Source: a virus. Taken from it: a stretch of DNA of 64,000 bases. The notes under the pieces were generated by a model. It did no database searches. It worked only from the letters and a program-made list of their open reading frames with translations, and had not been told where the DNA came from. Shown piece by piece: positions 1 to 64,000 of the stretch (the stretch's first letter is position 1; the number at the start of each line of letters is the position of its first letter). The stretch is from IMG/VR virus record IMGVR_UViG_3300044833_000115, positions 2,758-66,757 of that record. The stretch is one strand, 5' to 3'. The translations under genes and the position numbers were made by a program.

Positions 1-1005
1 CATCTCGCCGATCCAGACCGGGGCGATGCCGTCCTTGATCAGCCAGCCCCATACCGCGGTCATCTGGTTGATCTTGGTCTGCCCGCCGGCATCCCCGAGG
101 TTGCCGCTGGTTTCGGGGGGGTACTCATGCGCCGAATAGACCACCTTGCCGGATGTGGTCAGCACCACCGGGGCGGTGCGAACCCCGGTCAGATCCCCCG
201 AGCCCCCGGTGAAATTGGCGCCGCTGCCGTAGGCGATCCCGTCGGCAAAGGTGCCGGTGGCGAAGGTGCCGTTATAGTTTTGCGGTCCCTCGCAGATGAT
301 CAGCGGCCGACTGTCGATCGCCAGGATGGCGTTGCCGACGCGCTGATACATCGCGCGGATGTCGCGGTTGGAACCGTCGCCCCAGGTGCTGCCCCCGCCG
401 TTGCCAGCGCCCTTGGTGCCGGTGGTGTTCGGCTCGTTGCGCAGATCGTAGCCGAGGATCGCGGCGAAACTCTTGTAGCGCGTGGCGATCGACTGCCACA
501 TCGCCAGGAACGCGGCATCCGTGACGGTGCCGGTGTTGCCGCCCTGGTCGGTGCCGTCGGAGCCGCCGCCCAGATCATACCAAAGCCCGTTCGGCTGATT
601 GGCGCCGAAGTTGCCGGTGTTGTTGCCCTCGTTGTTGTGGCTGTCGATGATCACCCGCAGGCCGATGGTGCCGCAGTAGGTGATGATCAGGTCGTGCACG
701 CCGAGGCAGGACAGGCCCGCCATGGTCGGGTTGAGCGAGGTGTTGACGTAGCCTGGGTTGGGGCTGTCGTTGTGGATCACGCTGGCATCGCAGAAGCCCA
801 GGCGGATGCAGTTGAAACCGATCGCCTTCACCTGATCGAGCAGCGCGGTATAGACGGCCTGATCTAGCCCTTCGGGCACCCCACCGCGGAAGTTGGAGCC
901 GGTCCAGCCGAGGCAGGCGATCCGCACCGGGTTGCCGCTGCCGTCCACAATCTGGTTGCCCAATGTGGTGAGCGGCCCCGCGGGAAGTAGGAGCGGCGTG
1001 GCCAT
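1..1005 (-). CDS. Glycoside hydrolase family 5 endoglucanase (cellulase-like), C-terminus runs off the window; missing from the ORF track
   Basis: Manual translation from ATG at 1005: MATPLLLPAGPLTTLGNQIVDGSGNPVRIACLGW...GFNCIRL...LRVIIDSH...GYDLRNEP...VVYSAHEY...APVWIGEM. Both catalytic Glu motifs (NEP, IGE) are present and the frame is open to base 1. Confidence 0.92.
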   Translation of the reverse strand, partial: MATPLLLPAGPLTTLGNQIVDGSGNPVRIACLGWTGSNFRGGVPEGLDQAVYTALLDQVKAIGFNCIRLGFCDASVIHNDSPNPGYVNTSLNPTMAGLSCLGVHDLIITYCGTIGLRVIIDSHNNEGNNTGNFGANQPNGLWYDLGGGSDGTDQGGNTGTVTDAAFLAMWQSIATRYKSFAAILGYDLRNEPNTTGTKGAGNGGGSTWGDGSNRDIRAMYQRVGNAILAIDSRPLIICEGPQNYNGTFATGTFADGIAYGSGANFTGGSGDLTGVRTAPVVLTTSGKVVYSAHEYPPETSGNLGDAGGQTKINQMTAVWGWLIKDGIAPVWIGEM

Positions 1006-1009
1006 GCGA

Positions 1010-1483
1010 TCACGGGTTATGCGTCAGGGTGAAGATCGTATTGGCGCTGCTGGGGGTGCTGGCGTTGTTCCAATTGATTTGGAACGTGCTCGCGGTGGCC
1101 ACGCCGTTGCCGCCGCCGGTCAGATCCGCAAAGCACAACAGCTTGTCGGTGGACGCCAGGGCGATCGAGGCGCGGCGGATGATGATGCCATAGCGCGCGG
1201 CGATGGTGGCACCGCTCCAGACCGCCGATTGCGCGGCGAAGGTCGAGGTCGCGCCGCCCTGGGTCCAGGAGATCCCCGACAACGCCTGGCCGCCCAGGGT
1301 GTAGCCGCCGCCGGCGACCACCTCGAACCCGCTGACGTTGGCATAGGTGCTGTCGGCGTTGACCGCCGGGACGTAGGAGGTGGTCGCCAGGATGATGTTG
1401 TAATTGTCCGAACCCAGACTGAACGAACCGGAGCCCAGACCCAGGACCGCGGCGCTGTAGAGGGTGGCGTTGCCAGCGGCCAT
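1010..1483 (-). CDS. Putative virion structural protein
   Basis: 157 aa, Gly/Thr/Ser-rich and beta-like (GGGYTLGG...TIAARYGIII); tightly packed in the late operon. Confidence 0.65.
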   Translation of the reverse strand: MAAGNATLYSAAVLGLGSGSFSLGSDNYNIILATTSYVPAVNADSTYANVSGFEVVAGGGYTLGGQALSGISWTQGGATSTFAAQSAVWSGATIAARYGIIIRRASIALASTDKLLCFADLTGGGNGVATASTFQINWNNASTPSSANTIFTLTHNP

Positions 1484-1513
1484 GTCGATTTCCTAGCGCA
1501 AAAGGAGGCCCGG

Positions 1514-1954
1514 TTATTCGCCCTCGTGACCGGAGGAAGACGATCCATGCCGGGCACTGGGGGCGTGCACCGTCGAGAACGGCGCCGAGGTGCGTCCGCC
1601 GCGGGCGCGTTGGCCGAGCGAGGGCGCCGAGGCACCGCCGCTGATCGCGCCGCCCGCCTTCTTGGCGACTGCGCCGCCGGCCTTCTTGCCCACCGCCCCG
1701 CCCGCCTTGCGGCCTCCGTCGTCATCCGATCCCGGCTCGCGGTTGATGCCGTCGGCATCGGTTCTGCCGCCCGAGGCCCGCTTGGCGCCGCCGCGCTTGA
1801 AGCCGTCCGATGAGGTTTTGGTGCCCAACTTGGCCACGGTCGCATCCTTGTCCAGCTTCTTGAACGTGCCGCCTTCCTGCTCGCCGTTGTTCTCTTGCGT
1901 CTTCGCGCCACCGAAGGCGCCGCCGCCTCGTTTCCGCTGTGCTGCCGCTGCCAT
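1514..1954 (-). CDS. Basic Gly/Lys/Arg-rich low-complexity protein with repeated xxxGG motifs; putative internal head protein
   Basis: RBS AGGAG upstream; RKRGG, FKRGG, RASGG, KKAGG x2, RARGG. Confidence 0.65.
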   Translation of the reverse strand: MAAAAQRKRGGGAFGGAKTQENNGEQEGGTFKKLDKDATVAKLGTKTSSDGFKRGGAKRASGGRTDADGINREPGSDDDGGRKAGGAVGKKAGGAVAKKAGGAISGGASAPSLGQRARGGRTSAPFSTVHAPSARHGSSSSGHEGE

Positions 1955-1964
1955 GGGTCTGCTC

Positions 1965-2273
1965 CTAATAGCCGCTCTGCACGGCTTCGGCGGTGACCGA
2001 GCCCGTGCCGGTGAGGATGTTAAGCCGCCACGCCCGGCAAGGCGTGGTCACACTCAGAAAGGCGCTCGCCGCCGCTGCCGCGATGGTGGTGGGCGAGACG
2101 TTCACCGTGACGCCTGGGGTCAGATAGTCGCTGTCAGTCGTCTCGATGTTGTACGTCACGGTGCCGGTGACGAAGCAGTTGATGCCGAGGTGGAACGCCG
2201 CCTCGCGGAAGTTGGCATTCTTCCAGGGACTGATCGAAACGCCGGTCAGCGTGAGAGATACAGGCTGGGCCAT
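1965..2273 (-). CDS. Putative small virion protein
   Basis: 102 aa, beta-rich, abuts the upstream gene in the late operon. Confidence 0.65.
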   Translation of the reverse strand: MAQPVSLTLTGVSISPWKNANFREAAFHLGINCFVTGTVTYNIETTDSDYLTPGVTVNVSPTTIAAAAASAFLSVTTPCRAWRLNILTGTGSVTAEAVQSGY

Positions 2274-2274
2274 C

Positions 2275-3216
2275 TTACCCGGCGAAGTTCACGACACCGA
2301 ACAGCGAAGCCGGGCCGGTGGTGGAGCCGATGTTGTAGGCCGCGGGGTCTACCGAGACTTGCAGCCGGTTGGCGCCGTTGGAGGCCGACTGCGTGGCATA
2401 CGTGCCGCGCACCGAACCGGTGACCGCGGTCGCGGGCGTGGTCACATCGGCGACGACGAAGCCGGTATTGGCGGTGATGTCGGCGTTGGCCCAGGTGATC
2501 GCCAACTGCGAGAACTGCGTCACCTGCATCGGGAACTCGTACACGTCCGAGGTGCCCACCGAGTAGGTGTGGCCGGCATCGGTCACGCCAGGGGTGACCG
2601 AGGTGACCGACTTGAAGCCCTTCTTGCCGTTGACGGTGGACGCGGCGACGGCGGTGATCGTCTCCGTCATCGGGAAGCCGAAGACATCGAAGCCGCGCAC
2701 CGTGAAGGCGCCGCCGGTAGCGCCGGCGTTGGCGGTGATCGACACCGCGCGCGAGATCATCGTGCGCGGATCGACCGCGGCCACGGTGGACTGCTGCCCA
2801 AACGCGATGACGCCGGGGGCGCCGTCGATAAAGCGCGCGCCGATCGGCAGCGTGATCCCCGATTGGGGAATGGTCATCGCGGCGGTGCTGACGGTGATGC
2901 CGGCGCCCGTGGCTGATACCAAGGTCATCGGGGTGCCGGAAACTGTCGCCGCGGCGGCGCCGATATTGGCCACCGCCAAGGTGGACGGCACCGCGTCGAT
3001 CATCTGATACGTGGCCGACTGGTAGAAGCCGACCGCGGCCAAGCTGCCGGCCTGAAGGGCGGCGCGGTAGCCGTAGCGCGGGTCGAGCAGCATGATCCCG
3101 CCGTAGAACGCCGACGGCCCGAGGTCGGGGTTGTAGTCGGACTGGTAGGCCGTCCCTGCCTGCGATGGATTTTGCCCGTAGACGATCAGCGGGCCGGCCA
3201 TTCCAGAAAGTGCCAT
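2275..3216 (-). CDS. Putative head fibre/decoration protein
   Basis: 313 aa, Thr/Ala/Gly/Val-rich, directly downstream of the major capsid gene; RBS GAGGA. Confidence 0.65.
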   Translation of the reverse strand: MALSGMAGPLIVYGQNPSQAGTAYQSDYNPDLGPSAFYGGIMLLDPRYGYRAALQAGSLAAVGFYQSATYQMIDAVPSTLAVANIGAAAATVSGTPMTLVSATGAGITVSTAAMTIPQSGITLPIGARFIDGAPGVIAFGQQSTVAAVDPRTMISRAVSITANAGATGGAFTVRGFDVFGFPMTETITAVAASTVNGKKGFKSVTSVTPGVTDAGHTYSVGTSDVYEFPMQVTQFSQLAITWANADITANTGFVVADVTTPATAVTGSVRGTYATQSASNGANRLQVSVDPAAYNIGSTTGPASLFGVVNFAG

Positions 3217-3245
3217 CAGGTGTTCCTCTTCCCGCTGTCAGTGTC

Positions 3246-4154
3246 CTACGAGGTCGGGAAGCTGCCCCAGACCGCCCGGGGGTTCTTGTGGGCCAGGCCG
3301 AACCGCTCGTAGCCCATGACCAGCAGGTTGCCCGTGGTCGGATCGACTTGCATATCCATCTCGAAAGCGACACGTTCGTAGTAGGCGAGCCCCTTGACCG
3401 AGGTCAGCACGAACCACGCAAAGTTGGAGGTCAGGAACTCGTTGACCACGTAGCCGTCGGGCAGGGCGCCCGTGGAATACAATGCGGAGACATCGTTGTT
3501 GTTGGTGCCGACGCGCAGTTCGGTCTTGGTCAGCCGTTCCGCCGCCCACTGGAGCGCGATGGGAACCACCATCTTGCGCCCGCGTGTCATGCTGATCAGC
3601 CCGGCCTGGTCGGGGTAGACGCGGATCTGGTTCAGCGCGGTCTCCAGCGCGGCCTCGTTCAAGTCGAGGTCGGTGGTCGGCCGGTTGGCATAGTTGCCGT
3701 TGTCGATCGGGTGCACGGTGGAGAACAGGGCCACGCCATCGCCGCCCACCAACGGGTTGTAGGTGGTGCCGGTGTTGATGATGTTCGCCGCGAAGATCTC
3801 TTTCGTCTGGGCGAAGCTCTCCATCAAACCCATGGACTGCGGGTTGAAATTTTCTTTGTAAAGGTTGTCGTCCAGGGTCTCGCGGGTGATCGCGAAGCCC
3901 AGGCCCACCGCACGGTGCTCGATGTTGTAGACGAAACGTTCGCCCGGGGCGTTGTCGAACATCGTCGCCGCGCCCTCGGCCTTGAGTTGCGCCAGGCCGG
4001 TGTAGCGCATCTCGGCCACGCGTTCGATCGCCATCTTGGAGGTCGCGGTGTCGAAGATCTGCGTGTAACGCTTGGGAAGGTCTGGGTATTTCCCGGTGAT
4101 CTCGGCCAGGCCAGGCAGCAACAGATCGCGGATTTGAGCCCGATTGATTGCCAT
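3246..4154 (-). CDS. Major capsid protein (HK97 fold, Mu gpT-like)
   Basis: MAINRAQIRDLLLPGL start, GDGVALFSTVHP, C-terminal YERFGLAHKNPRAVWGS; RBS AGGAG; position downstream of scaffold. Confidence 0.9.
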   Translation of the reverse strand: MAINRAQIRDLLLPGLAEITGKYPDLPKRYTQIFDTATSKMAIERVAEMRYTGLAQLKAEGAATMFDNAPGERFVYNIEHRAVGLGFAITRETLDDNLYKENFNPQSMGLMESFAQTKEIFAANIINTGTTYNPLVGGDGVALFSTVHPIDNGNYANRPTTDLDLNEAALETALNQIRVYPDQAGLISMTRGRKMVVPIALQWAAERLTKTELRVGTNNNDVSALYSTGALPDGYVVNEFLTSNFAWFVLTSVKGLAYYERVAFEMDMQVDPTTGNLLVMGYERFGLAHKNPRAVWGSFPTS

Positions 4155-4163
4155 GCTGGGCTC

Positions 4164-4799
4164 CTATGCCTGACCGGTTCTGGTCGTGAAGTCCGGCGTG
4201 TTGAGCCGTACTTCGAGCCACTGATTGTCGTTCGTGGCGACGTAGGCGGCGTTGACGGCCGGGGTGACCAGACCACCAGACAGCCCGATGATCCCCTCGA
4301 TGCGGAACGGCAGGGTTGCGGTGTTGGTCAGCGAGCCGGTGATCGGCGCGGCCAAGCCGCAGGTGCTCAGACCGGGCAGCGAGGTCGTGGTGCCTGGCCC
4401 GTTGGCCCCGGTGGCCACGTCGCAGTTGGAACCGATCGAAGCCTGGGTCAGCGCGGTCCCGATGTTCTGCGCCATGAAGGTCATGAACGGGTCTTGCTCG
4501 ATGACCGCGAAAACCGTGCCGGTGACGTTCGCGGGGATGCGCCAGGCCGGGTAGAATTCGGTCTTCAGTGTGCCCGGGTCCAAATACCTGCACCCGCGGA
4601 AGATCCCGTGAATGGTGGTACCGCCGGCGACGTAGAGGCGGATCGTGCCATCCGAGGCGCGGAACACCGGGTCGCCGAAGTTGATGCGCGTGCCATACGT
4701 GGAAAGGATGACCTCTTCGCGCATCGAATAGTTGGGCGCGGCACCATCGAAGCGCCGCAGCGTCTGAAAGCCGGATGGGGCGATGGCGTTCGCTGCCAT
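4164..4799 (-). CDS. Capsid-associated (decoration/cement) protein
   Basis: 211 aa, NAIAPSGF...INFGDPV...GIFRGCRY...TATLPFRI pattern of the pre-capsid gene in such podophages. Confidence 0.7.
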   Translation of the reverse strand: MAANAIAPSGFQTLRRFDGAAPNYSMREEVILSTYGTRINFGDPVFRASDGTIRLYVAGGTTIHGIFRGCRYLDPGTLKTEFYPAWRIPANVTGTVFAVIEQDPFMTFMAQNIGTALTQASIGSNCDVATGANGPGTTTSLPGLSTCGLAAPITGSLTNTATLPFRIEGIIGLSGGLVTPAVNAAYVATNDNQWLEVRLNTPDFTTRTGQA

Positions 4800-4965
4800 G
4801 GTGGAATCACTCCGCGATGTGCGGCTGATCCCAACGGCGTGCTGGCTTCAGACCTGGGGGGTTTTGCGCGACATGCGCGGTCCCGTACGGCGTGTGCGGG
4901 ATGGCGGTTCGGGCGGCTCGCCCTGGTTAGCGGGTGGCTGCGGCACGCAGACCCGGGAGCGGTTT
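4800..4965 (-). promoter_or_regulatory. Structured 5' leader of the capsid operon with five short hairpins
   Basis: mRNA-strand hairpins CTGC-GTGCC-GCAG, TCCCGCAC-ACGCC-GTACGGGA, GCGC-ATGTC-GCGC, CTGAAGCCAGC-ACGCC-GTTGGGATCAG and CCGC-ACATC-GCGG, the last overlapping the RBS. Confidence 0.7.
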
Positions 4966-5006
4966 AGGCAGACATCGCGCGCAAGGCGCAGCGAACGTCA
5001 GGCCCT

Positions 5007-5035
5007 ATCTAGGGCTTTCCCTATAGGTTCCGCAA
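5007..5035 (-). promoter_or_regulatory. Putative promoter for the capsid operon
   Basis: TTGCGG-N17-CTAGAT on the minus strand, upstream of the structured leader. Confidence 0.4.
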
Positions 5036-5070
5036 GCCGCACGTTCTTTATCGTATCCGGCAGGGCGTGC

Positions 5071-5250
5071 CTAAGCCGCCTTCGGGGGCGTCAGCGGGGC
5101 GGTCAGCCGCTTGGTCACCGGTTCGAGGTAGATCTGCCCGACGCCTTCGCAGGCTTTGCAGCGCGGGAACGTGCGATCGGCGAAGTCGCCGGCGCGGTGG
5201 AACCCCAAACCGCCGCAGGACTCGCAGCGGCTGAACGCGGTGCTGGTCAT
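5071..5250 (-). CDS. 59-aa DnaJ-type zinc-finger mini-protein (below the ORF-track cut-off)
   Basis: MTSTAFSRCESCGGLGFHRAGDFADRTFPRCKACEGVGQIYLEPV...; two CxxCxGxG repeats; RBS GAGGGG. Confidence 0.7.
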   Translation of the reverse strand: MTSTAFSRCESCGGLGFHRAGDFADRTFPRCKACEGVGQIYLEPVTKRLTAPLTPPKAA

Positions 5251-5262
5251 CGTGAAGTCCCC

Positions 5263-5715
5263 TCAGTCTGGCACGACCTGTTCGGGCGGCGGGTCGTAGG
5301 TGGTCTTGAAGCCCTTGCCGGCAACGCGCTTGCCTTCCAGGCCGAGGCGCTGCACCTGGGACGCAACCTGATGGCGCGCGGCGAACGTGTCCATCTCGCG
5401 CGCCTCGGCGGTGATGTCGTCGGGGCGTTCCATCAGCACCAGGCCCCCGCGGAGGATCTCGGCACCGGTGACCGCCCGCCGGCCGGTCAGTTCAATGTGC
5501 CGCTCGGCCGGCACCGGGGTCCAGCCGTTTTGCTCCAGGTTGATCATGTTCTCCTGATCATCCTGGCCGAAGATGGTCTTCCGCTTCCACTCGTATGTCA
5601 TCCCCGGGGGGATCAGATCGCGGTCGAACTCGAACCGGTTGGAGCCTGTGCGCAGAGTGATGCGCTGTTGGACGCGCTGCTCGCTGCGCTGGGGAGCACG
5701 GGGCGGTTGGGCCAT
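5263..5715 (-). CDS. Conserved head-module protein
   Basis: GMTYEWKR...GWTPVP...GGLVLMERP pattern between scaffold and capsid genes. Confidence 0.7.
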   Translation of the reverse strand: MAQPPRAPQRSEQRVQQRITLRTGSNRFEFDRDLIPPGMTYEWKRKTIFGQDDQENMINLEQNGWTPVPAERHIELTGRRAVTGAEILRGGLVLMERPDDITAEAREMDTFAARHQVASQVQRLGLEGKRVAGKGFKTTYDPPPEQVVPD

Positions 5716-6014
5716 CAGATTTCCTTACGCAGGTGTCTCGCCTCGGCGAGCATGAAGCCGAACAGCGGCCAGAGTTTTCCAACGGCCTGGTCGCGCGCCA
5801 GCTTCTCGCCGATCGGCTGGTTGTAGTTGCGCGGGTCTACGCAGGCGCTTTCGCCGCGCACCGAGTACCCGTTGTCTAGAACCATGTGGCACAGCGTCAC
5901 CGTCTCGCCGAGGCGGATGTAGCTGACCCTGGCGATGCGGGCCTCCATCTCGGGCAGCGTGATCCGCTCATGGGGCAGGCGGTCGATCGCGGCCTTCAGT
6001 TCCTCACTGGTCAT
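5715..6014 (-). CDS. N4 Gp49/Sf6 gp66 family protein; candidate cyclic-nucleotide sponge (Acb4-like)
   Basis: TLCHMVLDNGYSVRGESACVDPRNYNQPIGEKLA...LWPLFGF signature; ATG at 6014 overlaps the scaffold stop (ATGA). Confidence 0.8.
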   Translation of the reverse strand: MTSEELKAAIDRLPHERITLPEMEARIARVSYIRLGETVTLCHMVLDNGYSVRGESACVDPRNYNQPIGEKLARDQAVGKLWPLFGFMLAEARHLRKEI

Positions 6015-6892
6015 CCTTGCCCCCTGGCTTTCAGCTTTGCGCGCTGGATCGCATACTTTTCGTAACGTCCGGGTACCCAATTGCCCGCCGGGTCTTTGTG
6101 TCCCTGGATCGGAATATCGGGATTGGTGATGTCGGCTGCTTCCATTTCGTCGGCCGACAGCCTGACCGCCTTGCGTTGTTCGGCCTGGCGCGGGCTGGAA
6201 CGCGACACCGGCACCTCGGCCGGGGCCTCACGCCGCCGCGGGGCTTCGTGCCCGGCATCGGTGTCGTCGGGGTCCACCCGGCGCGCGCTGCGGTGGACCA
6301 CTTCGTTGATCACCTCGAAATACTCGGGTGAATCGACCTCGATCCCCTCGGCCACGGCCAACTGATGCCCGGCGAAGGTCTTCGCCCGCAGCTTCGGATC
6401 TTCCATGAATTCAGGGTTGTCCCTGATCCACCGGCGCTGCGGCGCCGAATACTGGCTCAGATCCACCCCTTCCTGCTGCGGCGGGGCCTTCGCGGCGCGG
6501 GTCTTCTCGCCTTCCAGCCAGACCTTGTAGTTGCGATCCTGCTGCTGCTTGGCGCGCAGTTCGGCCAGCTTGTCCTGCACCTCGGCGGCTTCATCGAAGC
6601 GGCCTTCCGCCAGGGCCTCGGAATACTGCTTTTTCAGCCCCGTCGCCGCGGTGTCGGCACTCTCCAGACGTGAGACAACGGCCAGTTCTTCCGCCTCAAA
6701 GCGGGCGTTGGCGTGCGTGCTGGCGGTCTGTTCGGCCCGATTTCGCCCGGTGCGCTCGGTTTCGAGTTCGAGTTTTAGCTTCCGGGTGTTGGCCTTTTCC
6801 TGGGCCAGCATGGCGCGAACATCGTCATCCGATACCGTGCCGCCGTTGACGTGACCATCGACGCGATCATCGTCATCTGTCGTTCCTGACAT
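6011..6892 (-). CDS. Capsid scaffolding protein
   Basis: 293 aa charged coiled coil, WIRDNPEF, DSPEYF, C-terminal VRLSADE...YEKYA; upstream of capsid. Confidence 0.75.
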   Translation of the reverse strand: MSGTTDDDDRVDGHVNGGTVSDDDVRAMLAQEKANTRKLKLELETERTGRNRAEQTASTHANARFEAEELAVVSRLESADTAATGLKKQYSEALAEGRFDEAAEVQDKLAELRAKQQQDRNYKVWLEGEKTRAAKAPPQQEGVDLSQYSAPQRRWIRDNPEFMEDPKLRAKTFAGHQLAVAEGIEVDSPEYFEVINEVVHRSARRVDPDDTDAGHEAPRRREAPAEVPVSRSSPRQAEQRKAVRLSADEMEAADITNPDIPIQGHKDPAGNWVPGRYEKYAIQRAKLKARGQG

Positions 6893-7124
6893 GATGAGCC
6901 GTGTCCAGAGCCTGCCGTAGCAGGCCGTTCCGCCAGCGCGTGATGTGGTCGCGCTGCTCGACGGGGACGCCGGACTCGATGAGTTCCTGTGCCTCGATGG
7001 TTAAAAGGGGGTCGTCAGCAAGCGCCTGGGCCAGCACTGTCACCGCAGGGCGCACCACACCGATATGCAGGCGGGTCGCACCGAGGCAGTCATTCAGATG
7101 CTCGGCCAGGGTTTTAGGGGTCAC
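6873..7124 (-). CDS. Hypothetical protein
   Basis: GTG at 7124 coupled to the GroES stop; MTPKTLAEHLNDCLG... Confidence 0.5.
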   Translation of the reverse strand: MTPKTLAEHLNDCLGATRLHIGVVRPAVTVLAQALADDPLLTIEAQELIESGVPVEQRDHITRWRNGLLRQALDTAHHVRNDR

Positions 7125-7519
7125 CGGATGCTGTCGGGGTCGGTGATGATCATATGCACGTCCACGTCTTCGATGTTGCGCGCGCGCCGCTTGCCGAACT
7201 CCATGGCAAAGGTGTCGCCGACATTGAACACGATCCAGTCGCCGACCTGGGGCTTGATCGCCCCGAAACGATGGGTCGGATCGTCCTCGAAGGCGATCGG
7301 GCCGAGGGCGAGCACCAGGCCAACCTTGCCCTGGTAGTTGCTTTCGTCCCGTGTCTTGCCCGGCATGATGATGCCGCTCTTGGTCACCTCGGGCGGCACA
7401 TAGACGCCGACCAGTACTCGAGCACCCAGCACCGTCAGGCCCGCCATGAAGGGCGCGCATTCCTCGGAAATGGCGATCCGCGGATCGGCATCGTGCACCA
7501 TCGGTATCGCGTGGGCCAC
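7121..7519 (-). CDS. groES: Phage co-chaperonin GroES-like protein
   Basis: LGARVLV...EVTKSGIIMP...GKVGLVLALGP...VGDWIVF. Confidence 0.85.
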   Translation of the reverse strand: MAHAIPMVHDADPRIAISEECAPFMAGLTVLGARVLVGVYVPPEVTKSGIIMPGKTRDESNYQGKVGLVLALGPIAFEDDPTHRFGAIKPQVGDWIVFNVGDTFAMEFGKRRARNIEDVDVHMIITDPDSIR

Positions 7520-7523
7520 GTTT

Positions 7524-7760
7524 TTACTCCGGTCGGTCTTGTTGTTCCACCCGCGTCAGGTCGTCAGCGGCATGGAATACCCACTCCAATGCCCGCAAAT
7601 ACCCAATTCGCTGGCGGGCTTCCTCGATCGTTTTCCACTTGCCGTCAACGAGATGCTGCGTTTCGTCGACCAAATGCTCGCGGATCACCGGCTCCAGCCG
7701 GGTCCAAAGCGTCGGGTCGTAATAGGTCCGAAGCGGCCCGATGCTGATGGGAATGGTCAT
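7524..7760 (-). CDS. Hypothetical protein between portal and GroES
   Basis: Coupled ATG at 7760; helical RQRIGYLRAL motif. Confidence 0.6.
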   Translation of the reverse strand: MTIPISIGPLRTYYDPTLWTRLEPVIREHLVDETQHLVDGKWKTIEEARQRIGYLRALEWVFHAADDLTRVEQQDRPE

Positions 7761-8071
7761 ACCCGTTCTGGCCACCTCCACATGCCGGCCTCAACACCGA
7801 CACCCACCGAGCACGCCCAATACAGGTCGGCGCCGTCCAGCATTACCTGCCCGTTCACCAGGCTGTTGGGTTCGCTGCCCCAGACCCTGGTGATGATCAT
7901 CGGGAACGTGTCGCCGGCGGCGACCGAGTTGCCGACGTGCACCATGACGCCGGTGGCGTTCATCCGGTGCGCGTCCATGCTTCGCCGCGCGTCTTCGCGC
8001 CGGCGATTGATCGCCTCCGCATCGGCCTCCCGCAGTTGGTAAATCACGATCCGTCCGATGGTTGGGGTCAT
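7757..8071 (-). CDS. Conserved phage hypothetical protein (PTIGRIV...WxWP family)
   Basis: MTPTIGRIVIY...PMIITRVW...VNGQVMLDG...WRWPERV. Confidence 0.7.
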   Translation of the reverse strand: MTPTIGRIVIYQLREADAEAINRRREDARRSMDAHRMNATGVMVHVGNSVAAGDTFPMIITRVWGSEPNSLVNGQVMLDGADLYWACSVGVGVEAGMWRWPERV

Positions 8072-8637
8072 TTGCCATACGCCTTTATTTTTTGAGCCCG
8101 GCCCTCCGCGCTGCCGGCGCCGGCCTTCATCTTCGCGCCGATGCCTCCGCCGCGCTTCATGCCGGGAGGCTTCATGCCAGGCGGGGGCGGCATCCCGGGC
8201 GGCGCACCGGCCCCAGGCGGGCCACCAGCGCCACCAGGGGGCATTCCCGGCGGCATACCGGGTGGCATCCCCGGCGGGGGGCCACCAGCACCGGGGGGCG
8301 GCCCCATCGGCGGATGCGGCGGCATCGCCCCAGGCGGGGGCATCATCGGCCGCGGCGGACCACCGGCCGGCGGGGGGGGCGTGCCGACGATGACGTTGAC
8401 GTTCGTCTTGCCGTGCTTGTTCGACTTGCCGCCCCGGGCGCGGCCGATGTCGCCGGCGACACTGCCGCCCTCGGCACGGGTTGCCCCGCCGCGGGCTCGA
8501 TCCATGCCGGCCGGGTGCCCGATCGGCCCCTGGGTCGGGCGAACCGTGTCCATCTTGCTCGCGATCCCGCCCTTGCTGCCCGAATAGCCGGTGCGCGAAA
8601 GCAGGCTCGCCCCCTTGCCCGAACGATCATCCTTCAT
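8068..8637 (-). CDS. Pro/Gly-rich protein with xxxGG motifs; putative internal head protein
   Basis: RARGG x2, RAEGG, MKRGG, PPGM repeats, KTNVNVIV, C-terminal AGAGSAEGRAQK. Confidence 0.7.
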   Translation of the reverse strand: MKDDRSGKGASLLSRTGYSGSKGGIASKMDTVRPTQGPIGHPAGMDRARGGATRAEGGSVAGDIGRARGGKSNKHGKTNVNVIVGTPPPPAGGPPRPMMPPPGAMPPHPPMGPPPGAGGPPPGMPPGMPPGMPPGGAGGPPGAGAPPGMPPPPGMKPPGMKRGGGIGAKMKAGAGSAEGRAQKIKAYGK

Positions 8638-8938
8638 CGGTGCTGCCTTTCTTGCCCCGGCCCTTCGGCGGGGTGGGGTCAGTATCAAACGGCGGGGAGA
8701 CCGGCTCGTCGACCGCGCCACCCATCGCCGCGGCGACCTGATCCGTTACCTCGCCCAGGTCAGCGTGCGGCGCCACCAGCACCGGATCGCCCGTCGGCAT
8801 GGCCAGACTGACGACGTGACCGCCCTTGGCGGCTTCAATCGCCTCGGCGGCGATCGTCGCGTGCGTCGCGTCGGTCGCCGGCGACTTCAGCACGTGCGGG
8901 TGCAGGATGAAGTGGTGAACCTGCTGGAGCATCTTCAT
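8627..8938 (-). CDS. Hypothetical protein
   Basis: 103 aa, coupled to its neighbours. Confidence 0.55.
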   Translation of the reverse strand: MKMLQQVHHFILHPHVLKSPATDATHATIAAEAIEAAKGGHVVSLAMPTGDPVLVAPHADLGEVTDQVAAAMGGAVDEPVSPPFDTDPTPPKGRGKKGSTDEG

Positions 8939-9144
8939 TTGGGTTTACCTTCTTTGATTCCAGGATAACGATTGGCGACTTTATCCCTGACAAGTTTTCG
9001 CAGGGCGGCATCGCCATGCTGGGCAACACGGCTGAGTGCCGCTCGCGCATGGGAAGCATTTTGCACCGGGTACGCGCGCTTGGACGGTACGGCGAACGCC
9101 TTGGCGGGCAGGGCGTCACGCTCATCGCTGGTCAGCTTGGACAT
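8935..9144 (-). CDS. DUF6582-like small protein
   Basis: KLTSDERDALPAKAFAVPSKRAYPVQNASHARAALSR. Confidence 0.7.
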   Translation of the reverse strand: MSKLTSDERDALPAKAFAVPSKRAYPVQNASHARAALSRVAQHGDAALRKLVRDKVANRYPGIKEGKPK

Positions 9145-9288
9145 CCCGCGTTCCCTCCATAGGGGTAACCGTCAGTTCGCCGGTGAGTTGGTTCACCTGC
9201 ATCTGGTTGTCGCCGCTGATCCAGGTGAAATACTGATCGGCATCGAGGTCTTCGCGCCGGTGCCAGGGGCTCCCGTCTTTCAGATCCG

Positions 9289-9519
9289 TCATTTCCGGCC
9301 CTTCCGTTTGCGGGGGTTGCGGGTCGCGGCGTTCAGTCCCTCGGTCGCCAGCTTCAGCGCCGTCGTCATGCCGATGCCGATCAGGATCAGCACATGCGGC
9401 GCACCCAGCGCCTTGATCAGCGCGTCCAGGTTCATCGCGTCGGGGTCGGTCACCTCCCACGGCGGCTCGTTGTCGATGATGCGCCGGGCTTCGGCTTCGG
9501 CTTCAGCCAGGTCGCTCAT
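9289..9519 (-). CDS. Hypothetical protein
   Basis: Coupled ATG at 9519; followed by another small coupled ORF at 9122-9292. Confidence 0.5.
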   Translation of the reverse strand: MSDLAEAEAEARRIIDNEPPWEVTDPDAMNLDALIKALGAPHVLILIGIGMTTALKLATEGLNAATRNPRKRKGRK

Positions 9520-9785
9520 GACTGCGCCGTGTAGCCGTCCTCGAATTCCTTCTTCGGGCACACCGACTTGTAGCCGTCGCGGTAGCGCATCGCGTAGTCG
9601 CCGAGGGTGCAGCGCCTCACCATCATCGGTTCGGTGGTGACGAAGGACTCGGTCGAACAGTCAGGCAGCGACACGACAAGGCCGATGGGAAAATCCCCCG
9701 GCAGCGGGTTCAAAGGATACTCGAAACCAACAATCGGCGCGGCACTGACGACTTTGTGGGAGACGTATTTAGGCCAGTCGGTCAT
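9516..9785 (-). CDS. Conserved small phage domain (YxSHKxVxA...YxDGYxSxxPxxxFExGY)
   Basis: KYVSHKVVSAAPI...GDYAMRYRDGYKSVCPKKEFEDGY; coupled to the portal stop. Confidence 0.7.
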   Translation of the reverse strand: MTDWPKYVSHKVVSAAPIVGFEYPLNPLPGDFPIGLVVSLPDCSTESFVTTEPMMVRRCTLGDYAMRYRDGYKSVCPKKEFEDGYTAQS

Positions 9786-12139
9786 GGCTTTTTCTTTCCT
9801 GCTGGTTTCGCTGGCTTGGGCTTCATGCTCGCCACCTTGGTCGCAGTCTTGGCCGAGGTGTCGGTTGCGTGCCGGGCGGTGTCGGCCGAGGTTTTCGCAG
9901 TCTCGCGGGCCGTGGCCGCGCCGGTATCTGCAACATGGCGATCGGTGTCAGCTTGCGTCGCCGCGGTCGCCGCGCCAAGGGCCGCGGTGGTGTGCGCCGT
10001 ATGCGCCTCGATCCCGGCCTTGTGCTTGTCGGTGTCGGCCTTGATCTGGGCGGTGTGCACGGCGGTCGCCGCGTCGATCGCGGTGCCTTGCTGGTCGCGG
10101 GTGTGCTCGCTCGCCAGCCGGGCCTTCTCGATCTCCAGGCGGGTGTTCTCGACTTGCTCCTGGCTCGTCGCGGTGCGCTGGCGGGTCTCCATCTCCAGTT
10201 GCTTGTTCTGGGTTTCGCTCGCCATCTCGGCCTTCTTGTTCTCGTCCTCGATCTGCGCCTCGGCCGCCTTGCGTTGCAGATCCACGCTGGCCTGCTGCGC
10301 CTGCTGCATCTTGGCTTGCGCCTCCAGCATCCGCGCCTGGCCGATCAGCGGGTCGGGGGGGGCCGGGCCGGGGGGGCCACCGGCCGGCGGCGCGGCGGGC
10401 TGGGCCAGCACGAAGGCGTCGGCGTCGTTGACCCCGATCGTCTTCCAGGCCCGCTTATGCACCGCCGTCATGTCGTAGAGGGTCGGGTTCTGCTGCGCCA
10501 CGGTGACCAGGGCGGTGGCAAGCTGGATGCGGTGGATCTGGCTGGGCACGTTCGGGTCGGACGCCGGCAGCAGGTTGCAGTTGGCGAATTCGTCGGGCTT
10601 GTCCCATGGCCGCAGCGCGCCGGGCATCTTCGCCAGCGCCTCGGGGTTCTCGACAAAGCACTCCCTGATCAGTTCCAGTTCGCGCGCCTGGGCACGGTGC
10701 AGCCGCTTGTGCACGGCACTCATCGTCTGGGTAGACACCTCGATCATGCTCATCATGGTGCCGACCGGGACGTTGGTGCGGCCCTCGCCCATCTCGGTCT
10801 CCGCCATGCCGGCCATCCGCATGGAGTCCTGGCCGATCGCCTCGGCCAACTGCATGAACACCGGCGATACGTCCTTGTAGGGCATCGGCATCAGCGCTTT
10901 GCGGATGTCATCGAGGGAGCCGATGTCGATATCCGGCCACTCGCCAGGCCCCGGGTTGATGTCGTTGGTGCCCATCCTGACGGATTTGACCTTCACCCCG
11001 CCGGGCGCGTTGGAATACATCCCCGAGGTGACCAGCAGCCGCCAGATGCCGCGGAGCGCCTGGGTCTGGTTGCCCAGCAGGTGCATGAAGCCGAGGCAGA
11101 GAAAGTTGAAGCTGGGCACCATGCCGTAGTGCACGAACCGCTGGCGGCGCTTGAACTGGTCGTCGCCATCCTTCCAGCCGCGCCTGACCGCCAGCACCTT
11201 CCGCGACTGCTTGTCGATCGTGCAGATGTAGGACAGCGGCAGATCGGGGAGTTTGCGGTCATCGATCCCGTAGTCACCCAGGTCCAGGTCGGCAGTGATC
11301 TCGTAGATTTCGTGCGGCACATCCTTCGGCCGCGCCTGGATGCCGCTCGTTCCCTGCACCCGCTCCTGGGCGATCCGCAGCATGTCCATCGACGGTTGCG
11401 CGCTGCCCAGGTCTTCGTCGCACCAGTCGGCGAACTTCTGCATCCGCTTGACCATGACGGTGGACATTTCGGAGCGGTGCGTCACCCGGAGGGCTGTTTC
11501 CAGGTCGGTCGCGTCCTCGGAGACGATCAGATCCTCGATCCCGACCGTCTCGGACACCGGCCGCTTGCGCAGCGGGTGCATGTAAACCTTCTTGAAGGCG
11601 TTGCCCGAGTAGAACAGGCCGAACAGCATCCGGTCGGTGTCGGGGTAGTACTCGGGCGCCCCGCTGGTCAGGTAGGTGTTGATATCGGTCTGGAACGCCG
11701 CGGCCAGGTCATCGCCCTCGGCAGATCCGCCGGCGACGTTCTCGACCTTGCACGGCCCACCGGCCGGCATCAGTTCCGCTCCCGCGGCCGACTGCGCACG
11801 CACCACCGCTTCCAACAGCAGCGGGTGGCCTATCTGGCTGGTCTTGGCGTTCTTGTCGTTCTTGGTTTCCAGGCCCAACAGGTCGATGCCGTTGGTGTAG
11901 TTGGCCAGGAACCCCTCGCGGCTCTTGATGTCCATCTCGACGCCATCGAGCAGTTCCTCGGCGATCCCGGCCTCATCCAGTTCGTCGCGCAGGGCGAGGT
12001 TTTCGTGAAACCCCTTGGTCGGGTCATTCGATCGGCGAGCACTCGGGGCCTTGATCGTCACACCACCGTCGGGGTCTATCTCCACGACGGTTTCGGAGGT
12101 CCCCAGGCCGAAGCCCGGGATCTGACTCATTGCGTTCAC
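9782..12139 (-). CDS. Portal protein (P22-like) with long C-terminal coiled-coil barrel
   Basis: 785 aa, HPLLLEAV, GNAFKKVY, RVTHR, PGEWPDID, PVGTMM; follows terL. Confidence 0.9.
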   Translation of the reverse strand: MNAMSQIPGFGLGTSETVVEIDPDGGVTIKAPSARRSNDPTKGFHENLALRDELDEAGIAEELLDGVEMDIKSREGFLANYTNGIDLLGLETKNDKNAKTSQIGHPLLLEAVVRAQSAAGAELMPAGGPCKVENVAGGSAEGDDLAAAFQTDINTYLTSGAPEYYPDTDRMLFGLFYSGNAFKKVYMHPLRKRPVSETVGIEDLIVSEDATDLETALRVTHRSEMSTVMVKRMQKFADWCDEDLGSAQPSMDMLRIAQERVQGTSGIQARPKDVPHEIYEITADLDLGDYGIDDRKLPDLPLSYICTIDKQSRKVLAVRRGWKDGDDQFKRRQRFVHYGMVPSFNFLCLGFMHLLGNQTQALRGIWRLLVTSGMYSNAPGGVKVKSVRMGTNDINPGPGEWPDIDIGSLDDIRKALMPMPYKDVSPVFMQLAEAIGQDSMRMAGMAETEMGEGRTNVPVGTMMSMIEVSTQTMSAVHKRLHRAQARELELIRECFVENPEALAKMPGALRPWDKPDEFANCNLLPASDPNVPSQIHRIQLATALVTVAQQNPTLYDMTAVHKRAWKTIGVNDADAFVLAQPAAPPAGGPPGPAPPDPLIGQARMLEAQAKMQQAQQASVDLQRKAAEAQIEDENKKAEMASETQNKQLEMETRQRTATSQEQVENTRLEIEKARLASEHTRDQQGTAIDAATAVHTAQIKADTDKHKAGIEAHTAHTTAALGAATAATQADTDRHVADTGAATARETAKTSADTARHATDTSAKTATKVASMKPKPAKPAGKKKP

Positions 12140-12945
12140 CAGGCAAATCCCTCGGCCGTTCGTCGCTCACGCGCACCAGCATCGTTGGCATCACGCCGCG
12201 CCGGGTCGGCCGCAGGCATCCACAGGGAAGCTCCCAAACATCGAGATCACACTGGCCCATTTCGGGGCGGCGTAACCATCCCATTTCGATCGCGGTTCGC
12301 TGAACCACGATCATCCGCTGTCGCCAAGATACGTCTTCAGCGCGGCCATCAGCCGCGCCCACCAGCCAGGTTTCTTCGGCGGATCGGGCAGCGGGTATTT
12401 CATCCCAGGATCGATGCTTTCCATCCGTTCCTCTTGAAAATCGGCCGCAGATCGTAGTCGTGGCACCCGATCGCCCACTTGAGGATCGGCGCCGCGGCGA
12501 TGCAGCGGCGGCTATGCGTCAGTTGTTCCATGACGATCCCGGCGACGAAGTGATCGGCGACCACGCGCACCAGGATCTCGCCCTCGATCACCCCCAGCAC
12601 TGGCCGGTCCACCAGTCCCCCACCGCGATCAGCGTCATCCAGAACATCATAGTCGCGATTGTCAGCAGCGCGATCGTGCTCAGACCACGCGCGGCCGACG
12701 GGTACGCATGAATGGTCACCACTTCCCGTTGCGCAGGATCTCGGTCACCAGGGCGGGGTCGGGGGGACATGAGCATTCCGGCCACGTGCATCCTTCAGGG
12801 CTGAAGTATGGCGCACACATGAACGGCTGGCGCCGCGGTTCGACAGTCTCGGCGATGATCAGCGGCCCACCAGGATACCCGGCGGCGTCACCAATTTGCG
12901 GCAGGAATTCGTCCCGGCGATCAGCGCTCGACATGGCTACACCCC

Positions 12946-15609
12946 TCACACGCCATACTGCTCGCGGATGCTGGGAGCGTTGCCCTTGAAGGTCAGCCCT
13001 TCGAGCCGTTCGGTCTCGACTTCATCGGTGTGCTGGACAACACCCAGGTCGCGCAGCTTCTTCACGCCCGCGCTCACGGTGTCCGTGAGGTCTTTCCACT
13101 TGCTCCGCGGAAACTGCGAAACCTCGTCCATGACCATATCGGCCCATTTGCGGGCTGGTGCAAAGACCAATCCAGCCGAGAACGCGGGGGAGACCGCGTG
13201 CAGACGGGCAACCTTGTCGCCCTTCGGCGACTCCGCGAAGATGGTGAACTCCCCCTCACGCATCAGCCGACGCAGTTCCTGCATCACCGATAACCCGCTC
13301 GCCTTGGCCTCGATCAGCACCGCATCAGCCTTCCGCCGGCGCGCGGTATCGAGGATCTTCAACGTGAGCGCGCGCAGTTCCAGCCGCTCACGCCAGGCCT
13401 CCAACAGGATCACCTTGGGATTGCCGCTCATCTCGAACGAGCCCCAGACGGTGCACGCCGACCAATCGTTCTCTTCCTTCTCGGTGTAGGCGGTGTCCAC
13501 GGACAGCAGAATGTAATCCAGGTCGGGGTAAAGCATCCGCAACACCTTCGTCCCGTCCACATCGACCTCGCGCGTCCAACTGTCCTCCTGCCCCTCGGGC
13601 GGCCAGACGCGCCACCACTCCCGCGGAATGATTCCACCGCCCCGCGTGGTCGGGATCTGGTTCATCTGCCCGGCCCAGGAGTGCGGCCCCATCAGCCGCT
13701 CGGTCTTCACCGCCCAGGCAGGGCTGAACCGGGCCGGCCAGAGCATCGCGCCCTCGATCTTGCGCGGATCATCGAAGCCGATGACGGTGTGACAGTGCCG
13801 CCGGCTGTCGTACTCCATCGGCAACATCAGGTGGACGATGCTGCTGCCGCCGGGCTCGGCCAGGACGTGCCCCGACAGGTCGTTTTCGTGCAGCCGCTGC
13901 ATGACGATGACCTCGGCGCCGTGCACCGGGTCGTTGGATCGCGTGCGCCACACTTCGTCGTAGGCGCGCAGCGTCGCGTTGCGCTGAAGATCGCTTTCGA
14001 CCTCATCCGGCTTGGTCGGATCATCGACAATCCGGATCGCGCCGCCCTTGCCCAGGCTTTCAGGGATGCCGGTCGATATCCGGCTTCCGCCCTCCAGGGT
14101 GTCGTACTGGGACTGATTGTCGCGGTCGCGGGCGATCCGCACCCGATCGCCCCATCGCGCCTGATACCACTCGCTGCCGATCAGCCGGCGCGCAGTCACG
14201 CCGTCCGCTTCGGCCTTGTTGGCGCCGTAGGAGGCGCACAGGAACCGCACGCCGGCGCCGCGCAGGGGCAATTCCTCATCCGGCTCCAGCGCCCAGGTCC
14301 AGCACGGCCAGGCGATGGCGATCAGGTTGGTGTTGTGCGTCGGGTTTAGCTGGCGCCCGACCAGATACAGCCCATCAGGCCGATCCACCTGGATTGACCG
14401 CGCGCCTGTCTTCTCGATCGGGCCGATAGAGCGGATGCCCACCGCCCGTTGCGGGGAGAGGATCGTGTTTTGCTTCCGAGGGATGCGTGTCGGGAGACGC
14501 ATCGTTGGCTGGAAGCAAACGCGAAACATCGTCTTTCGACCCTGGATCGGCCGGCCATTGATCAGTCGCGGGCGCTCGCGAGGTTCTTCTGAAATCACGT
14601 AAGGCCGCTGGCCCATCGTGGTCAGTAGATCGACAATGCCATCACGAAGCCGCGGCATCGCCGTCGCTATGTAAACCCTACCGTCCCGATCCACGCCGCC
14701 ATCGGTATCCACCAGCCCGGCCAGCAGTTGCAGCCGCTGTTCGTAGCTGGAGCGCAGGTAATTTTCGGGGATGTGCTTGTCGCCCAGCACCTTGAGGGCG
14801 CCCATGGCGGTATAGAAACCGCCTTTGAAGTCGGCGTAGTGCACACCGGTAACGGGATGAACTCGGCGCTGGCTAACGACACAACCGCCGTCGACCATCG
14901 CCTCGACAACCCCGGCATCCCGCTCGACATATGCGATCCTGGCCTGCCGACTCGACCCATCCCCAAGCCAAGCCCCGAGCGCATACGGGTGGATGGGCAA
15001 CAGGCTGGCATGTGGGAATTCCAGGGGATCGATTTCTGGAAGCTGGAAGCGAGCACGGCCGCGGGGCCATACCCCCCGCTGCGCCATATCCCACGTTTCC
15101 ATCGTCTTGCGACGCCGCTCAGGCAAACGCTCACCACGGTCAATGACCGTCCACTCGTGATTCGGGTGACAGCGGATCACCTCGCCGTTCGTCAGTGTGA
15201 CAGGAACAACCTCATCCACGTCAGCCGATAGCCCGATGATCGTAGTTGGCTGGCCATCAGGCCCGAATACCTGATCCCCAATCTTCAGATCGCCATGCGT
15301 GGACCATCCTGCCGTTGTCAGAACCGGCGTATCATGGGCACACGCCTTACCGGTTCGCGGCGGCTGGTTGATCAGCAATCGGACGATCTGCCCGGCGGTC
15401 ACCGCTTCGAGGTGCTCGGCAATCGCCCCGATATGCCAGTTCGACATGAACGGCGAACTGTCGAACGCGCCCCACGACTGCGCCAGGAACTCCGCCAGGG
15501 ACGCCTCGCACGCCTCCTGGCTTTCGCGCAGTTCGATCATCCGCTTTAGCATCACCGCCCGGCGGATCTTGGCCGGGCTCAATGTCGCGATGCTGGGAGG
15601 TAGGGCCAT
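12946..15609 (-). CDS. terL: Terminase large subunit containing an intein
   Basis: Walker A NQPPRTGK|T split by the intein, Walker B IVDDP, VIVMQRLH, RNase H-like SVDTA...IEAKASG...DLTD; likely start ATG 15609. Confidence 0.93.
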   Translation of the reverse strand: MALPPSIATLSPAKIRRAVMLKRMIELRESQEACEASLAEFLAQSWGAFDSSPFMSNWHIGAIAEHLEAVTAGQIVRLLINQPPRTGKACAHDTPVLTTAGWSTHGDLKIGDQVFGPDGQPTTIIGLSADVDEVVPVTLTNGEVIRCHPNHEWTVIDRGERLPERRRKTMETWDMAQRGVWPRGRARFQLPEIDPLEFPHASLLPIHPYALGAWLGDGSSRQARIAYVERDAGVVEAMVDGGCVVSQRRVHPVTGVHYADFKGGFYTAMGALKVLGDKHIPENYLRSSYEQRLQLLAGLVDTDGGVDRDGRVYIATAMPRLRDGIVDLLTTMGQRPYVISEEPRERPRLINGRPIQGRKTMFRVCFQPTMRLPTRIPRKQNTILSPQRAVGIRSIGPIEKTGARSIQVDRPDGLYLVGRQLNPTHNTNLIAIAWPCWTWALEPDEELPLRGAGVRFLCASYGANKAEADGVTARRLIGSEWYQARWGDRVRIARDRDNQSQYDTLEGGSRISTGIPESLGKGGAIRIVDDPTKPDEVESDLQRNATLRAYDEVWRTRSNDPVHGAEVIVMQRLHENDLSGHVLAEPGGSSIVHLMLPMEYDSRRHCHTVIGFDDPRKIEGAMLWPARFSPAWAVKTERLMGPHSWAGQMNQIPTTRGGGIIPREWWRVWPPEGQEDSWTREVDVDGTKVLRMLYPDLDYILLSVDTAYTEKEENDWSACTVWGSFEMSGNPKVILLEAWRERLELRALTLKILDTARRRKADAVLIEAKASGLSVMQELRRLMREGEFTIFAESPKGDKVARLHAVSPAFSAGLVFAPARKWADMVMDEVSQFPRSKWKDLTDTVSAGVKKLRDLGVVQHTDEVETERLEGLTFKGNAPSIREQYGV
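14332..15345 (-). mobile_element. 338-aa intein with LAGLIDADG homing endonuclease (class-3-like, Ala1)
   Basis: N-terminus ACAHDTPVLT, block B CHPNHEW, LGAWLGDG and LAGLVDTDG motifs, C-terminus PTHN followed by Thr+1. Confidence 0.9.
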
Positions 15610-15699
15610 GGGAATCATCCGCGATTGCGGCTGATCCCAACGGCACGTTGGCTCAGACGGGGTTAGAAGGCGGCTGCGGCACGCAGCCCCGAAGGCGGG
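15610..15699 (-). promoter_or_regulatory. Structured 5' leader of terL, paralogous to the capsid leader
   Basis: GGCTGC-GTGCC-GCAGCC, CTGAGCCAAC-GTGCC-GTTGGGATCAG, CCGC-AATC-GCGG, then ATGATTCCC-ATG. Confidence 0.7.
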
Positions 15700-15978
15700 T
15701 TAGATCCAAGTCTCCACGATGACAGGATCATCGCCCGGCTGTCGCGGCATCCGGCAAAGCCCGGGGGGAAGCAAGTCCCTCACAGCCTCTAGCGTCGCAG
15801 CGACCATGACGAAATCACAAGGAGCACCGGCGCGCGATGAATATGGCCTGGCGACGAAGACCCCCGGGAAGTCCTTTGGTTTTTCGTAGATTGTCCACAC
15901 CAGCAGATCGCCGGCCACGTGGGCTTTCCGCTGGAAACGCCAAGCGTCGTCCCGTGTGGGGTAGTCGCTCAAAGCCAC
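15700..15978 (-). CDS. Conserved phage hypothetical protein
   Basis: WTIYEKPKDFPGVFVAR...LPPGL...DDPVIVETW. Confidence 0.7.
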   Translation of the reverse strand: MALSDYPTRDDAWRFQRKAHVAGDLLVWTIYEKPKDFPGVFVARPYSSRAGAPCDFVMVAATLEAVRDLLPPGLCRMPRQPGDDPVIVETWI

Positions 15979-16238
15979 GCCTCAGCCCGCTCGCCAAAGC
16001 GGCCTTTATACCCCGCGATCATCAATTCCAGATCGGCGAGCCGCACCGGCACCTCGGGCAGCGCGCCGAGTTTTGCCGAGGTGCCTGGAATTGCCGCCGT
16101 GCAGATTGTCAGCGCCTGGCTATGGCTGTAGCGACCGGCGTGCGAAATCCGCCGCACATACCCCCGGCCACCCGGCCCCCACCACGCGCTGTGCTCATGC
16201 GACCAGATTAAATAATCGCCGTCGGAATTGTCAGCCAT
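15969..16238 (-). CDS. Conserved phage hypothetical protein
   Basis: YLIWSHEHSAWWGP..RGY....AGRYS pattern. Confidence 0.7.
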   Translation of the reverse strand: MADNSDGDYLIWSHEHSAWWGPGGRGYVRRISHAGRYSHSQALTICTAAIPGTSAKLGALPEVPVRLADLELMIAGYKGRFGERAEAWL

Positions 16239-16253
16239 CGGCGTGGTCCTTCC

Positions 16254-16655
16254 TCAGAACAGGCAAACCCGTGGATCGAGCCCCCGGGCCAGGGCATCGC
16301 GGGGCGGGCACAGCTTGTCGCCGGCCTGTTCCTGCCACCGGCACACCGCGGCCTTGGGGCAGTCGTAGGAGCGCGGCGCACCCACCAGCCGCCGCGGCTG
16401 ATTGGGGCCAACCACCAGCATCGCACCGCCGCAGGCGGCGGCTTCCTCGACCAGGGCCTGGATGCCACCGGTTGAACAGGCTATCGACCACCACGGACAG
16501 CCACCGGTCTCAATGTCATCATGGCCAGGGCAGGTGCCGCCATACTCCCCGGTCCAGGGCGAGCCGTTGGGCGCGATCAGCGGGCACATCGAGGCCGGGC
16601 ACTGCATCACCACATCAGCCATCGTTTCCACCATGGGGGCCGCCGTTGCTAACAT
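16254..16655 (-). CDS. Cys-rich hypothetical protein
   Basis: About ten Cys in CP/CR motifs; start uncertain. Confidence 0.5.
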   Translation of the reverse strand: MLATAAPMVETMADVVMQCPASMCPLIAPNGSPWTGEYGGTCPGHDDIETGGCPWWSIACSTGGIQALVEEAAACGGAMLVVGPNQPRRLVGAPRSYDCPKAAVCRWQEQAGDKLCPPRDALARGLDPRVCLF

Positions 16656-16839
16656 ACTGTTTTTGCGACTTGTTATAGGCCATCAACGCAGGCCACCGCG
16701 CGATGACCTTCGCTATATCAGCCGATGCCTGCGGGTCGCTGACACCGAACTTCTTCCGGATGTGCTCGCGGTTGATATAGCCCCAGATCTCCACGCTTTC
16801 CTTTATCCAGGCCAGACGCTGTTCAACGAACCAGGTCAC
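16615..16839 (-). CDS. Stand-alone CapW-like winged-helix DNA-binding protein (74 aa, no WYL domain)
   Basis: GTG at 16839 coupled to the upstream stop: [42 protein letters not shown]...[11 protein letters not shown]. Confidence 0.75.
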
Positions 16840-17059
16840 CCGGCGATCTGTCGGCGCAACCAGTCCGTCATGCCGGGCGAGATGTAGTCCAGATCCTCCG
16901 CCCGTTCGGCCAGAAGCCGCTCCGCCGTCCAGCCGCGGCGCAGCATCGTGGCGAAACCGCTGTGGGCATCTGCTTCCGTGAGCGGCGTTGGTCGCGGCTC
17001 GGAGGGACGCTCGCAGCAGGGGCAAATCATGACGCGGGGCAATGCTCATCCCTCCCTTT

Positions 17060-17332
17060 CTAGCAGCCCTCGTTTCCAGGACTGCCCGGACTGCCGGGGG
17101 GTTTCAGGTGGATTTCAGTGATCTCGGTCACCCGCCCCGGCTGCTTGGGCAGCGCGTTCACCACCGCCTGGTGGGCATCGCTTAGGGTGAACCCTGGATC
17201 GTCCATGATGACCGCGAACACGCCGGCAGAATGACGCGCATCAATGTTCCGCATCAACTCCACCACTTCAGCAAATTCACCGTCGCTAAACGGCCCGGTG
17301 ACGATGAGCGTCCTGACCTTCCAATTCTCCAC
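17060..17332 (-). CDS. Hypothetical protein
   Basis: 90 aa, RBS GAGGGGG, globular composition. Confidence 0.55.
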   Translation of the reverse strand: MENWKVRTLIVTGPFSDGEFAEVVELMRNIDARHSAGVFAVIMDDPGFTLSDAHQAVVNALPKQPGRVTEITEIHLKPPGSPGSPGNEGC

Positions 17333-17396
17333 GAGCCGCGGCCCCCCTCAGTGAGCGGGAATGTTAGCGCGACATTTTGTCTACGTCACCGCCCCA

Positions 17397-17846
17397 TCAG
17401 AACCGCGAGCCGGGGGTCCTCGGCCGGCGCCGGATCACGTGCCCATGGCCGATCCCCACAATCTGCCCGAGCGCTGCCGCCGCGTTCGCCGCCTTCACGT
17501 GCGCCATGTAGTCGATCGGGCAATACCCGAACCCCTGGGACGCCAGCCCGCGCAGCGTGTGCGCCTCTTTCCGCATGTAGGGCTCGCCTTCGCGGGGGCA
17601 TATGCGCTGGATCGCCACCATGCGCCCGGCCGTGTCATCGTACTGGCCAGCAACAGGATCGAACCACAGATCCGTCACGACGTAATAGACAACCACCTGT
17701 CCAGGGTTGAGAGCGCTCGCCCACGCGCGCTGTAGCTGGTCGCCAACCTTCAGCCCGGCAAAGCGCAGCGCCCGTGGAGATCGCCGGCGCTCCCGCGGCT
17801 TCATCTCCACCCAGCGACGGCCGGTGTCGTCAGTTATCCAGGTCAT
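17397..17846 (-). CDS. Hypothetical protein
   Basis: RBS GGAG before ATG 17846; YYVVTDLWFDP...TLRGLASQG. Confidence 0.6.
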   Translation of the reverse strand: MTWITDDTGRRWVEMKPRERRRSPRALRFAGLKVGDQLQRAWASALNPGQVVVYYVVTDLWFDPVAGQYDDTAGRMVAIQRICPREGEPYMRKEAHTLRGLASQGFGYCPIDYMAHVKAANAAAALGQIVGIGHGHVIRRRPRTPGSRF

Positions 17847-17853
17847 ACTCCCG

Positions 17854-18078
17854 TCATCTTCCACGATCCCCGCGGATCGGCCGCGCGGGACGCAGGGCCT
17901 CGCCTGGAACACCATCGAACACCGTCGACGATGCAATCCGTCCGGTGGCAAGACAGGTCGCGCAGTAGCGCGCGCCGCCGCGGCTGGCGAACGGCTGGTG
18001 GCATTTGCCCAGGCAAACGCGCTTCTCCGTGCCGGGCGGCGGCGTCCAGTCCTCGTTGTCAGCAACCCGTAGTGCCAT
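17854..18078 (-). CDS. Small zinc-finger protein
   Basis: RVCLGKCHQPFASRGGARYCATC. Confidence 0.6.
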   Translation of the reverse strand: MALRVADNEDWTPPPGTEKRVCLGKCHQPFASRGGARYCATCLATGRIASSTVFDGVPGEALRPARPIRGDRGR

Positions 18079-18192
18079 CGCTCTCTCCCTCAGTGCCACG
18101 GCAAGCGCATCGTGCCAGGAGGCGCGATCGACGCGAAGAACAGGAACATCACCGCCGCCACCGCGAGCGCCCAGAGCACCGTCTTGGCGAGA

Positions 18193-18948
18193 TCAAATAA
18201 CCCCCTCATCAACGCCCCCAGGAAGAAGGCCAGCCGAGAATTCGTCAACGTCGGGCGGATACTCCCCACGCTCCAACAGCGGAGCTAGGTTGAGCCACGC
18301 CTTACGCAGTAGCCCGACCAAACCTTGCTGTTCCCAATCCCCCCCCACATCGAGCAAGACAGTCATCTGCGTTTGGTGGGGGAACTCTACCGTCACAGTG
18401 CCGTCAGGGCTTTTCACACTGCGCACCATTGCTGACCAAAAGGCGTCTTCCTTGATCTTCAGCCTCACCTGGTCCCAGCCACAGTCCGAAGTCTCGAACC
18501 AGAAAACAGCGTTGCCACCATGCCCGGCATCACCCCCCATCAGACCAGTCGCGTGCGCCCCGCCCTGCACACATTCCGGCGCCCCATCAGAACCCCCACC
18601 GGGTTGGCTCCTACTCAACGCCGTCATCGCACCAACAGCGGCCATAACAAGCGGGTCAGCGTGCATCGCGTCATAGATCAACAGCTTCTCACGTAGCCGA
18701 TTGATGCACTCAGTCACCTCTTCCGCGGCTTTACGGCGAATGCCCGGGTCGGGGTCACTAAGCTGGTCAGTTATGTCGGGGATCGGGGGCGGTTCGCTGG
18801 GCATCTTCAACATTCCTCCTTCATCAGCGGCAGTCGCGGCAACTTCTCCACCCCTGCCCCAATCCGCTCGCCGCTCCGCTACAAAATATTCCCCGTCCTT
18901 CATGAGAACCCATCGTCTGCCCGTCAGACCAGGGGAGGCTTCAGCCAT
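18193..18948 (-). CDS. Hypothetical protein with atypical, less GC3-biased codon usage
   Basis: 251-aa ORF; start uncertain. Confidence 0.5.
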   Translation of the reverse strand: MAEASPGLTGRRWVLMKDGEYFVAERRADWGRGGEVAATAADEGGMLKMPSEPPPIPDITDQLSDPDPGIRRKAAEEVTECINRLREKLLIYDAMHADPLVMAAVGAMTALSRSQPGGGSDGAPECVQGGAHATGLMGGDAGHGGNAVFWFETSDCGWDQVRLKIKEDAFWSAMVRSVKSPDGTVTVEFPHQTQMTVLLDVGGDWEQQGLVGLLRKAWLNLAPLLERGEYPPDVDEFSAGLLPGGVDEGVI

Positions 18949-18996
18949 CTCAACACTCCAAAATTTCTGAAATTTTTGGGGATGGGCAGGCGGGCA

Positions 18997-19698
18997 TCAG
19001 CGCACCCAGCGCGCAACGAGCAGATACGAATGGTTCTTCCGCGCGTGCTGTTGCGTGGTGTGCCGCATCAGCGGAACCACCGTTTGCCGCAGGATAAATT
19101 CGTCCTCGATCAAAAAACCGATCATGGGCAGCACCGTCATAATCTGGACGTGCGTCAGCTTCTGCTTGTGATCAGCTACGGCCGGCTGGCATTTGATGAA
19201 CAACAGCCCGCCGCGCTTGAGCACCCGCCGCGCCTCCAGGATGCCGCCGAGATAGAGCGCGACCACGTTCTCGTGGCACATATTCCCGGCGTTCCTGTAG
19301 CATTTGTTCAGACTTTCCTTGGCGTTACCGCCGCCATTCAGGTAGGGCGGGTCAAGCACAACGCCGTCAAAGCTGTCGTCCTCATAGGGCAACCGCCTCA
19401 AATCAACACCGGTCTCTAGATCAGACCGATGCAAGTCGTACAACCCCGCCGGCACGTTGCGCCAGAAAACACCGCGCCCATAGGTCACGTCCGCAATCTT
19501 GTCGCCAGGCTTCGCATACATGCCCAGGGCGACGGGAAACAGGTCGGCGTTCGTCCCCTGGACACAAGTCAACACCGGGCCTGAAGGCTTCACCGGCTCC
19601 AAGCCATCCACGGGCTCCACGGCATCCCACACCTCGCGGGCCGCTGCCGCCGCATCATTCAACAGCGTGTGGTCAAACCAGCCGGCGTCATCGGTCAT
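18997..19698 (-). CDS. Orphan DNA amino-methyltransferase (N6A/N4C type)
   Basis: SAM motif IADVTYGRGVFW and catalytic VLDPPY; no cognate nuclease nearby. Confidence 0.82.
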   Translation of the reverse strand: MTDDAGWFDHTLLNDAAAAAREVWDAVEPVDGLEPVKPSGPVLTCVQGTNADLFPVALGMYAKPGDKIADVTYGRGVFWRNVPAGLYDLHRSDLETGVDLRRLPYEDDSFDGVVLDPPYLNGGGNAKESLNKCYRNAGNMCHENVVALYLGGILEARRVLKRGGLLFIKCQPAVADHKQKLTHVQIMTVLPMIGFLIEDEFILRQTVVPLMRHTTQQHARKNHSYLLVARWVR

Positions 19699-20047
19699 CG
19701 CTCTACCTTATTTTTCTGATTTTTTTTGGCATGAGCGGGCGGGCAGTAGGTAGCGTTTTCGATCGTCTCCCCCGAGGGCGGTGGGGGGGTCCGCTCCAGG
19801 CCCTGGCGATCCCTCGCCGGCCTTGCCCCCGGCCACCGCCCAATGGGGGAGGGCGAGTGCAGCCCACCCCAGCCCGAGATCGAGGGCGAAGGCGATGGTG
19901 ATGGTGATCGAGCGCGTCATGTCAGTCATCGATCACCCGTTCGTTGCTCGATCGTAGCGCCCGATCCAACCCGGCCACCTGATCAAACGATCGTTTGTAG
20001 AAGTGGCGGCGTCTGTATGGCGCGGCAACAACGACGAAACTCCCTGT

Positions 20048-20497
20048 CTAGGTCTCAGTCTTTGGCGAGAACGGCACCACATTCGGGTCGCGATCTGCCT
20101 CGATTGTCAGCGTCGGCGTCATGCCGCCAAGCATCCCAGCCAACTCGGCGCGCAGCACGTCAAGCGGCACGCGACGCAGCGTCATGTGGGTGTGGTGGAC
20201 GTCGATCGACTGCTTGGGCTGGTAGATGTCGGGCTTGCGCGCGGCGAGTAGGAACATCATCAGCCGGCTGTCGCCGTTCATGGCGAACTCCAACGCGCGG
20301 TCTTCCATGCCCGCCACGCCCAGCGTGAGCGCGTCGTCCCAGGCGTCAGAGAACTCGGGATCTTGTGCTCGCCACTCGTAGAGCGAAGCCCGCCCTACCC
20401 CGACAATGGCCGCGGCGGCGGTGATATTCCCGCATTCCCCGAGGGCGGCGAGGTAGGCCGCGCGATTGGCGGGCGTTCGGATTGTCTGGTTCGACAT
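20048..20497 (-). CDS. terS: Terminase small subunit (HTH)
   Basis: YLAALGECGNITAAAAIVGVGRASLYEWRAQDPEFSDAWDDA...DSRLMMFLLAARKP; first gene of the late unit. Confidence 0.75.
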   Translation of the reverse strand: MSNQTIRTPANRAAYLAALGECGNITAAAAIVGVGRASLYEWRAQDPEFSDAWDDALTLGVAGMEDRALEFAMNGDSRLMMFLLAARKPDIYQPKQSIDVHHTHMTLRRVPLDVLRAELAGMLGGMTPTLTIEADRDPNVVPFSPKTET

Positions 20498-20597
20498 AAC
20501 CGCCGGATAGCACAGCAAACCCCAGGAAAGCGAGGCATCGAGGGCCGTCCAGGTCACCGCGGGAGGGGCAGCGAGAGGCTATCACCACGCTACCATC

Positions 20598-20760
20598 TGT
20601 GGGGGTCGCGGGGGTCTGTAGGGGTCTTTTCACCCTCCCCCACGTGTTTCCTTTTTTATGTGTGCGTATGCGGATGCGTCCGTACGTGTAATCACACGTT
20701 TTATGGATTTCTCCCGCGTAGCTAACAAAATACCCCCACAGACCCCTACGCACCCCCACA
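20598..20760. repeat. Imperfect ~28-bp inverted repeat with ~105-bp spacer
   Basis: 20598-20625 TGTGGGGGTCGCGGGGGTCTGTAGGGGT vs reverse complement of 20732-20760 TGTGGGGGTGCGTAGGGGTCTGTGGGGGT. Confidence 0.7.
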
Positions 20761-20811
20761 GCAGGTTGCATGGTGATATCCAGGGGAACGGGGATTTGTG
20801 GACATGGCGAC

Positions 20812-20839
20812 TTGACATGGTGGACAATATGTCCATTGT
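20812..20839 (+). promoter_or_regulatory. Early promoter with overlapping palindromic operator
   Basis: TTGACA (20812)-N16-CATTGT; perfect inverted repeat TGGACA-ATA-TGTCCA at 20821-20835. Confidence 0.65.
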
Positions 20840-20873
20840 GGCCATGGGTATTGCCGCCCAGGAGCACCAATCA

Positions 20874-21299
20874 ATGTCTAACTCACGGAAAACAATCGCT
20901 TTAATCGAGGGACGCCCGATCGAGATCACCTCAACGGGGTTTCGTGGTGGCCACTTCACCCGTTTCTTCGTCCGCAAGGCGCCAGGGCAGGCACCCGGTC
21001 ATTTCGTCTGGGGGAGCAATCCGGCCTATTCGGGGCGCTACACGATGATTGTCGCCCGTCCCGATGTGAAGGCGCGCAAATGCCCAAACTGGAATGGTCG
21101 CGTGCGGCGCGGGTTTGCCACCTATCGCGAGGCAAAGCAGGTCGCGAACACCCTCAATCAACGCGACCGCGACAGCTACGGCATGGTGTGCAGCCTGGGC
21201 GAGTTGCACGGGACGAAGTTTCGCGAGGACACCGACGGCTTCCCTGCCGCGCTGCAAGCCATGGAAGCAGCCGTGCAAGTCGCTGGGGGGACGGTCTGA
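20874..21299 (+). CDS. Early hypothetical protein
   Basis: RBS AGGAG before ATG 20874. Confidence 0.65.
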   Translation: MSNSRKTIALIEGRPIEITSTGFRGGHFTRFFVRKAPGQAPGHFVWGSNPAYSGRYTMIVARPDVKARKCPNWNGRVRRGFATYREAKQVANTLNQRDRDSYGMVCSLGELHGTKFREDTDGFPAALQAMEAAVQVAGGTV

Positions 21300-21538
21300 T
21301 GAACGCCGCCTGGACCAACACCGTCCGCATGGTCGCGGGCAAGGCATCGGTCGAAGATGCTGCGATCCTGCTGGAACGCATCGCCTACGTGCCACACGGC
21401 CTGTTCCAGGGCTGGTGGCTGGGCACTTGGGCGGACTGCGAGAACGTCGCCCTGGCGATCACCGACGGCGCCTACCCCTCGCCCAAGTGCGCCATGCTCG
21501 CCGCGGCGTCCGCCCTGGCCAACGTGGGAGGGCGGTAG
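21299..21538 (+). CDS. Early hypothetical protein
   Basis: TGATG coupling; MNAAWTNTVRM... Confidence 0.55.
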   Translation: MNAAWTNTVRMVAGKASVEDAAILLERIAYVPHGLFQGWWLGTWADCENVALAITDGAYPSPKCAMLAAASALANVGGR

Positions 21539-21539
21539 G

Positions 21540-21719
21540 GTGCTGAACATCAGCTATCGCCGCGTAGGTGGCCTGCGGTTCCTGAAGTTGGGACGCCTGA
21601 CGTTCTCCTTCTCGATCTCCGAGACGTATCGCCCGATCAAACGCGCCAAGCGTCCGCCGACGATCGTCTACCCCGTGTCGCTATTCGCCCCGCGCACGGA
21701 GATCTTGCCAGCCGAGTGA
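21540..21719 (+). CDS. Early small protein
   Basis: GTG start; LNISYRRVGGLRFLKLGRLTFSF. Confidence 0.55.
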   Translation: MLNISYRRVGGLRFLKLGRLTFSFSISETYRPIKRAKRPPTIVYPVSLFAPRTEILPAE

Positions 21720-21795
21720 CCCACCGTTGGCTGATGCTGGGGGCGGAGATCCCCCAGCATTGGCGAGCAATGGGGCTCGCAGAGGGATCGAGAAC

Positions 21796-22032
21796 ATGAC
21801 GGCACTGAGGACAGACATCACCGGGACCACGCTGGAAATCCGGGTAATCGAGGTGGGCGAGGGCTCGTGGCGTTGGGCACTGTGTGCGGTGGACACGCCG
21901 CACCCGTCCGGCGTGGAGCGTCACAGGGCAGCCTGGGGCGGCACGGGATCATCGGCGCGGAAGGCCTTCGAGTTGGCGATGCAGGCGCGGAGCGCGGTCA
22001 TGGCCGGCCTGGAGCCGGGCACACCCGCCTAG
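21796..22032 (+). CDS. Early hypothetical protein
   Basis: RBS GAGGG following an intergenic hairpin. Confidence 0.55.
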   Translation: MTALRTDITGTTLEIRVIEVGEGSWRWALCAVDTPHPSGVERHRAAWGGTGSSARKAFELAMQARSAVMAGLEPGTPA

Positions 22033-22107
22033 CCGCACCGTTCGGGGATGCTGGAGCACACGCGCCAGCATCTCCGAGCGATGGTGCTCGATCAGGAGGC
22101 TAATCCC

Positions 22108-22455
22108 GTGGCTAAACTCAACACCTACATCGTCTCGTTCAGCCCCGCCGAACGCACCGAATGGGGCGGCTATACCGTCAAGATTAGCCTGCTAATCCAA
22201 GGGGAGAAGCACGAGATCGAGGCGTCATCGTTCGCCGACCTGGAGAGGGAAGTGCGCAAGCTGGCCCAGGCGTTCGGGCAGACTTGCTCGCCCTACATCC
22301 GGTTGAAGGATGGCCAAGCGCGCAAGCCCGCTGGCTTCGACGGGTGGAAGCGTGGGCTGAACATCATCGACTACGTGCCCCCTCCGACCGATGCCCAGAT
22401 CGCCGCGCACATCGCCAAGCTGACCGCACAGGATGCAGCCGAGGGAGTGATCTGA
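22108..22455 (+). CDS. Early hypothetical protein
   Basis: RBS AGGAGG, GTG start. Confidence 0.65.
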   Translation: MAKLNTYIVSFSPAERTEWGGYTVKISLLIQGEKHEIEASSFADLEREVRKLAQAFGQTCSPYIRLKDGQARKPAGFDGWKRGLNIIDYVPPPTDAQIAAHIAKLTAQDAAEGVI

Positions 22456-22766
22456 TGCGCCGGTTTTTCAAGGCCACGGATGGGCATGTGACGGTGTTCC
22501 GTGCCTCCGACACGCGGGACTACAAGTCCGCGTTCTTCACCAGCACCGAGGTTGACGGTCGCTGGGTGCGGCAGGGTCCAATCTCTTTCAGCGGCAACCC
22601 CATTGTTGGCGTGAAGATCAGCATCCAGCATCCGGCCGTGGAGATCGTGCAGTCCGAATACGAGACGTTGATCGCGGGCAAAAACACGCGCGTCCAGGCG
22701 ACTGGAGGCGATCCCAGGCACGCCACCAGCCCGCAACATAGCTGGGTCAGCAACGCAGCGCTCTGA
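22455..22766 (+). CDS. Early hypothetical protein
   Basis: TGATG coupling; MRRFFKATDG... Confidence 0.6.
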   Translation: MRRFFKATDGHVTVFRASDTRDYKSAFFTSTEVDGRWVRQGPISFSGNPIVGVKISIQHPAVEIVQSEYETLIAGKNTRVQATGGDPRHATSPQHSWVSNAAL

Positions 22767-22931
22767 CGCATCCCACGGGCCGGCCAGGGGGCAATCTCTG
22801 GCCGGATTGGGATGTGCCAGTGCGGCACGTCATAGGAGGCTCAGGATGGCACCGGAGGGCGTTCTTAACGTTATGGCGACAAGAGGGGATGCCTACTATA
22901 TCATCACCATAGGCACTCCCCTGGCTATCCA

Positions 22932-23168
22932 ATGACCGAACGCGACCAAGAAGAACAGGACCGGAGCATAGAGCTTATGACCGCACAGCTAGAGCAGATC
23001 CGCTTTCAGATGGAGGAAGTCCGCCGCGAATACGACGAGGGGCGAGCACGCCGTGAGGAGCTTGTCCGTCAGGACCGCCGACGGTTTATCATCCAGACGA
23101 TCGTCACCTCGATCGCCGGCGTCGTCGCCGCAGCGGCGCTGATCCTGCACCTGATCGGGCGGACATGA
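22932..23168 (+). CDS. Coiled-coil protein with C-terminal transmembrane helix
   Basis: FIIQTIVTSIAGVVAAAALILHLIG. Confidence 0.6.
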   Translation: MTERDQEEQDRSIELMTAQLEQIRFQMEEVRREYDEGRARREELVRQDRRRFIIQTIVTSIAGVVAAAALILHLIGRT

Positions 23169-23184
23169 TGATAGGAGCGCACAC

Positions 23185-23403
23185 ATGACCGGTGATGATC
23201 TGAAGGCGATCTTAGACGCTCGTGGGTGGACCGCGCCCACCTTCGCGGAGCACATCGAACGCAGTAGGCGACAGGTCGATCGCTGGTTGACTTCAGATGC
23301 CGCTGTCCCCCGCGTCATCGAACTGATCGCCCATGATCTGCCGACGCGCGTCATCACGGTGCAACTTGTGGCGCACAACAACGAGGCACACGCCGATCAC
23401 TGA
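23185..23403 (+). CDS. Cro/XRE-like HTH regulator
   Basis: MTGDDLKAILDARGWTAPTFAEHIERSRRQVDRWL...VPRVIEL; RBS AGGAG. Confidence 0.75.
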   Translation: MTGDDLKAILDARGWTAPTFAEHIERSRRQVDRWLTSDAAVPRVIELIAHDLPTRVITVQLVAHNNEAHADH

Positions 23404-23608
23404 CCCCGGCGGCGCCTGGGCTTGGGCTGGGCAAAGACAGGCTCCGGGGGCACCTCCGGGGCCTGTGCCTGTATCAGGGCAGGCGGTGGCGGCACCAGCG
23501 GCGCCAGGGTGATGTCGATGTCCTCCAGCAGCCGGTTGAGCAGATCGAGCCCGCGCCTGTCCTCGCCGAGGTGGCGCACCAACTCGCGCACGATGGCCGG
23601 CGCTTGGC

Positions 23609-26212
23609 TCATACCTTCACGACTGTCCAGCGTGGCCGGGTGTCGGTGCCGGTACGCTCCAGCTTGCGATCGTTGACCACCCTGCCACGGTGATCGCGGA
23701 GCCATACCCCCAGCCGGTTGGGGTCCAGCTTGCCCAGCCGGTTGCGACTGATCGCGCTGACCACCTCCAGCCATACCGGGTTGGTCGGCTGGTCATAGCT
23801 GTCCTTGGCCTCGGCCTCGGCCACCAGATCCTGGGTCGAATAGGATGTCAGCACGTCGGGGAAACACTCCAGCGCCAGGGCGAGGATCTGCCGTTCCGGG
23901 TCTTCCGCGCGCAGATCCGAGACGGATTTGATCGGTGTTTCCCAGCCCAGCCACACCAGGGCGCCGGCCACCAGCCGCGACCACCGATCGTAGCTGTGCA
24001 TCGTCCGGCCGGTGTAGGGCTCGCCGGCGAGATGGTAGGCCCGGGCGATGGTCAGGATGGCAGCTACATATTTTCCCCTGTCTGCCATCACGGTGCTCAC
24101 CGGGTCACCGCTGAACGTCCGCGCACCCGGGTCCTCCACGTTGGCATCCAGCGTGCAGCGCACAGTCCGCCGCACCATGTCGGCCGCGATGACGATGTTG
24201 TTGCCGTTGGCAAACACGGTGAATGCGTTGCTGATTGTCACATGGTCGCTGCCGCCCAAGGGACGCACCATCAGCCTGGGGCGTTCGGTCACCTGGGCCA
24301 GGAAGTCGCCGGTCAGCACGCCGTTGCAGTTGTCCAGGGCGATGATCGCCCGCCCGCTCAACGCCGCCGCAATCAGGCGCTTCTCGGTCTCTTCCTCCTT
24401 CGGGGCAACGGTCATCACCGCGCAGCGCTCGCCGATCGCGATCACACTGGCCAGATCCCCCAGGTAGCTTTTCCCGGTCCCTGGCGTGGGTGCGGTGACG
24501 CAGTGCATCGGCACCGCCTGCCCCAGTGCGCCTCGCAGCACCGGCGTCATCAGCATCGACATGCCCACGGATCGGCTGGTGTCATCGGCGAACGGGAAGT
24601 CGGTCAGCAACTCGTCCAGCCGCAGCAGCGCCGCATAGGCGTGCGCTTTCGTCGGTCGCGGCGGGATCTCGGGCATCCTCGGGGGCGCGTGCAGATAGAG
24701 CCCGGTGCGGGTGTCATAGCCCGGCGCGGTGAGAAGGGAGCAATCCGACCGCAGCGTTGCGGTGCCGATCACGCCCAATAGCGGGTCGAACGGCCATTCG
24801 CCCACCATGCTCGCCACCTGCTCGACCACCTCTTTCGGCGGGTCGATGCGGATCATGTCGCCCGCTTTGTTGAGCCGGCGCCACCGTGCCGAGGTGCCCA
24901 TCGCGCGAGCCAGCATGGGGCTGGTCACCGGGATGATGCCGGGCACGGTCACCTCGGTCCCGTCGCTGGCCTTCGACTTGACGCCCGCCACCCGCACCAG
25001 CTTCACGTCACGCTGGTAGAACGGCACCGCGACCGCCCGCATGGTCCGCATCGCCATATCCGCGGCCACGTGGCGCAGCCCGCCCATCACCCGGATTTCG
25101 GGCAGTTCGGGGGTGACTGCCTCGGCCGCTTCCTTGGTTTCGTCGAGATTGGCCTTGCGTTCGTCGCGGGTGTCTTTGCGCTCCTGCTTGCGCTGCGCCT
25201 TGCGCATGGCATCCCGGCCGAACGCCCACTCGATGATCTCGGGCACCTCGGCCTTGCGCTCTTTCCACCGGTCGGTGGCCTTCAGTTCGTCGTCGCAGGA
25301 GTCCAGCAACTCATCGAGTTCATTCCAGACCGGGATCATGCCCTTGCGCTTCAGCTTGCCGGCCAGGGCGGTCATGCTGGGGTGCATAGACTCCCCGCTG
25401 CGGATCAGGCGCTTCAGTTCGGCCTCATCCACCAGGGCGGCGTTGGGGTCGTCGGGCAGCACGGCCTGACCATCGCGGGCGATCAGCCTCGGCCGCTGGG
25501 ATTGCAGCGAGGCGGGCTTGCCGATCTTCGAGAGGTCCAACTCGGGCAGCAGATCGAGCGGCACACCGTCGATGATCTCGACACGGTGGCTCGGGTTTCC
25601 GTTGGTCAGCCCGACGTAATAGGACTGCGTGAGCGTCCAGCACTCGGCCGCAAAGCACCCGGCCGGCTGAAAGATCCCGTTGAGCCAGGACATGTACATG
25701 TCGTGCTTGGGGATCATCCGGTCGGTGCTTTCGCCCCCCTCCTGGCCGAAGATCGGCCGCGAGAAGAACGCCAGGAAGCGCCACCTGGGCGCGTCCTCGG
25801 TGTGGCTGGGCGAGGTGTAGAGGATGCCCAGCACGCCCGCCTTGGTCAGGTGCTCGTGGGCTTCGTCAAAGCTGATCTGCTCGCCGTCATAGTCGGCCTC
25901 GATGCCGGTCATGAACTCGAAGTTGCCGTCGTGACGGAGACTTCCGCCGATGCGCTTGCCGGCGGCGTTGGTGCGGATCGGCGTCTTTTTCTTGCCGAAG
26001 CCCCCCAACTTGAGCAATTCCAGCAGCTTTTTGGCCGCTTCGGTGGTGTCGGCCTCCGCGTGCGCCGCGAAGATCCACGCCGCGATTTCAGGGATCGTCA
26101 GCGCCCGCCGCTGGAACGAGGTGGCTTGCACATTCGGAAAGATGGTGAACTCGACAAGGAGCGTGTTGATCCAGTCCCGCAGGATGCCGGTCGGGCCAGC
26201 GGGCGTGCTCAC
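23609..26212 (-). CDS. Primase-helicase fusion (AEP-like N-terminus, SF3-like P-loop C-terminus)
   Basis: EADYD...LYTSPSH...PRWR primase motifs; PTPGTGKS, IALDN, ANGNN; GTG at 26212 coupled to the upstream stop. Confidence 0.82.
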   Translation of the reverse strand: MSTPAGPTGILRDWINTLLVEFTIFPNVQATSFQRRALTIPEIAAWIFAAHAEADTTEAAKKLLELLKLGGFGKKKTPIRTNAAGKRIGGSLRHDGNFEFMTGIEADYDGEQISFDEAHEHLTKAGVLGILYTSPSHTEDAPRWRFLAFFSRPIFGQEGGESTDRMIPKHDMYMSWLNGIFQPAGCFAAECWTLTQSYYVGLTNGNPSHRVEIIDGVPLDLLPELDLSKIGKPASLQSQRPRLIARDGQAVLPDDPNAALVDEAELKRLIRSGESMHPSMTALAGKLKRKGMIPVWNELDELLDSCDDELKATDRWKERKAEVPEIIEWAFGRDAMRKAQRKQERKDTRDERKANLDETKEAAEAVTPELPEIRVMGGLRHVAADMAMRTMRAVAVPFYQRDVKLVRVAGVKSKASDGTEVTVPGIIPVTSPMLARAMGTSARWRRLNKAGDMIRIDPPKEVVEQVASMVGEWPFDPLLGVIGTATLRSDCSLLTAPGYDTRTGLYLHAPPRMPEIPPRPTKAHAYAALLRLDELLTDFPFADDTSRSVGMSMLMTPVLRGALGQAVPMHCVTAPTPGTGKSYLGDLASVIAIGERCAVMTVAPKEEETEKRLIAAALSGRAIIALDNCNGVLTGDFLAQVTERPRLMVRPLGGSDHVTISNAFTVFANGNNIVIAADMVRRTVRCTLDANVEDPGARTFSGDPVSTVMADRGKYVAAILTIARAYHLAGEPYTGRTMHSYDRWSRLVAGALVWLGWETPIKSVSDLRAEDPERQILALALECFPDVLTSYSTQDLVAEAEAKDSYDQPTNPVWLEVVSAISRNRLGKLDPNRLGVWLRDHRGRVVNDRKLERTGTDTRPRWTVVKV

Positions 26213-26541
26213 TTGGGGATCAGTGCATCGGGATAGTCCCGCTCCACTGCGTCGAAAACAGCCTGGCGAAAGCGATCGGCCGTCTCCTTGTTCACCCACT
26301 CCATGATCTGGACCCAGCGCGCGCGCCCGCGCTGGTCGCGCTGCACCGTGCCGTCGGGGCCAAGCACCGGCCGGGCCGGCAGGCCGCACCAGCGCTTGTC
26401 TTCCTGGATGTGCACCGACACGTCGATGATCTTCAGCGAACCCACCTGGACGGTCGCAAACCCCCTCAGTGTGTTCTTATCGAAGGGGCGCCATTCTATA
26501 AGGGTTATTGGGAGCGCCCTTGATCCGGGGTCGGAAACCAT
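26209..26541 (-). CDS. SpoVG/PC4-like single-stranded nucleic-acid-binding protein
   Basis: KNTLRGFATV...LKIIDVSVH...WCGLPARP...RFRQAV. Confidence 0.7.
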   Translation of the reverse strand: MVSDPGSRALPITLIEWRPFDKNTLRGFATVQVGSLKIIDVSVHIQEDKRWCGLPARPVLGPDGTVQRDQRGRARWVQIMEWVNKETADRFRQAVFDAVERDYPDALIPK

Positions 26542-27002
26542 ATGTATTGCCCCCCTGGGCACCCGCCGGGGGTGGGGTGTTGATCTGTAAGCCCCCGAGT
26601 GGTGGCCGGTTGTGCAGCAAGAATCGCCCCTTCGCGGGGGCGCGGATCGAAACTGGCGACTTGCCGGTTGCGGTTGTGACGCAACCGTGCTCAGAAATGC
26701 GGTAGGCATTCGGCGTGCTCTCCCACGTCGGGTGGATAGGACATTCGGCTCCGCTCCAGCGGCCGAATGGTCGATAAGGGACCGGGGAGGGGCAAAACTC
26801 TCCGGTCCCAAAACTTACAAAAAGACTACGGTATCGGTTCTAAACGTCCACGTATTATGGTCAACCCTGCAAGCTCCGCGTGAAACGGCAGGGCGCATCT
26901 ACGAAAAATCATTGCGCCCAGTCCGAATCGTGACGCCGCCCAGGACTTTGGCCGATCATCCCAGCACATAGCCTGCAAAACGGTCCACCCTGGGGCACCC
27001 CA

Positions 27003-27572
27003 TCACACTCTGATCCCGGCCTTGCGCGCGCGGGCAACGGCTTGTTTGCCCAGCACGAATCGGGGCGGGGTTTTTTTCGGCCGGGACTTCTTCCGCACCG
27101 TCAGCCCGGCTTTGATGTTCGCCGCTTCGCGGTCCCAGGCGTCCAGGTGCGCCTCGACCTCCACCACCACGAAACGAACATTCGTCGTGAAGCGGAAGCC
27201 GGCGGCGGCCAGGCCGGTGTGCACCTCACGCACCGTCCAGGCGACCACCGGCGGGCACCGACAGGCGGTCAGCTTGCCGATCGTGACGCGCTGGTTGGCG
27301 GTCAGCACGCCCGTCCCGCGTTTCAGTTCCAGCCGGCGCGCCAGCCCGGGCTCCTGCCACACCTCCCAATCCAGCGGCCCGGGCTTCTGCCCCCGGTTGG
27401 CATCCCTGGCGCGCTGGTTGTCGGTGCGTCCGCCTTCGTCAGCGTCGTGCTGGGCGCTGAAGTAGCAGGGCTCCAGCAGCGTGCGCGTCAGCAGCCGGTT
27501 GACCGCGATGCTGAACCGCTGTTCGGGCTTGTTCGGTATCCAAATCTTATCCGGTGGGGGCGTGTCGCTCAT
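27003..27572 (-). CDS. VRR-NUC-like PD-(D/E)xK nuclease (possible resolvase)
   Basis: PGPLD...LELKRGTGVLTANQR. Confidence 0.65.
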   Translation of the reverse strand: MSDTPPPDKIWIPNKPEQRFSIAVNRLLTRTLLEPCYFSAQHDADEGGRTDNQRARDANRGQKPGPLDWEVWQEPGLARRLELKRGTGVLTANQRVTIGKLTACRCPPVVAWTVREVHTGLAAAGFRFTTNVRFVVVEVEAHLDAWDREAANIKAGLTVRKKSRPKKTPPRFVLGKQAVARARKAGIRV

Positions 27573-27724
27573 CGGGAAGCATGTCCTTCCAGATCACGTG
27601 TCGGATCTCGCCGGATGGCAAGGTCACGTCGAACGGCGGCACCTCATCGACACCAGGCCACCGCGGCAGCGGACGAAACTCGCCCTCCGAGATCCAGCCC
27701 CAGATCCGCCCGGCATTGGGATCG

Positions 27725-27970
27725 TCAGCCATCGCCGTCCTCCGCCCACGGGGCGCCAGACAGGATCTTGTTGGCCCAGCGGCTGACCGCGGCCTGATCG
27801 GGCGGCGGGATCGACACCAGCCTCAGCCCCTCCACCGGCTCGCCCGCGGCCACCACGCCCGCCACCAGCGCGAAGATCGGCGCACCGCCATCGGTGGCGC
27901 CCCGCCACATGCGGACCATCACATCGTCAAACATGAAGAAATCTTCGGTCGGGCTGATGGTGATCTGCAT
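27725..27970 (-). CDS. Hypothetical protein
   Basis: 81 aa; overlaps the small ORF 27547-27732. Confidence 0.55.
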   Translation of the reverse strand: MQITISPTEDFFMFDDVMVRMWRGATDGGAPIFALVAGVVAAGEPVEGLRLVSIPPPDQAAVSRWANKILSGAPWAEDGDG

Positions 27971-28120
27971 CAGCTTATTCTCTCTTGCGCTGCTGGTACC
28001 GTCATCGGTTCGGACATGAGATCGACAACTTCCAGGAGCGCGCTGATCAGTTTGGACAGATCAGTCCGGTCGAGGTCGGCCAGACAATCCACCCGCATCG
28101 TCGGTCGCTCGGCGCGGGGG

Positions 28121-28345
28121 TTATACTGAATCATCCACACGGGCTTTCGCCTTCTTTTCCAGCGTTTCGATGATCGCCTCCATCACCCGGATGCGGCGTT
28201 CGGCGATCGGCTCGCGCAACCGGCCGGTGGTGACGTGCTTGGGGTAGACGCTCTTGCGCATCGCCAATTCGCGCCGCGCCTCGGTCAGCATTTCGCCGAC
28301 CGGCACATGATCGGCGAACATATCAGCCACTGCGTCGCGGCCCAT
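28121..28345 (-). CDS. Conserved small helical phage protein
   Basis: EARRELAMRKSVYP...IRVMEAIIETL. Confidence 0.7.
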   Translation of the reverse strand: MGRDAVADMFADHVPVGEMLTEARRELAMRKSVYPKHVTTGRLREPIAERRIRVMEAIIETLEKKAKARVDDSV

Positions 28346-28961
28346 CGAGGATCTGGGTCTCCAGGTTTTGGTCCTGCACGCCCAGGGCGGTGATTAGACT
28401 GCGCACCCACGCCAGCATGGTGTCCTTGCTGCGCGTCACGTCGAACTTCCTCCCGACGGCGTGCACCAGCCCGGCCGTCAGCATCAACGCGGTGTCTTCC
28501 TGCGTCCCCTCGGAGGGGGAGAGTACGGCGGTGCTGGTGAACAGCCGTTCGAACAGTCCATGGATGTGGTTCGTCACCACATCCAGGGCCTCGTCGCGGG
28601 TTATTGTGCCCAGCAGGCTCCGCAAGGGGGTGTCGTCAGGCACCAGCCCCAGGTTGAGGTTGAGGTTGTCGATCAACATGCGGGCGTGCAGTTGAAATCT
28701 CGGGTCTTGCATCCCGACGCTGCCCCGCCCCCCGCCGCTGCACATATGGCTTAACACCTCGGCCACGAAACAGATGACGATCGCCGAGCCGGTGGTTGCC
28801 CGCATCGCCGTGGTGTAGTCGGCCGCGGTCTCGTGGATCGCCCAGGTCACGCTGTCATGGTAGACCGGCAAGAGGCGCTCGCGCGCCATCCGGTGGAACA
28901 CCGCCGACTGCCCTTCATCGAAGCATTTAGGCTGCGGCTTGGTCCTGTCCTTGGTCTGCAT
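28323..28961 (-). CDS. Hypothetical protein
   Basis: 212 aa; RBS GGGGAG. Confidence 0.6.
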   Translation of the reverse strand: MQTKDRTKPQPKCFDEGQSAVFHRMARERLLPVYHDSVTWAIHETAADYTTAMRATTGSAIVICFVAEVLSHMCSGGGRGSVGMQDPRFQLHARMLIDNLNLNLGLVPDDTPLRSLLGTITRDEALDVVTNHIHGLFERLFTSTAVLSPSEGTQEDTALMLTAGLVHAVGRKFDVTRSKDTMLAWVRSLITALGVQDQNLETQILDGPRRSG

Positions 28962-29514
28962 AGTCCGCTCCCCCCTTTGGTATGGTCAGCGGTTCGATCA
29001 CGCCCGCCAACGCGAACAGACTGGTCTGTGCGTCGGAGGGTTTGGTGCCGAACATGCGCCGGTAGTGCTCGGCCACATCAGCCCGTTCGGCCAATTTGCG
29101 TACCGTCTCTTTCGATAGAGTGGCTGCGTGCGACTGCATCAGCGGCAGTTCCGCAAGGATCATCTGCTCTACCGCAGTCTTCTTGGTGCCCTTGGGGGCG
29201 GTCTGCTGAACCTTGGCGACCGCCAGGGCATAGGCAATGGCTTCGCGCCATTTGCTCTTGCGCGGCATCGCCTGGGGCCGTTGTTCCGGAACAGTCCCGG
29301 CTTTCAATGCTTCGTAGGCAAGATCAGCATCTTTGGTCATCAGTAGCGCGGACTTCAGGCCCAGAAGGGTCAGATAGGATTGTACCCCCGCCGGCAAGCC
29401 ATTACATGTGTAGCTATGTTCAGTCGCACCGGAGCCCAGGGTCACCGCCATGCAGGCCCGATCGAAACGCCCACGACGGACGCGCCGCCGCTTTACATCG
29501 TTAGGCATCATCAA
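28927..29514 (-). CDS. Hypothetical protein, first gene of the leftward replication unit
   Basis: RBS GAGGG; promoter upstream. Confidence 0.6.
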   Translation of the reverse strand: MMMPNDVKRRRVRRGRFDRACMAVTLGSGATEHSYTCNGLPAGVQSYLTLLGLKSALLMTKDADLAYEALKAGTVPEQRPQAMPRKSKWREAIAYALAVAKVQQTAPKGTKKTAVEQMILAELPLMQSHAATLSKETVRKLAERADVAEHYRRMFGTKPSDAQTSLFALAGVIEPLTIPKGGADYADQGQDQAAA

Positions 29515-29601
29515 GTCCCTCTAGCTTGGTTGGTTTGGCACTCCCACTGAACCGCTCGGCGTTGCACGCTCCCCGTTTTAATTCTGGTCGTTGAAACACA
29601 C

Positions 29602-29630
29602 AGAAAAGCGCGCCGCCGGATATGTGTCAA
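29602..29630 (-). promoter_or_regulatory. Putative sigma70 promoter in an AT-rich divergent control region
   Basis: TTGACA-N17-TTTTCT on the minus strand. Confidence 0.5.
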
Positions 29631-29914
29631 CCGAAATCCCGGTCGCGCGAACGACCCGAAGTCGAGAGGGTGTTCTATACTTACTGAACCCCAAAACCCC
29701 CCTCGGAATATGTTTCCATAGTCACGACCTGACATTATTTAATTCCGAGGGCGTAATTGTGATTTCGCATATTTTTTTTCATACGTGGATGGGGCAATCG
29801 CATAGGGCGGGACAACGATCTTTTTAATCTGCGATCGACTCATACCCCCTTGCCTTCGCAACGGATTGAGGGTGTTCTGGTAAGGCATCACCAACGAAGG
29901 GGGGGCTGTTCCGA

Positions 29915-30118
29915 ATGGACAGTCAATATGAACTAATCGCGCTGCTGCGCGCCGATATCGCCGCGCTCGATGCCTGTCGTGCCCGACTGGATGAGCAACT
30001 TGAACGCCTGCTGCAATTGCAACGAGCGAACCTCAAGCCCCCCCCCGGCCCGGTCCCGGGCAACGGTCTATTCAGTCTGCTCTTTTCGCGTCACCTCCCT
30101 CCAGATCCTCCGTCATGA
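29915..30118 (+). CDS. Hypothetical coiled-coil protein
   Basis: First ORF of the rightward unit, RBS AAGGGGG. Confidence 0.5.
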   Translation: MDSQYELIALLRADIAALDACRARLDEQLERLLQLQRANLKPPPGPVPGNGLFSLLFSRHLPPDPPS

Positions 30119-30301
30119 GTGCGAATGATCAGGCCCGCCTGCTCGGGGATGGGGTCTACGGATCATTCGATGGATCTCATATCTGGTTGATAACAAGGAT
30201 CAACGGCCGGCTGGCGCGGATCGCGCTCGGGGAAACGGTTTTTCGGAACTTGCTGACCTATGCCCAGGACGTTCGACGCAATCCTCCGATTGGGGAACCA
30301 C

Positions 30302-31501
30302 ATGAGCGAAGCGCCTACTCTTCCCCTGTCCGTGGCGGACAACCAGAATCTGCTTGATGCGGTAGCGCCCTCCGCCCACGCCGAGACCGAGGGCGCGGTC
30401 ATCATCGACCTGGACGAGATCCGCCGGTTGAAGCCGGCGGATGCGTTCATGCCGGGGTACATCGAAAAGACCCTGGCCGCGATCGAAGCGCACACCCAGC
30501 AAATCCAGTTCGACGCCTCGACGCCCGAAGGCCGCGAGAAGATCCGCAGCCACGCGTACAGGCTGCGCCAGACCAAATCCGCGCTCGATGATATGGGCAA
30601 GGCGCTGACCGAGGCGTGGCGCCAGCGCACCGACGCGGTGAACGCCGTCCGCCAGACCATCCGCGCGCGGCTGGACAAGCTGATCAACCTGGCCCGCGCC
30701 AAGCTGACCGCATTCGAGATCGCCGAGGAACAGCGGGTACTCGAGCTTGAAACCGCGCTGGGGGAACTTCAGCGCCTGGTGGTGTGGCCCCCGGGCACGG
30801 TGGTCAAAGCCGACATGATCGAGCCCCGTCTGAAGATCGCCCAGCGCCTCGATAACCGGGATTTCCAGGAATTCACCGATCGCGCCGCCCGCATCCGCTG
30901 GGAGGTGACCGAGGCGCTGACCGCGATGCTGGCCGATGCCCGCCAGCGGGAGGCGGACGAAGCCGAACTGGTGGCGTTGCGCGCCGAACAGGCCCAGCGG
31001 GTGAAGGAGACGGAGGACCGCGAAGCCGCCGATCGCCAGCGAGCCCGCGCGGAGGAAGCCGCCGCGGCACTGGTGGCGAAGACCAAGCAGGATGCCGAAG
31101 CCGCGCAGCAGGCCCTGGTGGCGAAGCATGACAAGGAACTACGCGAAGCCGTTGAACGCGAACAAGGCCTCCGCCAGCGCGAAGCCGCCGCCACGCAGAT
31201 GGTCGCGGCCCGCACCCGCGACGAGGCGAGCCGGGTCGCCGTCGCGGTCGAGCAGTCGCGCAAGGAAGACGCCCAGGCGATCCAGCAGGCCCAACTGGCC
31301 AAGCAGGAGGCGGACGCCAAGGAAGCCAAACGCGCCCGCGCCCGCGCCCATGTCCGCGAGGTCAACCGGATGATGATCGCGCTGGCCATGGAAGTGACCC
31401 AGATCGGCGAAGTGCCCGCCCGCCGGCTGATCGAGGCCATCGCGGGCGGACGGTTCACGCCGTACATCGCGCTCGACTATCAGGGGAGGTTCCCGCTGTG
31501 A
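30302..31501 (+). CDS. Long coiled-coil protein of the recombination module
   Basis: FDASTPEGREKIRSHAYRLRQTKSALDDMGK; Ala/Glu/Arg heptads. Confidence 0.72.
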   Translation: MSEAPTLPLSVADNQNLLDAVAPSAHAETEGAVIIDLDEIRRLKPADAFMPGYIEKTLAAIEAHTQQIQFDASTPEGREKIRSHAYRLRQTKSALDDMGKALTEAWRQRTDAVNAVRQTIRARLDKLINLARAKLTAFEIAEEQRVLELETALGELQRLVVWPPGTVVKADMIEPRLKIAQRLDNRDFQEFTDRAARIRWEVTEALTAMLADARQREADEAELVALRAEQAQRVKETEDREAADRQRARAEEAAAALVAKTKQDAEAAQQALVAKHDKELREAVEREQGLRQREAAATQMVAARTRDEASRVAVAVEQSRKEDAQAIQQAQLAKQEADAKEAKRARARAHVREVNRMMIALAMEVTQIGEVPARRLIEAIAGGRFTPYIALDYQGRFPL

Positions 31502-31746
31502 AAGGCGACGACGGCACGAAGGTCCCGAAGTTCAGCGGGTGGTGGTGGACGCTATCGAACGGCATCGGCCTGACGCTGGCCGTGGTGGCGCTGGGGGTGC
31601 TCTACCTCACGCTGCCCGTGGTGGTGGTCTGGTGCCGCCTGGGAGCGGTTGGGCGGTGGGCGCTGAACCGGGTGAGGCGGCGCGTGCAGACCCCCCAGGA
31701 GCCGCCCCAGGCGGCAATCCCGGATACCAGCCAGGTGTCGGGATGA
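31498..31746 (+). CDS. Small membrane protein
   Basis: Hydrophobic LTLAVVALGVLYLTLPVVVVW; coupled on both sides. Confidence 0.5.
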   Translation: MKGDDGTKVPKFSGWWWTLSNGIGLTLAVVALGVLYLTLPVVVVWCRLGAVGRWALNRVRRRVQTPQEPPQAAIPDTSQVSG

Positions 31747-32552
31747 CAACGCCAGCGCCCGGGACTGTCCTCGGGCCGGTCGCGCCCACCGCCGTCCAGG
31801 TGGTGGCCGGGCCGGAGACGGAATTCCTGGCGCTGCTCGAACGGCTGGCGACGAACCCCGCGGTGGACGTGCAGAAACTGGGCGCGATCCTGGATTTGCA
31901 GGAGCGGGTGATAACGCGCCAGGCCATCGTCGCCTTCAACCAGTCGTTCCACGCGATGGAACCCCACCTCCCCCGGGTCAAGAAAAACGGGGTGGTGGAG
32001 TATCCGATCGACAAGAACAAGCCCGACGGGCCGAAGCGGAAGGCGTTCAACTTCGCCAAGATCGAGGACATAGACGACGCGATCCGCCCGATCCTGCGGG
32101 AATTCGACTTCACCCTCACCTTCGACACCAAGCCGCGCGTCGGCGACGGCGGCGGCGTGGTGGTCACCGGCGCGTTGCTGCACAGCAGGGGGCACGCCAT
32201 GACGGCATCGTTCGCACTGCCGCTGGATACCTCGGGCGGCAAGTCGAACCTTCAGGGCATGGGCTCCAGCACCAGCTTCGGCCAGCGCTATTGCATCAAG
32301 CTGCTGCTCAACCTGGTGTTCGAGGGTGACGACGATGACGGGATCAAAGGCGGCATGGCCTTCCTGTCCGACGATCAGGTGTTCGAGTTGCACGACCTGA
32401 TGCGCCAGACCAGCACCAGTGAAGAAAATTTCTTCCGCTACATGGGCCTGACCGGCAGCGGCATCCACGACCTGGGCGAGGTCGAGGCGCGGGATTTCGG
32501 CAAGCTGAAGAACGCCCTGCTGGCCAAGAAAAAGGAAGCTGCCCCAACCTGA
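31743..32552 (+). CDS. erf: ERF-family ssDNA annealing protein
   Basis: FAKIEDI...IRPIL...LPLDTSGGKSNLQGMGSSTSFGQRY...DDDDG. Confidence 0.88.
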   Translation: MTTPAPGTVLGPVAPTAVQVVAGPETEFLALLERLATNPAVDVQKLGAILDLQERVITRQAIVAFNQSFHAMEPHLPRVKKNGVVEYPIDKNKPDGPKRKAFNFAKIEDIDDAIRPILREFDFTLTFDTKPRVGDGGGVVVTGALLHSRGHAMTASFALPLDTSGGKSNLQGMGSSTSFGQRYCIKLLLNLVFEGDDDDGIKGGMAFLSDDQVFELHDLMRQTSTSEENFFRYMGLTGSGIHDLGEVEARDFGKLKNALLAKKKEAAPT

Positions 32553-32564
32553 AGGGAGTTTGCG

Positions 32565-32900
32565 ATGAGCGATTTCGAGGGCTTCATCGTCCAGGCCGGC
32601 GAGCCGGGACTGTTGACCGAAGAGAGCGCCCGGCAGACCGCCCAGGCCACGCTGCTGGCGCTGGAGGTCTATCCGCGGGCGAAAGTGACCTGGTGGGTGC
32701 CCGGCTATGAGGATGACCCCAGGGCGCTATGGGAGATCCCCGAGGTGGCCGAACAGATCCGCCGCTGCGCGCGGTTCGCCGGCTGGACCGATGGCTATGC
32801 TATCCCGCGCCAATCGCTGGTCGACGACCTGGTGGTGCTGTTGGTCAAGAGCGGGTGCTTCCCCAATGGGCACCCTTATACCGTGGTGCTCACGCCATGA
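32565..32900 (+). CDS. Hypothetical protein
   Basis: GYEDDPRALWEIPEV motif; RBS GGGAG. Confidence 0.6.
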   Translation: MSDFEGFIVQAGEPGLLTEESARQTAQATLLALEVYPRAKVTWWVPGYEDDPRALWEIPEVAEQIRRCARFAGWTDGYAIPRQSLVDDLVVLLVKSGCFPNGHPYTVVLTP

Positions 32901-33136
32901 TGGACGATTTCGAGCGAGAACTGATTACCCACTATGCGATGGTGCGGACCTCGCACCTGATCGCCAAACTGGTGCGTGAATCGGCCCGTGTCGCGGCGCA
33001 GAGCCACGAAGTGAGCGCCTGGCAGGCGCTGAACGACGTGGCGGACTCGATCGAGCGCGGTACCGACAAATGGCTCGATGATGTCATGCGTACCAGCCTG
33101 GAAGCGGTGGAGGCGCACCGTGCCGATCATCCATGA
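32897..33136 (+). CDS. Hypothetical protein
   Basis: ATGA coupling. Confidence 0.5.
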   Translation: MMDDFERELITHYAMVRTSHLIAKLVRESARVAAQSHEVSAWQALNDVADSIERGTDKWLDDVMRTSLEAVEAHRADHP

Positions 33137-33848
33137 TGTCGAGCAGGGCTCGGCCGCGTGGTACGCGCTGCGCCTGGGCATCCCGACTTCCTCAGACTTC
33201 CACAAGATCATTACCCCGGGGAAGGGCGAGTTCAGCACGCAATCCGACAAGTATGCCTTCCGCCTGATCGCCGAGGCGGTGTTGCACCAGCCCCTGGAGA
33301 GCATCTCGCACCTCGAACAGATCGCCCGCGGCAAGCAACTGGAGCCCGACGCGGCCAACCAGTACGCGTTCGTCAAAGAGGTCGAGATCCGCAAAGTCGG
33401 CTTCATCACCTCCGACGACGGGCGCATAGGGTGCTCGCCGGATCGGTTGGTTGTCGGCGGGATGGGCGCGCTGGAGATCAAGTGCCCCGCCCCCGATACC
33501 CATATCGGCTACCGGCTGATCGGCCCGGGGCTCGACTACAAGCCCCAGGTGCAAGGCCAGATGTTCGTCGCCGAACTGGAATGGGTGGACTTCTACAGCT
33601 ACCACCCGCTGATGCCGCCGGTGCTGATACGCACCCAGCGCGACGCGGCCTATCTCGCCAAGATGGCGCGGGCGCTGCGCCAGTTCGATGACATGCTGCG
33701 CAACTACACCGATCTGGTGCGCAGAGAAGGCTACTTTGACGCCAGGCCGCAGATCCTGACGCCGATCGACCAGATGGCCGAGGAAATGGCCTACGCCACC
33801 GGCACCCCAATCGACTGGACCGACGAACGCCACTTCCCGCTGCCATGA
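33120..33848 (+). CDS. YqaJ/lambda-exonuclease family recombination nuclease
   Basis: EQGSAAWYALRLGIPTSS...RGKQLEPDA...GCSPDRLV...LEIKCP...QVQGQM. Confidence 0.9.
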   Translation: MPIIHDVEQGSAAWYALRLGIPTSSDFHKIITPGKGEFSTQSDKYAFRLIAEAVLHQPLESISHLEQIARGKQLEPDAANQYAFVKEVEIRKVGFITSDDGRIGCSPDRLVVGGMGALEIKCPAPDTHIGYRLIGPGLDYKPQVQGQMFVAELEWVDFYSYHPLMPPVLIRTQRDAAYLAKMARALRQFDDMLRNYTDLVRREGYFDARPQILTPIDQMAEEMAYATGTPIDWTDERHFPLP

Positions 33849-34375
33849 GCATCGTGTTCGAAGCCGCGTTCGCCTTCGTGGTCAACGTCGAAGGCGGTTT
33901 CTCGGACGATCCGCGGGACCGCGGCAACTGGACCGGCGGCAAGGTCGGCGTCGGTGAACTGCGGGGCACAAAGTACGGCATCAGTGCCGCGGCCTTCCCG
34001 ATGCTGGACATCAAGAACATCACGCTGGATCAGGCGAAAAGCCTGTATTCCGCGCACTACTGGAGCCCGATCCAAGGGGATGCCCTGCCGATCGCGGTGG
34101 CGATGGTCAGCTTCGATTGCGCGGTTAATCAGGGCGTCCACCTCGCCGTCATCACGCTGCAACAGGCGGTCGGGGCAGACCCTGACGGCTGGATTGGGGC
34201 GGAAACCATCGGGTCGGCGAACACCCGCCCCGCCAAAGACACCGTGCTGGAAATATGCGCCCGGCGCGCGGTGGCTTACGCCCAGGGCGACATGGCGACC
34301 GACGGCCTCGGTTGGATGCGGCGCCTATTCCGGGTGGCCGCCACCGCCGATACAGCAGGAGCACGCCTCTCATGA
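33845..34375 (+). CDS. Endolysin, glycoside hydrolase family 108
   Basis: EGGFSDDPRDRGNWTGG...GTKYGIS...FDCAVNQG...DGWIG...GWMRR. Confidence 0.9.
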   Translation: MSIVFEAAFAFVVNVEGGFSDDPRDRGNWTGGKVGVGELRGTKYGISAAAFPMLDIKNITLDQAKSLYSAHYWSPIQGDALPIAVAMVSFDCAVNQGVHLAVITLQQAVGADPDGWIGAETIGSANTRPAKDTVLEICARRAVAYAQGDMATDGLGWMRRLFRVAATADTAGARLS

Positions 34376-34593
34376 ACATCGTAGCCATTCTCGAAGGCAT
34401 CATCTCATCGGTGCCGGAAGCCATCGCCCTATGGAAGCGGATCGAACCGCTGGTCGGGCTGACGCCCGGCGCGGACGACACGGTAATCGCCGCCATTACC
34501 GCCGACGTGCCGATCGTGCATGAGGCGGTGACCCTCGCTCACACGGCGATCGCCGACCTGATCGCTGCGCATCAGCCGGCGGCGACTTTATGA
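34372..34593 (+). CDS. Small hydrophobic protein between endolysin and GH26
   Basis: ATGA-coupled on both sides; MNIVAILEGIISSVPEAIALW. Confidence 0.6.
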   Translation: MNIVAILEGIISSVPEAIALWKRIEPLVGLTPGADDTVIAAITADVPIVHEAVTLAHTAIADLIAAHQPAATL

Positions 34594-36008
34594 GCGTCAC
34601 CGCGGCCACCGTGCTGTCGATGCTGAAAGGCATCGCCGGCAAAATGGTGCTGTCGTTCCAGTTCACCGAAATCAAAGGTTTGCCCCAGATCCAGGCCGGC
34701 GGCGCCATCGCGCAGATCGAGTCTTCAACCGGGCACTGGCTGGGCGGCATCGGCGGCGACTACTGGTGGTACGGCAGCACCGCCCCCACCGCCGATACGA
34801 CGTTCAACCAGGCCGCGATCCCATACGCCGAGGCGGGCGGGCTGATCACCTTGCTCTTGTCGCTGCCGAACCCCACGACCGGCGGGCCTTCGCCCGACGT
34901 TTCCACCCTCGATGCGGGCGGGCTGCTGACCACCGGCACGGCGACGAACAGCGCTTTCCTGCGGATGCTCGACAGCGTGGCCGTGGGGCTTCAGGAACTG
35001 GCCACGGCTGGGGTGCCGGTGCTGTTCCGCCCGTACCACGAGTTGAACGGCGGCTGGTTCTGGTGGGGTGCGGGGCTGCTGTCGCCGCAGCAGTTCATCG
35101 CGCTTTGGAAATTCACCCACGATTACTTCACCAAAACCAAGGGCTTGAGCAACCTGCTATGGGTCTGGAGCGTGAACGCCGGCATGAGCGGGATGCCTGC
35201 CCTCGATCGTTACCCCGGCGATGCCTATGTCGATCTGACCGGGCTCGACTTCTACGCCTCCGATCCAGCCTCGGCCGCGGCCGACTACGACATCCTGATG
35301 ACCTTGGGCAAAACCGTCTGCCTGTCGGAATTCGGTAGCGGTGGCCCCTCCGCCGCGGATGGCTCCTTCCAGATGACCGTGTTGAACGCCGCGCTGGCAG
35401 ACCAGATGCCGCAGGCGGTGTTCTGGCAACAATGGTGGGCGCCCTGGGGCATGGAACTCATGCAGAGCACCCAGGCATCCCTGGATGATCCCCGCACGGG
35501 CAACCGCGGCGACTTCTCCCCGGGCGCGGTGACCCCGCCGCCGGTGGTGACCCCTCCGCCCGTGGTGACCCCGCCCCCCGGCGCGAAGCCGTCGCCGGAT
35601 GGCGCGATCGTCACCGCCGGCGGGGCCGTGCTGATCGATGCGGCCGGCGAAGCCTGGTCGGTTTCAAGCAGCGGCGTGGTGCTGATGAACGGGGTCGCCG
35701 TCGCCGGCGGTGAAGGCACGGCGGCGCTGACCTTCTACACGCCGACGGTCTACGGCCAGGATGCCGCAACCAAGAACTGGTACGCCTGGCGCAACGGAAG
35801 TTGGAATGGCCCCGCGACGTTGCCGATCAAAACGTCACCGCTGCCTCCCCCGACGCCTACCCCCCCGCCGACGCCGACGCCCCCTCCCCCGCCCAGCGTC
35901 ACCCACCTGACGGTGATGACCAAGGTCATGCAGGCCGGCGCGGCGCTGACCCAGGTCAACGCGATGCTGACTTCGATCATGACCGACCTCCCGAGCCTGA
36001 AGCCGTGA
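34590..36008 (+). CDS. Glycoside hydrolase family 26 (mannanase-like) with Pro/Thr linkers and accessory domain
   Basis: FRPYHELNGGWFWWG (acid/base), YPGDAYVDLTGLDFY, LSEFG (nucleophile); VTPPP repeats. Confidence 0.9.
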   Translation: MSVTAATVLSMLKGIAGKMVLSFQFTEIKGLPQIQAGGAIAQIESSTGHWLGGIGGDYWWYGSTAPTADTTFNQAAIPYAEAGGLITLLLSLPNPTTGGPSPDVSTLDAGGLLTTGTATNSAFLRMLDSVAVGLQELATAGVPVLFRPYHELNGGWFWWGAGLLSPQQFIALWKFTHDYFTKTKGLSNLLWVWSVNAGMSGMPALDRYPGDAYVDLTGLDFYASDPASAAADYDILMTLGKTVCLSEFGSGGPSAADGSFQMTVLNAALADQMPQAVFWQQWWAPWGMELMQSTQASLDDPRTGNRGDFSPGAVTPPPVVTPPPVVTPPPGAKPSPDGAIVTAGGAVLIDAAGEAWSVSSSGVVLMNGVAVAGGEGTAALTFYTPTVYGQDAATKNWYAWRNGSWNGPATLPIKTSPLPPPTPTPPPTPTPPPPPSVTHLTVMTKVMQAGAALTQVNAMLTSIMTDLPSLKP

Positions 36009-36016
36009 GAAGCCCG

Positions 36017-36697
36017 ATGGAACTGAACGCCTCGATCCGCGACATCCCCATGCCAGAGCGGATCGCCCGCCTGCCGATTTCACCGACGGGCTTCCCGGTG
36101 CCCTGGTTCGTCGCGTGGTTCGACGTGGAAGCCCTCGATGGCACCAAGAGCAAGGTGCCCGACTTCCGGGTTGTTGACACACCGAAACTAGCAATCGCGC
36201 ACAATCGAAAAAGATGCTGGGTGTGCGGCGACCGCCTGGGCCGGCAGTTTGCCATGACGATCGGGCCAATGTGCGCCATCAGCCGGGTGATCAGCGAGCC
36301 GCCGTCGCACCGCGAATGCGCGATCTACGCAGCGCTGGCGTGCCCGTTCCTGGCCAATCCCCGGATGCGGCGCAACGAGAAAGGTCTTCCGGTTCACAGG
36401 GAAGCCGCCGGCAACGGCATCCGGCGCAATCCCGGGGCGATGGCCGTCTGGATCACCCGCAGCTACCGGCCGCTGCGGGTGTCCAACGGCAGCGGGGTGC
36501 TGTTCACCTTCGAGGACGAACCCGAGGAAGTCCTATGGTTCGCCGAGGGGCGGACGGCTACCCGGGCGGAAGTCGTGCATTCGATCGACACCGGTATCCA
36601 CCTGCTGGTCGAGGAAGCCGAGAAGCAAGGCCCCCCTGCCCTGGCGGCACTGACGCAGCAGATCGAGGACGTGCAGAAGTATCTCCCCGCGGCGTAG
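36017..36697 (+). CDS. Conserved Cys/His putative metal-binding protein
   Basis: GFPVPWFVAW...PDFR...CWVCG...EPPSHRECA...CPFL. Confidence 0.72.
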   Translation: MELNASIRDIPMPERIARLPISPTGFPVPWFVAWFDVEALDGTKSKVPDFRVVDTPKLAIAHNRKRCWVCGDRLGRQFAMTIGPMCAISRVISEPPSHRECAIYAALACPFLANPRMRRNEKGLPVHREAAGNGIRRNPGAMAVWITRSYRPLRVSNGSGVLFTFEDEPEEVLWFAEGRTATRAEVVHSIDTGIHLLVEEAEKQGPPALAALTQQIEDVQKYLPAA

Positions 36698-36724
36698 CGC
36701 CCTGGGTGGTCGAATTCAGCGCAG

Positions 36725-37291
36725 TCACTTCGTCTCGTCCTTCGGCGCGTCAGTCCGCAACAGCCCGATCGTGGTCAGCGTGTTGACCGCCTTCATCGCG
36801 ACCTCCAGCGACACGTCGAGCAAGTTCACGCGCAGCGTCGCCTTGCCGGATTGGTCCACCACCAGGGAGAATTGCGGTTGCGTGGAAACGGCCGGCACCG
36901 CGGCCCGGGGCGGCGGCGTGAATGCCGTTCCGTTCATCGCCACGTGCTGCGCGGCGGTCTGCGCCACGGGCCAAGGTTGGGCTGCTGCCACCGGTTGCTT
37001 TTTCCTTTTCTTGTAGGGTCTCTTGGCTGGTAGCTCATCGACTTTGGCCAACGCCCGAAGTTCGGCCACCTCCATCTGGAGGACGGGTGCCCAACGCTCG
37101 ACGGTGGCGAGCGAAGGTGGCGAGGTGCCCTTGAGAACCGGATAGAAGGCGCCGGTGCCTTTGACTTTTCCTTTGTCGTCCCGGCCGTAGACTTTCTCGC
37201 AGAACGCCACCGGCGTCATGTTGAGCGCGGCGATCCGATCGACGATCGTGTTGCGGAGATGGACGTTCTCATAGGGAATCGTCTCAGACAT
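36725..37291 (-). CDS. Putative XRE-like HTH protein
   Basis: MTPVAFCEKV...FYPVLKGTSPPSLATVERWAPVL. Confidence 0.55.
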   Translation of the reverse strand: MSETIPYENVHLRNTIVDRIAALNMTPVAFCEKVYGRDDKGKVKGTGAFYPVLKGTSPPSLATVERWAPVLQMEVAELRALAKVDELPAKRPYKKRKKQPVAAAQPWPVAQTAAQHVAMNGTAFTPPPRAAVPAVSTQPQFSLVVDQSGKATLRVNLLDVSLEVAMKAVNTLTTIGLLRTDAPKDETK

Positions 37292-37294
37292 TGC

Positions 37295-37630
37295 TCACTC
37301 CGCCGCAACGAGGGCGGGGGAAGTCTCGCGGGTGCGCTTTTGGCCCGCGGGCGTTGGGTGCTTTTTGCCGGCGCGGTTGAGTGCCTGATGCCCGTTTCTA
37401 GGCTGCTCGCGGTTCAAGACATGCTGGTAATACGCCGCGCGTATTGCGGCTGATCGGGTGCGGAACGGCCCGGCTTCGTCACCGCCTTTGACCCAGAACC
37501 AGCCGCAAAAGGCGATCGGTTCGTCACGGTCTCGCTTGGCGTTCCACCACTTCGTCGTGGCTTGATCGAGATAGACGATCCTCACCGCGGAAAGTGTGTC
37601 AGCGATCACTGCGTCTTTGAGCATTGCCAT
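37295..37630 (-). CDS. Hypothetical protein
   Basis: GWFW...AGPFRTRSAA motif; RBS AGGAA. Confidence 0.65.
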   Translation of the reverse strand: MAMLKDAVIADTLSAVRIVYLDQATTKWWNAKRDRDEPIAFCGWFWVKGGDEAGPFRTRSAAIRAAYYQHVLNREQPRNGHQALNRAGKKHPTPAGQKRTRETSPALVAAE

Positions 37631-37660
37631 CGTGCGTTCCTATTGTCGCTTGGTGGTTGG

Positions 37661-38101
37661 TTACTCGGAAAACTCGGCCTCTATGGCCAGAGCTTTACCA
37701 GTTTCGAGCCCGGCTTTACCGTTGGCTAACCCGACGCCGCGGATCACCTTGGGCGGCATTCCGCTTTGCGCACGGCTCCACTCGTCGGCCAAACGGTAAA
37801 GCCGGCTGACCGTGCGTTTCGGAGGGGGTTGGCCGGTGGCCGCGGACAGCGCGCCGACATGCTGCATCACGTCGAACAACCGTTCGAGTCGCGCGTCAGC
37901 GGGGGGATTAGCGGCGAGGTTAGCAGCGGGGGGAAACTCCCGCGGGCCGGTCTCCCGGTCGGCCAACTGGTCAAGCGCCCGGCTAACCCAGGCGCCCAAC
38001 GTTTCGTCATTGCGATCCGCGGCTATCTTGCTGCGCTCCCATGAGCGCTTGCGCACGCCCTTGATGTTAACGATGGTCTTCTCGTCGTCTGGATTATCCA
38101 T
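37661..38101 (-). CDS. Ribbon-helix-helix DNA-binding protein
   Basis: TIVNIKGV (beta)-RKRSWERSKIAAD-ETLGAWVSRALDQL (helix-helix). Confidence 0.7.
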   Translation of the reverse strand: MDNPDDEKTIVNIKGVRKRSWERSKIAADRNDETLGAWVSRALDQLADRETGPREFPPAANLAANPPADARLERLFDVMQHVGALSAATGQPPPKRTVSRLYRLADEWSRAQSGMPPKVIRGVGLANGKAGLETGKALAIEAEFSE

Positions 38102-38211
38102 TCGCTTTACCCCCTTGTTTAGCTAATACCAAGGGTAAAGCCTTCGGCTAATCGCTGACAAGTCCTGCTGCTTTATCGTAACACTAAGGGGGTTTTATGA
38201 GTTCGTAAAGC
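37692..38211. repeat. Dense array of GCTWWHCC-type octamers in and upstream of the RHH gene
   Basis: Exact or near copies at 37692, 37713, 37725, 37795, 37905, 37918, 37982, 38104, 38134, 38147, 38170, 38204; 38104-38141 forms an inverted repeat. Confidence 0.7.
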
Positions 38212-38534
38212 GTATCAACTAAGAAACACCCCATTGCTGGGCAGAAGCGGTTTTTGCAGTATGAACCGCTACAGTCTCGGAGCGAACGCCATGAGTCAGA
38301 TCCTGCTGGGAGGCATCGTCCCCTTCATCATCCTGGTGGCGGTGCTGGTCTGGGGGCTCTGGGGGCTCGGTGGCTGGCCGCGTTGACGCCAGCCCAGCAG
38401 CCGCTCCCGCGCTGCCCCAGGCATCCGCGCCGGCCTTGCCCAGGCGAATGCCAGTATCTGCTCGCACTGCACGAATGCATCCATGACAGCGGCATATCGG
38501 GAACCGGGGGCACCTGGCGCCCAATCGACATGAG

Positions 38535-38557
38535 AAGGGCGCCACAAGGGCGCCCTT
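38535..38557 (-). terminator. Hairpin, likely terminator of the late unit
   Basis: AAGGGCGCC-N5-GGCGCCCTT, about 20 bp after the last late stop; weak U-tract. Confidence 0.45.
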
Positions 38558-38576
38558 TCACTGCGGCAATGGCCGA

Positions 38577-38972
38577 TCAGGGGCCGGCGGGCGGCACGAC
38601 GGGCGTCGGCGGGGCAGGGGTGTTCGCTGCGACGGCAGCGGCCAGGCTCGCCGTGGCACCGGTGATGGAGGTGTCCAGCGCGGTCAGCGAAGCCAGTTGG
38701 GCCGGCGTGGCGCCGGCGGCGGTGGCCGCGGCAATCGCCGCCTGAAGCTGCGCCGAGAAGCCGCTGATCATCGTGGTCGCCGAGGTGATCACGGTGGTCT
38801 CGCTGGCAACATCGGCCTGAAGCTGGGTGATCTCGGTGTCGAGCGTGGCGACGGTGGCGGACATGGTTTTGATCCCTGTGATGACGGTTTGGAGAAGCGC
38901 AAGCACCTGATCCAGGCGCGGATCGGGGGTCGGCGGGCTTGCGTCGGTGTGAAGATAGACATCAATCCGCAT
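38577..38972 (-). CDS. Ala/Thr-rich coiled-coil phage protein
   Basis: RBS GGAGGG; MRIDVYLH...LQAAIAAA...LAAAVAANTP. Confidence 0.65.
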   Translation of the reverse strand: MRIDVYLHTDASPPTPDPRLDQVLALLQTVITGIKTMSATVATLDTEITQLQADVASETTVITSATTMISGFSAQLQAAIAAATAAGATPAQLASLTALDTSITGATASLAAAVAANTPAPPTPVVPPAGP

Positions 38973-39037
38973 AGCGCCCTCCCGGCCCGGGGTGTCTATC
39001 ACGCGCGCGGCGCCCCCGCGCGTTAAAGTTGCGCTGC

Positions 39038-39637
39038 TCACGAATGCCCCGTCGGCGCGTAGTGGAGGGCGACGGACACCACAACCGATAGGATCGCGAT
39101 CAGCCCCGATACGATGGCGAGCAGGGTGTTGCGCCGCATCGTGTCGTTGGAGGTTTCCAGGGCGGTCTTGGCCGCGGCGTCGAGCGCATTCTCCTGCTGG
39201 CGTTCCTCGCGGAGTTGCGTCCAGTCGCGGAGATTGTCGCCGCGGGAGCGGTCCCAATCCTTGTCGTTGGTGTCGATCCGCACAAACGTATTCTGCAACA
39301 GTTCGATGCGGGCGTGCTCGTGGTTTAACGCGGTCAGGCGCCGCTCATATTCCGTCGCCTGGATCGCCCGGGCATGGTCCATGTGGGTAAGCCGGTCCTG
39401 TAGCAAGGTCTTCAGGTTCTCGCTGCGCGCCGCGCCGGCTTTTTCCAGCGCGGTCAGCGCGGTCTCGAACTGCTCTTTGTTGGCGTTGATCCGGTGGTTG
39501 ATCAGTTCGGTGATCCCGGTCAACTGCGCCTGGATGGTCAGCGCCGCCGCGGCCACCCGCCGTTCCACGATCTCCGCGGTGCGGTCGGTCTGCGCCGCTT
39601 GTTGCGCGCTGGCGGTTTGGGGAGGGTCTTCAATCAT
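39038..39637 (-). CDS. Coiled-coil protein with C-terminal transmembrane helix (holin-like or membrane anchor)
   Basis: LLAIVSGLIAILSVVVSVAL; RBS AGGAGG. Confidence 0.6.
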   Translation of the reverse strand: MIEDPPQTASAQQAAQTDRTAEIVERRVAAAALTIQAQLTGITELINHRINANKEQFETALTALEKAGAARSENLKTLLQDRLTHMDHARAIQATEYERRLTALNHEHARIELLQNTFVRIDTNDKDWDRSRGDNLRDWTQLREERQQENALDAAAKTALETSNDTMRRNTLLAIVSGLIAILSVVVSVALHYAPTGHS

Positions 39638-42600
39638 TTACTGCCCTCCTTGATGGATCTGGTCGCCCGCGTGTTTTGCCCTGTTGCGGAGGGCGGCATT
39701 GTCGTGTCGCTCCTGCCAGGCTGCGGCGCGGGCTGGATCAGTGATCGAAGCCGGCGCCGGGTTAACGCCCCAGAAGGCCAGCGATTGCCCCAGCATCCCC
39801 GCGCCCGCGCCTGATAGTTTATGCTGCGCGCGGAACGAGAACGGCAGCGCCTGATTGAGCAGGTATTCGCTGTAGGCAACGGCTGGGTTGTCCACGCGGC
39901 TATCGTAGATGCTGCTGCCATAGTAGTCGCGGTTGTTGAGCACCTGTTGCGCCATGCTCAACAGCGGCGATGACTTGTTGGCCAAGGTCTGGAAGGGCGC
40001 CATCGCCCAGGCGCGGACATCCTTGATGTAGCCGGGGATCTGCCACCGCTGCTTGACCCCATCGACCACCTGGCCGGTCGGTGGATAGAAATAGTCCAGC
40101 ATCTCCTGCGGGCCATGGCCGGTGAAGAGGTAGGTCATGATCGCGCCGAGGGTGGCGGCGATGACCGTCATCGCTATGGTGTAGGCCATCCGCGCCGTGA
40201 GTTCGGGCGTCTGCCCCCGCGCCATGCGGCCAATCTGCTTGACCGTATCCACGCCGGCGCCGGCGATTTCGCGGATCGTGCCGAAGTTCCAGCCCACGCT
40301 GCGGGTGACGACGAAGGCGATATCCTTCAGCCCTTTGTGCCAGAACACGTTGTCGTAGACCATCTGCCCCATGCGGTTATCGACGCTATCCCAGAACTTG
40401 ATCATCGCGTCACTGGCTTCGGTCGGTGAGGCGTTCGGGTTCCGCCGCAGCCAATCCTGGGCGAGCATAGCGAACACGCCCAGCTTGGCGCGGGGGACCA
40501 TCTGGCCCATCAGCGGCTCGGTGATCGTCTCCAGCACGCGGCCGACCAGGCGGAACGGCGAAGTCAACGGCGTGTCCCTGACGATATGCCACGCCTCACG
40601 GAACGCGCCGTCGGGGTTTTTCAGGTCGGTCAGGTTCTTGAAGAAGCTGCCCGACGCATTCGACCGATAGAACATATCCATGTTGATCCGGCCGCCGCCG
40701 GCATTCAGCATCTGCGCCAGCTTGCGCCACTCAGGCGTGGCGTTCTGCGGGTCGAGGTAGGCCGATCGCAGTTTCGATCCCTTCTGGATGGTCGATGCGA
40801 TGGTCCACGGGCTGAACCCCAGCGCGGCATTGACCACGCCGGGGCCGACATCGCCGCGGCTGAGTTGCTGCAAGCCCAGCGCCAGGCGCGAGGTCATCGT
40901 GTCGAGCCCGATGAACGTCGCGTGGAAGCCCGACAGGCCAAGCTGCAACTGGTTCAGCGCGTTCCCGGCCACGCGCATCATGTCGTACGGGACGAAGTTG
41001 CCGGCGATGCCGGCCGAGACATAGTTGTTGAAAATCGTCGCCAGCATCTCGGGCGCATACCAATTGCCGTGCGAGTTGTCCCCGTGCGCCGCCTCGCGGG
41101 TCTTCGGCTGAAAGAACGGGTCTTTCAGCATCACCAGGCCGAGTTGCTGGGCGCGGCGCTCCTGTTCGACCGGCACCCAGCGTGCGAGCCCGGCGTCCTT
41201 GATCTCGTTGCCCAGCTTGGTGCCGTGGTAGAACCGCTGCATCTCCCTCAGTTTCAGGGTCTGCATCTCGATCGGGTTGGCGGTGACCGGTTTCAGCCCG
41301 GCGTGTATGGCGTCGGACTGGTATTCAAACCCGCGCCTCTTCATGAAATTGCCCGAGCCGCGCATGGGGGACTTGCCCAGCCCGGCACCGATCGCCGGCC
41401 CGACCGCCTGCTGCGGGGTCTGCGCGCCCGCGGGGAGCCCCGCCGCCCACTCTTCGTGGTTGCTGTAGATCCGGCCCATGTAGAATTCGTTGGCGTCGTC
41501 CAGCAGGTGGCCGGGCAGGCTTTGGATGCGCGCGGTCCACAGGTCGAGTTGCGCGCGAATGGCGTCGGCCACCGCCTGCAATTGCGGCGAAGCCTGCGGC
41601 AAGCCCCGTTCCATGCGGTCGGTGATGTTCAACTGCGCCGCCTCGGGGAGCCGGCCGATGACGTGACGGAACCGCTCCAGCGCGTGGGTGGTGCGCGCCG
41701 CGGACTGCGCCTGGAGTGCCGCCCGCCCCCGCACCACGCGCTCCATGTCCTTCGCCGCCCCGCGCGAGGTGGGCGAGAACAGCCACTGGATATCATCGAC
41801 CGCATCCTTGGCGGTCTCCATCGGCCCGCGGTTGTGCCCCATCCCAGGGCGCCGCCGCATGGCGTATTGCTCGCCGGCCTGGTCACCCAGCACGTCGCCC
41901 ACGCTGCGCGGCGTGCCCTCGGGCGGGAACTCTTCGTCAATCCGCTGCTCGATCGGCGCCCGCTGCCCGCTAGGCGGCGCCTGCTGCCCGCTGGGAATTG
42001 CCTGCTGCCCGCTAGGGGCCCCGGCCGGTGGATTAGCCGTTTTCAGCGCAAGATTAGCGTCGGGATTAGCCGCTGCATCCATCGCTTCGCGCGAGCCGGG
42101 CAACGCCTGCTCCCCGCGCATCAGCCCGCGCATCACGTCCTCGGCGGTCAGATACCCCTCGCCATGCAGCACCTGGCCGATGCCATGGGCGAAATTCTGC
42201 ATCCGCTCGAACGCGCCGCCGATCAGCGTGCGCGGCTGCATTCCGCGTTGCAGAGCCTCTTCGGCCAGGCGGGCGATGGCTTCGTCCACCATCTTTGCAC
42301 TGTCGTAACCAATATCTGCCAGCCTTTGGCGGCGGCTGACGCCTTTCTGGCCGTCATAGAGCCAACGTTTTCCGCCCGCGATCAGCGCCTTGCGCTGGCC
42401 ATCGGTCAGCAGCCCCAGCTTCGGGTCCATCAGCGCGTGAACCGCTTCGTGCCAGATCTTGACCGGGGCCTCGCTGGCATCGGTGTCCAGGGCATAGGTG
42501 ATCAGCGCACGATCGGACTGATACATCGCGTCAGCGCCGGCGGTGCCCTTGACGGGAATGCTGTTCACCAGCGCCAGCCCGACCTTCTCGGGTAGCCCCA

Positions 42601-45600
42601 TGAACCGCATCATGCCGGTTGCGGCCTGGATCAACCGCGCGCGGGCGGCCTGCGTGTCGGGTGCGGAAGGCGGGACGGGTGCGGTCGGCTTTGCGTTGGA
42701 CTTGCCCTTGCGGCGCTTGGAGAACTGACTGTCGTCGTCAGCCACGTGTCGCCCGCCGGTCAGCGACATGGTGCCGTTCTGCAAGTCGGTGTCGTACGCG
42801 GTTGTCAGTGCGGCAGGCTCGGGTTCCACCGCGGCTGGCGCCCTGGATGCTTCCAGCGCGGCCCGGTTCGCCTCACGGGCGATATGGTCGTCCCGCGCGT
42901 TCTCCGCCGCCTCCCACTCCTTGTGGTCGATCTCCCGCGGGCGGCCGTACTGCGAATTAAACGGCGGTTGGTTCAAGCCCTTTTTGATGACGCCAAAATA
43001 CGGGTCACCGAACTGGTCTGGGCCAACCGTCAGGGCGATGTCGCCCTCGCTCCAGATCGGGGTGACGCCGTGCGTCTGCCCCGCCGTCTTGGCCCAGCCT
43101 GGCATCTCCTTGGGCTTCGGCGGCGGCGGCAGGGGGTGCTGCTCGAACAGCGGCTGGCCGTTCTCATCCTTGGCCTGCATGTAGGGCACGTCGCCCTCAT
43201 CGGTCGTCAGCGAATAGTCATCGCCCATGCGGTGCCCGCGCACGATGCGCTTCTCGCCGTTGACGTAGATATCGCTGTCCAGCGGTGCACCGAAACGTAG
43301 CCATGCCGGCGGCGGGATCGGATTGGCTTGCAGATCGTCTTCCAGCTTCGCCAGTTGCAGGCGCTTCTTCAGCAGCGCATCGCGCTGCGGGAAATCCTGC
43401 TTCGCCTGGGACTCCAGCGCGCCCATCGACTTGGCCGCTTCGCCATGCCGGTACATCGCCGCGTCCGCCGCGCCGGCCATGCCGTTCAGCCGGTTGGTGA
43501 TGCGCGCGATGCTGGGGGACTGGATCTCGCCGACCTCCGTCCCGGCCGCATCGTCAATGTAATAAAGGGGCGCCGTTCGCTTCTGGTTGGTCCAGTCAGC
43601 GACCACCGTGAAGCCGTTGATCACCGCCAGGGTCTGCTGATCGCCTGGCACCAACGCCTTCACCTGGGCGTCGATGGCGTCCTGGATCTCTGCGGCGCTA
43701 TAGAACGCGGTCCTGCCGTGCTCCGGGTCGATGCTCGATACCCCGCCGGCAATGCCCGACAGGCCCGCCTTTCGCGCCGCGTCCCGGGCGGCGTTTCTCG
43801 CCGCCCACGCTGCCCCCGAAAGCCGCCCTTTGGGTCCCCACGCTGCCCCCGAAAGCCGCCCTTTGGGTTCGGTGTCCACCCAGGCGTCGTAAAGCAGGTG
43901 CGTCTTCCGCAACGCCGTCTGCACCGCGCCCGCTCGAACGCGCGCTTCCTCCCAGGTCTTCGCCCACCCGGCGTATCGCTGCGCCTCGGCTAGATGCTGC
44001 TGCTGCGCGCTCTTGAGCCGGTGCAGGCTTTGGATCGCATCGGCCTGCCCGACAGTGTGCAATCGCTCGCGCCGGGCCAGCTTGTCCACCTGCGCCCGAT
44101 ACTGCGCCCGCTGCATGATGCGCGGGTCGCCGGCGGCGGCGGACAGGGACGCCAAGACATCCTCTTTGTCGCTGATCTCGGTGGCATCGCCTTCGATCGA
44201 GCCGATGAATTCGCCCGACGTGTCGTTGAAAGCGCTGATGAACTTCTTGATGAAGTTGTCCTTGGCCCGCAGAACCTGCCACCGCTTACCGTCCAGACCC
44301 TCGGTGATGTAGCGGTATTCCTCGACGGTGTTCCACGTGTTGCCCTGCCGGTTGCCGCGCCCGTCGCGCTGTTCCAGGTCGCCCGGCATCCAAGGCGCAT
44401 CCATGTGGTGCATCGCACGCAGCAGCGGTTGCATGTTGACGCCCGTGCCCATCGTTTCGGTCTGCCCGATCGCGACACGCTTGGTCCCGACACTCATCTG
44501 CTGGGCGAGAGACTCTTTCTGCTCGCCGGTCAGGCCGCCGCCGAACAAAGCGATCTCGCCGCGGGGGATGCCGCCCTTCACCAGCTTGGCGATCAGGTCG
44601 TTGACCAGCACGAAGCGGTTTTCTCGGCCTTCCGACGACTTCGCCGGGTTGTAGCCGGTGTCGATGAAGATCGCCTGCGCGGCCTTGGGCTCCTGGTAGA
44701 TGCGCAGCACGTTGCGCACGACGCGGTTGGTCTTGCTTTCCGGATCTTCCGGCAGGTCGGGGTCGTACATCCGCTGGTCGAGGCTCGCCCGCGGCGGATC
44801 GGCCTCGGTGATCAGCGGCAGGCGTGGATCGGGCGGCTTGAAAGCTGTCCGCTTGCCGGTTACGGGGTCGGGGGGGCCAAGATGGGCGAACGTCAGTTCC
44901 CGCTTCTCTTTGCCCGACAGCGCCCGGTAGGACTGCACCCGCTCGCGCACGTCATCGAGGATCGCCCGCTGGTGTTCGGACATCTGCCCGACATCGTTGA
45001 TGATCCGCAGGTATGGGCGGCCTTCCGGCTTTTCCGTCCGCCCGTTGGTCAGAAACTCACGGTCGGCCGGCGAGAGGTCGGGCGAGTGCAGCGTCTTGCC
45101 GTCCGCCGTGGCGCGCGGCTTGAACTCGGGCATGTCCTTGGCCTGCACGACATCGGTGAACTCCGACATCAGCGCGACCAGTTCATCGACGTTGGAAAAC
45201 TGCGCCAGCCGCTTGACCGGTTCGTACGTGCCCGCCGCGGTCAGTTCGACATCGTTCTCGGCGTCGGCAAAGGTGTTGAACCAGGTGTCCCACTCCCCGG
45301 CCCCGGCCGCCTCCATTCGGTCCTGCATGAAGTAGCGGGACTGATTGAAGACTTCGTTCAGCGTGTTGGTGATCGGTGTGCCGCTGAACAGGTAGACGCC
45401 GCGCCCGTTGTTCTGCTGTTTGATGTAGCCGGTCAGGAAGTCGAGCGCGATCGAGCGGTTAGACGCCGTGGTGTTGAGACCCTTCACCCGCATCTGCGTG
45501 CTTATGACCGGCTTTTTGAACAGGTGGGCCTCGTCCACCATGATCGCATCGACGCCAAGCTGCTCGAACGTGACCGCGCCAGGCGCCGACGCCCGTAGCG

Positions 45601-48600
45601 CCATCTTGTCGATCTTGGCCTTCAGGCGCTTGCGCGCGGTGACCAGATCCTTGGCTGTCGGCGGCAGGCGGAGTTTGGCCAAATCCTCCGGCTTGCCGTC
45701 CATCATTTCCGGGGTCAGGACAACCCCGGCTTCCATCGCCGCGTCGATCGCCTCGCTTTCCAGGGCCGCGATCTGTTCGGCCGCCAGGGCGTCGAGCGTC
45801 GCACGGGTCAGCGCCAGCTTGTCCATGACGCTGTGCGGCATGACCACAAGATCCCAGTCTTCATTGGCAATCCGGTGCAGTGTTGTCTTGATCATCGCCG
45901 GGGCCAGGTTATCGACGTAGTGGATGCGCGCCCCGGGATACATCTGCTGGATTTCGCGCGAGACCGCCGCGGAGTTGGCGTTGTGCGCGAACAGCATCGG
46001 CTTGCGGAACACGCCGTAGCGCCGGCCCTCGATCGCGATCCCGCCCATCGTGTACGTCTTGCCGGTCCCGACCTCATGCGCGAAGAACCCGCGCCCAGTG
46101 ACCACCCCCCGCCAGATGCCGTTGACCTGATGCTGGCGCAGCGAGAACGGATCGTTCCCGCGTTTGAGCGCCATGCCTGACATATCCATGAACGAGCCAT
46201 CGAAGCGGGCTGGCGCGATGGCGCGCATCGTCTCGTTGTAGGCGGCTTCAAGTTGCACCTTGCGCAGCGGGTCTTGCCACGCCCATTCGCTGAACTTCTC
46301 CCGCAGCCCGGCAACCTTGGCGTTGGCCGCTTCGCTGGCCTTTTCGTTGAAGTAAGGGCCGCCATCGCGATCCGCCGGGTCCATGATCCGGATCACGGTG
46401 TTGCCCATCGCGGCTTTGAGAAGATCCTCAAAGTCCACCCTCGGATGCCCCCACACCTGGCGGGCTTCCGTCCTCCCTTGCACCCCGGCGTCGAGCCGCA
46501 CCTTCCAGCGGGCGGCGACGAAATTGATCGCCACACCAGTCTTTGCCTCATCCGGCGTCAGATTGAGGATGTCCTTAACAAACTGCCGGTAGGTTTCGTC
46601 GCCCACCCAGGCCGCGCCGAGATTGGCCTGGATCATGTAGTACGGCTTGGTCTTGGGGATGACCTCGGTCAGCGCGTCGATCGAGTGCTGGATCGCCGTC
46701 TCGCCGTTCGCCAGCGCCTGCTGGGCCTCCGCCAGCTTGCGCCGGACGTTGCCCGACAAGTAGCTGTCCGCCGGCTCAAACCCGCCCCCTGGCGTGCGGA
46801 AGACCGCGCCGCTGTCCACCAGGTGCTGTTCCACCGCCGCCTGTGGCTGCTTCGCCAGTTCGGCCACCCGCGCGATGTCGAAGTTGGCTTGCTCGTTGCG
46901 CGCCAGCACGTAGGCGTCCCCGATGGAAGGGTTCTCCATGCTCCGCCGCGAACGCACCGTGGGCTCACTCAGGATCTGCGATGGCGTGCCGTCCGCGCGC
47001 TCCAGTGCCGCCACCATCGGCCAGCCGGGATCATCGACGCGACGCAGGACGGTCAGCCCATCGGACTTGGCGATCGTGCCATGCTTGGCCAGGAAGGCGG
47101 CATACTGGCCCGCCAGTGCCGTCCGCAGCGCCTCGGTTTCCGGCTTGCCGTCCCGCTCGGCGTCGATCAGCGCGCCGTATCCCAGGCGCATCCCGACCAG
47201 CCCGCGCACCTGTTCGTCGCGCGCCTTCACGGCGGCAGCGGTGCCCTTGCGCAGCGTCGAATGAGATACTTCCAGCGGCTGCAACTGGTCGCCCTTGACC
47301 TGGTACAGCTTGCCGTTGTCGTGGATGACGACGTTGTTCTGCCGGGCGACGGTGTTGTTGGCGAGAAACCGCTGTTCGTTGCCGCGGATCGTCGGCTGGT
47401 AGCCATCCGCCGGCACGCGGTTCGGCAGATCCTGCAAAAGCTGTAGCAGGTTGTCGGGCCGATGCACGATCATCCCCGGCCGCTTCTGCGTCGCGCCGTG
47501 GCCGAAGTCGAGTGTGCCCAGCACCGCGCTGGGATTGTCCTGGTAGTGCTGGTTGACGCGGATTTGCCCGCCGCTGGGGGCGTTCATGTCGGTCGAGTTG
47601 ACCCACGGCTCCAGTGCGGGGTTCGGGCTGGGCTCCGCCCGCTTGCGCAGAACCAGGAGGTCGGTGACGACATCGGTCCCGGCGTATTTCGCGAACGCCC
47701 CCGAGGGCAACCGGAACGCCCCCAGCAATTCTCCCTTGCGCGCCAACTCCAAGCGAGTGGCCCGCCCGGCGCTGTCCATCGTACCCTTGGCCGTGATGCC
47801 GATCACCAGCCCGCCGGGGCGCACCTGATCGAGCGCCTTCAGGAAGAAATAGTTGTGCAAGGTCGGGCTGAACCGAGCGTATCGCCGATCGACAGGCCCG
47901 ATCTGATGGAACGGCCAGTTGCCGATCACCAGGTCGTAGAAGTCATCCGGCGTCAGGCTTTCCTCATAGCCTTTGATGTGAATTCCGGCGTCGGGATAGA
48001 GCAGCTTCGCCATGGCGCCGGTCGTCGGGTCCATTTCGATGCCGGTCAGCGTGCTGGCGGCCATGATATCGCGGGGCATCAGGCCGAAGAAATTTCCGAC
48101 ACCCATGGATGGTTCGAGGATGCGGCCACCTTTGAACCCCATCTTCGCCGCCATGTCCCACATGGCTTTGACGGTGATCGGGTCGGTGTAGTGGGCGTTG
48201 GCGATGCTGTCCTGCGCTGCGTTCCAGGCTTCCCGCCCCAGGCGGTCGCGCAGCCATTGCGCCTCGACATCCCAGCCCGGCCGCGGGCGGGGTCTTTCAA
48301 AGGTGCCTTGGAACAGATCCTGGCCGAACGATCCCCAGCCGATATAGCCGGCCATGGTTTTCAGTTCGTCGGGGGAAGGGTCGCGCTGTTCGTCCTCGAT
48401 CGCGGCCAGGGCATCGAGGGCGGCGCGGTTGCGGGCGAAGCGGACCTTGGGTGTCCCCCCGATCAGCGCCTCGGGGTCATCGATGTGGAAGTTCGCCCGC
48501 GCCGGCGTCGGGATCAGTTCGTGGTCTGCTCCGCTTCCGGCCCCATCAGTAACCAGTCCTTGGTCGCCTGTTCCTCCGCGTCCGTCACCGGCATTCCCGC

Positions 48601-51600
48601 CGCCAGGTACTGCTTTATCGTCGCCCAGCAGTTCATTTCCAGGACGAACGCCATCTTCTCCAGTATCCCCGCTGCTTGCAGGCGGCGATACATCTGTGGG
48701 CGGTGAACCTTCCAGTGATTGATCAGGTTGGTTTCCCGGGGGCTTCCCGGCCACTGGTTCTCCCGGGCCAGGCGCGCCACCTCCCGGTTGCACCAGCGCA
48801 CCGTCTCCGGGTCCACCTGACTGCGATCCATCGGTCCCTTCCCGCGCCCATCGCGCGACTTCAGCATCTACCTCGGCGTGTGGCGTCAGGTCTGACGTGT
48901 CAAGACCGGGATAGTAGCGGGCATTCTCATACCACCCTCTGAGGTAAGGTCGAAACTCTTCGCCAACGTCCGCGACAATTTGACGTGCATAATCCGCAAA
49001 ATTGCGCACGCCTCGTTCGAGGTAATAGACCGCCAACTCGGCGCCGCCCTGCATCGTCTCGGCGTCCATCCCGCGCACGGCGAGTTGGGTGCCCGGCGTG
49101 GCAGGGTCGATGCCGGCCTTCATCGCCGCGGCCTTGGCGCGCAGCATGGCGCGGATCTGATCGGCCCGGCTCTCAGTGACCAAGGGGTTGTCTGGCGCGG
49201 TCAACGTGGGGGCCGGCGGCTGGGGCGCGGCAGCGGGTGGCGCGGCGGGCGGCTTCGGTGTGGACGCTGGCGGCGGGGGGGGCGTCGTCGGCCCGGGCGC
49301 AACCGAAGGGGGATTAGCTGTTTCCAGCGCAAGATTAGCTGGCGGTGTAGCCGGTGGCGGCTGGGGCGCGGGGGCTGCGGCCGGCTGCTGCCGGTAATCA
49401 ACCACCTGGGGAACGTGAAACACGTTGCGTAGGTTTTTGATCCCGCCGCCGGTCGCCGGATCGAAATCGCCGTTAATGGCGTCGTTCCAGTGAACCACGA
49501 TGCCGTCATGGCCTTGCGACTGGACAAGCGCCTTCAGCCGGTCGGTCATTTGCTGGACGACGGGTTCCGGCATCCCGAACGGGTTGGGATACTCCCACCC
49601 TGCCGCCTTGGTCAGCGCGCGCCATTGCTCATCCGACTGGATGATCAGGGGATTTTTGAGGGTTAGCTGGCCCGGCTCGACGTTCGGGCCAAACTCTGCG
49701 GCGTGCTCCGGGGTAAAGGCCGAATACCGGCCGCCGCCAAGGATAGGGAGTGCGACACCGTTGTAGGCGCTGGCGTTGTCCACCCGGCCAGTCGCCCGGA
49801 AGGTGTTGGTTGGAATGTCAGGGTGCGCGGCCTGCCAGGGGACACTCGGAGGCGGGGCAACTGGCGGGGGAGGTGGTGGTGCGGCGGGCGGCGCAACCGT
49901 TGGGGGCTTCGGTGCCGGGCCGCCGGGCACAATCGGGGGTGCGCCTGGCGGGGGAGGTGCTGCCCCCGCGGCGGGAGGATTAGCCGTTTTTGGCGCAGGA
50001 TTAGCCGGCGGTGTAGCCGATGGGGCAGGTGGGGGCACGTTTTTCGGATCACCCCCCGCGGCGATGATCGCCAAGGTTTCCTGTGGGGTCCGCGCCGGCG
50101 GATTAGCTGTTTTCGGCGTAGGATTAGCCGGCGGTGTAGCCGGCGGCACGGGGGCGGGCGGCGTCGGCGGCGCGGCGCCCGGCGGAGTCTCGGGCGGAGT
50201 TTGCGGTTGCGTCGGGGCGAGCAACCGCTGGCCGCCTGGCTGCTGCGCTGCTGCCGCGGCTTCCTGTTGCGCCTGGTAGCCGCGGCGAAGGGCGGGATCA
50301 ATGATCGGCAGTCGCGCGTCGTGCGCAGCCTGCCCGACCGCATGAGCCACCCCGGGCACACCAAACGCCGCCCCCGTGACAGCCCCGGCGATGCCGGCTT
50401 CAAGAACGCCCTCGGTCAAAGACTGCTTAGGGTCGTAGGTCCGCCGCGTGACGGCGTTCTCGACCGCCTGGTTCACCGCACTGGCAACGCTGAACTCGCC
50501 GCTCTTGGCGCCCATTTCCAAGATGGACTGAAGCACCCCGCTGCTCAATTCAGGGAGCACGGATTTGGCCGCCAGGCCGAGTGGCGTGGCAAAAATCCCC
50601 ACCGCCGCCAGCGATGAGTAGGCCGCGGCCTGATCCGCCTGTTGTGGCGTGGCCCCCTTGGTTACGGCCTTTTGGCGGGTGTCGTGGAACGTCTGCAAGC
50701 CGACCATCGCCAAGCCGGCGGGCGCCCCGCCGACCATGCCGGCCCCGACCATCGGGGCCATCTGGCCGACCATCCGCCCGGCGGTGGTGCCAATTCCCTC
50801 CTGGCCCTGGTCGACCGGAAACTCCCGCTGGGTCGCTGCTTCCAGCCCCGCGCCCGCCCGGGTCAGCGCGTTGGGGGTGCTGGCGTTCGCTACGAGCTCC
50901 GTCATCCCCGCGCGCATCTTGGCACGATCGTCAGGCCCGGCGCGCATGTAGGCGGTGACCTGGGATCGCTCGGCATCGCCCATGCCTTTGAACATGGCCG
51001 GGCCGGCGGTGCCCTTGTCGATCTGATCCATGCCAGTCAGGACGGCCGCTGCCGCATCGGCGTGGGCGCCGCGATAGACTTCCCCCGGCGTGCTGATGAT
51101 CGAGCCGGTGCCTTGCCCAAGCCCTTGCAGCGCGCTGTTGCGCACGGCGGTATTCCAGCTTTGCCCAGGCACCCGCACCCCGGTCTGGTTAAAGTCGCTG
51201 GGGGTCTGCTCGCTGATGTCGCCTGCCGCCTGCTGCGGAGTGGCGGGGAATGCCGCCTTAGCAGGGGGCGGGGCGGCAATCTGGCGGGCAGCAGCGGTCA
51301 CCGTGCCCGGCTGATCCGGCTGACCCTGGTTCTGCAACCGCCAATCCCAGCCGGCTTGATACGGCTTGCCATCGCCGACATTCCCGCGGGGCAGCGGTTG
51401 TTCCGGCGGCAAGGTCTGGCCCTGGTCGATCGGCCGGCCGAGGTCATCGACACCACCAGCCCCCGAGGCATCGTGCGGCGCGGGCGGCTGATAGCCGATC
51501 TTCGCCGAGAACGCGGGGAACGGCATGTCGCTGTAGAATTTGGCGTGCATCCCCCGCGCGAGCGCGGCATCCGACATATCGTCGTATTGCGGGTACTTCT

Positions 51601-51664
51601 GCCGGATCGTGTCCAGGCTGACCGCCGGTGCGGCGTCAGGCGGGTTGGCGTCATCGAGGGGCAT
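39638..51664 (-). CDS. 4008-aa DarB-like polyvalent internal virion protein (ART-like, N6-MTase, SNF2 helicase, HExxH metallopeptidase)
   Basis: ILEPSMGVGNF and IGNWPF (MTase); HEVGTGKT, VDEAH, SGTP, QRDGRGNRQGN (SF2); WHEAVH; LKNPL...GHDGI (ART-PolyVal-like); last large gene of the ejection module. Confidence 0.88.
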   Translation of the reverse strand: MPLDDANPPDAAPAVSLDTIRQKYPQYDDMSDAALARGMHAKFYSDMPFPAFSAKIGYQPPAPHDASGAGGVDDLGRPIDQGQTLPPEQPLPRGNVGDGKPYQAGWDWRLQNQGQPDQPGTVTAAARQIAAPPPAKAAFPATPQQAAGDISEQTPSDFNQTGVRVPGQSWNTAVRNSALQGLGQGTGSIISTPGEVYRGAHADAAAAVLTGMDQIDKGTAGPAMFKGMGDAERSQVTAYMRAGPDDRAKMRAGMTELVANASTPNALTRAGAGLEAATQREFPVDQGQEGIGTTAGRMVGQMAPMVGAGMVGGAPAGLAMVGLQTFHDTRQKAVTKGATPQQADQAAAYSSLAAVGIFATPLGLAAKSVLPELSSGVLQSILEMGAKSGEFSVASAVNQAVENAVTRRTYDPKQSLTEGVLEAGIAGAVTGAAFGVPGVAHAVGQAAHDARLPIIDPALRRGYQAQQEAAAAAQQPGGQRLLAPTQPQTPPETPPGAAPPTPPAPVPPATPPANPTPKTANPPARTPQETLAIIAAGGDPKNVPPPAPSATPPANPAPKTANPPAAGAAPPPPGAPPIVPGGPAPKPPTVAPPAAPPPPPPVAPPPSVPWQAAHPDIPTNTFRATGRVDNASAYNGVALPILGGGRYSAFTPEHAAEFGPNVEPGQLTLKNPLIIQSDEQWRALTKAAGWEYPNPFGMPEPVVQQMTDRLKALVQSQGHDGIVVHWNDAINGDFDPATGGGIKNLRNVFHVPQVVDYRQQPAAAPAPQPPPATPPANLALETANPPSVAPGPTTPPPPPASTPKPPAAPPAAAPQPPAPTLTAPDNPLVTESRADQIRAMLRAKAAAMKAGIDPATPGTQLAVRGMDAETMQGGAELAVYYLERGVRNFADYARQIVADVGEEFRPYLRGWYENARYYPGLDTSDLTPHAEVDAEVARWAREGTDGSQSGGPGDGALVQPGGGAPGPGEPVAGKPPGNQPDQSLEGSPPTDVSPPASSGDTGEDGVRPGNELLGDDKAVPGGGNAGDGRGGTGDQGLVTDGAGSGADHELIPTPARANFHIDDPEALIGGTPKVRFARNRAALDALAAIEDEQRDPSPDELKTMAGYIGWGSFGQDLFQGTFERPRPRPGWDVEAQWLRDRLGREAWNAAQDSIANAHYTDPITVKAMWDMAAKMGFKGGRILEPSMGVGNFFGLMPRDIMAASTLTGIEMDPTTGAMAKLLYPDAGIHIKGYEESLTPDDFYDLVIGNWPFHQIGPVDRRYARFSPTLHNYFFLKALDQVRPGGLVIGITAKGTMDSAGRATRLELARKGELLGAFRLPSGAFAKYAGTDVVTDLLVLRKRAEPSPNPALEPWVNSTDMNAPSGGQIRVNQHYQDNPSAVLGTLDFGHGATQKRPGMIVHRPDNLLQLLQDLPNRVPADGYQPTIRGNEQRFLANNTVARQNNVVIHDNGKLYQVKGDQLQPLEVSHSTLRKGTAAAVKARDEQVRGLVGMRLGYGALIDAERDGKPETEALRTALAGQYAAFLAKHGTIAKSDGLTVLRRVDDPGWPMVAALERADGTPSQILSEPTVRSRRSMENPSIGDAYVLARNEQANFDIARVAELAKQPQAAVEQHLVDSGAVFRTPGGGFEPADSYLSGNVRRKLAEAQQALANGETAIQHSIDALTEVIPKTKPYYMIQANLGAAWVGDETYRQFVKDILNLTPDEAKTGVAINFVAARWKVRLDAGVQGRTEARQVWGHPRVDFEDLLKAAMGNTVIRIMDPADRDGGPYFNEKASEAANAKVAGLREKFSEWAWQDPLRKVQLEAAYNETMRAIAPARFDGSFMDMSGMALKRGNDPFSLRQHQVNGIWRGVVTGRGFFAHEVGTGKTYTMGGIAIEGRRYGVFRKPMLFAHNANSAAVSREIQQMYPGARIHYVDNLAPAMIKTTLHRIANEDWDLVVMPHSVMDKLALTRATLDALAAEQIAALESEAIDAAMEAGVVLTPEMMDGKPEDLAKLRLPPTAKDLVTARKRLKAKIDKMALRASAPGAVTFEQLGVDAIMVDEAHLFKKPVISTQMRVKGLNTTASNRSIALDFLTGYIKQQNNGRGVYLFSGTPITNTLNEVFNQSRYFMQDRMEAAGAGEWDTWFNTFADAENDVELTAAGTYEPVKRLAQFSNVDELVALMSEFTDVVQAKDMPEFKPRATADGKTLHSPDLSPADREFLTNGRTEKPEGRPYLRIINDVGQMSEHQRAILDDVRERVQSYRALSGKEKRELTFAHLGPPDPVTGKRTAFKPPDPRLPLITEADPPRASLDQRMYDPDLPEDPESKTNRVVRNVLRIYQEPKAAQAIFIDTGYNPAKSSEGRENRFVLVNDLIAKLVKGGIPRGEIALFGGGLTGEQKESLAQQMSVGTKRVAIGQTETMGTGVNMQPLLRAMHHMDAPWMPGDLEQRDGRGNRQGNTWNTVEEYRYITEGLDGKRWQVLRAKDNFIKKFISAFNDTSGEFIGSIEGDATEISDKEDVLASLSAAAGDPRIMQRAQYRAQVDKLARRERLHTVGQADAIQSLHRLKSAQQQHLAEAQRYAGWAKTWEEARVRAGAVQTALRKTHLLYDAWVDTEPKGRLSGAAWGPKGRLSGAAWAARNAARDAARKAGLSGIAGGVSSIDPEHGRTAFYSAAEIQDAIDAQVKALVPGDQQTLAVINGFTVVADWTNQKRTAPLYYIDDAAGTEVGEIQSPSIARITNRLNGMAGAADAAMYRHGEAAKSMGALESQAKQDFPQRDALLKKRLQLAKLEDDLQANPIPPPAWLRFGAPLDSDIYVNGEKRIVRGHRMGDDYSLTTDEGDVPYMQAKDENGQPLFEQHPLPPPPKPKEMPGWAKTAGQTHGVTPIWSEGDIALTVGPDQFGDPYFGVIKKGLNQPPFNSQYGRPREIDHKEWEAAENARDDHIAREANRAALEASRAPAAVEPEPAALTTAYDTDLQNGTMSLTGGRHVADDDSQFSKRRKGKSNAKPTAPVPPSAPDTQAARARLIQAATGMMRFMGLPEKVGLALVNSIPVKGTAGADAMYQSDRALITYALDTDASEAPVKIWHEAVHALMDPKLGLLTDGQRKALIAGGKRWLYDGQKGVSRRQRLADIGYDSAKMVDEAIARLAEEALQRGMQPRTLIGGAFERMQNFAHGIGQVLHGEGYLTAEDVMRGLMRGEQALPGSREAMDAAANPDANLALKTANPPAGAPSGQQAIPSGQQAPPSGQRAPIEQRIDEEFPPEGTPRSVGDVLGDQAGEQYAMRRRPGMGHNRGPMETAKDAVDDIQWLFSPTSRGAAKDMERVVRGRAALQAQSAARTTHALERFRHVIGRLPEAAQLNITDRMERGLPQASPQLQAVADAIRAQLDLWTARIQSLPGHLLDDANEFYMGRIYSNHEEWAAGLPAGAQTPQQAVGPAIGAGLGKSPMRGSGNFMKRRGFEYQSDAIHAGLKPVTANPIEMQTLKLREMQRFYHGTKLGNEIKDAGLARWVPVEQERRAQQLGLVMLKDPFFQPKTREAAHGDNSHGNWYAPEMLATIFNNYVSAGIAGNFVPYDMMRVAGNALNQLQLGLSGFHATFIGLDTMTSRLALGLQQLSRGDVGPGVVNAALGFSPWTIASTIQKGSKLRSAYLDPQNATPEWRKLAQMLNAGGGRINMDMFYRSNASGSFFKNLTDLKNPDGAFREAWHIVRDTPLTSPFRLVGRVLETITEPLMGQMVPRAKLGVFAMLAQDWLRRNPNASPTEASDAMIKFWDSVDNRMGQMVYDNVFWHKGLKDIAFVVTRSVGWNFGTIREIAGAGVDTVKQIGRMARGQTPELTARMAYTIAMTVIAATLGAIMTYLFTGHGPQEMLDYFYPPTGQVVDGVKQRWQIPGYIKDVRAWAMAPFQTLANKSSPLLSMAQQVLNNRDYYGSSIYDSRVDNPAVAYSEYLLNQALPFSFRAQHKLSGAGAGMLGQSLAFWGVNPAPASITDPARAAAWQERHDNAALRNRAKHAGDQIHQGGQ
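43804..43868. repeat. In-frame 33-bp tandem duplication (PKGRLSGAAW x2)
   Basis: CCCACGCTGCCCCCGAAAGCCGCCCTTTGGGT at 43804 and 43837. Confidence 0.9.
48514..48831 (-). CDS. Nested overprinted gene, TnpV-like, inside the DarB-like gene
   Basis: Own RBS GGAAGGGA and ATG; HWKVHRPQMYRRLQAAGIL...AEEQATKDWLL; the host frame is a Gly/Asp/Pro linker over the same interval. Confidence 0.7.
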   Translation of the reverse strand: MDRSQVDPETVRWCNREVARLARENQWPGSPRETNLINHWKVHRPQMYRRLQAAGILEKMAFVLEMNCWATIKQYLAAGMPVTDAEEQATKDWLLMGPEAEQTTN

Positions 51665-51669
51665 GGCGC

Positions 51670-54600
51670 TTACCGGATACCGAGGGGGTCAGCGGGCGCG
51701 TCGGTAGCCGCCGGCGGCAGCGTCCCGCCAGGGTCAGATTCGCCATCGGCTCCGTTCGCCTGCCGTAGCTTGTTGCCGGCAGCGTGCGCCGCCGCGGGCG
51801 TCAACTGCGGCTTGCCCATGATATCCTTGTTCAGCCCATAAAACTTGATGTCTTCGTCGGTGGCGCCCTTCGTCTTCAGGTAATCGTGCCACTTCGCGGT
51901 CTCATCTGCGGTCATCAGCCGGCCGCTGATCTGGGCGGCTCGATAGTTGTTCAATGCCGCCTGGGCATCGCCTCTCTGATCCACCGATTGCTGTTGGCGC
52001 GAGCCCCGGCCGGCGTAGCCCTTTGCCGCCTCGATGGCGTCCGGCAGCGACATCCCCAGCCCCCCCTTTTCGACCGGCGCGGTAAGGGCGGTGATGTTGC
52101 TGCGTTCTTCCTCGGCGCCCGTGAGCCCGCGGCCGACTTGGTTCATCGCCTTGATCGTCGCCATCTGGAGGGCGTTGTTGATCCGGTCCTGGGCATCCTG
52201 GTGGCGCGTGTCGATGCCGTAATTCCGGCTGTTGACGGTCGCCTCGTGGTACGCCTGCGCCGTCACCAGTTGCGCACGGGTCTCGTCCACCTTAGCCGCC
52301 AATGCCTTGGCCGCTTGATCCGCCGACACGTATTGCTTCATGCCTTCCATGGCCCCTGCGCCGATATTGGTCAGGGCGTGCGGGCTGGTGCCTGCCATCA
52401 TGCCGAACCCAGCCTGCATCACAGACAGCCACGGATTCGCGTGGTCCTCTTTGGCGGCGCGGGTCTGCATCAGAGAGTCGATCCAGTCGTGGTTCGATGG
52501 TGTCGTCGTTGGGCTTGGCCTTGCGTTCGCTGGCCGATCCGGTGGGGCGGACGGCGACGGCAGCGGCCCATCGTCATCCGTCGGCGGGGGGGCATGGGCA
52601 AACCCACGGTGAACCGGGGCGTGGGAGGGGGCACTTCCCCCCGGGGGCAGCGGCGGGGTCGGCATATCGTCATCAGTGTCGGTCGCGGCGGACGGTGGCG
52701 GCGGTGGCGCCCCATCGTTGGCCGGCGGAGGGATAAACCGATCGGGCGAGAACATGGTGGGATCGAAGTCTGGTGCCGGCGCGTCAGTGCCCACGGCCCC
52801 GCCATCAGGGAAGCCGCCGCGGGCGAAGCCGTTGACCAAGCCGCCACGCTTGCCCCCGCCGCCGGCGTCGTTGGAGGTGGGAGTCGCCGGCAGGCCGTTG
52901 AAGAAACCTTGGTCCACCACGCTGGGCGTCGGCGTGGCGGGCGCCCCTGGGCCGAACTGCGGCGCGGCATGGCTTGCCCCGGCCGCGTTTTGCGCGAGGT
53001 AGGCGGTCAGTTGGTCGGAGGCCGAGCCGCTGCCCGATGAGCCGCTGCCCGCCGCCGCCGGGGTGTTGACCATCATGGTCGGCACGCCGCGGCCCTGGGC
53101 ATCGGGCACCATCGATACTGAGATCGGCGCCGAGCCGCCGGCCGCAAAGCCCTGGGGCAGGATCGGCACCGATCCGCCGCGATTGCTGGACTGGCTATTG
53201 CTGGCCGGGGGCTTTCCGAAGCCGCTCATCGCCTTGGCGAAAGCCTGGCCTTCCGCCAGGGGGTCTTCCAGCTTGGCGCCCGTCGGCGGCTTGGGGATCG
53301 TGTTGCCATGCCGCGCAGCCGTGGGTGCGGACGGAATGGGGGATAGACCGAGGTTGAGTGTCCCGAAGCCTGTGGGATCGGGGGAGGCTGGCGCATCGCC
53401 CACCGCGCCGCCGCCGTCGAACCCCTTCGTCCCCCCGCCGCGGTTGAAATGCACCTGCGAGCCCAGCGCGTTCGCTGCCATGCCGCCGGCCGGCCCGCCC
53501 CAGTACGTCGCGGCGATGGCCCCGGCGGTCTTCAGGATCGAGCCGATCGTGCTGTCACCACTGCCGGGGGTGTTGGTGGTCGTGCCGTAGTTTTTCTTCA
53601 TGTCCGACGTGCCCCCCGCCATGCCGCCGCTGGGGATGATCGAGGCGCCGGCATCCGGCACGCCCCCGCCCCCGCCTGTCACGTCGGTTGCGCCAGGAAC
53701 GACGCCGTTGATGGTCAGATCCGGCACGCTGCCCCCGGCGTCAAAGCCGCGGACGCCCCCCCCAGACCGGTAGACGGTGGAGAGGCCGGCGGCGGCTTGG
53801 GCGGCGCCAGCATCGGCAATTGCCCCAGTCCCGTTATAAATCCCATTGGTGAAACTTGAGGCATTGCTCCCGAGGCCGCTGAACAATCCGGCCTGATTGG
53901 CGATCCCTGCCGCGCCCACCGCGGCGGTGCCAAAGCCGGCGACTTGCGACGCCGTGGACGGGCCAGGCGCGGTGGTGCTGCCGGTGCCGCCCGCGCCGCT
54001 ACCCAGCCCCTGGGCGATGTTGGAGAGCCAACCGGTCTGCTGGTACGGGTAGGCAAGCTGCGCAAGGTATTGCTGATAGGGGATGTTCAACGCCTGCTGG
54101 GCCTGCTGCTGCTGCTGCGAACCGGCACTCAGGTCGGCGCTGCCCTCGGCCAGGGTGTTCGATAGCGCCTGGTTGCCCAGCCCCGCCATGCCGCTGCCGG
54201 CCTGCGAGTTGAGCCAGCCCTGGGACTGCGCGGCCGACAGGCCCATCTGCCCGAGCCCGGCGAAGCCGGCGCCCGCCTGTTGCTGGATCGCCGCCTGCTG
54301 CTGGGCAGCGGTCATCGACTGCGCGCCCAGCCCGGCAATCCCGGATGCACCCTGCAACTGCCGGGCGGCGGTGTTCTGCTGCGCCGACAGGTTGGTTGCC
54401 TGCTGGGTGTTGAATTCCTGCTGCGCGTTCTGAAAGCCGGTGTTGTTCAGCCCGGCGATCACTGGCGCCTGGGCCATCTGCTGCTGGCCGGCAAGCTGGG
54501 CTTGGGCCACGCCGAGACGATCCCCGCCCAACGCGCCCTTGGAGGCGGCGTTGCCCGATAGCGCAGTCTGCGCCTGGGCGTTTTGGGTGTTGAACTGCGC

Positions 54601-55068
54601 CTGGGTGGCGTCCACCACCTGCTGCGTGTAGGGCGACTGGAAGCCCTGGATCGCCGCGCCGGAATACTGCGTCGGGTCGATCGCCTGCGAGCCGCCGGCG
54701 AACCCCTGCGCCGCCTGCGTCTGGTATGGCGACAGCGCACCCTGAAGGTTCGCCGATGCGGCCTGCGTGTATTGCTGGTTGGCCTGGTCGCTTTGCGGCT
54801 GGAACGACGGCGTAAGCGAGTTGGTGGCGTTGGTGAAGTCGGTCGCCGCCGTGTTGATGTACGGCGCGCTGATCCCGTTCGCGGCGGAGGTGGTGTCAAA
54901 ACCCTGCTGCTGAAGCGGGCTGAAGCCTGCCTGTAGCTGCCCGCTGTATTGCTGGTAGGGCGTAGACGCATCCTGGTTAGCGCGAGCAAGAACTTGGGAA
55001 TACGCGTCTAGGTATTGCTGAGGTGGGGCATTGCTACTTACGGTTGTCTGGCCGCCGCCGCCGCTCAT
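51670..55068 (-). CDS. Internal virion/DNA ejection protein
   Basis: MSGGGGQTTV start, Gln/Ala/Gly-rich, SPYTQQVV, GFGMMAGTSPHALTNIG; paired FxxGG motifs. Confidence 0.8.
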   Translation of the reverse strand: MSGGGGQTTVSSNAPPQQYLDAYSQVLARANQDASTPYQQYSGQLQAGFSPLQQQGFDTTSAANGISAPYINTAATDFTNATNSLTPSFQPQSDQANQQYTQAASANLQGALSPYQTQAAQGFAGGSQAIDPTQYSGAAIQGFQSPYTQQVVDATQAQFNTQNAQAQTALSGNAASKGALGGDRLGVAQAQLAGQQQMAQAPVIAGLNNTGFQNAQQEFNTQQATNLSAQQNTAARQLQGASGIAGLGAQSMTAAQQQAAIQQQAGAGFAGLGQMGLSAAQSQGWLNSQAGSGMAGLGNQALSNTLAEGSADLSAGSQQQQQAQQALNIPYQQYLAQLAYPYQQTGWLSNIAQGLGSGAGGTGSTTAPGPSTASQVAGFGTAAVGAAGIANQAGLFSGLGSNASSFTNGIYNGTGAIADAGAAQAAAGLSTVYRSGGGVRGFDAGGSVPDLTINGVVPGATDVTGGGGGVPDAGASIIPSGGMAGGTSDMKKNYGTTTNTPGSGDSTIGSILKTAGAIAATYWGGPAGGMAANALGSQVHFNRGGGTKGFDGGGAVGDAPASPDPTGFGTLNLGLSPIPSAPTAARHGNTIPKPPTGAKLEDPLAEGQAFAKAMSGFGKPPASNSQSSNRGGSVPILPQGFAAGGSAPISVSMVPDAQGRGVPTMMVNTPAAAGSGSSGSGSASDQLTAYLAQNAAGASHAAPQFGPGAPATPTPSVVDQGFFNGLPATPTSNDAGGGGKRGGLVNGFARGGFPDGGAVGTDAPAPDFDPTMFSPDRFIPPPANDGAPPPPPSAATDTDDDMPTPPLPPGGSAPSHAPVHRGFAHAPPPTDDDGPLPSPSAPPDRPANARPSPTTTPSNHDWIDSLMQTRAAKEDHANPWLSVMQAGFGMMAGTSPHALTNIGAGAMEGMKQYVSADQAAKALAAKVDETRAQLVTAQAYHEATVNSRNYGIDTRHQDAQDRINNALQMATIKAMNQVGRGLTGAEEERSNITALTAPVEKGGLGMSLPDAIEAAKGYAGRGSRQQQSVDQRGDAQAALNNYRAAQISGRLMTADETAKWHDYLKTKGATDEDIKFYGLNKDIMGKPQLTPAAAHAAGNKLRQANGADGESDPGGTLPPAATDAPADPLGIR

Positions 55069-55619
55069 AACGAAAGCCCAACGTCAAGCGCGGGGTAAAC
55101 GTAGAAAGCGCCGACCTGATTCATCGACCTCGAATACAGCCGCATCTTGGCGTCGATGCGCTTGGTCCCGGTGACTCCGGACAGCAGATAGACGCGCTCG
55201 CCCTGGGACTCACTCAGGCGGTCGGCGAGCCAGCACTCGTACTTGAGCAGATCCGCGCCGGCCCGGGCGTTGCGGGCTTCGGGGGCGACATAAAGGACGA
55301 TCTCGCGGAGGAACGTGGCCCGCGACCACCACCAGGAATCAGGCGTCAGGATAGCGACCGCGACGGGCTGGCCGGGTTTGCCGTCGATGACCAGCGTGAA
55401 GCCGCCGCGCTTGCGGGTGCCGACCTCGATCAGGCTGGTGATGCGCTTGATGTCGGGGGGGGCTATCGCGCTGGCGTTCTCTTCCAGATCCGCCAGGAGC
55501 AGATCGAGGATCGCCGGCTCATCGCGCGGCCCCGCCAGCCGCACATTGGTCGGCCGTTCAACCGGCCCGACGATGGGGGCTGGTTCAGCCGGTGGCGGTA
55601 ACAGGTGAAGGTGGAGCAA
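55065..55619 (-). CDS. GNAT-fold protein in the virion module
   Basis: VRLAGPRDEPAI...LYVAPEARNARAG. Confidence 0.68.
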   Translation of the reverse strand: MLHLHLLPPPAEPAPIVGPVERPTNVRLAGPRDEPAILDLLLADLEENASAIAPPDIKRITSLIEVGTRKRGGFTLVIDGKPGQPVAVAILTPDSWWWSRATFLREIVLYVAPEARNARAGADLLKYECWLADRLSESQGERVYLLSGVTGTKRIDAKMRLYSRSMNQVGAFYVYPALDVGLSL

Positions 55620-56172
55620 GGGCGGCGCCTTTCGGGCTTATCCCTGCTCCCCCCTCCCGGCGACCGACACGGCCCGGATTGAAGAAGGTGCGATCGGGTA
55701 AGCAACCGAAAGCGTGGAGCACCCCCACCTGCGGAAGCCGTCGTTGATACAAGAGAACTTTAGGCCGCTGTTCGCTGGTTGTCAGCGTCGGCATGAACAC
55801 CGGTATAGGCACATCCGAGTTCGACTGCATCGTGTCGTAGAGCCAGCGCACATAGCTGACCATGCGTGAAGCACGATCAGTCTTACGAAAAGCGGGGGCA
55901 ACGCCGAGCCATTTGACCATGAGATGGCATTCGTCGGTGTAGTCGAATGCGTCCACGGTGGCGCCGACGCTGGCCTCGATCTCACCAGACTCCCCAGTGA
56001 CGATGCCGGCGATAGCCCGATCGCGGTCAACGCAGCGTGCGACCAGGGTTGTAACCTTGGCGACCGAGACTTGCTGCGCGGCGTCTTCTTCGTAGATCGG
56101 GAGGACGAACGCGAGCAACGCATCGGCGTCCCCTCTTGTTGCGATCCTGAGACCATACGGATTTTCAGCCAC
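55585..56172 (-). CDS. Second GNAT-fold paralogue
   Basis: LRIATRGDADAL...LGVAPAFRKTDRA; GTG at 56172. Confidence 0.68.
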   Translation of the reverse strand: MAENPYGLRIATRGDADALLAFVLPIYEEDAAQQVSVAKVTTLVARCVDRDRAIAGIVTGESGEIEASVGATVDAFDYTDECHLMVKWLGVAPAFRKTDRASRMVSYVRWLYDTMQSNSDVPIPVFMPTLTTSEQRPKVLLYQRRLPQVGVLHAFGCLPDRTFFNPGRVGRREGGAGISPKGAALAPPSPVTATG

Positions 56173-56392
56173 GGTTGGTTTCTTCCTTCGGATGTTCCAA
56201 GGCTTCCACGCGATCGAGCAGTGCGTGTGCGGCGGCAAACAGCAGGATATGCCACCGCCCGTAGTCGCTGGCCCCCAGTTCGGGCAGGCCGAGACGCTGG
56301 GCGAGGGCGGCGGCGGACGTTTGCGCCGGCGCGACTTGGGACAACAGGCTCGTTGTGTCGCTGAAAGCGGACTTCTGGTTGAACTCGCTCAT
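56165..56392 (-). CDS. Hypothetical protein
   Basis: 75 aa, ATGA-coupled. Confidence 0.5.
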   Translation of the reverse strand: MSEFNQKSAFSDTTSLLSQVAPAQTSAAALAQRLGLPELGASDYGRWHILLFAAAHALLDRVEALEHPKEETNRG

Positions 56393-57924
56393 GATTTCAC
56401 TGGCCCCTTGAGTTTCTGCATCTCTCCCACCGTGCGCTTGCGGACGTGCAGCACGAAGGCATCGAGGATCTTGTGACCACGATCGACATCACCGTGCCCC
56501 AACGCGCGGACCTGTTCGGGGGTGACCACATACTCGCCGCCGGCGGCTTGGATCGGCACCGTCTGCGGCTTGTCGTCGGCGTCGTTGTCGTTGGTCTCGC
56601 CGCCCTTGGCGTGCGGCATCCCGTGGCCGAAGCCGCCGGCCCCCAGGCGTGGCGCCCCCATGCGGTGACCGGTGTGCGTGGCTGTCGGCATCGGAATACC
56701 GCCCGGCCCGGTCGAGCCGTTGAAGGTGGTTTCCAGCGCCTTCGCCCCGGCCAGCGAGTTGCCCTCGCCCATGCCCGAGACGACATCCGCCGGCAGCACG
56801 TAGCTGTCGGCGTGCGGATGAATATTGAGGTTGTCCGATCGCCCCGGCCCGGCGGTGTGGAGAAAGCCGCCCGGGCTGGGCGGGGTGGCGCCGCTGCTGA
56901 TCCCGCGTTCGGGCAGGTGCGCGCCGCCCTTGGCTTCCAACGTGCCGCCCAAGGCATATGGCATCGGCCCCGATGACTGATCGGGAGGGGCGGGGGCAGC
57001 GGTGGGCGCGGCCGGCTGGGCGACCGGCTGCGGCATGATCCGCTTCTGCTGGAGTACGCGCTGGGCCAGTTGCCCCTGCGCCGTGCCGCGCAGCCGCAAG
57101 GCTTGCTCTTGCAGTTGCTCCTGGCTCATGCCCTGGAAGTACCCCATCTGCTGCTGCGCCGCCGGCGCTTGCAGGGCCGTCGATTGCGTCGGCAGCGGGG
57201 TCGAGCCGCCGTCGTCACGACGGGCGAAGCCACCGCTGCGCATCCGCCGCTGCTGGGGGACGCCCGCGCCATCGGTCGGGATCGGGCCGGGCAACCAGCT
57301 TGGATCGGGGCGCGTGGGGATATCGCTGATCGGCGCGCGGATCGCCGGCGTCGGGGTCAGATTGATGTCGAGATCCCGGCTTTGCCGCCGCCCGTGGCTT
57401 AGAACTTCGGCATCGTCCTCGCGGCTGATCTGCGGATTGTTCGGCGAGTATCCCCCCGAGGCCCTGCGGATACTGCCGCCAAAGGCATGTTCTGTCGGCA
57501 GCATCAGGTAATTCCCCTTTTCCGACTGATCGAAATACCGCTCCATCCCGGCGACGCCGCGGTTCTGTAGGTTGGTGGTGGATGGGGTGAACCCCCATGG
57601 CCTGCCATCCTGCCCCCCCGACCATGTGCCACCGGTGGCGCCGTCGGCCCCCTGGTAGCGTGACTGGTTTGAGAACGTGGGATGGTTTGGCTTCTTGTAG
57701 GCATCACCGCTATGGCCGTTGGCCGCGACGGGCTCGCCCGATTGCCAGAACCCCCGCATGTCGTAGTCGTACGTGTCGGCCGCGGGATTGCGCCCGATCT
57801 GGGCGGCTTGTTGCTTCCCCCAGGCTTGATACCTGGCTTCATCGTCAGGCGAGAGGACAGTGTTGTACTGGCCGCTCATGTCGGCGGGCTCGCGATCCGC
57901 TCCGAAGCCGGGATCAGTCGGCAT
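56389..57924 (-). CDS. Internal virion protein with N-terminal DYDMRG...KKPNHPTFS domain and C-terminal GPGRSD...GEYVV domain
   Basis: Motifs read from the translation; seven xxxGG motifs in the linkers. Confidence 0.75.
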   Translation of the reverse strand: MPTDPGFGADREPADMSGQYNTVLSPDDEARYQAWGKQQAAQIGRNPAADTYDYDMRGFWQSGEPVAANGHSGDAYKKPNHPTFSNQSRYQGADGATGGTWSGGQDGRPWGFTPSTTNLQNRGVAGMERYFDQSEKGNYLMLPTEHAFGGSIRRASGGYSPNNPQISREDDAEVLSHGRRQSRDLDINLTPTPAIRAPISDIPTRPDPSWLPGPIPTDGAGVPQQRRMRSGGFARRDDGGSTPLPTQSTALQAPAAQQQMGYFQGMSQEQLQEQALRLRGTAQGQLAQRVLQQKRIMPQPVAQPAAPTAAPAPPDQSSGPMPYALGGTLEAKGGAHLPERGISSGATPPSPGGFLHTAGPGRSDNLNIHPHADSYVLPADVVSGMGEGNSLAGAKALETTFNGSTGPGGIPMPTATHTGHRMGAPRLGAGGFGHGMPHAKGGETNDNDADDKPQTVPIQAAGGEYVVTPEQVRALGHGDVDRGHKILDAFVLHVRKRTVGEMQKLKGPVKS

Positions 57925-58279
57925 GGGCTTTGTCTATTTTTGCTTTTTTCAGCGGTTTCGGGGTGCTTTCACCCGTTTTTTGCGCAAATCCAGGCTGTTT
58001 TGGGGCTTTGGGTAAACCGCCATTGTTGGCACGATCCCCTATAGGGAGATCCGGCAGCGCCGGCCGCACCTCGATCGCCTGCCAGGACTCGCCCAGCACA
58101 TCCTGCGTGCGCCGGCATCCCACCAGATCGTCCTTGCGGAAGTTGTGCGTCCGCATCATCGGCTGGCCGATCTGCACGATGACGGTATTGCGGTCGATGA
58201 CGCGGGTAACCTTGGCGCGCATCTGTTCCGAGGGCAGGGTCACCGTGAGGTCGTCATTTACGCGGGGGGCAAAGATCAT
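57914..58279 (-). CDS. Hypothetical protein
   Basis: 121 aa, coupled within the tail module. Confidence 0.6.
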   Translation of the reverse strand: MIFAPRVNDDLTVTLPSEQMRAKVTRVIDRNTVIVQIGQPMMRTHNFRKDDLVGCRRTQDVLGESWQAIEVRPALPDLPIGDRANNGGLPKAPKQPGFAQKTGESTPKPLKKAKIDKAHAD

Positions 58280-58566
58280 GCTGTCACCTGCAAGCCCGAC
58301 CAGACCGAGTTCCAGACCAGGCCGTTGCCTATAACCATCGTTCCGCTTCCAGCCCCTACACCCTGGCCAGTGTTCCGCCCGTTGGTGGCATAGGCTTGCG
58401 CCCCGGCCGGTGCCACGGCAGGCAGGCCGGCCACGGTGTAGGATGTCAGCGGGGGGTTGAGGGTCAGCGCCTTCAGCGTCTGCTGCGTCAGGTAGGACGC
58501 CTTGATCAGTTCCTGAAGTGCGGTGACGATCCGGGTGACGCCGCCCTGGTCGAGTGAGCCGCTCAT
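58276..58566 (-). CDS. Small tail-associated protein
   Basis: Coupled ATG at 58566; YTVAGLPA...AYATNG...GNGLVW. Confidence 0.6.
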   Translation of the reverse strand: MSGSLDQGGVTRIVTALQELIKASYLTQQTLKALTLNPPLTSYTVAGLPAVAPAGAQAYATNGRNTGQGVGAGSGTMVIGNGLVWNSVWSGLQVTA

Positions 58567-60560
58567 GGCCTGGTGCCTGCTGTTTTGCGGGAATAGCGCA
58601 GCGCGCCCATGCGCCAGAAGCCGCCCATCGCGAGCGAGCCGATTTTCAGCGCGATCTGCCGGCCGCGGATGCTGCAATTGATCCGCCGCGAGGTGGTGGT
58701 GACCGTGAACGGCCCATAGGTGCGCGGCGGATCGTCGGGGTAATCGACGGCGGTGACGGTGATTTGGATCGCAGCGCCCCGGGCGGTCAGGAAGTCGGGG
58801 ATCATGGTGTTGACGTAGGTTTCGGCGTTGCCGTCCTGAAGGTCATAGTACCCGGTCTGCGCAAAGGCGTTCATCGCCGCGCCGTCGGCATCATCGCCGA
58901 CCTCATGGTTGAACAGCACGCCCCGGTCATCGGTGCCGATCGGGTTGCCGTATGGCGACTGATCCACCCAGGCGGTGCGCGCCAGCGTGCCGCAGTCCCA
59001 TAGGTTCTCCAGGAAATTCCATTTCACGTAGGAGATCGGGCCGCCCCCGACCGTCGGGAAATACCAAGCCACCTCGTTGAACAGCGAGTTCACCGCCGAG
59101 CACACCTGATCGGTCTGCTGGGGGTCAAGCTGGGTGTAGAAGAAGTCGTAAACCGGGCATTCGAGCGGCTGCACGCTGGCCCCGTCATAGGTGAAGAAGC
59201 CGCGGTTCGACGGCCAGATCACCCGCGAGCCGACCACCGCCGGCGCCTTCTTGGAGATCGCCTCGCAGTTCACCGCGATCTGGTTGAAGCCGAACACGAA
59301 CGGCAAGCCCTGATAGGTCACGCTCCACAGTCCCACGTCGGTCCAGATCAGCACTCCCAGACCGGCCGCGATGGCGGCAATCACGAAACTGCCGGTCGGT
59401 AGCTGGTAGCTGCCGGCCTGGTTGGTGGTGGTGGCTACCCAGCCAGTGAAGTCGCCCTGATCGCACCAGCGGATGAGGGTGGGGAAATAGAACCCTCCGA
59501 CTTCGCTGCCGCAGGCCATGATGATCTGCACCTGGGCAATCGCCAGGACCACCTTGTTGATGATCGGTGCGGCCGAACCGATGACCACCGCGGGGACCAC
59601 CGTCGGCGGCGACCAATGGTAGATCTTGCCGAGGTCGGGAGAGGCGACGAGATCCTGGCCGAAGTGATCCAGGCTCCAGGTCCGCGCCGGGGTGACCAGG
59701 GCGGTGGTGGTGCCCGCGCTGCTCTTGCCCCAATCGCCGCGCCCCCAATCGCCGGTGCCCCAGCCGCCCAAGGTGACGTTGGTAGCCTGGCCGCTGGGCA
59801 ACAGGTACTGCACCTGCATCAGCCCGCCGTTCTCGCTGGCCAGGGCGGACGATGTAGCCAGCGAGCCGGCGCCGATGGTGAAGCTGTTGGCGTCGGGCAC
59901 CGACAGCACGGCGTAGTTGCCGAGGATCACCAGCCCGCCGGCCGGGGTGCTGACGGTGGCGGCATAGGTGCTGCCAACGACCTGGCCGTGGTTTGCCAGG
60001 ATGACCGTAACCGAGGCGCTGTTGAGGATCGTCTGATAGGCCGGCACGCCGCCACCGGAGGGGGTTGTGGTTAGTGCCGGGGTGGCCGCGGCGATGGTGA
60101 TACCGCCCGGCGTGCCGGTGATGGTGTAGAAGCCCGAAAGGACGATGCCGCCGGCGGCGACCGGCGTGACCAGGTTGATCGTATCGCCGACTTTGGGCGC
60201 GTAGCTGGTATCGATCAGGGTGACGACATTCGATCCCGCGATGGTCGCGAGCGCCGGGGCGATGTTCGAGGTCGCCTGAATCGGGGTGATGTCGGACACG
60301 ATACCGGCGGTCAGCACGTAGAGCCGCTGTGCGGTACCGACGCCGAGATGCGCCGTGCCCACCAGGTCCGCCCAACCGAACAGGCCGCGGCAGACGCCGA
60401 TCAGCGCGGGCACCGCGGGCAACCGGCTCCAGCCGCCCAGCTTCTGCAACTGCCCGGCAAAGAACCGGACGAGTTGCGAGGATGAGTAGCCGCCCTCGTT
60501 CATGGTCGGCGTGAACTCGGTCGTCACACCCGGGCGGAGCTTGATCTTCTCTAACGGCAT
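58563..60560 (-). CDS. Tail hub/DNA stabilisation protein (P22 gp10-like)
   Basis: VRF..GQLQKLGGW, WSLDHFGQDL, IRWCDQ, ARTAWVD, RGRQIALKI...WRMGALR. Confidence 0.8.
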   Translation of the reverse strand: MPLEKIKLRPGVTTEFTPTMNEGGYSSSQLVRFFAGQLQKLGGWSRLPAVPALIGVCRGLFGWADLVGTAHLGVGTAQRLYVLTAGIVSDITPIQATSNIAPALATIAGSNVVTLIDTSYAPKVGDTINLVTPVAAGGIVLSGFYTITGTPGGITIAAATPALTTTPSGGGVPAYQTILNSASVTVILANHGQVVGSTYAATVSTPAGGLVILGNYAVLSVPDANSFTIGAGSLATSSALASENGGLMQVQYLLPSGQATNVTLGGWGTGDWGRGDWGKSSAGTTTALVTPARTWSLDHFGQDLVASPDLGKIYHWSPPTVVPAVVIGSAAPIINKVVLAIAQVQIIMACGSEVGGFYFPTLIRWCDQGDFTGWVATTTNQAGSYQLPTGSFVIAAIAAGLGVLIWTDVGLWSVTYQGLPFVFGFNQIAVNCEAISKKAPAVVGSRVIWPSNRGFFTYDGASVQPLECPVYDFFYTQLDPQQTDQVCSAVNSLFNEVAWYFPTVGGGPISYVKWNFLENLWDCGTLARTAWVDQSPYGNPIGTDDRGVLFNHEVGDDADGAAMNAFAQTGYYDLQDGNAETYVNTMIPDFLTARGAAIQITVTAVDYPDDPPRTYGPFTVTTTSRRINCSIRGRQIALKIGSLAMGGFWRMGALRYSRKTAGTRP

Positions 60561-60563
60561 CGC

Positions 60564-62441
60564 TCAGACCGCCGCCGCGGGGGCTTCCAGTGCCGTGATC
60601 CGTGCCAGGGCGCCCTGCAAAGCCGCGGTCAGGTATGCAATATCGTGCTCGTAGCGGCGCGCGAGGCGCGCTCCGGCCGGCGCGTAACCATCGGAGACGG
60701 CGAACAGCGGGCGGGGATCGGGGATCGCGACGACGGCGGCTTCCCGACCGTTATCGACCTCTTCCTGGGCCACGAACCCGGCATGAAAGCGGCCCTCCAT
60801 GATGTAGCTGCGCGGCCGGCCGCGATTGATCCAGTCGTAGGCCGTTTCCGTGTCGATATCGGCGATCTCGGTCTTCAGCCGCACGTCCGAGGTGGCATAG
60901 AAGCCGGCCCCGGCCACACCAGCCGACGCCTGGAGACTGACGCCGACGCTGTAGCTGACCGCGCCATGTGACCCCGTGCCATCCACCACGCCGCCGGTCG
61001 CGCTGAGTGCTTGGCTGCCGTTGAAATTAACCATCCCGCTCCAGTTGGAGGTGCCGCCATTGAGGAAGCCGGGGATGCTGGCGTTGGTGAAGATGCCGCC
61101 GATGCCGGTGACATTGCCGCCGGCGGCAATGGCGCCGGTGGCGTTTATGGTGCCGCTGCCGAAGGTGACGCCGCCGACATTGCCGCCGTTGGTGGCGAAG
61201 ATGCCTGGCGTCGAGACGTTGCCGTTGAACGTGGCGTTGCCGGTGGGATCGAGCAGGAACAACTGCAACGTGCCGGCCTGATTGAACACCCGCCATCCGG
61301 CGCTGCCAGACTGGAACAGGTTGGTCCAGTTGTCCGCACCGGTGTAGGCGAACCAGCGATAGGTGCCCCCGGGGTCCTTCATCTGGATGCCGGTCGAATT
61401 GTTGAAATAGGCGCTGCCGGTGGTGAACACCATGTCGGCGCCGGTGACGCGCCCGGTGACGTTGATCGCACCGCCGAATCCGGTGCCGACGCCGGTGAAG
61501 TCGATATTCACCGCGCCGGTGACGTTGTTGAAAAAGAACGGCCGTAAGCCGTTGTAGATGCCGAGTGGCGCGTTCGCCGCGCTGACCAGCAGGTAGGTGT
61601 TGGCGCCGTCGTTGCGCCAGCCCGAGCCATAGACGCCGCCGACATAGCGGGCCTGCATCCCGCCGGCGTCAAAGCCGGTGGAGATCACCCCCGCGGCGTT
61701 GGTGGGCGTAGTGGTGAAGGCGACGGTGCCGCTGACGGTCAGGTTGGTCAGGCTGGTGGTGCCGGTGACCGCCAGAGTGCCCCCGACGGCCAGCGGCCCG
61801 GCGACGGTCAGACCCTGGGCGAAGCTCGCCGCCCCGGAGGGCAGGATGGCGAACAGCGAGGCGGTGCCGGCCCGGTTCAGCACCTGCCAGCCGAGCACGC
61901 CGCCCATGTAGAGGTTGGTGTTGCCGTTCGTGTCGATGCCCAGCAGCGCCCGGGAAACGCCGGCGGTGTCGGTGGCCTGATAGGTCGAGCCGTTGGCGAT
62001 CAGCACGCCCGCATTGGCGTTCAGCACGCCGATACCGCCGATGATCACCGCGGTCACCGCGGCACCGTCGCAGGTGTAGAGGAACGATGAGCCTGGCGCG
62101 ACCGTCAGGTTGGTGACCGCGGCGGCGGTGGCCAGGATGACGTTCTGGGAGGACTTGTTGACCACCCAGCCCATGCGCGCGACCGAGGGGATGGTCACCG
62201 TGCACGCTGCGGTCGGGGCGCCGATAAACATCAGCAGCGCCGACCGGGCCTGATCCGGCGCGTCGTTGGCAACCGACAGCGTGTAGGTGATCACGCCGGT
62301 CAGATCGACGGTGGAGATCCCGGCCGCGACCTGTTCGATCGCCGGGAATGCCGCGTTGACGATAAGGCCCCAGGAGTCTTTCACGGCCGGGTCCGCCGGC
62401 GTCATGATCGGCAGGCGAGCGATCGGCGTGTAAGTCGTCAT
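60564..62441 (-). CDS. Tail fibre with C-terminal intramolecular chaperone (S74-like)
   Basis: Fibre repeat WRNDGANTYLL...NGLRPF; autocleavage motif SDVRLKTEI; GFVAQE; terminal coiled coil. Confidence 0.85.
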   Translation of the reverse strand: MTTYTPIARLPIMTPADPAVKDSWGLIVNAAFPAIEQVAAGISTVDLTGVITYTLSVANDAPDQARSALLMFIGAPTAACTVTIPSVARMGWVVNKSSQNVILATAAAVTNLTVAPGSSFLYTCDGAAVTAVIIGGIGVLNANAGVLIANGSTYQATDTAGVSRALLGIDTNGNTNLYMGGVLGWQVLNRAGTASLFAILPSGAASFAQGLTVAGPLAVGGTLAVTGTTSLTNLTVSGTVAFTTTPTNAAGVISTGFDAGGMQARYVGGVYGSGWRNDGANTYLLVSAANAPLGIYNGLRPFFFNNVTGAVNIDFTGVGTGFGGAINVTGRVTGADMVFTTGSAYFNNSTGIQMKDPGGTYRWFAYTGADNWTNLFQSGSAGWRVFNQAGTLQLFLLDPTGNATFNGNVSTPGIFATNGGNVGGVTFGSGTINATGAIAAGGNVTGIGGIFTNASIPGFLNGGTSNWSGMVNFNGSQALSATGGVVDGTGSHGAVSYSVGVSLQASAGVAGAGFYATSDVRLKTEIADIDTETAYDWINRGRPRSYIMEGRFHAGFVAQEEVDNGREAAVVAIPDPRPLFAVSDGYAPAGARLARRYEHDIAYLTAALQGALARITALEAPAAAV

Positions 62442-62444
62442 GGG

Positions 62445-63191
62445 TTACCCTGCGGGTGGTGGCGGTGGTGGCCTCGCCAACGTCGCAGGTGCGTACGGCT
62501 GGAAGTCCGGGCCGAGGCCCTTTTTCAGTGCCTCTTCACGCAGCGCGGTTCTCTTCGCGTCGGTGAAGCGACCTTCCCAACTCATCGCGGCTTGCGGGTC
62601 CGCCGCCGCGATGCCGAAGTCGCGCTGATAGCCCATCGCTTCAACCATGACAGCGCAGAACAGCAGATCCGGCAAATTGTCCCCGAGCCATGTCTTCGGG
62701 TTGGCGGCCGACATCGGGGCCGGGCGCCACTGTCCGGTCACGCGCAAAGGGTAGACCAGATCCGGCACCGGTGCGAGGCGCGCGGTCTGATTGTCCAGCA
62801 TGTTGTAGTAAGCGAGCCCGATCGATGGAGCCGCAGTGCGGGTCTCGTCGGGCCATACCATGTCCAGCCAGTCGAGTGACACCAGTTGGAACGGTATCCA
62901 GCGGTTGCCCACTTTCGCGCTGATGCCTTCGACCACCACGGGGTAGGGATAGGCGACGGGGGTGCCTCCAGCCACCGTCTGGCCGGTCATGCCGGTCAGG
63001 TCGAGATTCTTGCTTGCTGCGGTGGTTTGCAGCGACGTGTTCTGCCCCTCCGACGCAGCGAGGTCCAACTCGCGGTAGCACCGGAGTTCGGCATTGATGA
63101 TGAAGGTCGGAGTCGCCGCGGTAAACGAGGGGTCTGGTTGTTCCTGTTGCGTATAGAAACTCAACTGAGCGATCAGGTCGGGATAGAGCAT
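62445..63191 (-). CDS. Head-tail adaptor protein
   Basis: FIINAELRCYREL...LAPVPD...TWLGDNLPDLL...EAMGY. Confidence 0.75.
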   Translation of the reverse strand: MLYPDLIAQLSFYTQQEQPDPSFTAATPTFIINAELRCYRELDLAASEGQNTSLQTTAASKNLDLTGMTGQTVAGGTPVAYPYPVVVEGISAKVGNRWIPFQLVSLDWLDMVWPDETRTAAPSIGLAYYNMLDNQTARLAPVPDLVYPLRVTGQWRPAPMSAANPKTWLGDNLPDLLFCAVMVEAMGYQRDFGIAAADPQAAMSWEGRFTDAKRTALREEALKKGLGPDFQPYAPATLARPPPPPPAG

Positions 63192-63194
63192 GGC

Positions 63195-64000
63195 TCATTC
63201 GATCCAGTGCACGATGGCGCGGTGGGGCGCGGTTACGGGGGCGCCAAGCACGACAGGCTGGTAGAAGCCGGCGGGGATCATTGAGGCGTGCTGCGAGATC
63301 CTGCGGTTCGGCAGCATCACCGCCTGCTGGTACCATTTATCCAAGGTAATGGTTTCTGGGACGATGGTGCGGAAAGACTGCACCACGCCTGCTTGGATCG
63401 CGGTCTGCCGCGACGGCGCGCGCACCGGCTGGGCTGGCGGTTGCGCCCACTTGTCGGCGAGCACGATTTCCGAGGTGAAGACGATCGGCGCCGAGGGGAT
63501 CGGCAGCAGGTGGGTGCGGGAAGCCGGGCGCGGGGGCTGCACCGGCGGCTGCATCCACCGATCGGCAGTGACCGTTTCGGGGGCGCCAGGCGCCGGGCTG
63601 GGCACGGTGCCGCTGGCCAACGCCGCCGCACGGCTGCGCGGCGCGACCGGCAGGCTGGCCGGCTGGTGCCATTTGTCGAGCGTGACGACTTCCGGGGCGG
63701 CGGCGGGAGGGGCAGGGGACGGGCTCGCGCCGCTGCTGGCCAACGCTGCGGTACGAGCCGGGGCACGGGATGGTTGGCTGGCCGGTTGGTGCCACTTGTC
63801 TTCGAGGACAACTTCGGCGGTTGCATCCCAGGCGGTAAAACCGGTCGGCACCGATTGGGAGAACGCACTGGCGCCGAAGTTGGCGGTGGCCGCGCCGCCG
63901 GTCTCATACGCCATAAACATCGCGAAGTAGGGGCCTGCCGGGAGGGCGGTCAGCGCCTGGCCGCCGGTGTTGGTCGATGGATTGGCGGTGGCGCTGTTGT
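63195..64000 (-). CDS. Virion protein, N-terminus outside the window: end of a SPRY/ConA-like domain plus five ExxxxD[KR]WxQ repeats
   Basis: Frame open to the window edge (NSATANPSTNTGG...PYF...TANFGASAFSQSVPTGFTAW). Confidence 0.7.
   Translation of the reverse strand, partial: NSATANPSTNTGGQALTALPAGPYFAMFMAYETGGAATANFGASAFSQSVPTGFTAWDATAEVVLEDKWHQPASQPSRAPARTAALASSGASPSPAPPAAAPEVVTLDKWHQPASLPVAPRSRAAALASGTVPSPAPGAPETVTADRWMQPPVQPPRPASRTHLLPIPSAPIVFTSEIVLADKWAQPPAQPVRAPSRQTAIQAGVVQSFRTIVPETITLDKWYQQAVMLPNRRISQHASMIPAGFYQPVVLGAPVTAPHRAIVHWIE

What the first reader, a model, noticed from the sequence alone, without database searches (positions are those of the whole stretch)
4800..15699. Same hairpin leader with C-RYGYC-G pentaloops precedes both terL and the capsid operon
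Seen: two leaders 10.8 kb apart (4800-4965 and 15610-15699) share the block TCTGA(A)G-CCARC-RYGCC-GTTGG-GATCAG-CCGC-A(C)ATC-GCGG-A(G)TGATTCC(A)C(C)-ATGGC and an upstream CTGC-GTGCC-GCAG hairpin. A stem difference is structure-compatible (A-U vs G-U). The capsid leader adds two hairpins whose stems are unrelated but whose loops fit the consensus (ACGCC, ATGTC), which points to loop recognition. The final hairpin overlaps the RBS. Inference: a protein-binding translational operator or antitermination signal coordinating packaging motor and capsid synthesis, with site number (2 vs 4) tuning output. I do not recognise it as a named RNA family.
Basis: partly seen in the sequence, partly recalled or inferred. 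Interest (0 to 1): 0.78.

Follow-up and report, generated by a model that had tools for sequence, protein, structure and literature searches.

The report
Start-codon-hiding RNA leader, duplicated before terL
Two phage late genes (the capsid decoration/major-capsid pair and the large terminase) are preceded by copies of the same folded RNA leader, which can either hide or expose the ribosome-binding site; this looks like a new but not exotic family of translational control element.

Summary
On the minus strand, a ~60-nt module and a 43-nt upstream block occur exactly twice in the 66.8-kb phage record: before a 211-aa decoration-like gene plus the major capsid gene (leader A), and before an intein-bearing terL (leader B). 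There is no Rfam match.

Leader A is an orthologous ~200-nt leader in 6 related phage contigs, and its hairpins covary. In 8 of 8 distinct copies the module has two exclusive folds. P1+P2 leaves the ribosome site free. A longer hairpin pairs the Shine-Dalgarno/AUG region and is predicted 1.4-9.4 kcal/mol more stable.

Loops are more alike within a phage than between phages.

The terL copy is private to this phage: 0 of 5 relatives' terL upstream regions have it. So terL/capsid "coordination" is not a conserved design.

Best reading (about 0.5): a cis-acting translational switch, plausibly opened by an unidentified loop-binding factor, as Mu Com opens mom. No protein partner, transcript end or antitermination role could be tested.

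Verdict: a new variant of a known kind, of moderate interest.

The parts
5006..5035 (-). Candidate promoter of leader A: TTGCGG (5030-5035), 18-nt spacer, TAGATA (5006-5011)
   Evidence: Inference from conservation. Four of five aligned leaders keep TTG(C/T)NN, 18 nt, then TA(A/G)NN(T/A), 7-8 nt before box1, with an unconserved spacer. The consensus scan found no promoter at its threshold.
4988..4998 (-). box1 (ACGTTCGCTGC), complementary to codons 2-5 of the 211-aa gene
   Evidence: 10-bp perfect complement to GCAGCGAACG at +3..+13; 5 of 500 shuffles reach it. Pairing is kept in L093 (15 bp, 1 G-U), L094 (19 of 20, covers ATG) and L095 (13 bp, 1 G-U). Helix cells are 93.6% paired.
4971..4980 (-). 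box2 (GCGCGATGTC), complementary to the loop and 3' arm of P2
   Evidence: RNAalifold helix at columns 49-55 with 220-226. 88.6% of cells paired; 2 pairs changed on both sides.
4938..4950 (-). Hairpin hp0 of leader A: CTGC-GTGCC-GCAG (part of shared block 1, 4925-4967)
   Evidence: The orthologous hairpin in L093, L094 and L095 has different stems; 4 pairs changed on both sides.
4911..4923 (-). Hairpin GGGC-GAGCC-GCCC
   Evidence: The stem is conserved and the loop varies across 5 leaders; 100% of cells paired.
4882..4900 (-). Hairpin CCCGCAC-ACGCC-GTACGGG (one C.A mismatch)
4866..4878 (-). Hairpin GCGC-ATGTC-GCGC
   Evidence: The second stem pair is C-G, A-U or G-C in different relatives.
4825..4851 (-). 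P1 of leader A: CTGA-ag-CCAGC-ACGCC-GTTGG-ga-TCAG. This is the anti-sequestor hairpin.
   Evidence: The 5' arm varies (CCAGC, CCAAC, CCGAC, CTAGC) against a fixed GTTGG, always keeping pairs through G-U.
4812..4824 (-). P2 of leader A: CCGC-ACATC-GCGG. Its 3' arm overlaps the SD GGAG (4810-4813).
   Evidence: The stem is invariant in 8 of 8 distinct sequences. Loop length is 3-7 nt.
4796..4837 (-). OFF hairpin of leader A. CCGU+UGGGAUCA pairs with UGAUUCCA+AUGG, with P2 at the tip. It buries the SD flank and the start codon (4797-4799).
   Evidence: It is the MFE of the local segment, -24.0 kcal/mol. It is 9.4 kcal/mol more stable than P1+P2. P(start paired) is 0.95.
3246..4799 (-). Genes served by leader A: 211-aa decoration/cement-like protein (4164-4799) and major capsid protein (3246-4154)
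   Evidence: Pfam Mu-like_gpT and tblastn hits to annotated capsid proteins. AF2 model pLDDT 86. The top nine Foldseek hits are all chains of phage capsid structures; one entry title names a capsid-stabilising protein. Best E is 1.7e-3, with no hit at or below 1e-3.
15672..15688 (-). Hairpin hp0 of leader B: GGCTGC-GTGCC-GCAGCC (shared block 1, 15661-15703)
15631..15656 (-). P1 of leader B: CTGA-g-CCAAC-GTGCC-GTTGG-ga-TCAG
   Evidence: CM hit of 64.5 bits at 15595-15669.
15619..15630 (-). P2 of leader B: CCGC-AATC-GCGG
15605..15644 (-). OFF hairpin of leader B. GCCGU.GGGAUCA pairs with UGAUUCC.AUGGC. It buries the start codon at 15607-15609.
   Evidence: MFE -24.6 kcal/mol, z = -3.5. It is 7.9 kcal/mol more stable than P1+P2. 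P(start paired) is 0.99.
12946..15618 (-). terL with an intein. The likely start is ATG 15609, by homology with leader A. An in-frame ATG at 15618 is not excluded.
   Evidence: Terminase_6C plus weak Hint/LAGLIDADG matches. Relatives align to residues 3-92 and 426-890 only.
5071..5250 (-). 59-aa ORF with two CxxCxGxG motifs immediately upstream of leader A (context only, not shown to belong)
   Evidence: Translation. Weak DnaJ_CXXCXGXG hit below cut-off. No homologue in any fetched locus or in 5 relatives' records, one of them complete.

Best explanation
The shared block is a cis-acting 5'-leader RNA module that gates translation initiation.

It has two mutually exclusive folds:
- ON fold: hairpin P1 (two helices around an internal loop, capped by an RYGYC pentaloop) and the abutting hairpin P2 form. 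The spacer and AUG are left single-stranded.
- OFF fold: the 3' half of P1 (last loop bases, 3' arm and linker) instead pairs with the spacer and the AUGG(C) of the start site. This extends P2 into a 16-bp hairpin that buries the SD flank and the start codon.

OFF is thermodynamically favoured. Expression therefore needs something that favours P1. This could be co-transcriptional folding, or, as I think more likely, a trans factor that recognises the C-RYGYC-G loops. Those loops are repeated on P1 and on 1-4 look-alike hairpins upstream. Mu Com opens the translation-inhibition structure of mom in the same way.

In the capsid leader the module is embedded in a ~200-nt 5' UTR. Its extreme 5' end (box1/box2) also pairs with codons 2-5 and with P2, closing the whole leader.

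The terL copy carries only hp0 + P1 + P2. It is a lineage-specific acquisition.

Shown: the duplication, orthology, covariation, the two alternative pairings, and loop enrichment.
Inferred: that the RNA is made from the proposed promoter, that the switch controls translation, and that a loop reader exists.
For: 1. Real duplication, present twice only.

2. Orthologous leaders.
- Model R1 was searched over 45 sources (329,801 b). It hit only the window's two copies and the regions just upstream of the 211-aa gene homologue in L093, L094, L095, L177, L219 and L237.
- L219 (27.7 bits) and L237 (25.3 bits) were not in the training set.

3. P1+P2 pairing.
- 90.7% of cells are paired against 82.6% in shuffles (0 of 500 reach it). 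Slid controls give 22-51%. 4 pairs changed on both sides.

4. Whole hairpin array on a plain MAFFT alignment of 5 leaders.
- 88.8% paired against 82.0% (0 of 500). 7 pairs changed on both sides (0 of 500).

5. The OFF hairpin.
- It is the local MFE in 7 of 8 distinct sequences; in L093 the AUG region is still partly paired but the P2-tipped fold is not the MFE of that segment. AUG is fully paired in 5 and partly paired in all 8.
- With the P1 5' arm included, OFF is the MFE in 7 of 8 sequences. In L093 the MFE keeps P1+P2.
- In all 8 the unconstrained MFE is 1.4-9.4 kcal/mol more stable than the RBS-free P1+P2 fold.
- Its strands covary: UGGGAUCA/UGAUUCCA in the window against CGUCGGUG/CACGACG in L237.

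6. Control against other starts in the window. Among 52 putative starts, terL and the 211-aa gene rank 2nd and 4th for local structure (-24.6 and -24.0 kcal/mol). P(start paired) is 0.99 and 0.95.

7. A vs B differences. They are about 75% identical. By my reading, the differences fall in loops or bulges, or are G-U to A-U. One terminal OFF pair is the exception.

8. Loop rule.
- The C-RYGYC-G rule, tested on six relatives: 9 in 1290 leader nt against 6 in 67,256 background nt, p about 9e-15.
- Loops are more alike within a leader than between leaders: 49 of 20,000 shuffles reach the observed value.

9. Sense-strand signal. Four P1 5'-arm variants and two box1/CDS changes are all G-U compatible on the mRNA strand only.

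10. Precedent. In Mu, Com binds a short hairpin loop next to a translation-inhibition hairpin that holds the start codon (PMC6483171; abstract and passages read).
Against: - There is no transcript, 5'-end, probing or expression data. No RNA run was listed.
- There are only 8 distinct sequences, and 5 for the array. Several are close relatives, and the tested structures were derived from these same sequences.
- Energies are predictions in a 65% G+C genome, where many starts look paired.
- A repressive fold in front of the most abundant virion proteins is counter-intuitive.
- No conserved candidate reader was found. The adjacent 59-aa zinc-finger ORF has no homologue in 5 relatives' records, one of them complete.
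- The P1 loop's conservation can be explained by its pairing with AUGGC.
- Loop similarity among hairpins could come from internal duplication or gene conversion. ACGCCGT occurs twice in leader A.
- A count of G-U against A-C mismatches in stems of 6 or more was 15 vs 8 by my tally of the listing. That is not decisive.
- The terL copy is absent in 5 of 5 relatives, so it may be a tolerated accident.
Confidence: 0.5

Rival explanations
1. A cis-only structured 5' UTR with no trans factor. The hairpin array and the paired 5' end protect a heavily used late mRNA from 5'-end-dependent decay or from Rho loading. The OFF/ON alternative merely sets a fixed translation rate through co-transcriptional folding. 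The loop similarity comes from hairpin duplication.
For: - box1 sits at the predicted 5' end and pairs with the coding start.
- Leaders are C-rich over G on the sense strand: C/G is 1.11-1.39 in 8 of 8 leaders, against 1.00 for the strand overall.
- ACGCCGT is repeated inside leader A.
- No reader protein was found.
Against: - Loops are kept to a consensus while stems turn over completely. Examples are L219 with GCGCC three times and L237 with GCGTC three times, on unrelated stems.
- Within-phage loop homogeneity is not needed for stability.
- Leader B lacks box1/box2, yet keeps hp0 + P1 + P2.
Confidence: 0.22
2. A transcription antitermination signal. The hairpins would be nut/boxB-like sites for an N-type protein, or a put-like RNA that modifies RNA polymerase. 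This would let late transcription read into the capsid and terL genes.
For: - Short hairpins with conserved pentaloops and variable stems are the boxB logic (recalled).
- P1 and P2 abut without a spacer, as two-stem put RNAs do (recalled).
- The element occurs twice in one genome, ahead of two late gene blocks.
Against: - No intrinsic terminator-like site lies in or near either leader.
- The module runs straight into SD and AUG and pairs with them. Antitermination sites do not need that.
- No Rfam family matched.
- No N- or Q-like family was found among the 40 ORFs scanned in Pfam; 20 ORFs, largely overlapping these, were also scanned in PHROGs.
- The loops are pyrimidine-G-pyrimidine, not purine-rich.
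Confidence: 0.1
3. A DNA-level element: operators for a late activator, a pac-type terminase site, or a recombination joint. The hairpins would then be incidental palindromes.
For: - hp0 and the leader B version of P1 are perfect DNA palindromes: CTGCG-TGC-CGCAG and CCAACG-TGC-CGTTGG.
- Leader B lies next to terL.
- The surroundings of terL are rearranged among relatives.
Against: - Palindrome arms differ completely between relatives while pairing is kept. A fixed DNA-binding protein would not need that.
- Arm mismatches in P1 are G-U on the sense strand in 4 of 4 variants.
- The element tracks the capsid gene, not terL, in 6 relatives.
- The phage lacks a recognisable virion RNA polymerase that would use hairpin promoters. 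The 4008-aa protein is DarB-like.
Confidence: 0.07

Closest known systems
Phage Mu com/mom translational activation (Com zinc finger plus the translation-inhibition structure, TIS)
   Same: A short hairpin with a sequence-specific loop lies directly upstream of, and competes with, a hairpin that holds the start codon in its stem. Activation means opening that hairpin (PMC6483171, abstract and passages). In this window a small Cys4 ORF even sits just upstream of leader A.
   Different: - There is no sequence relation.
- The loop motif differs.
- The hairpin is repeated 2-5 times rather than present once.
- The target genes are capsid and terminase, not a DNA-modification gene.
- The zinc-finger ORF is not conserved in relatives and gave no Com-family Pfam hit.
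T4 genes e, soc, 49 and I-TevI: ribosome sites sequestered in an RNA helix, relieved in late transcripts
   Same: SD and/or AUG are sequestered intramolecularly in late-gene leaders (PMC3014915, section 29 passages).
   Different: In T4 the late promoter lies inside the helix, so late transcripts lack its 5' strand. Here the inferred promoter lies upstream of every pairing partner, so relief must come another way.
Lambda-type N/nut (boxB) and HK022 put antitermination RNAs
   Same: Small leader hairpins are read by their loops.
   Different: - The loop class differs.
- There is no boxA-like partner and no terminators nearby.
- The element is fused to the ribosome-binding site.
P22 scaffolding-protein translational autoregulation
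   Same: A head-assembly operon is controlled after transcription. One passage read states that the N-terminus of the scaffolding protein is implicated in translational autoregulation (bioRxiv 10.1101/2022.12.13.520362).
   Different: - That passage defines no RNA target.
- Here the leader precedes a decoration-like gene. The scaffold-like gene (6011-6892) lies upstream of it.

Membership tests
Any Rfam 15 family | Covariance-model score at or above the family's gathering threshold | tested here: not met
   There were 0 matches at gathering over the whole window. Around both leaders only chance-level hits appeared, at most 16.1 bits with E of 0.96 or more.
Mu Com/mom-type translational activation | Start codon held in the stem of an inhibitory hairpin | tested here: met
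   By prediction only. AUG is at least partly paired in the local MFE of 8 of 8 sequences.
Mu Com/mom-type translational activation | Adjacent upstream hairpin whose loop is the activator's binding site | not testable with these tools
   P1 exists, overlaps the OFF strand, and has a conserved loop. Binding cannot be tested here.
Mu Com/mom-type translational activation | Com-family zinc-finger protein encoded with the target | tested here: not met
   The 59-aa CxxCxGxG ORF at 5071-5250 matches only DnaJ_CXXCXGXG, and below cut-off. It has no homologue in 5 relatives' records.
T4 gene e-type dual-transcript control | A late promoter inside the inhibitory helix, so that late mRNAs lack its 5' strand | tested here: inconclusive
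   The only conserved promoter-like pattern lies upstream of box1. No promoter-like site was found between P1 and the AUG. No 5' ends are available.
Lambda N / boxB nut site | Purine-rich GNRA-like pentaloop hairpin with a boxA element, downstream of an early promoter (features recalled) | tested here: not met
   Loops are R-Y-G-Y-C. The location is ahead of late structural genes.
N4-type hairpin promoters | A giant virion RNA polymerase gene in the genome (feature recalled) | tested here: not met
   The 4008-aa ORF matches DarB-like antirestriction, methyltransferase and helicase PHROGs, not a polymerase. It has no Pfam hit.

The most novel reading that the evidence does not exclude
A dedicated late translational regulon. 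A trans-acting RNA-binding protein (phage or host) would read arrays of C-RYGYC-G pentaloop hairpins and thereby hold P1 closed. That opens the SD/AUG-burying helix and switches on the decoration and major-capsid genes. Specificity would be retuned phage by phage: GCGCC three times in one, GCGTC three times in another, GTGCC twice in leader B, and UGAUG twice in a more distant clade. This particular phage would have recruited terL into the regulon by copying the module.
Probability: 0.27. Interest if true: 0.7.

Novelty: new variant of a known kind. Interest (0 to 1): 0.5.

Why it matters
Post-transcriptional control of phage head genes is known from only a few model phages. This element is a compact leader supported by comparative evidence. 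It has an explicit two-state design and a short, testable loop code, and it sits in an uncultivated high-G+C phage clade.

If a loop reader exists, the system would be a Com-like activator acting on the most abundant virion proteins. It would also be a natural example of a regulatory module being copied to bring a second gene (terL) under the same control.

If no reader exists, it is still a clean new RNA motif for Rfam-type curation. It is also a reminder that conserved hairpin loops can be explained by pairing with the start codon.

Tried and rejected
Searches that found nothing:
- Rfam at gathering and at E up to 10: nothing.
- Phage GenBank collection by DNA, near and distant: no match.
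- Viral contigs 15-mer scan: 90 stretches (82 listed in the call). By my reading of the flanking sequence printed for the loci on file, only those from three contigs (L013, L031, L040) resembled the leader; the rest looked like chance.
- Two further viral contigs pattern scans. One gave two more distant relatives, L219 and L237. The other gave none.
- Metagenome scan with the protein alignment: 7 loci, of which only L177 carries the module.
- Genome contigs by protein: none.
- Genome contigs by pattern: 114 stretches, 80 fetched. All were at most 24.6 bits with model R1, so I treat them as chance.
- Earlier scan notes: none on this element.
- Literature searches listed no description of such a capsid-leader motif.

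The many closer homologues P0002-P0030 could therefore not be fetched. They are the obvious way to raise covariation power.
- No RNA holder was listed by the look-up of sequencing runs.
- Supplementary files of papers were not consulted.

Tests that were inconclusive or negative:
- G-U against A-C mismatch counts as a strand test: 31 vs 38 over all crude hairpins, and 15 vs 8 for stems of 6 or more by my tally of the listing. Inconclusive.
- A long-range complement for the terL start: none beyond chance, with 438 of 500 shuffles as good.
- The zinc-finger ORF as a conserved partner: rejected.
- A weak sigma-70-like pair upstream of leader B (TTGCCG, 19 nt, GATGAT at 15727-15757) was seen by eye only and is not claimed.

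Readings considered and set aside without a test:
- CRISPR-repeat mimicry. Repeat mimics would keep stems as well as loops.
- RNase III sites. The helices are short.

Full report
WHAT IS THERE

The window is 64 kb of a 66,757-b IMG/VR phage record. Both leaders are on the minus strand.

Leader A fills the 271-nt gap 4800-5070, upstream of a 211-aa ORF (4164-4799). That ORF is followed by a Mu gpT-like major capsid gene (3246-4154).

Leader B lies in the 350-nt gap 15619-15968, upstream of terL (12946-15618).

The two share:
- block 1: 43 nt at 81% identity, containing the hairpin CTGC-GTGCC-GCAG flanked by CTAA(A)CC;
- block 2: about 58 nt, running from TCTGA to ATGGC.

Leader A has about 70 nt between the blocks and leader B has 3 nt. 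The 18-nt core is exact in both copies. With up to 2 mismatches it occurs nowhere else in the record.

GENES

- terL carries an insert with weak Hint and LAGLIDADG matches.
- 72 relatives were found. The closest (60-77% identity) give TerL matches of about 515-545 aa, and three searched directly align only to residues 3-92 and 429-890. The insert is therefore an intein that these relatives lack.
- By homology with leader A the terL start is the ATG at 15609. An in-frame ATG at 15618 cannot be excluded.
- The 211-aa protein has no Pfam or PHROG hit. Its AF2 model (pLDDT 86) weakly resembles chains of phage capsid structures. The best matches are chains of the Sf11, HFTV1, TW1 and Pam3 capsid structures, best E 1.7e-3, with none at or below 1e-3.
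- Leader A therefore probably precedes the two most abundant head proteins.
- Upstream lie a scaffold-like 293-aa gene, a gp49-family gene, a 150-aa gene, and a 59-aa ORF with two CxxCxGxG motifs.

RELATIVES

Homologues of the 211-aa gene at 70-75% identity (L093, L094, L095), 55% (L177) and 48% (L219, L237) all carry a related leader directly upstream.

A covariance model of block 2 (R1) was searched over 45 sources. It hit only these leaders and the window's two copies. L219 and L237 were not in the training set.

BLASTN homology of leader A to L094 and L095 spans about 200 nt and stops there.

The module is absent upstream of terL in all five relatives examined:
- G002: terL overlaps an upstream ORF.
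- G004: a small ORF is preceded by a 440-nt C/A-rich spacer.
- G005: an A+T-richer intergenic region.
- G006 and G007: coding sequence runs up to terL.

G002, G006 and the complete G007 each have exactly one significant model hit, at the capsid leader.

Leader B is as far from A (75%) as A is from its orthologues in L093 and L094. B is therefore either old or imported, and it is private to this lineage.

HAIRPIN ARRAY

I used a plain MAFFT alignment of five capsid leaders (A3) and took five hairpins from the window sequence.
- 88.8% of cells are paired, against 82.0 +/- 1.5% in shuffles (0 of 500 reach it).
- Slid controls give 33-55%.
- 7 pairs changed on both sides (0 of 500).

Caveat: the structure comes from one of the aligned sequences, and five related sequences are few.

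THE SWITCH

RNAfold on block 2 does not return P1+P2 as the best fold. With the P1 5' arm included, in 7 of 8 distinct sequences the MFE pairs three elements with the SD-AUG spacer and AUGG(C): the last loop bases of P1, its 3' arm, and the linker. This extends P2 into a long hairpin. The exception is L093, where the MFE keeps P1+P2.

- AUG is fully paired in 5 of 8 sequences and partly paired in all 8.
- Forcing the ribosome site free gives P1+P2 at -13.9 to -17.4 kcal/mol. The unconstrained MFE is 1.4-9.4 kcal/mol lower.
- The two strands of the OFF helix differ between clades yet stay complementary: UGGGAUCA/UGAUUCCA in the window, and CGUCGGUG/CACGACG in L237.
- Among 52 putative starts in the window, terL and the 211-aa gene rank 2nd and 4th for local structure. 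P(start paired) is 0.99 and 0.95.
- By my reading, the differences between A and B fall in loops and bulges, or convert G-U to A-U. One terminal OFF pair is the exception.

One consequence follows. The GCC of the P1 loop plus the following GU pair with AUGGC. That loop's conservation therefore does not by itself need a protein.

LONG-RANGE CLOSURE (LEADER A ONLY)

- A conserved box1 (4988-4998) is a perfect 10-bp complement of codons 2-5. 5 of 500 shuffles reach this.
- The pairing is kept or extended over the ATG in L093, L094 and L095, with two G-U-compatible changes and one mismatch.
- box2 (4971-4980) complements P2.
- Together the two helices are 91.5% paired, against 27-48% when slid.
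- Leader B has nothing comparable: 438 of 500 shuffles do as well.

Just upstream, four of five leaders keep the pattern TTG(C/T)NN, 18 nt, TA(A/G)NN(T/A), placed 7-8 nt before box1, with an unconserved spacer.

I infer a promoter there, so that box1 is the 5' end of a ~200-nt UTR. The consensus scanner found nothing at its threshold, so this is inference.

A more distant annotated relative, MW202675.1, has a tRNA-like stretch, a terminator-like hairpin, and a near-consensus TTGACA, 17 nt, CATTAT ahead of the homologous gene. This supports a dedicated promoter for this gene pair.

LOOP CODE

It gives 9 hairpins in 1290 leader nt, against 6 in 67,256 background nt. The expectation is 0.12 and p is about 9e-15.
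- With the slightly wider R-N-G-Y-Y rule, which I chose after looking, the count is 16 in 1505 nt against 47 in 195,041 nt. That is a 44-fold enrichment.
- Orthologous hairpins are not independent events, so these p-values overstate the case.
- Loops are more alike within a leader than between leaders. The mean Hamming distance is 1.21 against 1.67, and 49 of 20,000 shuffles reach it. The loop list was curated by eye.
- L219 has GCGCC three times and L237 has GCGTC three times, on unrelated stems. Leader B has GTGCC twice.
- A more distant clade (L179-L181, 46% protein identity) has two hairpins with TGATG loops instead.

MECHANISM

The best-supported reading is a translational switch. P1 is the anti-sequestor and the extended hairpin is the sequestor.

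Because OFF is favoured, I infer that something stabilises P1. The repeated, phage-specific loops make a loop-reading protein the most economical candidate. The extra hairpins would act as cooperative sites.

This is the logic of Mu Com and mom (PMC6483171). It differs from T4 gene e-type control, in which late transcripts simply lack the 5' strand (PMC3014915).

Rival readings are scored in their own section:
- cis-only stability or Rho shielding (leaders are C-rich over G);
- antitermination;
- DNA-level roles.

LIMITS

No RNA data exist for this uncultivated phage. The closer homologues could not be fetched. No reader protein was found. The adjacent zinc-finger ORF is not conserved. The structures rest on 5-8 related sequences and on predicted energies.

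VERDICT

The feature is real. It is an undescribed leader-RNA family of a known functional kind. The terL/capsid sharing is a peculiarity of this one phage rather than a conserved coordination device.

Noticed in passing
window 12946-15618 (-), roughly residues 93-428 of TerL: terL is interrupted by an intein-like insert with weak Hint, Hom_end and LAGLIDADG_3 matches. The closest TerL relatives (60-77% identity) lack it: their matches are about 515-545 aa, and three searched directly align only to residues 3-92 and 429-890. I did not examine them.
   Followed up: partly
window 5071-5250 (-): A 59-aa ORF with two CxxCxGxG zinc-finger motifs and GC3 of 0.90 sits between the conserved 150-aa gene and leader A. 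It is absent from all fetched loci, including the L093-L095 loci that span the same position, and from 5 relatives' records.
   Followed up: yes
L096 1865-2310 (IMG/VR 3300044840_000039): A 446-nt non-coding spacer upstream of the terL operon of a relative. It is 45% C and 15% G (C/G 2.96) and is built from CCTAACC-like repeats. It looks like a Rho-loading or CA-rich enhancer tract. CTAACC also flanks hp0 in both window leaders: 3 of the 8 minus-strand copies in the window lie in the leaders.
   Followed up: partly
window 4164-4799 (-): The 211-aa protein has at least 100 homologues of about 200 aa and no annotation. It folds with confidence (pLDDT 86). Its only structural neighbours are chains of phage capsid structures, weakly.
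   Followed up: partly
L179-L181, about 110 to 48 nt upstream of the 211-aa gene homologue: A more distant clade has an unrelated leader with two hairpins that share the loop TGATG: GGGGC-TGATG-GCTCC and CCGGC-TGATG-GCTGG. The design of repeated loops on different stems may be wider than the R1 family.
   Followed up: no
window 15969-16238 (-) and L097 5049-5279: The 89-aa gene upstream of leader B has its only homologue downstream of terL, on the opposite strand, in relative G005. The terL neighbourhood has been rearranged between these phages.
   Followed up: no
window 39638-51664 (-): A 4008-aa ORF matches DarB-like antirestriction, methyltransferase and helicase PHROGs. It has no Pfam hit at E up to 0.01.
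   Followed up: no
L255 2140-2320 (MW202675.1): In the nearest annotated phage, the homologous gene pair is preceded by a tRNA-like sequence, a terminator-like hairpin, and a near-consensus sigma-70 promoter. The tRNA was not checked with ARAGORN.
   Followed up: no

What the first reader, a model, noticed from the sequence alone, without database searches (positions are those of the whole stretch)
16615..16839. Sensor-less CapW-like winged helix: possible phage super-repressor of host defence operons
Seen: a complete 74-aa gene coupled to both neighbours, matching the N-terminal wHTH pattern of CapW-type WYL regulators (W..EQRL..I......G.INR..I...FGVS.PQAS.D......P....Y..S.K.YV), with no WYL/WCX domain following. 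Known: CapW and BrxR repress CBASS/BREX promoters, and the WYL domain is the ligand (ssDNA) sensor that releases repression. Inference: a DNA-binding-only mimic could occupy defence operators insensitive to the infection signal or poison host dimers, which would be a transcription-level anti-defence strategy.
Basis: partly seen in the sequence, partly recalled or inferred. Interest (0 to 1): 0.75.

Follow-up and report, generated by a model that had tools for sequence, protein, structure and literature searches.

The report
Phage stand-alone CapW-type winged helix
A complete, probably lytic phage carries a small gene that encodes only the DNA-binding head of the bacterial repressors (CapW/BrxR) that keep anti-phage defence operons switched off; it may let the phage hold those operons shut, but its DNA target is untested.

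Summary
Window 16615-16839 (minus strand) is a real 74-aa gene, overlapping both neighbouring ORFs. By sequence profile, profile-profile comparison and predicted fold it matches the N-terminal winged helix of CapW/BrxR. The four CapW residues shown by mutagenesis to be needed for DNA binding are kept. The 66.8-kb phage record has no WYL or WCX domain and no remnant of one.

The gene belongs to a large family of stand-alone heads. In my tree, 149 short and 175 full-length sequences separate at one branch. A second, independent head-only lineage exists in Stenotrophomonas phage Sonora.

Additional results here:
- The full-length relatives sit head-to-head with Pycsar, CBASS and Lamassu-type genes.
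- They carry a conserved ACTATAC/TATACGC-type box in their promoters: 53 of 71 loci.
- That box is absent upstream of all 12 short genes examined, and it is not enriched in this phage.
- A homodimer is predicted.

The "signal-blind repressor of host defence promoters" reading therefore stays the leading single hypothesis, at about 0.35, and is not demonstrated. Head-only and full-length forms rarely share a genome (2 of 10), and published work says CapW-dependent induction is not needed for defence.

This scan has already noted the same kind of gene on other DNA: 42 notes in at least 40 genomes. My literature searches found no description of it.

The parts
16615..16839 (-). 74-aa stand-alone CapW/BrxR-type winged helix-turn-helix gene (GTG start, TGA stop)
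   Evidence: ORF and translation. PDB profile hit to CapW at E 1.9e-7. hhalign against full-length regulators at 99.7%. Fold model pLDDT 87 with helices 2-19, 24-31 and 35-48 and strands 53-56 and 61-64. Foldseek ranks 1-12 are CapW/BrxR. GC3 0.72.
16717..16740 (-). Codons for S34-D41 (SDPQASAD), the start of the recognition helix; with R24 it holds the counterparts of the CapW DNA-binding residues
   Evidence: Sm CapW R32A and S42A/Q45A/S47A were designed to disrupt DNA binding, and the equivalent Ec CapW mutants lost binding (PMC9122588, passages). By the alignment these are R24, S34, Q37 and S39 here. All four are invariant in the 12 short forms. In 149 short representatives S34, Q37 and S39 are kept in 139, 135 and 126, and the R24 column is about 90% conserved.
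16836..17042 (-). Upstream 68-aa ORF of unknown function; its stop overlaps the wHTH start (GTGA)
   Evidence: GC3 0.82. No Pfam, PHROG or NCBIfam hit. No homologue next to the short gene in 9 viral loci.
16254..16622 (-). Downstream cysteine-rich ORF (122 aa from ATG 16622; the open frame reaches 16655); its start overlaps the wHTH stop (ATGGCTGA); not a WYL remnant
   Evidence: hhalign against full-length regulators gives probability 0.1%. No family hit. No usable Atlas hit.

Best explanation
SHOWN. This is a real phage gene for a 74-residue protein that is only the winged-helix DNA-binding head of the CapW/BrxR family of defence-operon repressors. The DNA-contact residues are intact, and the ssDNA-sensing WYL and WCX domains are absent. 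It belongs to a large family of stand-alone heads that is distinct from the full-length regulators.

INFERRED. The head pairs with itself through residues at the end of helix 1 and in helix 2, which the short family has changed relative to the full-length proteins. It then binds the conserved ACTATAC/TATACGC-type box that its full-length relatives keep in the promoter region shared with Pycsar, CBASS, Lamassu-type and other defence operons. Without a sensor it would stay bound when phage-induced ssDNA releases the host repressor, so the operon could not be induced during infection or while the cell is being primed.

The confidence below is for the whole statement. The shown part alone I put at about 0.95.
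For: Homology and fold.

DNA-reading residues: R24, S34, Q37 and S39 correspond to Sm CapW R32, S42, Q45 and S47. All four are invariant in 12 short forms. The recognition-helix motif S-x-P-Q-A-S-x-D is among the best conserved columns in 149 short representatives.

Family:
- 1726 proteins at E <= 1e-3 in the 50%-identity library.
- Of the best 150, 133 are 130 aa or shorter.
- 7 of 9 IMG/VR loci are stand-alone genes of 66-76 aa.
- 149 short and 175 long sequences are split by one branch with support 0.90.

Full-length relatives are defence regulators. Of 54 divergent upstream neighbours, 10 match Pycsar cyclase (best E 3.6e-229), 6 match CBASS cyclases, 5 SAVED, 3 patatin and 15 a LmuA model.

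Operator box:
- Words such as AACTATA, ACTATAC and CTATACG occur in 20-25 of 70 upstream regions.
- In 2318 windows of GC <= 50% from the same loci they occur in 14-28.
- 53 of 71 long loci have at least one word within 200 bp upstream, and 42 have three or more.
- Density is 18.9 per kb upstream and 0.30 per kb elsewhere.
- A viral contig outside the discovery set that encodes a full-length form (L009) has a cluster at -110 to -72.
- The published 30-bp Ec CapW site contains CGTATAAT, one base from the box core (PMC11662680, passage).

The box is absent where the short genes are:
- 0 of 12 short loci have a word within 1 kb upstream.
- The whole phage has 6 word hits against 7.6 +/- 2.9 expected, and none are paired.
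- The phage has no recurrent palindrome, and the short loci share none.

The short gene sits inside tightly packed operons with no upstream intergenic region.

Neighbourhoods are early or accessory: a DNA methylase in this window, a Lar restriction-alleviation domain protein directly upstream in L007, and RecT, HerA-like and AAA genes elsewhere.

Homodimer model:
- ipSAE 0.51, against a best control of 0.01.
- In the tool's calibration this mark was reached by 20 of 30 proteins solved as pairs and by 1 of 23 solved as single chains.
- The runs agree in 100% of contacts, and the partner's pLDDT is at least 85.
- The interface is residues 14, 17-19, 26, 29-30.
- At 14, 26 and 30 the short family mostly has E, H and K, where the full-length forms have F, D and F.

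A second, independent head-only lineage falls on the full-length side of the tree: Stenotrophomonas phage Sonora CPT_Sonora_088 and a Luteimonas copy. Phages have therefore acquired this architecture at least twice.
Against: - No binding, repression or fitness effect was tested.
- The host of this phage is unknown.
- Only 2 of 10 bacterial genomes that carry a head-only gene also carry a full-length gene with this head: G004 and G005. About 8% of sampled Caulobacterales-type and Rhizobiales-type genomes have a full-length form, so the enrichment is not significant.
- Strict paired-box patterns found nothing in 5 head-bearing genomes. Only 12 of 71 true long loci satisfy those patterns, so this test is weak.
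- The box words were discovered and counted on the same 71 loci. The one locus outside that set is L009.
- That the box is the binding site is inferred from position and conservation only.
- 18 of 71 long loci lack the box, including a whole Opitutae-type clade, so specificity does vary within the family.
- In the wider short family the residue after Q-A-S is variable (A 42, K 21, I 19, L 14 of 149) and P is kept in only 103 of 149. Many heads may therefore read other sequences.
- The domain-swapped WYL/WCX scaffold that spaces the two heads in CapW is missing (PMC9122588). The predicted dimer could be recalled from solved CapW/BrxR dimers.
[quoted passage not shown] Blocking induction may therefore bring a phage little.
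Confidence: 0.35

Rival explanations
1. It is the phage's own transcription factor. A small dimeric wHTH binds phage promoters, for example as an early-to-late switch just upstream of the packaging genes, and merely shares ancestry with CapW/BrxR.
For: Most small phage HTH proteins regulate phage genes (general knowledge). Here the gene lies about 1 kb upstream of the large terminase on the same strand. In L004 it lies between homologues of the terminase and of the 785-aa protein 9782-12139. Head-only and full-length forms do not co-occur in genomes: 2 of 10. Variable residues in the recognition helix across the short family allow other specificities.
Against: The phage has no recurrent palindrome: 31 sites with 8-nt arms against 18-35 in shuffles, and none recurs. 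The 12 short loci share no palindrome arm beyond shuffles. The gene has no upstream intergenic region or box, unlike the full-length forms. Neighbours are not conserved among 9 viral loci. The DNA-contact residues are the same as in the bacterial repressors across very different phages, which is unusual for phage-specific regulators.
Confidence: 0.3
2. It serves another DNA transaction of the phage: a recombination directionality factor or excisionase, a packaging-site recogniser, or a replication-origin or partition adaptor.
For: In three prophage-type loci (L008, L013, L090) the short gene lies 2-4 kb from an integrase, near a DUF5131/phrog_2045 gene. In this window it is close to the terminase. 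Winged helices are common in excisionases and small terminases (general knowledge).
Against: This phage record, rated 100% complete, has no tyrosine or serine recombinase, so an excisionase role cannot apply here. At 74 aa it is too short for known small terminases, and three ORFs separate it from the large terminase. Elsewhere it sits by RecT, HerA-like or Lar-type genes, not by packaging genes.
Confidence: 0.12
3. It is a dominant-negative partner that pairs with the head of a host CapW/BrxR protomer and pulls the repressor off DNA, or misaligns it. This would raise host defence expression, for example to the benefit of a prophage.
For: The predicted self-interface uses the helix 1 / helix 2 face. 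In CapW the two heads lie adjacent (PMC9122588). Some family members are prophage-borne.
Against: The interface residues differ between the short and full-length families: E/H/K against F/D/F. The CapW dimer is held mainly by the domain-swapped WYL and WCX domains (PMC9122588), so a free head should compete poorly. This phage has no integrase, and de-repressing defence would harm a lytic phage.
Confidence: 0.05
4. It is a decaying fragment of a captured full-length regulator and has no function.
For: Truncated copies of full-length forms do exist in bacterial contigs: L019 is close to the long form of L034 on a 3.3-kb contig, and L076 is an open frame of 112 aa.
Against: There is no WYL/WCX remnant. 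Invariant residues are conserved over homologues of 38-74% identity. 133 of the best 150 cluster representatives are 130 aa or shorter. The short forms fall on their own side of the tree. The gene has coding-type GC3 and overlaps both neighbours.
Confidence: 0.02

Closest known systems
CapW (wHTH-WYL-WCX repressor of CBASS; PDB 7TB6 S. maltophilia, 7TB5 P. aeruginosa PA17, 9C5G R. leguminosarum)
   Same: The N-terminal winged helix matches: profile E 1.9e-7 and Foldseek TM 0.82-0.83, rmsd 0.8-1.2 A, 31-32% identity. The residues whose mutation abolishes DNA binding are kept.
   Different: There is no WYL sensor, no WCX domain and no linker helices. It is encoded by a phage inside an operon, not divergently from a defence operon, and has no operator-like box upstream. 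Residues on the helix 1 / helix 2 face are changed.
BrxR (BREX-associated wHTH-WYL-WCX regulator; PDB 7T8K/7T8L Acinetobacter, 7QFZ E. fergusonii)
   Same: The same fold: Foldseek ranks 3-10 and 12, TM 0.75-0.80. If BrxR S37 is equated with S34 here, the counterparts of BrxR's DNA-contact residues R11, S37 and Q40 are present, and probably also those of K64 and Y66. That register is my own and was not printed by a tool (contacts from PMC9122589).
   Different: Sequence similarity is weaker than to CapW (profile E 0.74). BrxR's base-reading R38 corresponds to D35 here. The same domain losses apply as for CapW.
Stenotrophomonas phage Sonora CPT_Sonora_088 (QYW02189.1, annotated 'hypothetical protein')
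   Same: A 75-aa head-only CapW-type winged helix in a cultured phage, set in a tightly packed array of small genes. The Sonora genome has no paired STATAS boxes.
   Different: It belongs to a separate lineage. It groups with a Luteimonas copy on the full-length side of the tree and is 37.5% identical to this protein. It is uncharacterised.
Small viral winged-helix DNA binders such as SSV1 F-112 (PDB 2VQC)
   Same: Stand-alone proteins of about 70 residues with a winged-helix fold (Foldseek rank 14).
   Different: The match is much weaker (TM 0.61, rmsd 2.7 A, 18% identity, E 0.014), and no sequence relationship was detected.

Membership tests
CapW/BrxR family (wHTH-WYL-WCX defence-operon repressors) | N-terminal winged helix of the CapW/BrxR type | tested here: met
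   PDB profile hit to CapW at E 1.9e-7. hhalign against 20 full-length members: 99.7%, E 1e-25. Foldseek ranks 1-12 are CapW/BrxR.
CapW/BrxR family (wHTH-WYL-WCX defence-operon repressors) | DNA-binding residues of the head (Sm CapW R32, S42, Q45, S47) | tested here: met
   They correspond to R24, S34, Q37 and S39 by the alignment, and all four are invariant in 12 short forms. The mutagenesis is from PMC9122588.
CapW/BrxR family (wHTH-WYL-WCX defence-operon repressors) | Central WYL ligand (ssDNA) sensor domain | tested here: not met
   PF13280 has no match in the whole phage record, while the control found it in 7 of 14 reference genomes. tblastn of 48 full-length members gives only the head. 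The downstream ORF has hhalign probability 0.1%.
CapW/BrxR family (wHTH-WYL-WCX defence-operon repressors) | C-terminal WCX domain and a domain-swapped dimer | tested here: not met
   The protein ends 11 residues after the wing. No C-terminal homology is found anywhere in the phage.
CapW/BrxR family (wHTH-WYL-WCX defence-operon repressors) | Gene placed next to (usually divergent from or heading) a defence operon, with an operator in its own promoter | tested here: not met
   The gene is inside a phage operon and overlaps both neighbours. No box words occur within 1 kb upstream in 12 short loci, against 53 of 71 long loci. The neighbours have no defence-family hits.
CapW/BrxR family (wHTH-WYL-WCX defence-operon repressors) | Homodimer that binds a palindromic operator and represses transcription | tested here: inconclusive
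   The homodimer is only predicted: ipSAE 0.51 against a best control of 0.01. In the tool's calibration the mark was reached by 20 of 30 solved pairs and 1 of 23 single chains. DNA binding and repression cannot be tested with these tools.
Stand-alone (WYL-less) CapW-type head family, precomputed Pfam tag PF26109 only | Length about 65-130 aa, head only, and placement on the short side of the short/long split | tested here: met
   5 of 5 near-length homologues carry PF26109 alone. 133 of the best 150 representatives are 130 aa or shorter. The tree split is 149 against 175 with support 0.90. PF26109 is not in the local Pfam copy, so I could not read its name.

The most novel reading that the evidence does not exclude
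Phages have at least twice evolved a sensor-less copy of the reading head of the CapW-type defence repressors. Because the operator box of those repressors (ACTATAC/TATACGC-type repeats) is conserved across many proteobacterial lineages and into Planctomycetes, one small protein could act as a signal-blind master key. It would keep many unrelated defence operons (Pycsar, CBASS, Lamassu-type and others) from being induced. That would be a transcription-level anti-defence strategy that has not been described.
Probability: 0.3. Interest if true: 0.85.

Novelty: new variant of a known kind. Interest (0 to 1): 0.62.

Why it matters
Known phage counter-defences act on defence proteins or on their signalling molecules. 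A phage protein that occupies the operators of defence operons without being able to sense the infection signal would be a different kind of counter-defence.

It would also bear on an open question: what the WYL-controlled induction of defence is for. A 2026 preprint proposes that induction lets survivors out-titrate phage inhibitors (10.1101/2025.11.13.688357, abstract). A phage blocker of induction would be the expected counter-move.

This analysis turns the idea into a concrete experiment. It names a candidate DNA box, the residues to mutate, and a cultured phage-host pair, Sonora and Stenotrophomonas maltophilia, the species in which one of the characterised CapW proteins was studied. If the head instead binds phage DNA, it is an ordinary small phage regulator with an interesting ancestry.

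Tried and rejected
Family libraries. Pfam, PHROGs and NCBIfam gave no hit for the 74-aa protein or its two neighbours. The precomputed tag PF26109 is not in the local Pfam copy, and no paper in the library mentions it. I recall it as the BrxR/CapW-type winged-helix family, but that is unverified.

Similar DNA. blastn of window 12900-20000 against GenBank phages found nothing.

Promoters and terminators. The scan of 12-31 kb gave counts at shuffle level, 3 against 3.6 and 9 against 11, so it says nothing about transcription units.

Operators on the phage side:
- Exact palindromes in the phage did not recur.
- Palindrome arms shared among the 12 short loci did not exceed shuffles.
- A positional consensus of the box was muddled, because the STATAS core is its own reverse complement. 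I therefore cite word counts only.
- Strict paired-box patterns in five head-bearing genomes found nothing. They recover only 12 of 71 true loci, so I give this little weight.

Co-occurrence of short and long forms in one genome was examined in 802 genomes of two orders plus 6 others and showed no clear association. Two matches (G217, 140-aa frame; G024, partial) and a few 167-231-aa frames were left unclassified.

A co-variation hint rests on two genomes only and I do not rely on it. In G005 both the prophage head (SQQLASAD) and the resident full-length form (SSQQASAD) lack the usual proline, and that long gene's promoter has AACTGG/TACTGG repeats instead of the box. G004 is similar.

Rejected readings:
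- Small terminase and excisionase: reasons are given under the rivals.
- WYL remnant in the downstream ORF: one in-frame HSP at E 4.4 did not survive the profile test.

Other dead ends:
- The Atlas gave no usable hit for the downstream ORF.
- P0127, the top hit, is a 2756-aa tandem-repeat translation with 26 partial matches. I dropped it as an artefact.
- Three tblastn queries against 50,697 phage records found only phage Sonora.

Supplements were closed and I did not ask for them. The CapW operator figures and tables (PMC9122588) and Picton et al.'s Supplementary Table S6 of inverted repeats (PMC9122601) could confirm or contradict the box.

'No support' and 'no verdict' outcomes: none. The one complex job passed.
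Full report
THE OBJECT. The window is bases 2758-66757 of an IMG/VR virus record of 66,757 bp that CheckV rates 100% complete. It has 65% G+C.

The flagged gene runs on the minus strand from GTG 16839 to TGA 16615 and encodes 74 residues. Its start overlaps the stop of a 68-aa ORF as GTGA. Its stop overlaps an ATG of the next ORF as ATGGCTGA. The list of ORFs also shows a 144-aa reading from an upstream ATG, and that reading is unlikely:
- In the gene's frame the extension has GC3 0.60.
- The overlapping 68-aa ORF has GC3 0.82, and the 74-aa gene 0.72.
- Every homologue begins just before the conserved tryptophan.

WHAT IT IS. Local Pfam, PHROGs and NCBIfam are silent, but the evidence for a CapW-type head is strong:
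- The single sequence already finds CapW as its two best PDB hits, at E 0.0098 and 0.034.
- A profile of six short homologues raises this to 1.9e-7 for S. maltophilia CapW, 7.2e-6 for P. aeruginosa CapW and 0.0068 for R. leguminosarum CapW. BrxR scores 0.74.
- Profile-profile comparison of 12 short forms with 20 full-length regulators gives 99.7% probability and E 1e-25 over 72 columns.
- The AlphaFold2 model (pLDDT 87.1) is a three-helix winged helix.
- Foldseek ranks 1-12 in PDB are all CapW or BrxR chains, with TM 0.75-0.83. The next fold, SSV1 F-112, scores 0.61.

Blankenchip et al. designed Sm CapW R32A and S42A/Q45A/S47A to disrupt DNA binding, and the equivalent E. coli CapW mutants lost binding (PMC9122588, passages read). 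By the alignment those residues are R24, S34, Q37 and S39 here, and all four are invariant in 12 short forms.

Nothing follows the head:
- PF13280 is absent from the whole record.
- 48 full-length relatives match only the head by tblastn.
- The downstream ORF is unrelated to the WYL-WCX part, with hhalign probability 0.1%.

THE FAMILY.
- Near-length relatives: 5 of 5 are 71-83 aa and carry only the precomputed tag PF26109.
- Longer proteins: 113 of the 120 listed carry PF26109 + PF13280 + PF26107, the full repressor architecture, at 36-53% identity over the head.
- A profile search of 1.84 billion cluster representatives finds 1726 proteins at E <= 1e-3. Of the best 150, 133 are 130 aa or shorter, and one top hit is a repeat artefact.
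- In IMG/VR, 7 of 9 confirmed loci encode stand-alone genes of 66-76 aa. One encodes a full-length regulator and one a 341-aa protein with an internal head.
- Among 80 bacterial loci, 71 are full-length (a further frame of about 154 aa was left unclassified), 5 are heads of the phage type, and 3 look like truncated or separate forms.
- Two of the bacterial heads lie in prophages, next to exonuclease, RecT-like, tail and integrase genes.
- Heads are rare in bacterial genomes: 6 clear cases in 802 sampled. Full-length forms occur in about 8%.
- A FastTree of the 68 head columns splits 149 short from 175 long sequences at one branch, support 0.90.

That tree has an ascertainment caveat. The short sequences were picked with a short-form profile, and the long ones by shared words or a motif.

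Adding four sequences I had left out changes the picture:
- The 75-aa product of Stenotrophomonas phage Sonora gene 088 pairs with a 72-aa Luteimonas copy.
- Both fall on the long side of the split. Phages therefore hold at least two independent head-only lineages.
- The other two added sequences look like truncated copies of full-length forms.

WHERE IT SITS. The gene lies in a long minus-strand array:
- a DNA methylase-like gene at 18997-19698 (Pfam hit below the family's cut-off);
- several small unknown genes;
- the head gene;
- three more small ORFs;
- an 890-aa large terminase that carries an insertion with a weak homing-endonuclease match.

The plus-strand block at 30-36 kb holds ERF and YqaJ recombination genes and a GH26 glycosidase. 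There is no tyrosine or serine recombinase, so this copy is not an excisionase.

Neighbours are not conserved among the viral loci, except that L004 shares the terminase and the 785-aa protein. Elsewhere the head sits by RecT, HerA-like, AAA and DUF5131 genes and by an integrase. In L007 it lies directly after a protein with a Lar restriction-alleviation domain.

Of 54 divergent upstream neighbours:
- 10 are Pycsar cyclases (best E 3.6e-229);
- 6 are CBASS cyclases;
- 5 carry SAVED;
- 3 carry patatin;
- 15 match a LmuA model.
These relatives are genuine defence regulators.

Their promoter regions share a box. Words such as AACTATA, ACTATAC, CTATACG and TATACGC occur in 19-25 of 70 distinct upstream regions, against 14-28 of 2318 background windows with GC <= 50% from the same loci. 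That is a 27-48-fold enrichment. Further counts:
- 53 of 71 loci have at least one word within 200 bp upstream.
- 42 have three or more.
- Density is 18.9 per kb there and 0.30 per kb elsewhere.

The boxes come as direct or inverted repeats, often next to GTCAAG, for example ...AACTATACGC...GCGTATAC....

Three caveats apply. The words were found and counted on the same loci. 18 loci lack them, including an Opitutae-type clade. That they are the operator is an inference.

Two independent pointers support the inference:
- The full-length gene on viral contig L009, which was not in the discovery set, has a cluster at -110 to -72.
- The published 30-bp E. coli CapW site contains CGTATAAT (PMC11662680, passage).

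THE TEST ON THE PHAGE SIDE.
- None of the 12 head-only loci has a box word within 1 kb upstream of the gene, and their overall density is at background.
- The whole phage has 6 word hits against 7.6 +/- 2.9 in Markov shuffles, none of them paired.
- Phage Sonora has no paired STATAS sites.
- The phage has no recurrent palindrome of its own, and the head-bearing loci share none.

So the head has no obvious operator on phage DNA and is not autoregulated the way its relatives appear to be. If it reads what they read, its targets lie in host genomes.

HOW IT MIGHT WORK. In CapW and BrxR the two heads lie side by side. They are held by the domain-swapped WYL and WCX domains, and ligand binding rotates them off DNA (PMC9122588). 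A free head needs its own way to pair.

The complex predictor gives a homodimer with ipSAE 0.51, against 0.01 for the best of three controls:
- In the tool's calibration this mark was reached by 20 of 30 proteins solved as pairs and by 1 of 23 solved as single chains.
- The runs agree in 100% of contacts, and pLDDT is at least 85.
- The pass may be recalled from solved CapW/BrxR dimers.

The interface is residues 14, 17-19, 26, 29-30. At positions 14, 26 and 30 the short family mostly has E, H and K, where the full-length forms have F, D and F. That would fit a surface remodelled after the sensor was lost, which is inference. A dimeric, sensor-less head on a defence operator would be a repressor that phage-induced ssDNA cannot remove.

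WHAT SPEAKS AGAINST IT.
- Heads and full-length forms share a genome in only 2 of 10 head-bearing bacterial genomes. That is not clearly above the roughly 8% background.
- Strict paired boxes were not found in five such genomes, though that test recovers only 12 of 71 true loci.
- Across the wider short family the proline and the residue after Q-A-S vary, so many heads may read other DNA.
[quoted passage not shown] The same preprint offers a possible benefit: induction lets survivors out-titrate phage inhibitors, and a phage might gain by preventing that.

VERDICT. The gene and its homology are certain. The anti-defence mechanism is the best single hypothesis, at about 0.35. It is followed by an ordinary phage regulator (0.30) and other DNA transactions (0.12). 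About 0.15 is left for roles I have not thought of.

My literature searches found no description of WYL-less phage heads (listings and abstracts; passages of five papers). Supplements were closed.

The scan's own notebook already holds 42 notes of this kind from at least 40 genomes, all 'partly supported'. I reached the same core reading independently.

Noticed in passing
window 12946-15618 (-): The 890-aa large terminase seems to carry an insertion. The L004 terminase aligns to residues 19-97, 432-631 and 651-873 only. Pfam gives Terminase_6C plus a weak homing-endonuclease match at 283-336 (E 0.00099, below the cut-off). The protein sequence shows intein-like features. This looks like an intein in the terminase.
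   Followed up: partly
loci L014-L090 (full-length CapW-type regulators), -200 to 0 of each gene: A conserved box (AACTATAC / TATACGC words, direct and inverted repeats, often beside GTCAAG) lies in the promoter regions of CapW-type regulators across many proteobacterial lineages and into Planctomycetes. It is found in 53 of 71 loci. I could not find it stated in the text of the papers I read.
   Followed up: yes
L098 3983-4210 (Stenotrophomonas phage Sonora, CPT_Sonora_088); L079 8001-8216: A second head-only lineage that sits among the full-length forms in the tree. One copy is in a cultured S. maltophilia phage and one in Luteimonas terrae.
   Followed up: partly
L095/L096 (G005) and L094/L097 (G004): In both genomes that hold a prophage head and a full-length form, both proteins lack the usual proline of S-x-P-Q-A-S. 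In G005 the long gene's promoter has AACTGG/TACTGG repeats instead of the ACTATA box. With only two cases this may be chance.
   Followed up: partly
L007 2748-3461, directly upstream of the head gene at 3461-3682: A 238-aa protein with a Lar restriction-alleviation domain (E 2.9e-7) ends at the start of the head-only gene.
   Followed up: no
L008, L013, L090: In three prophage-type loci the head gene lies near a DUF5131/phrog_2045 gene and 2-4 kb from an integrase.
   Followed up: no
window 39638-51664 (-): A single 4008-aa ORF with coding-type GC3 (0.82), followed by an ORF of 1132 aa. The 1132-aa protein has no Pfam hit. The 4008-aa ORF was not scanned.
   Followed up: no
window 34590-36008 (+): A 472-aa glycosyl hydrolase family 26 protein (E 1.6e-43) lies in the phage next to the ERF and YqaJ recombination genes.
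   Followed up: no
protein P0127: A 2756-aa protein made of tandem repeats of about 55 residues scored best against the head profile through 26 partial matches. It looks like a translated satellite, not a relative.
   Followed up: partly
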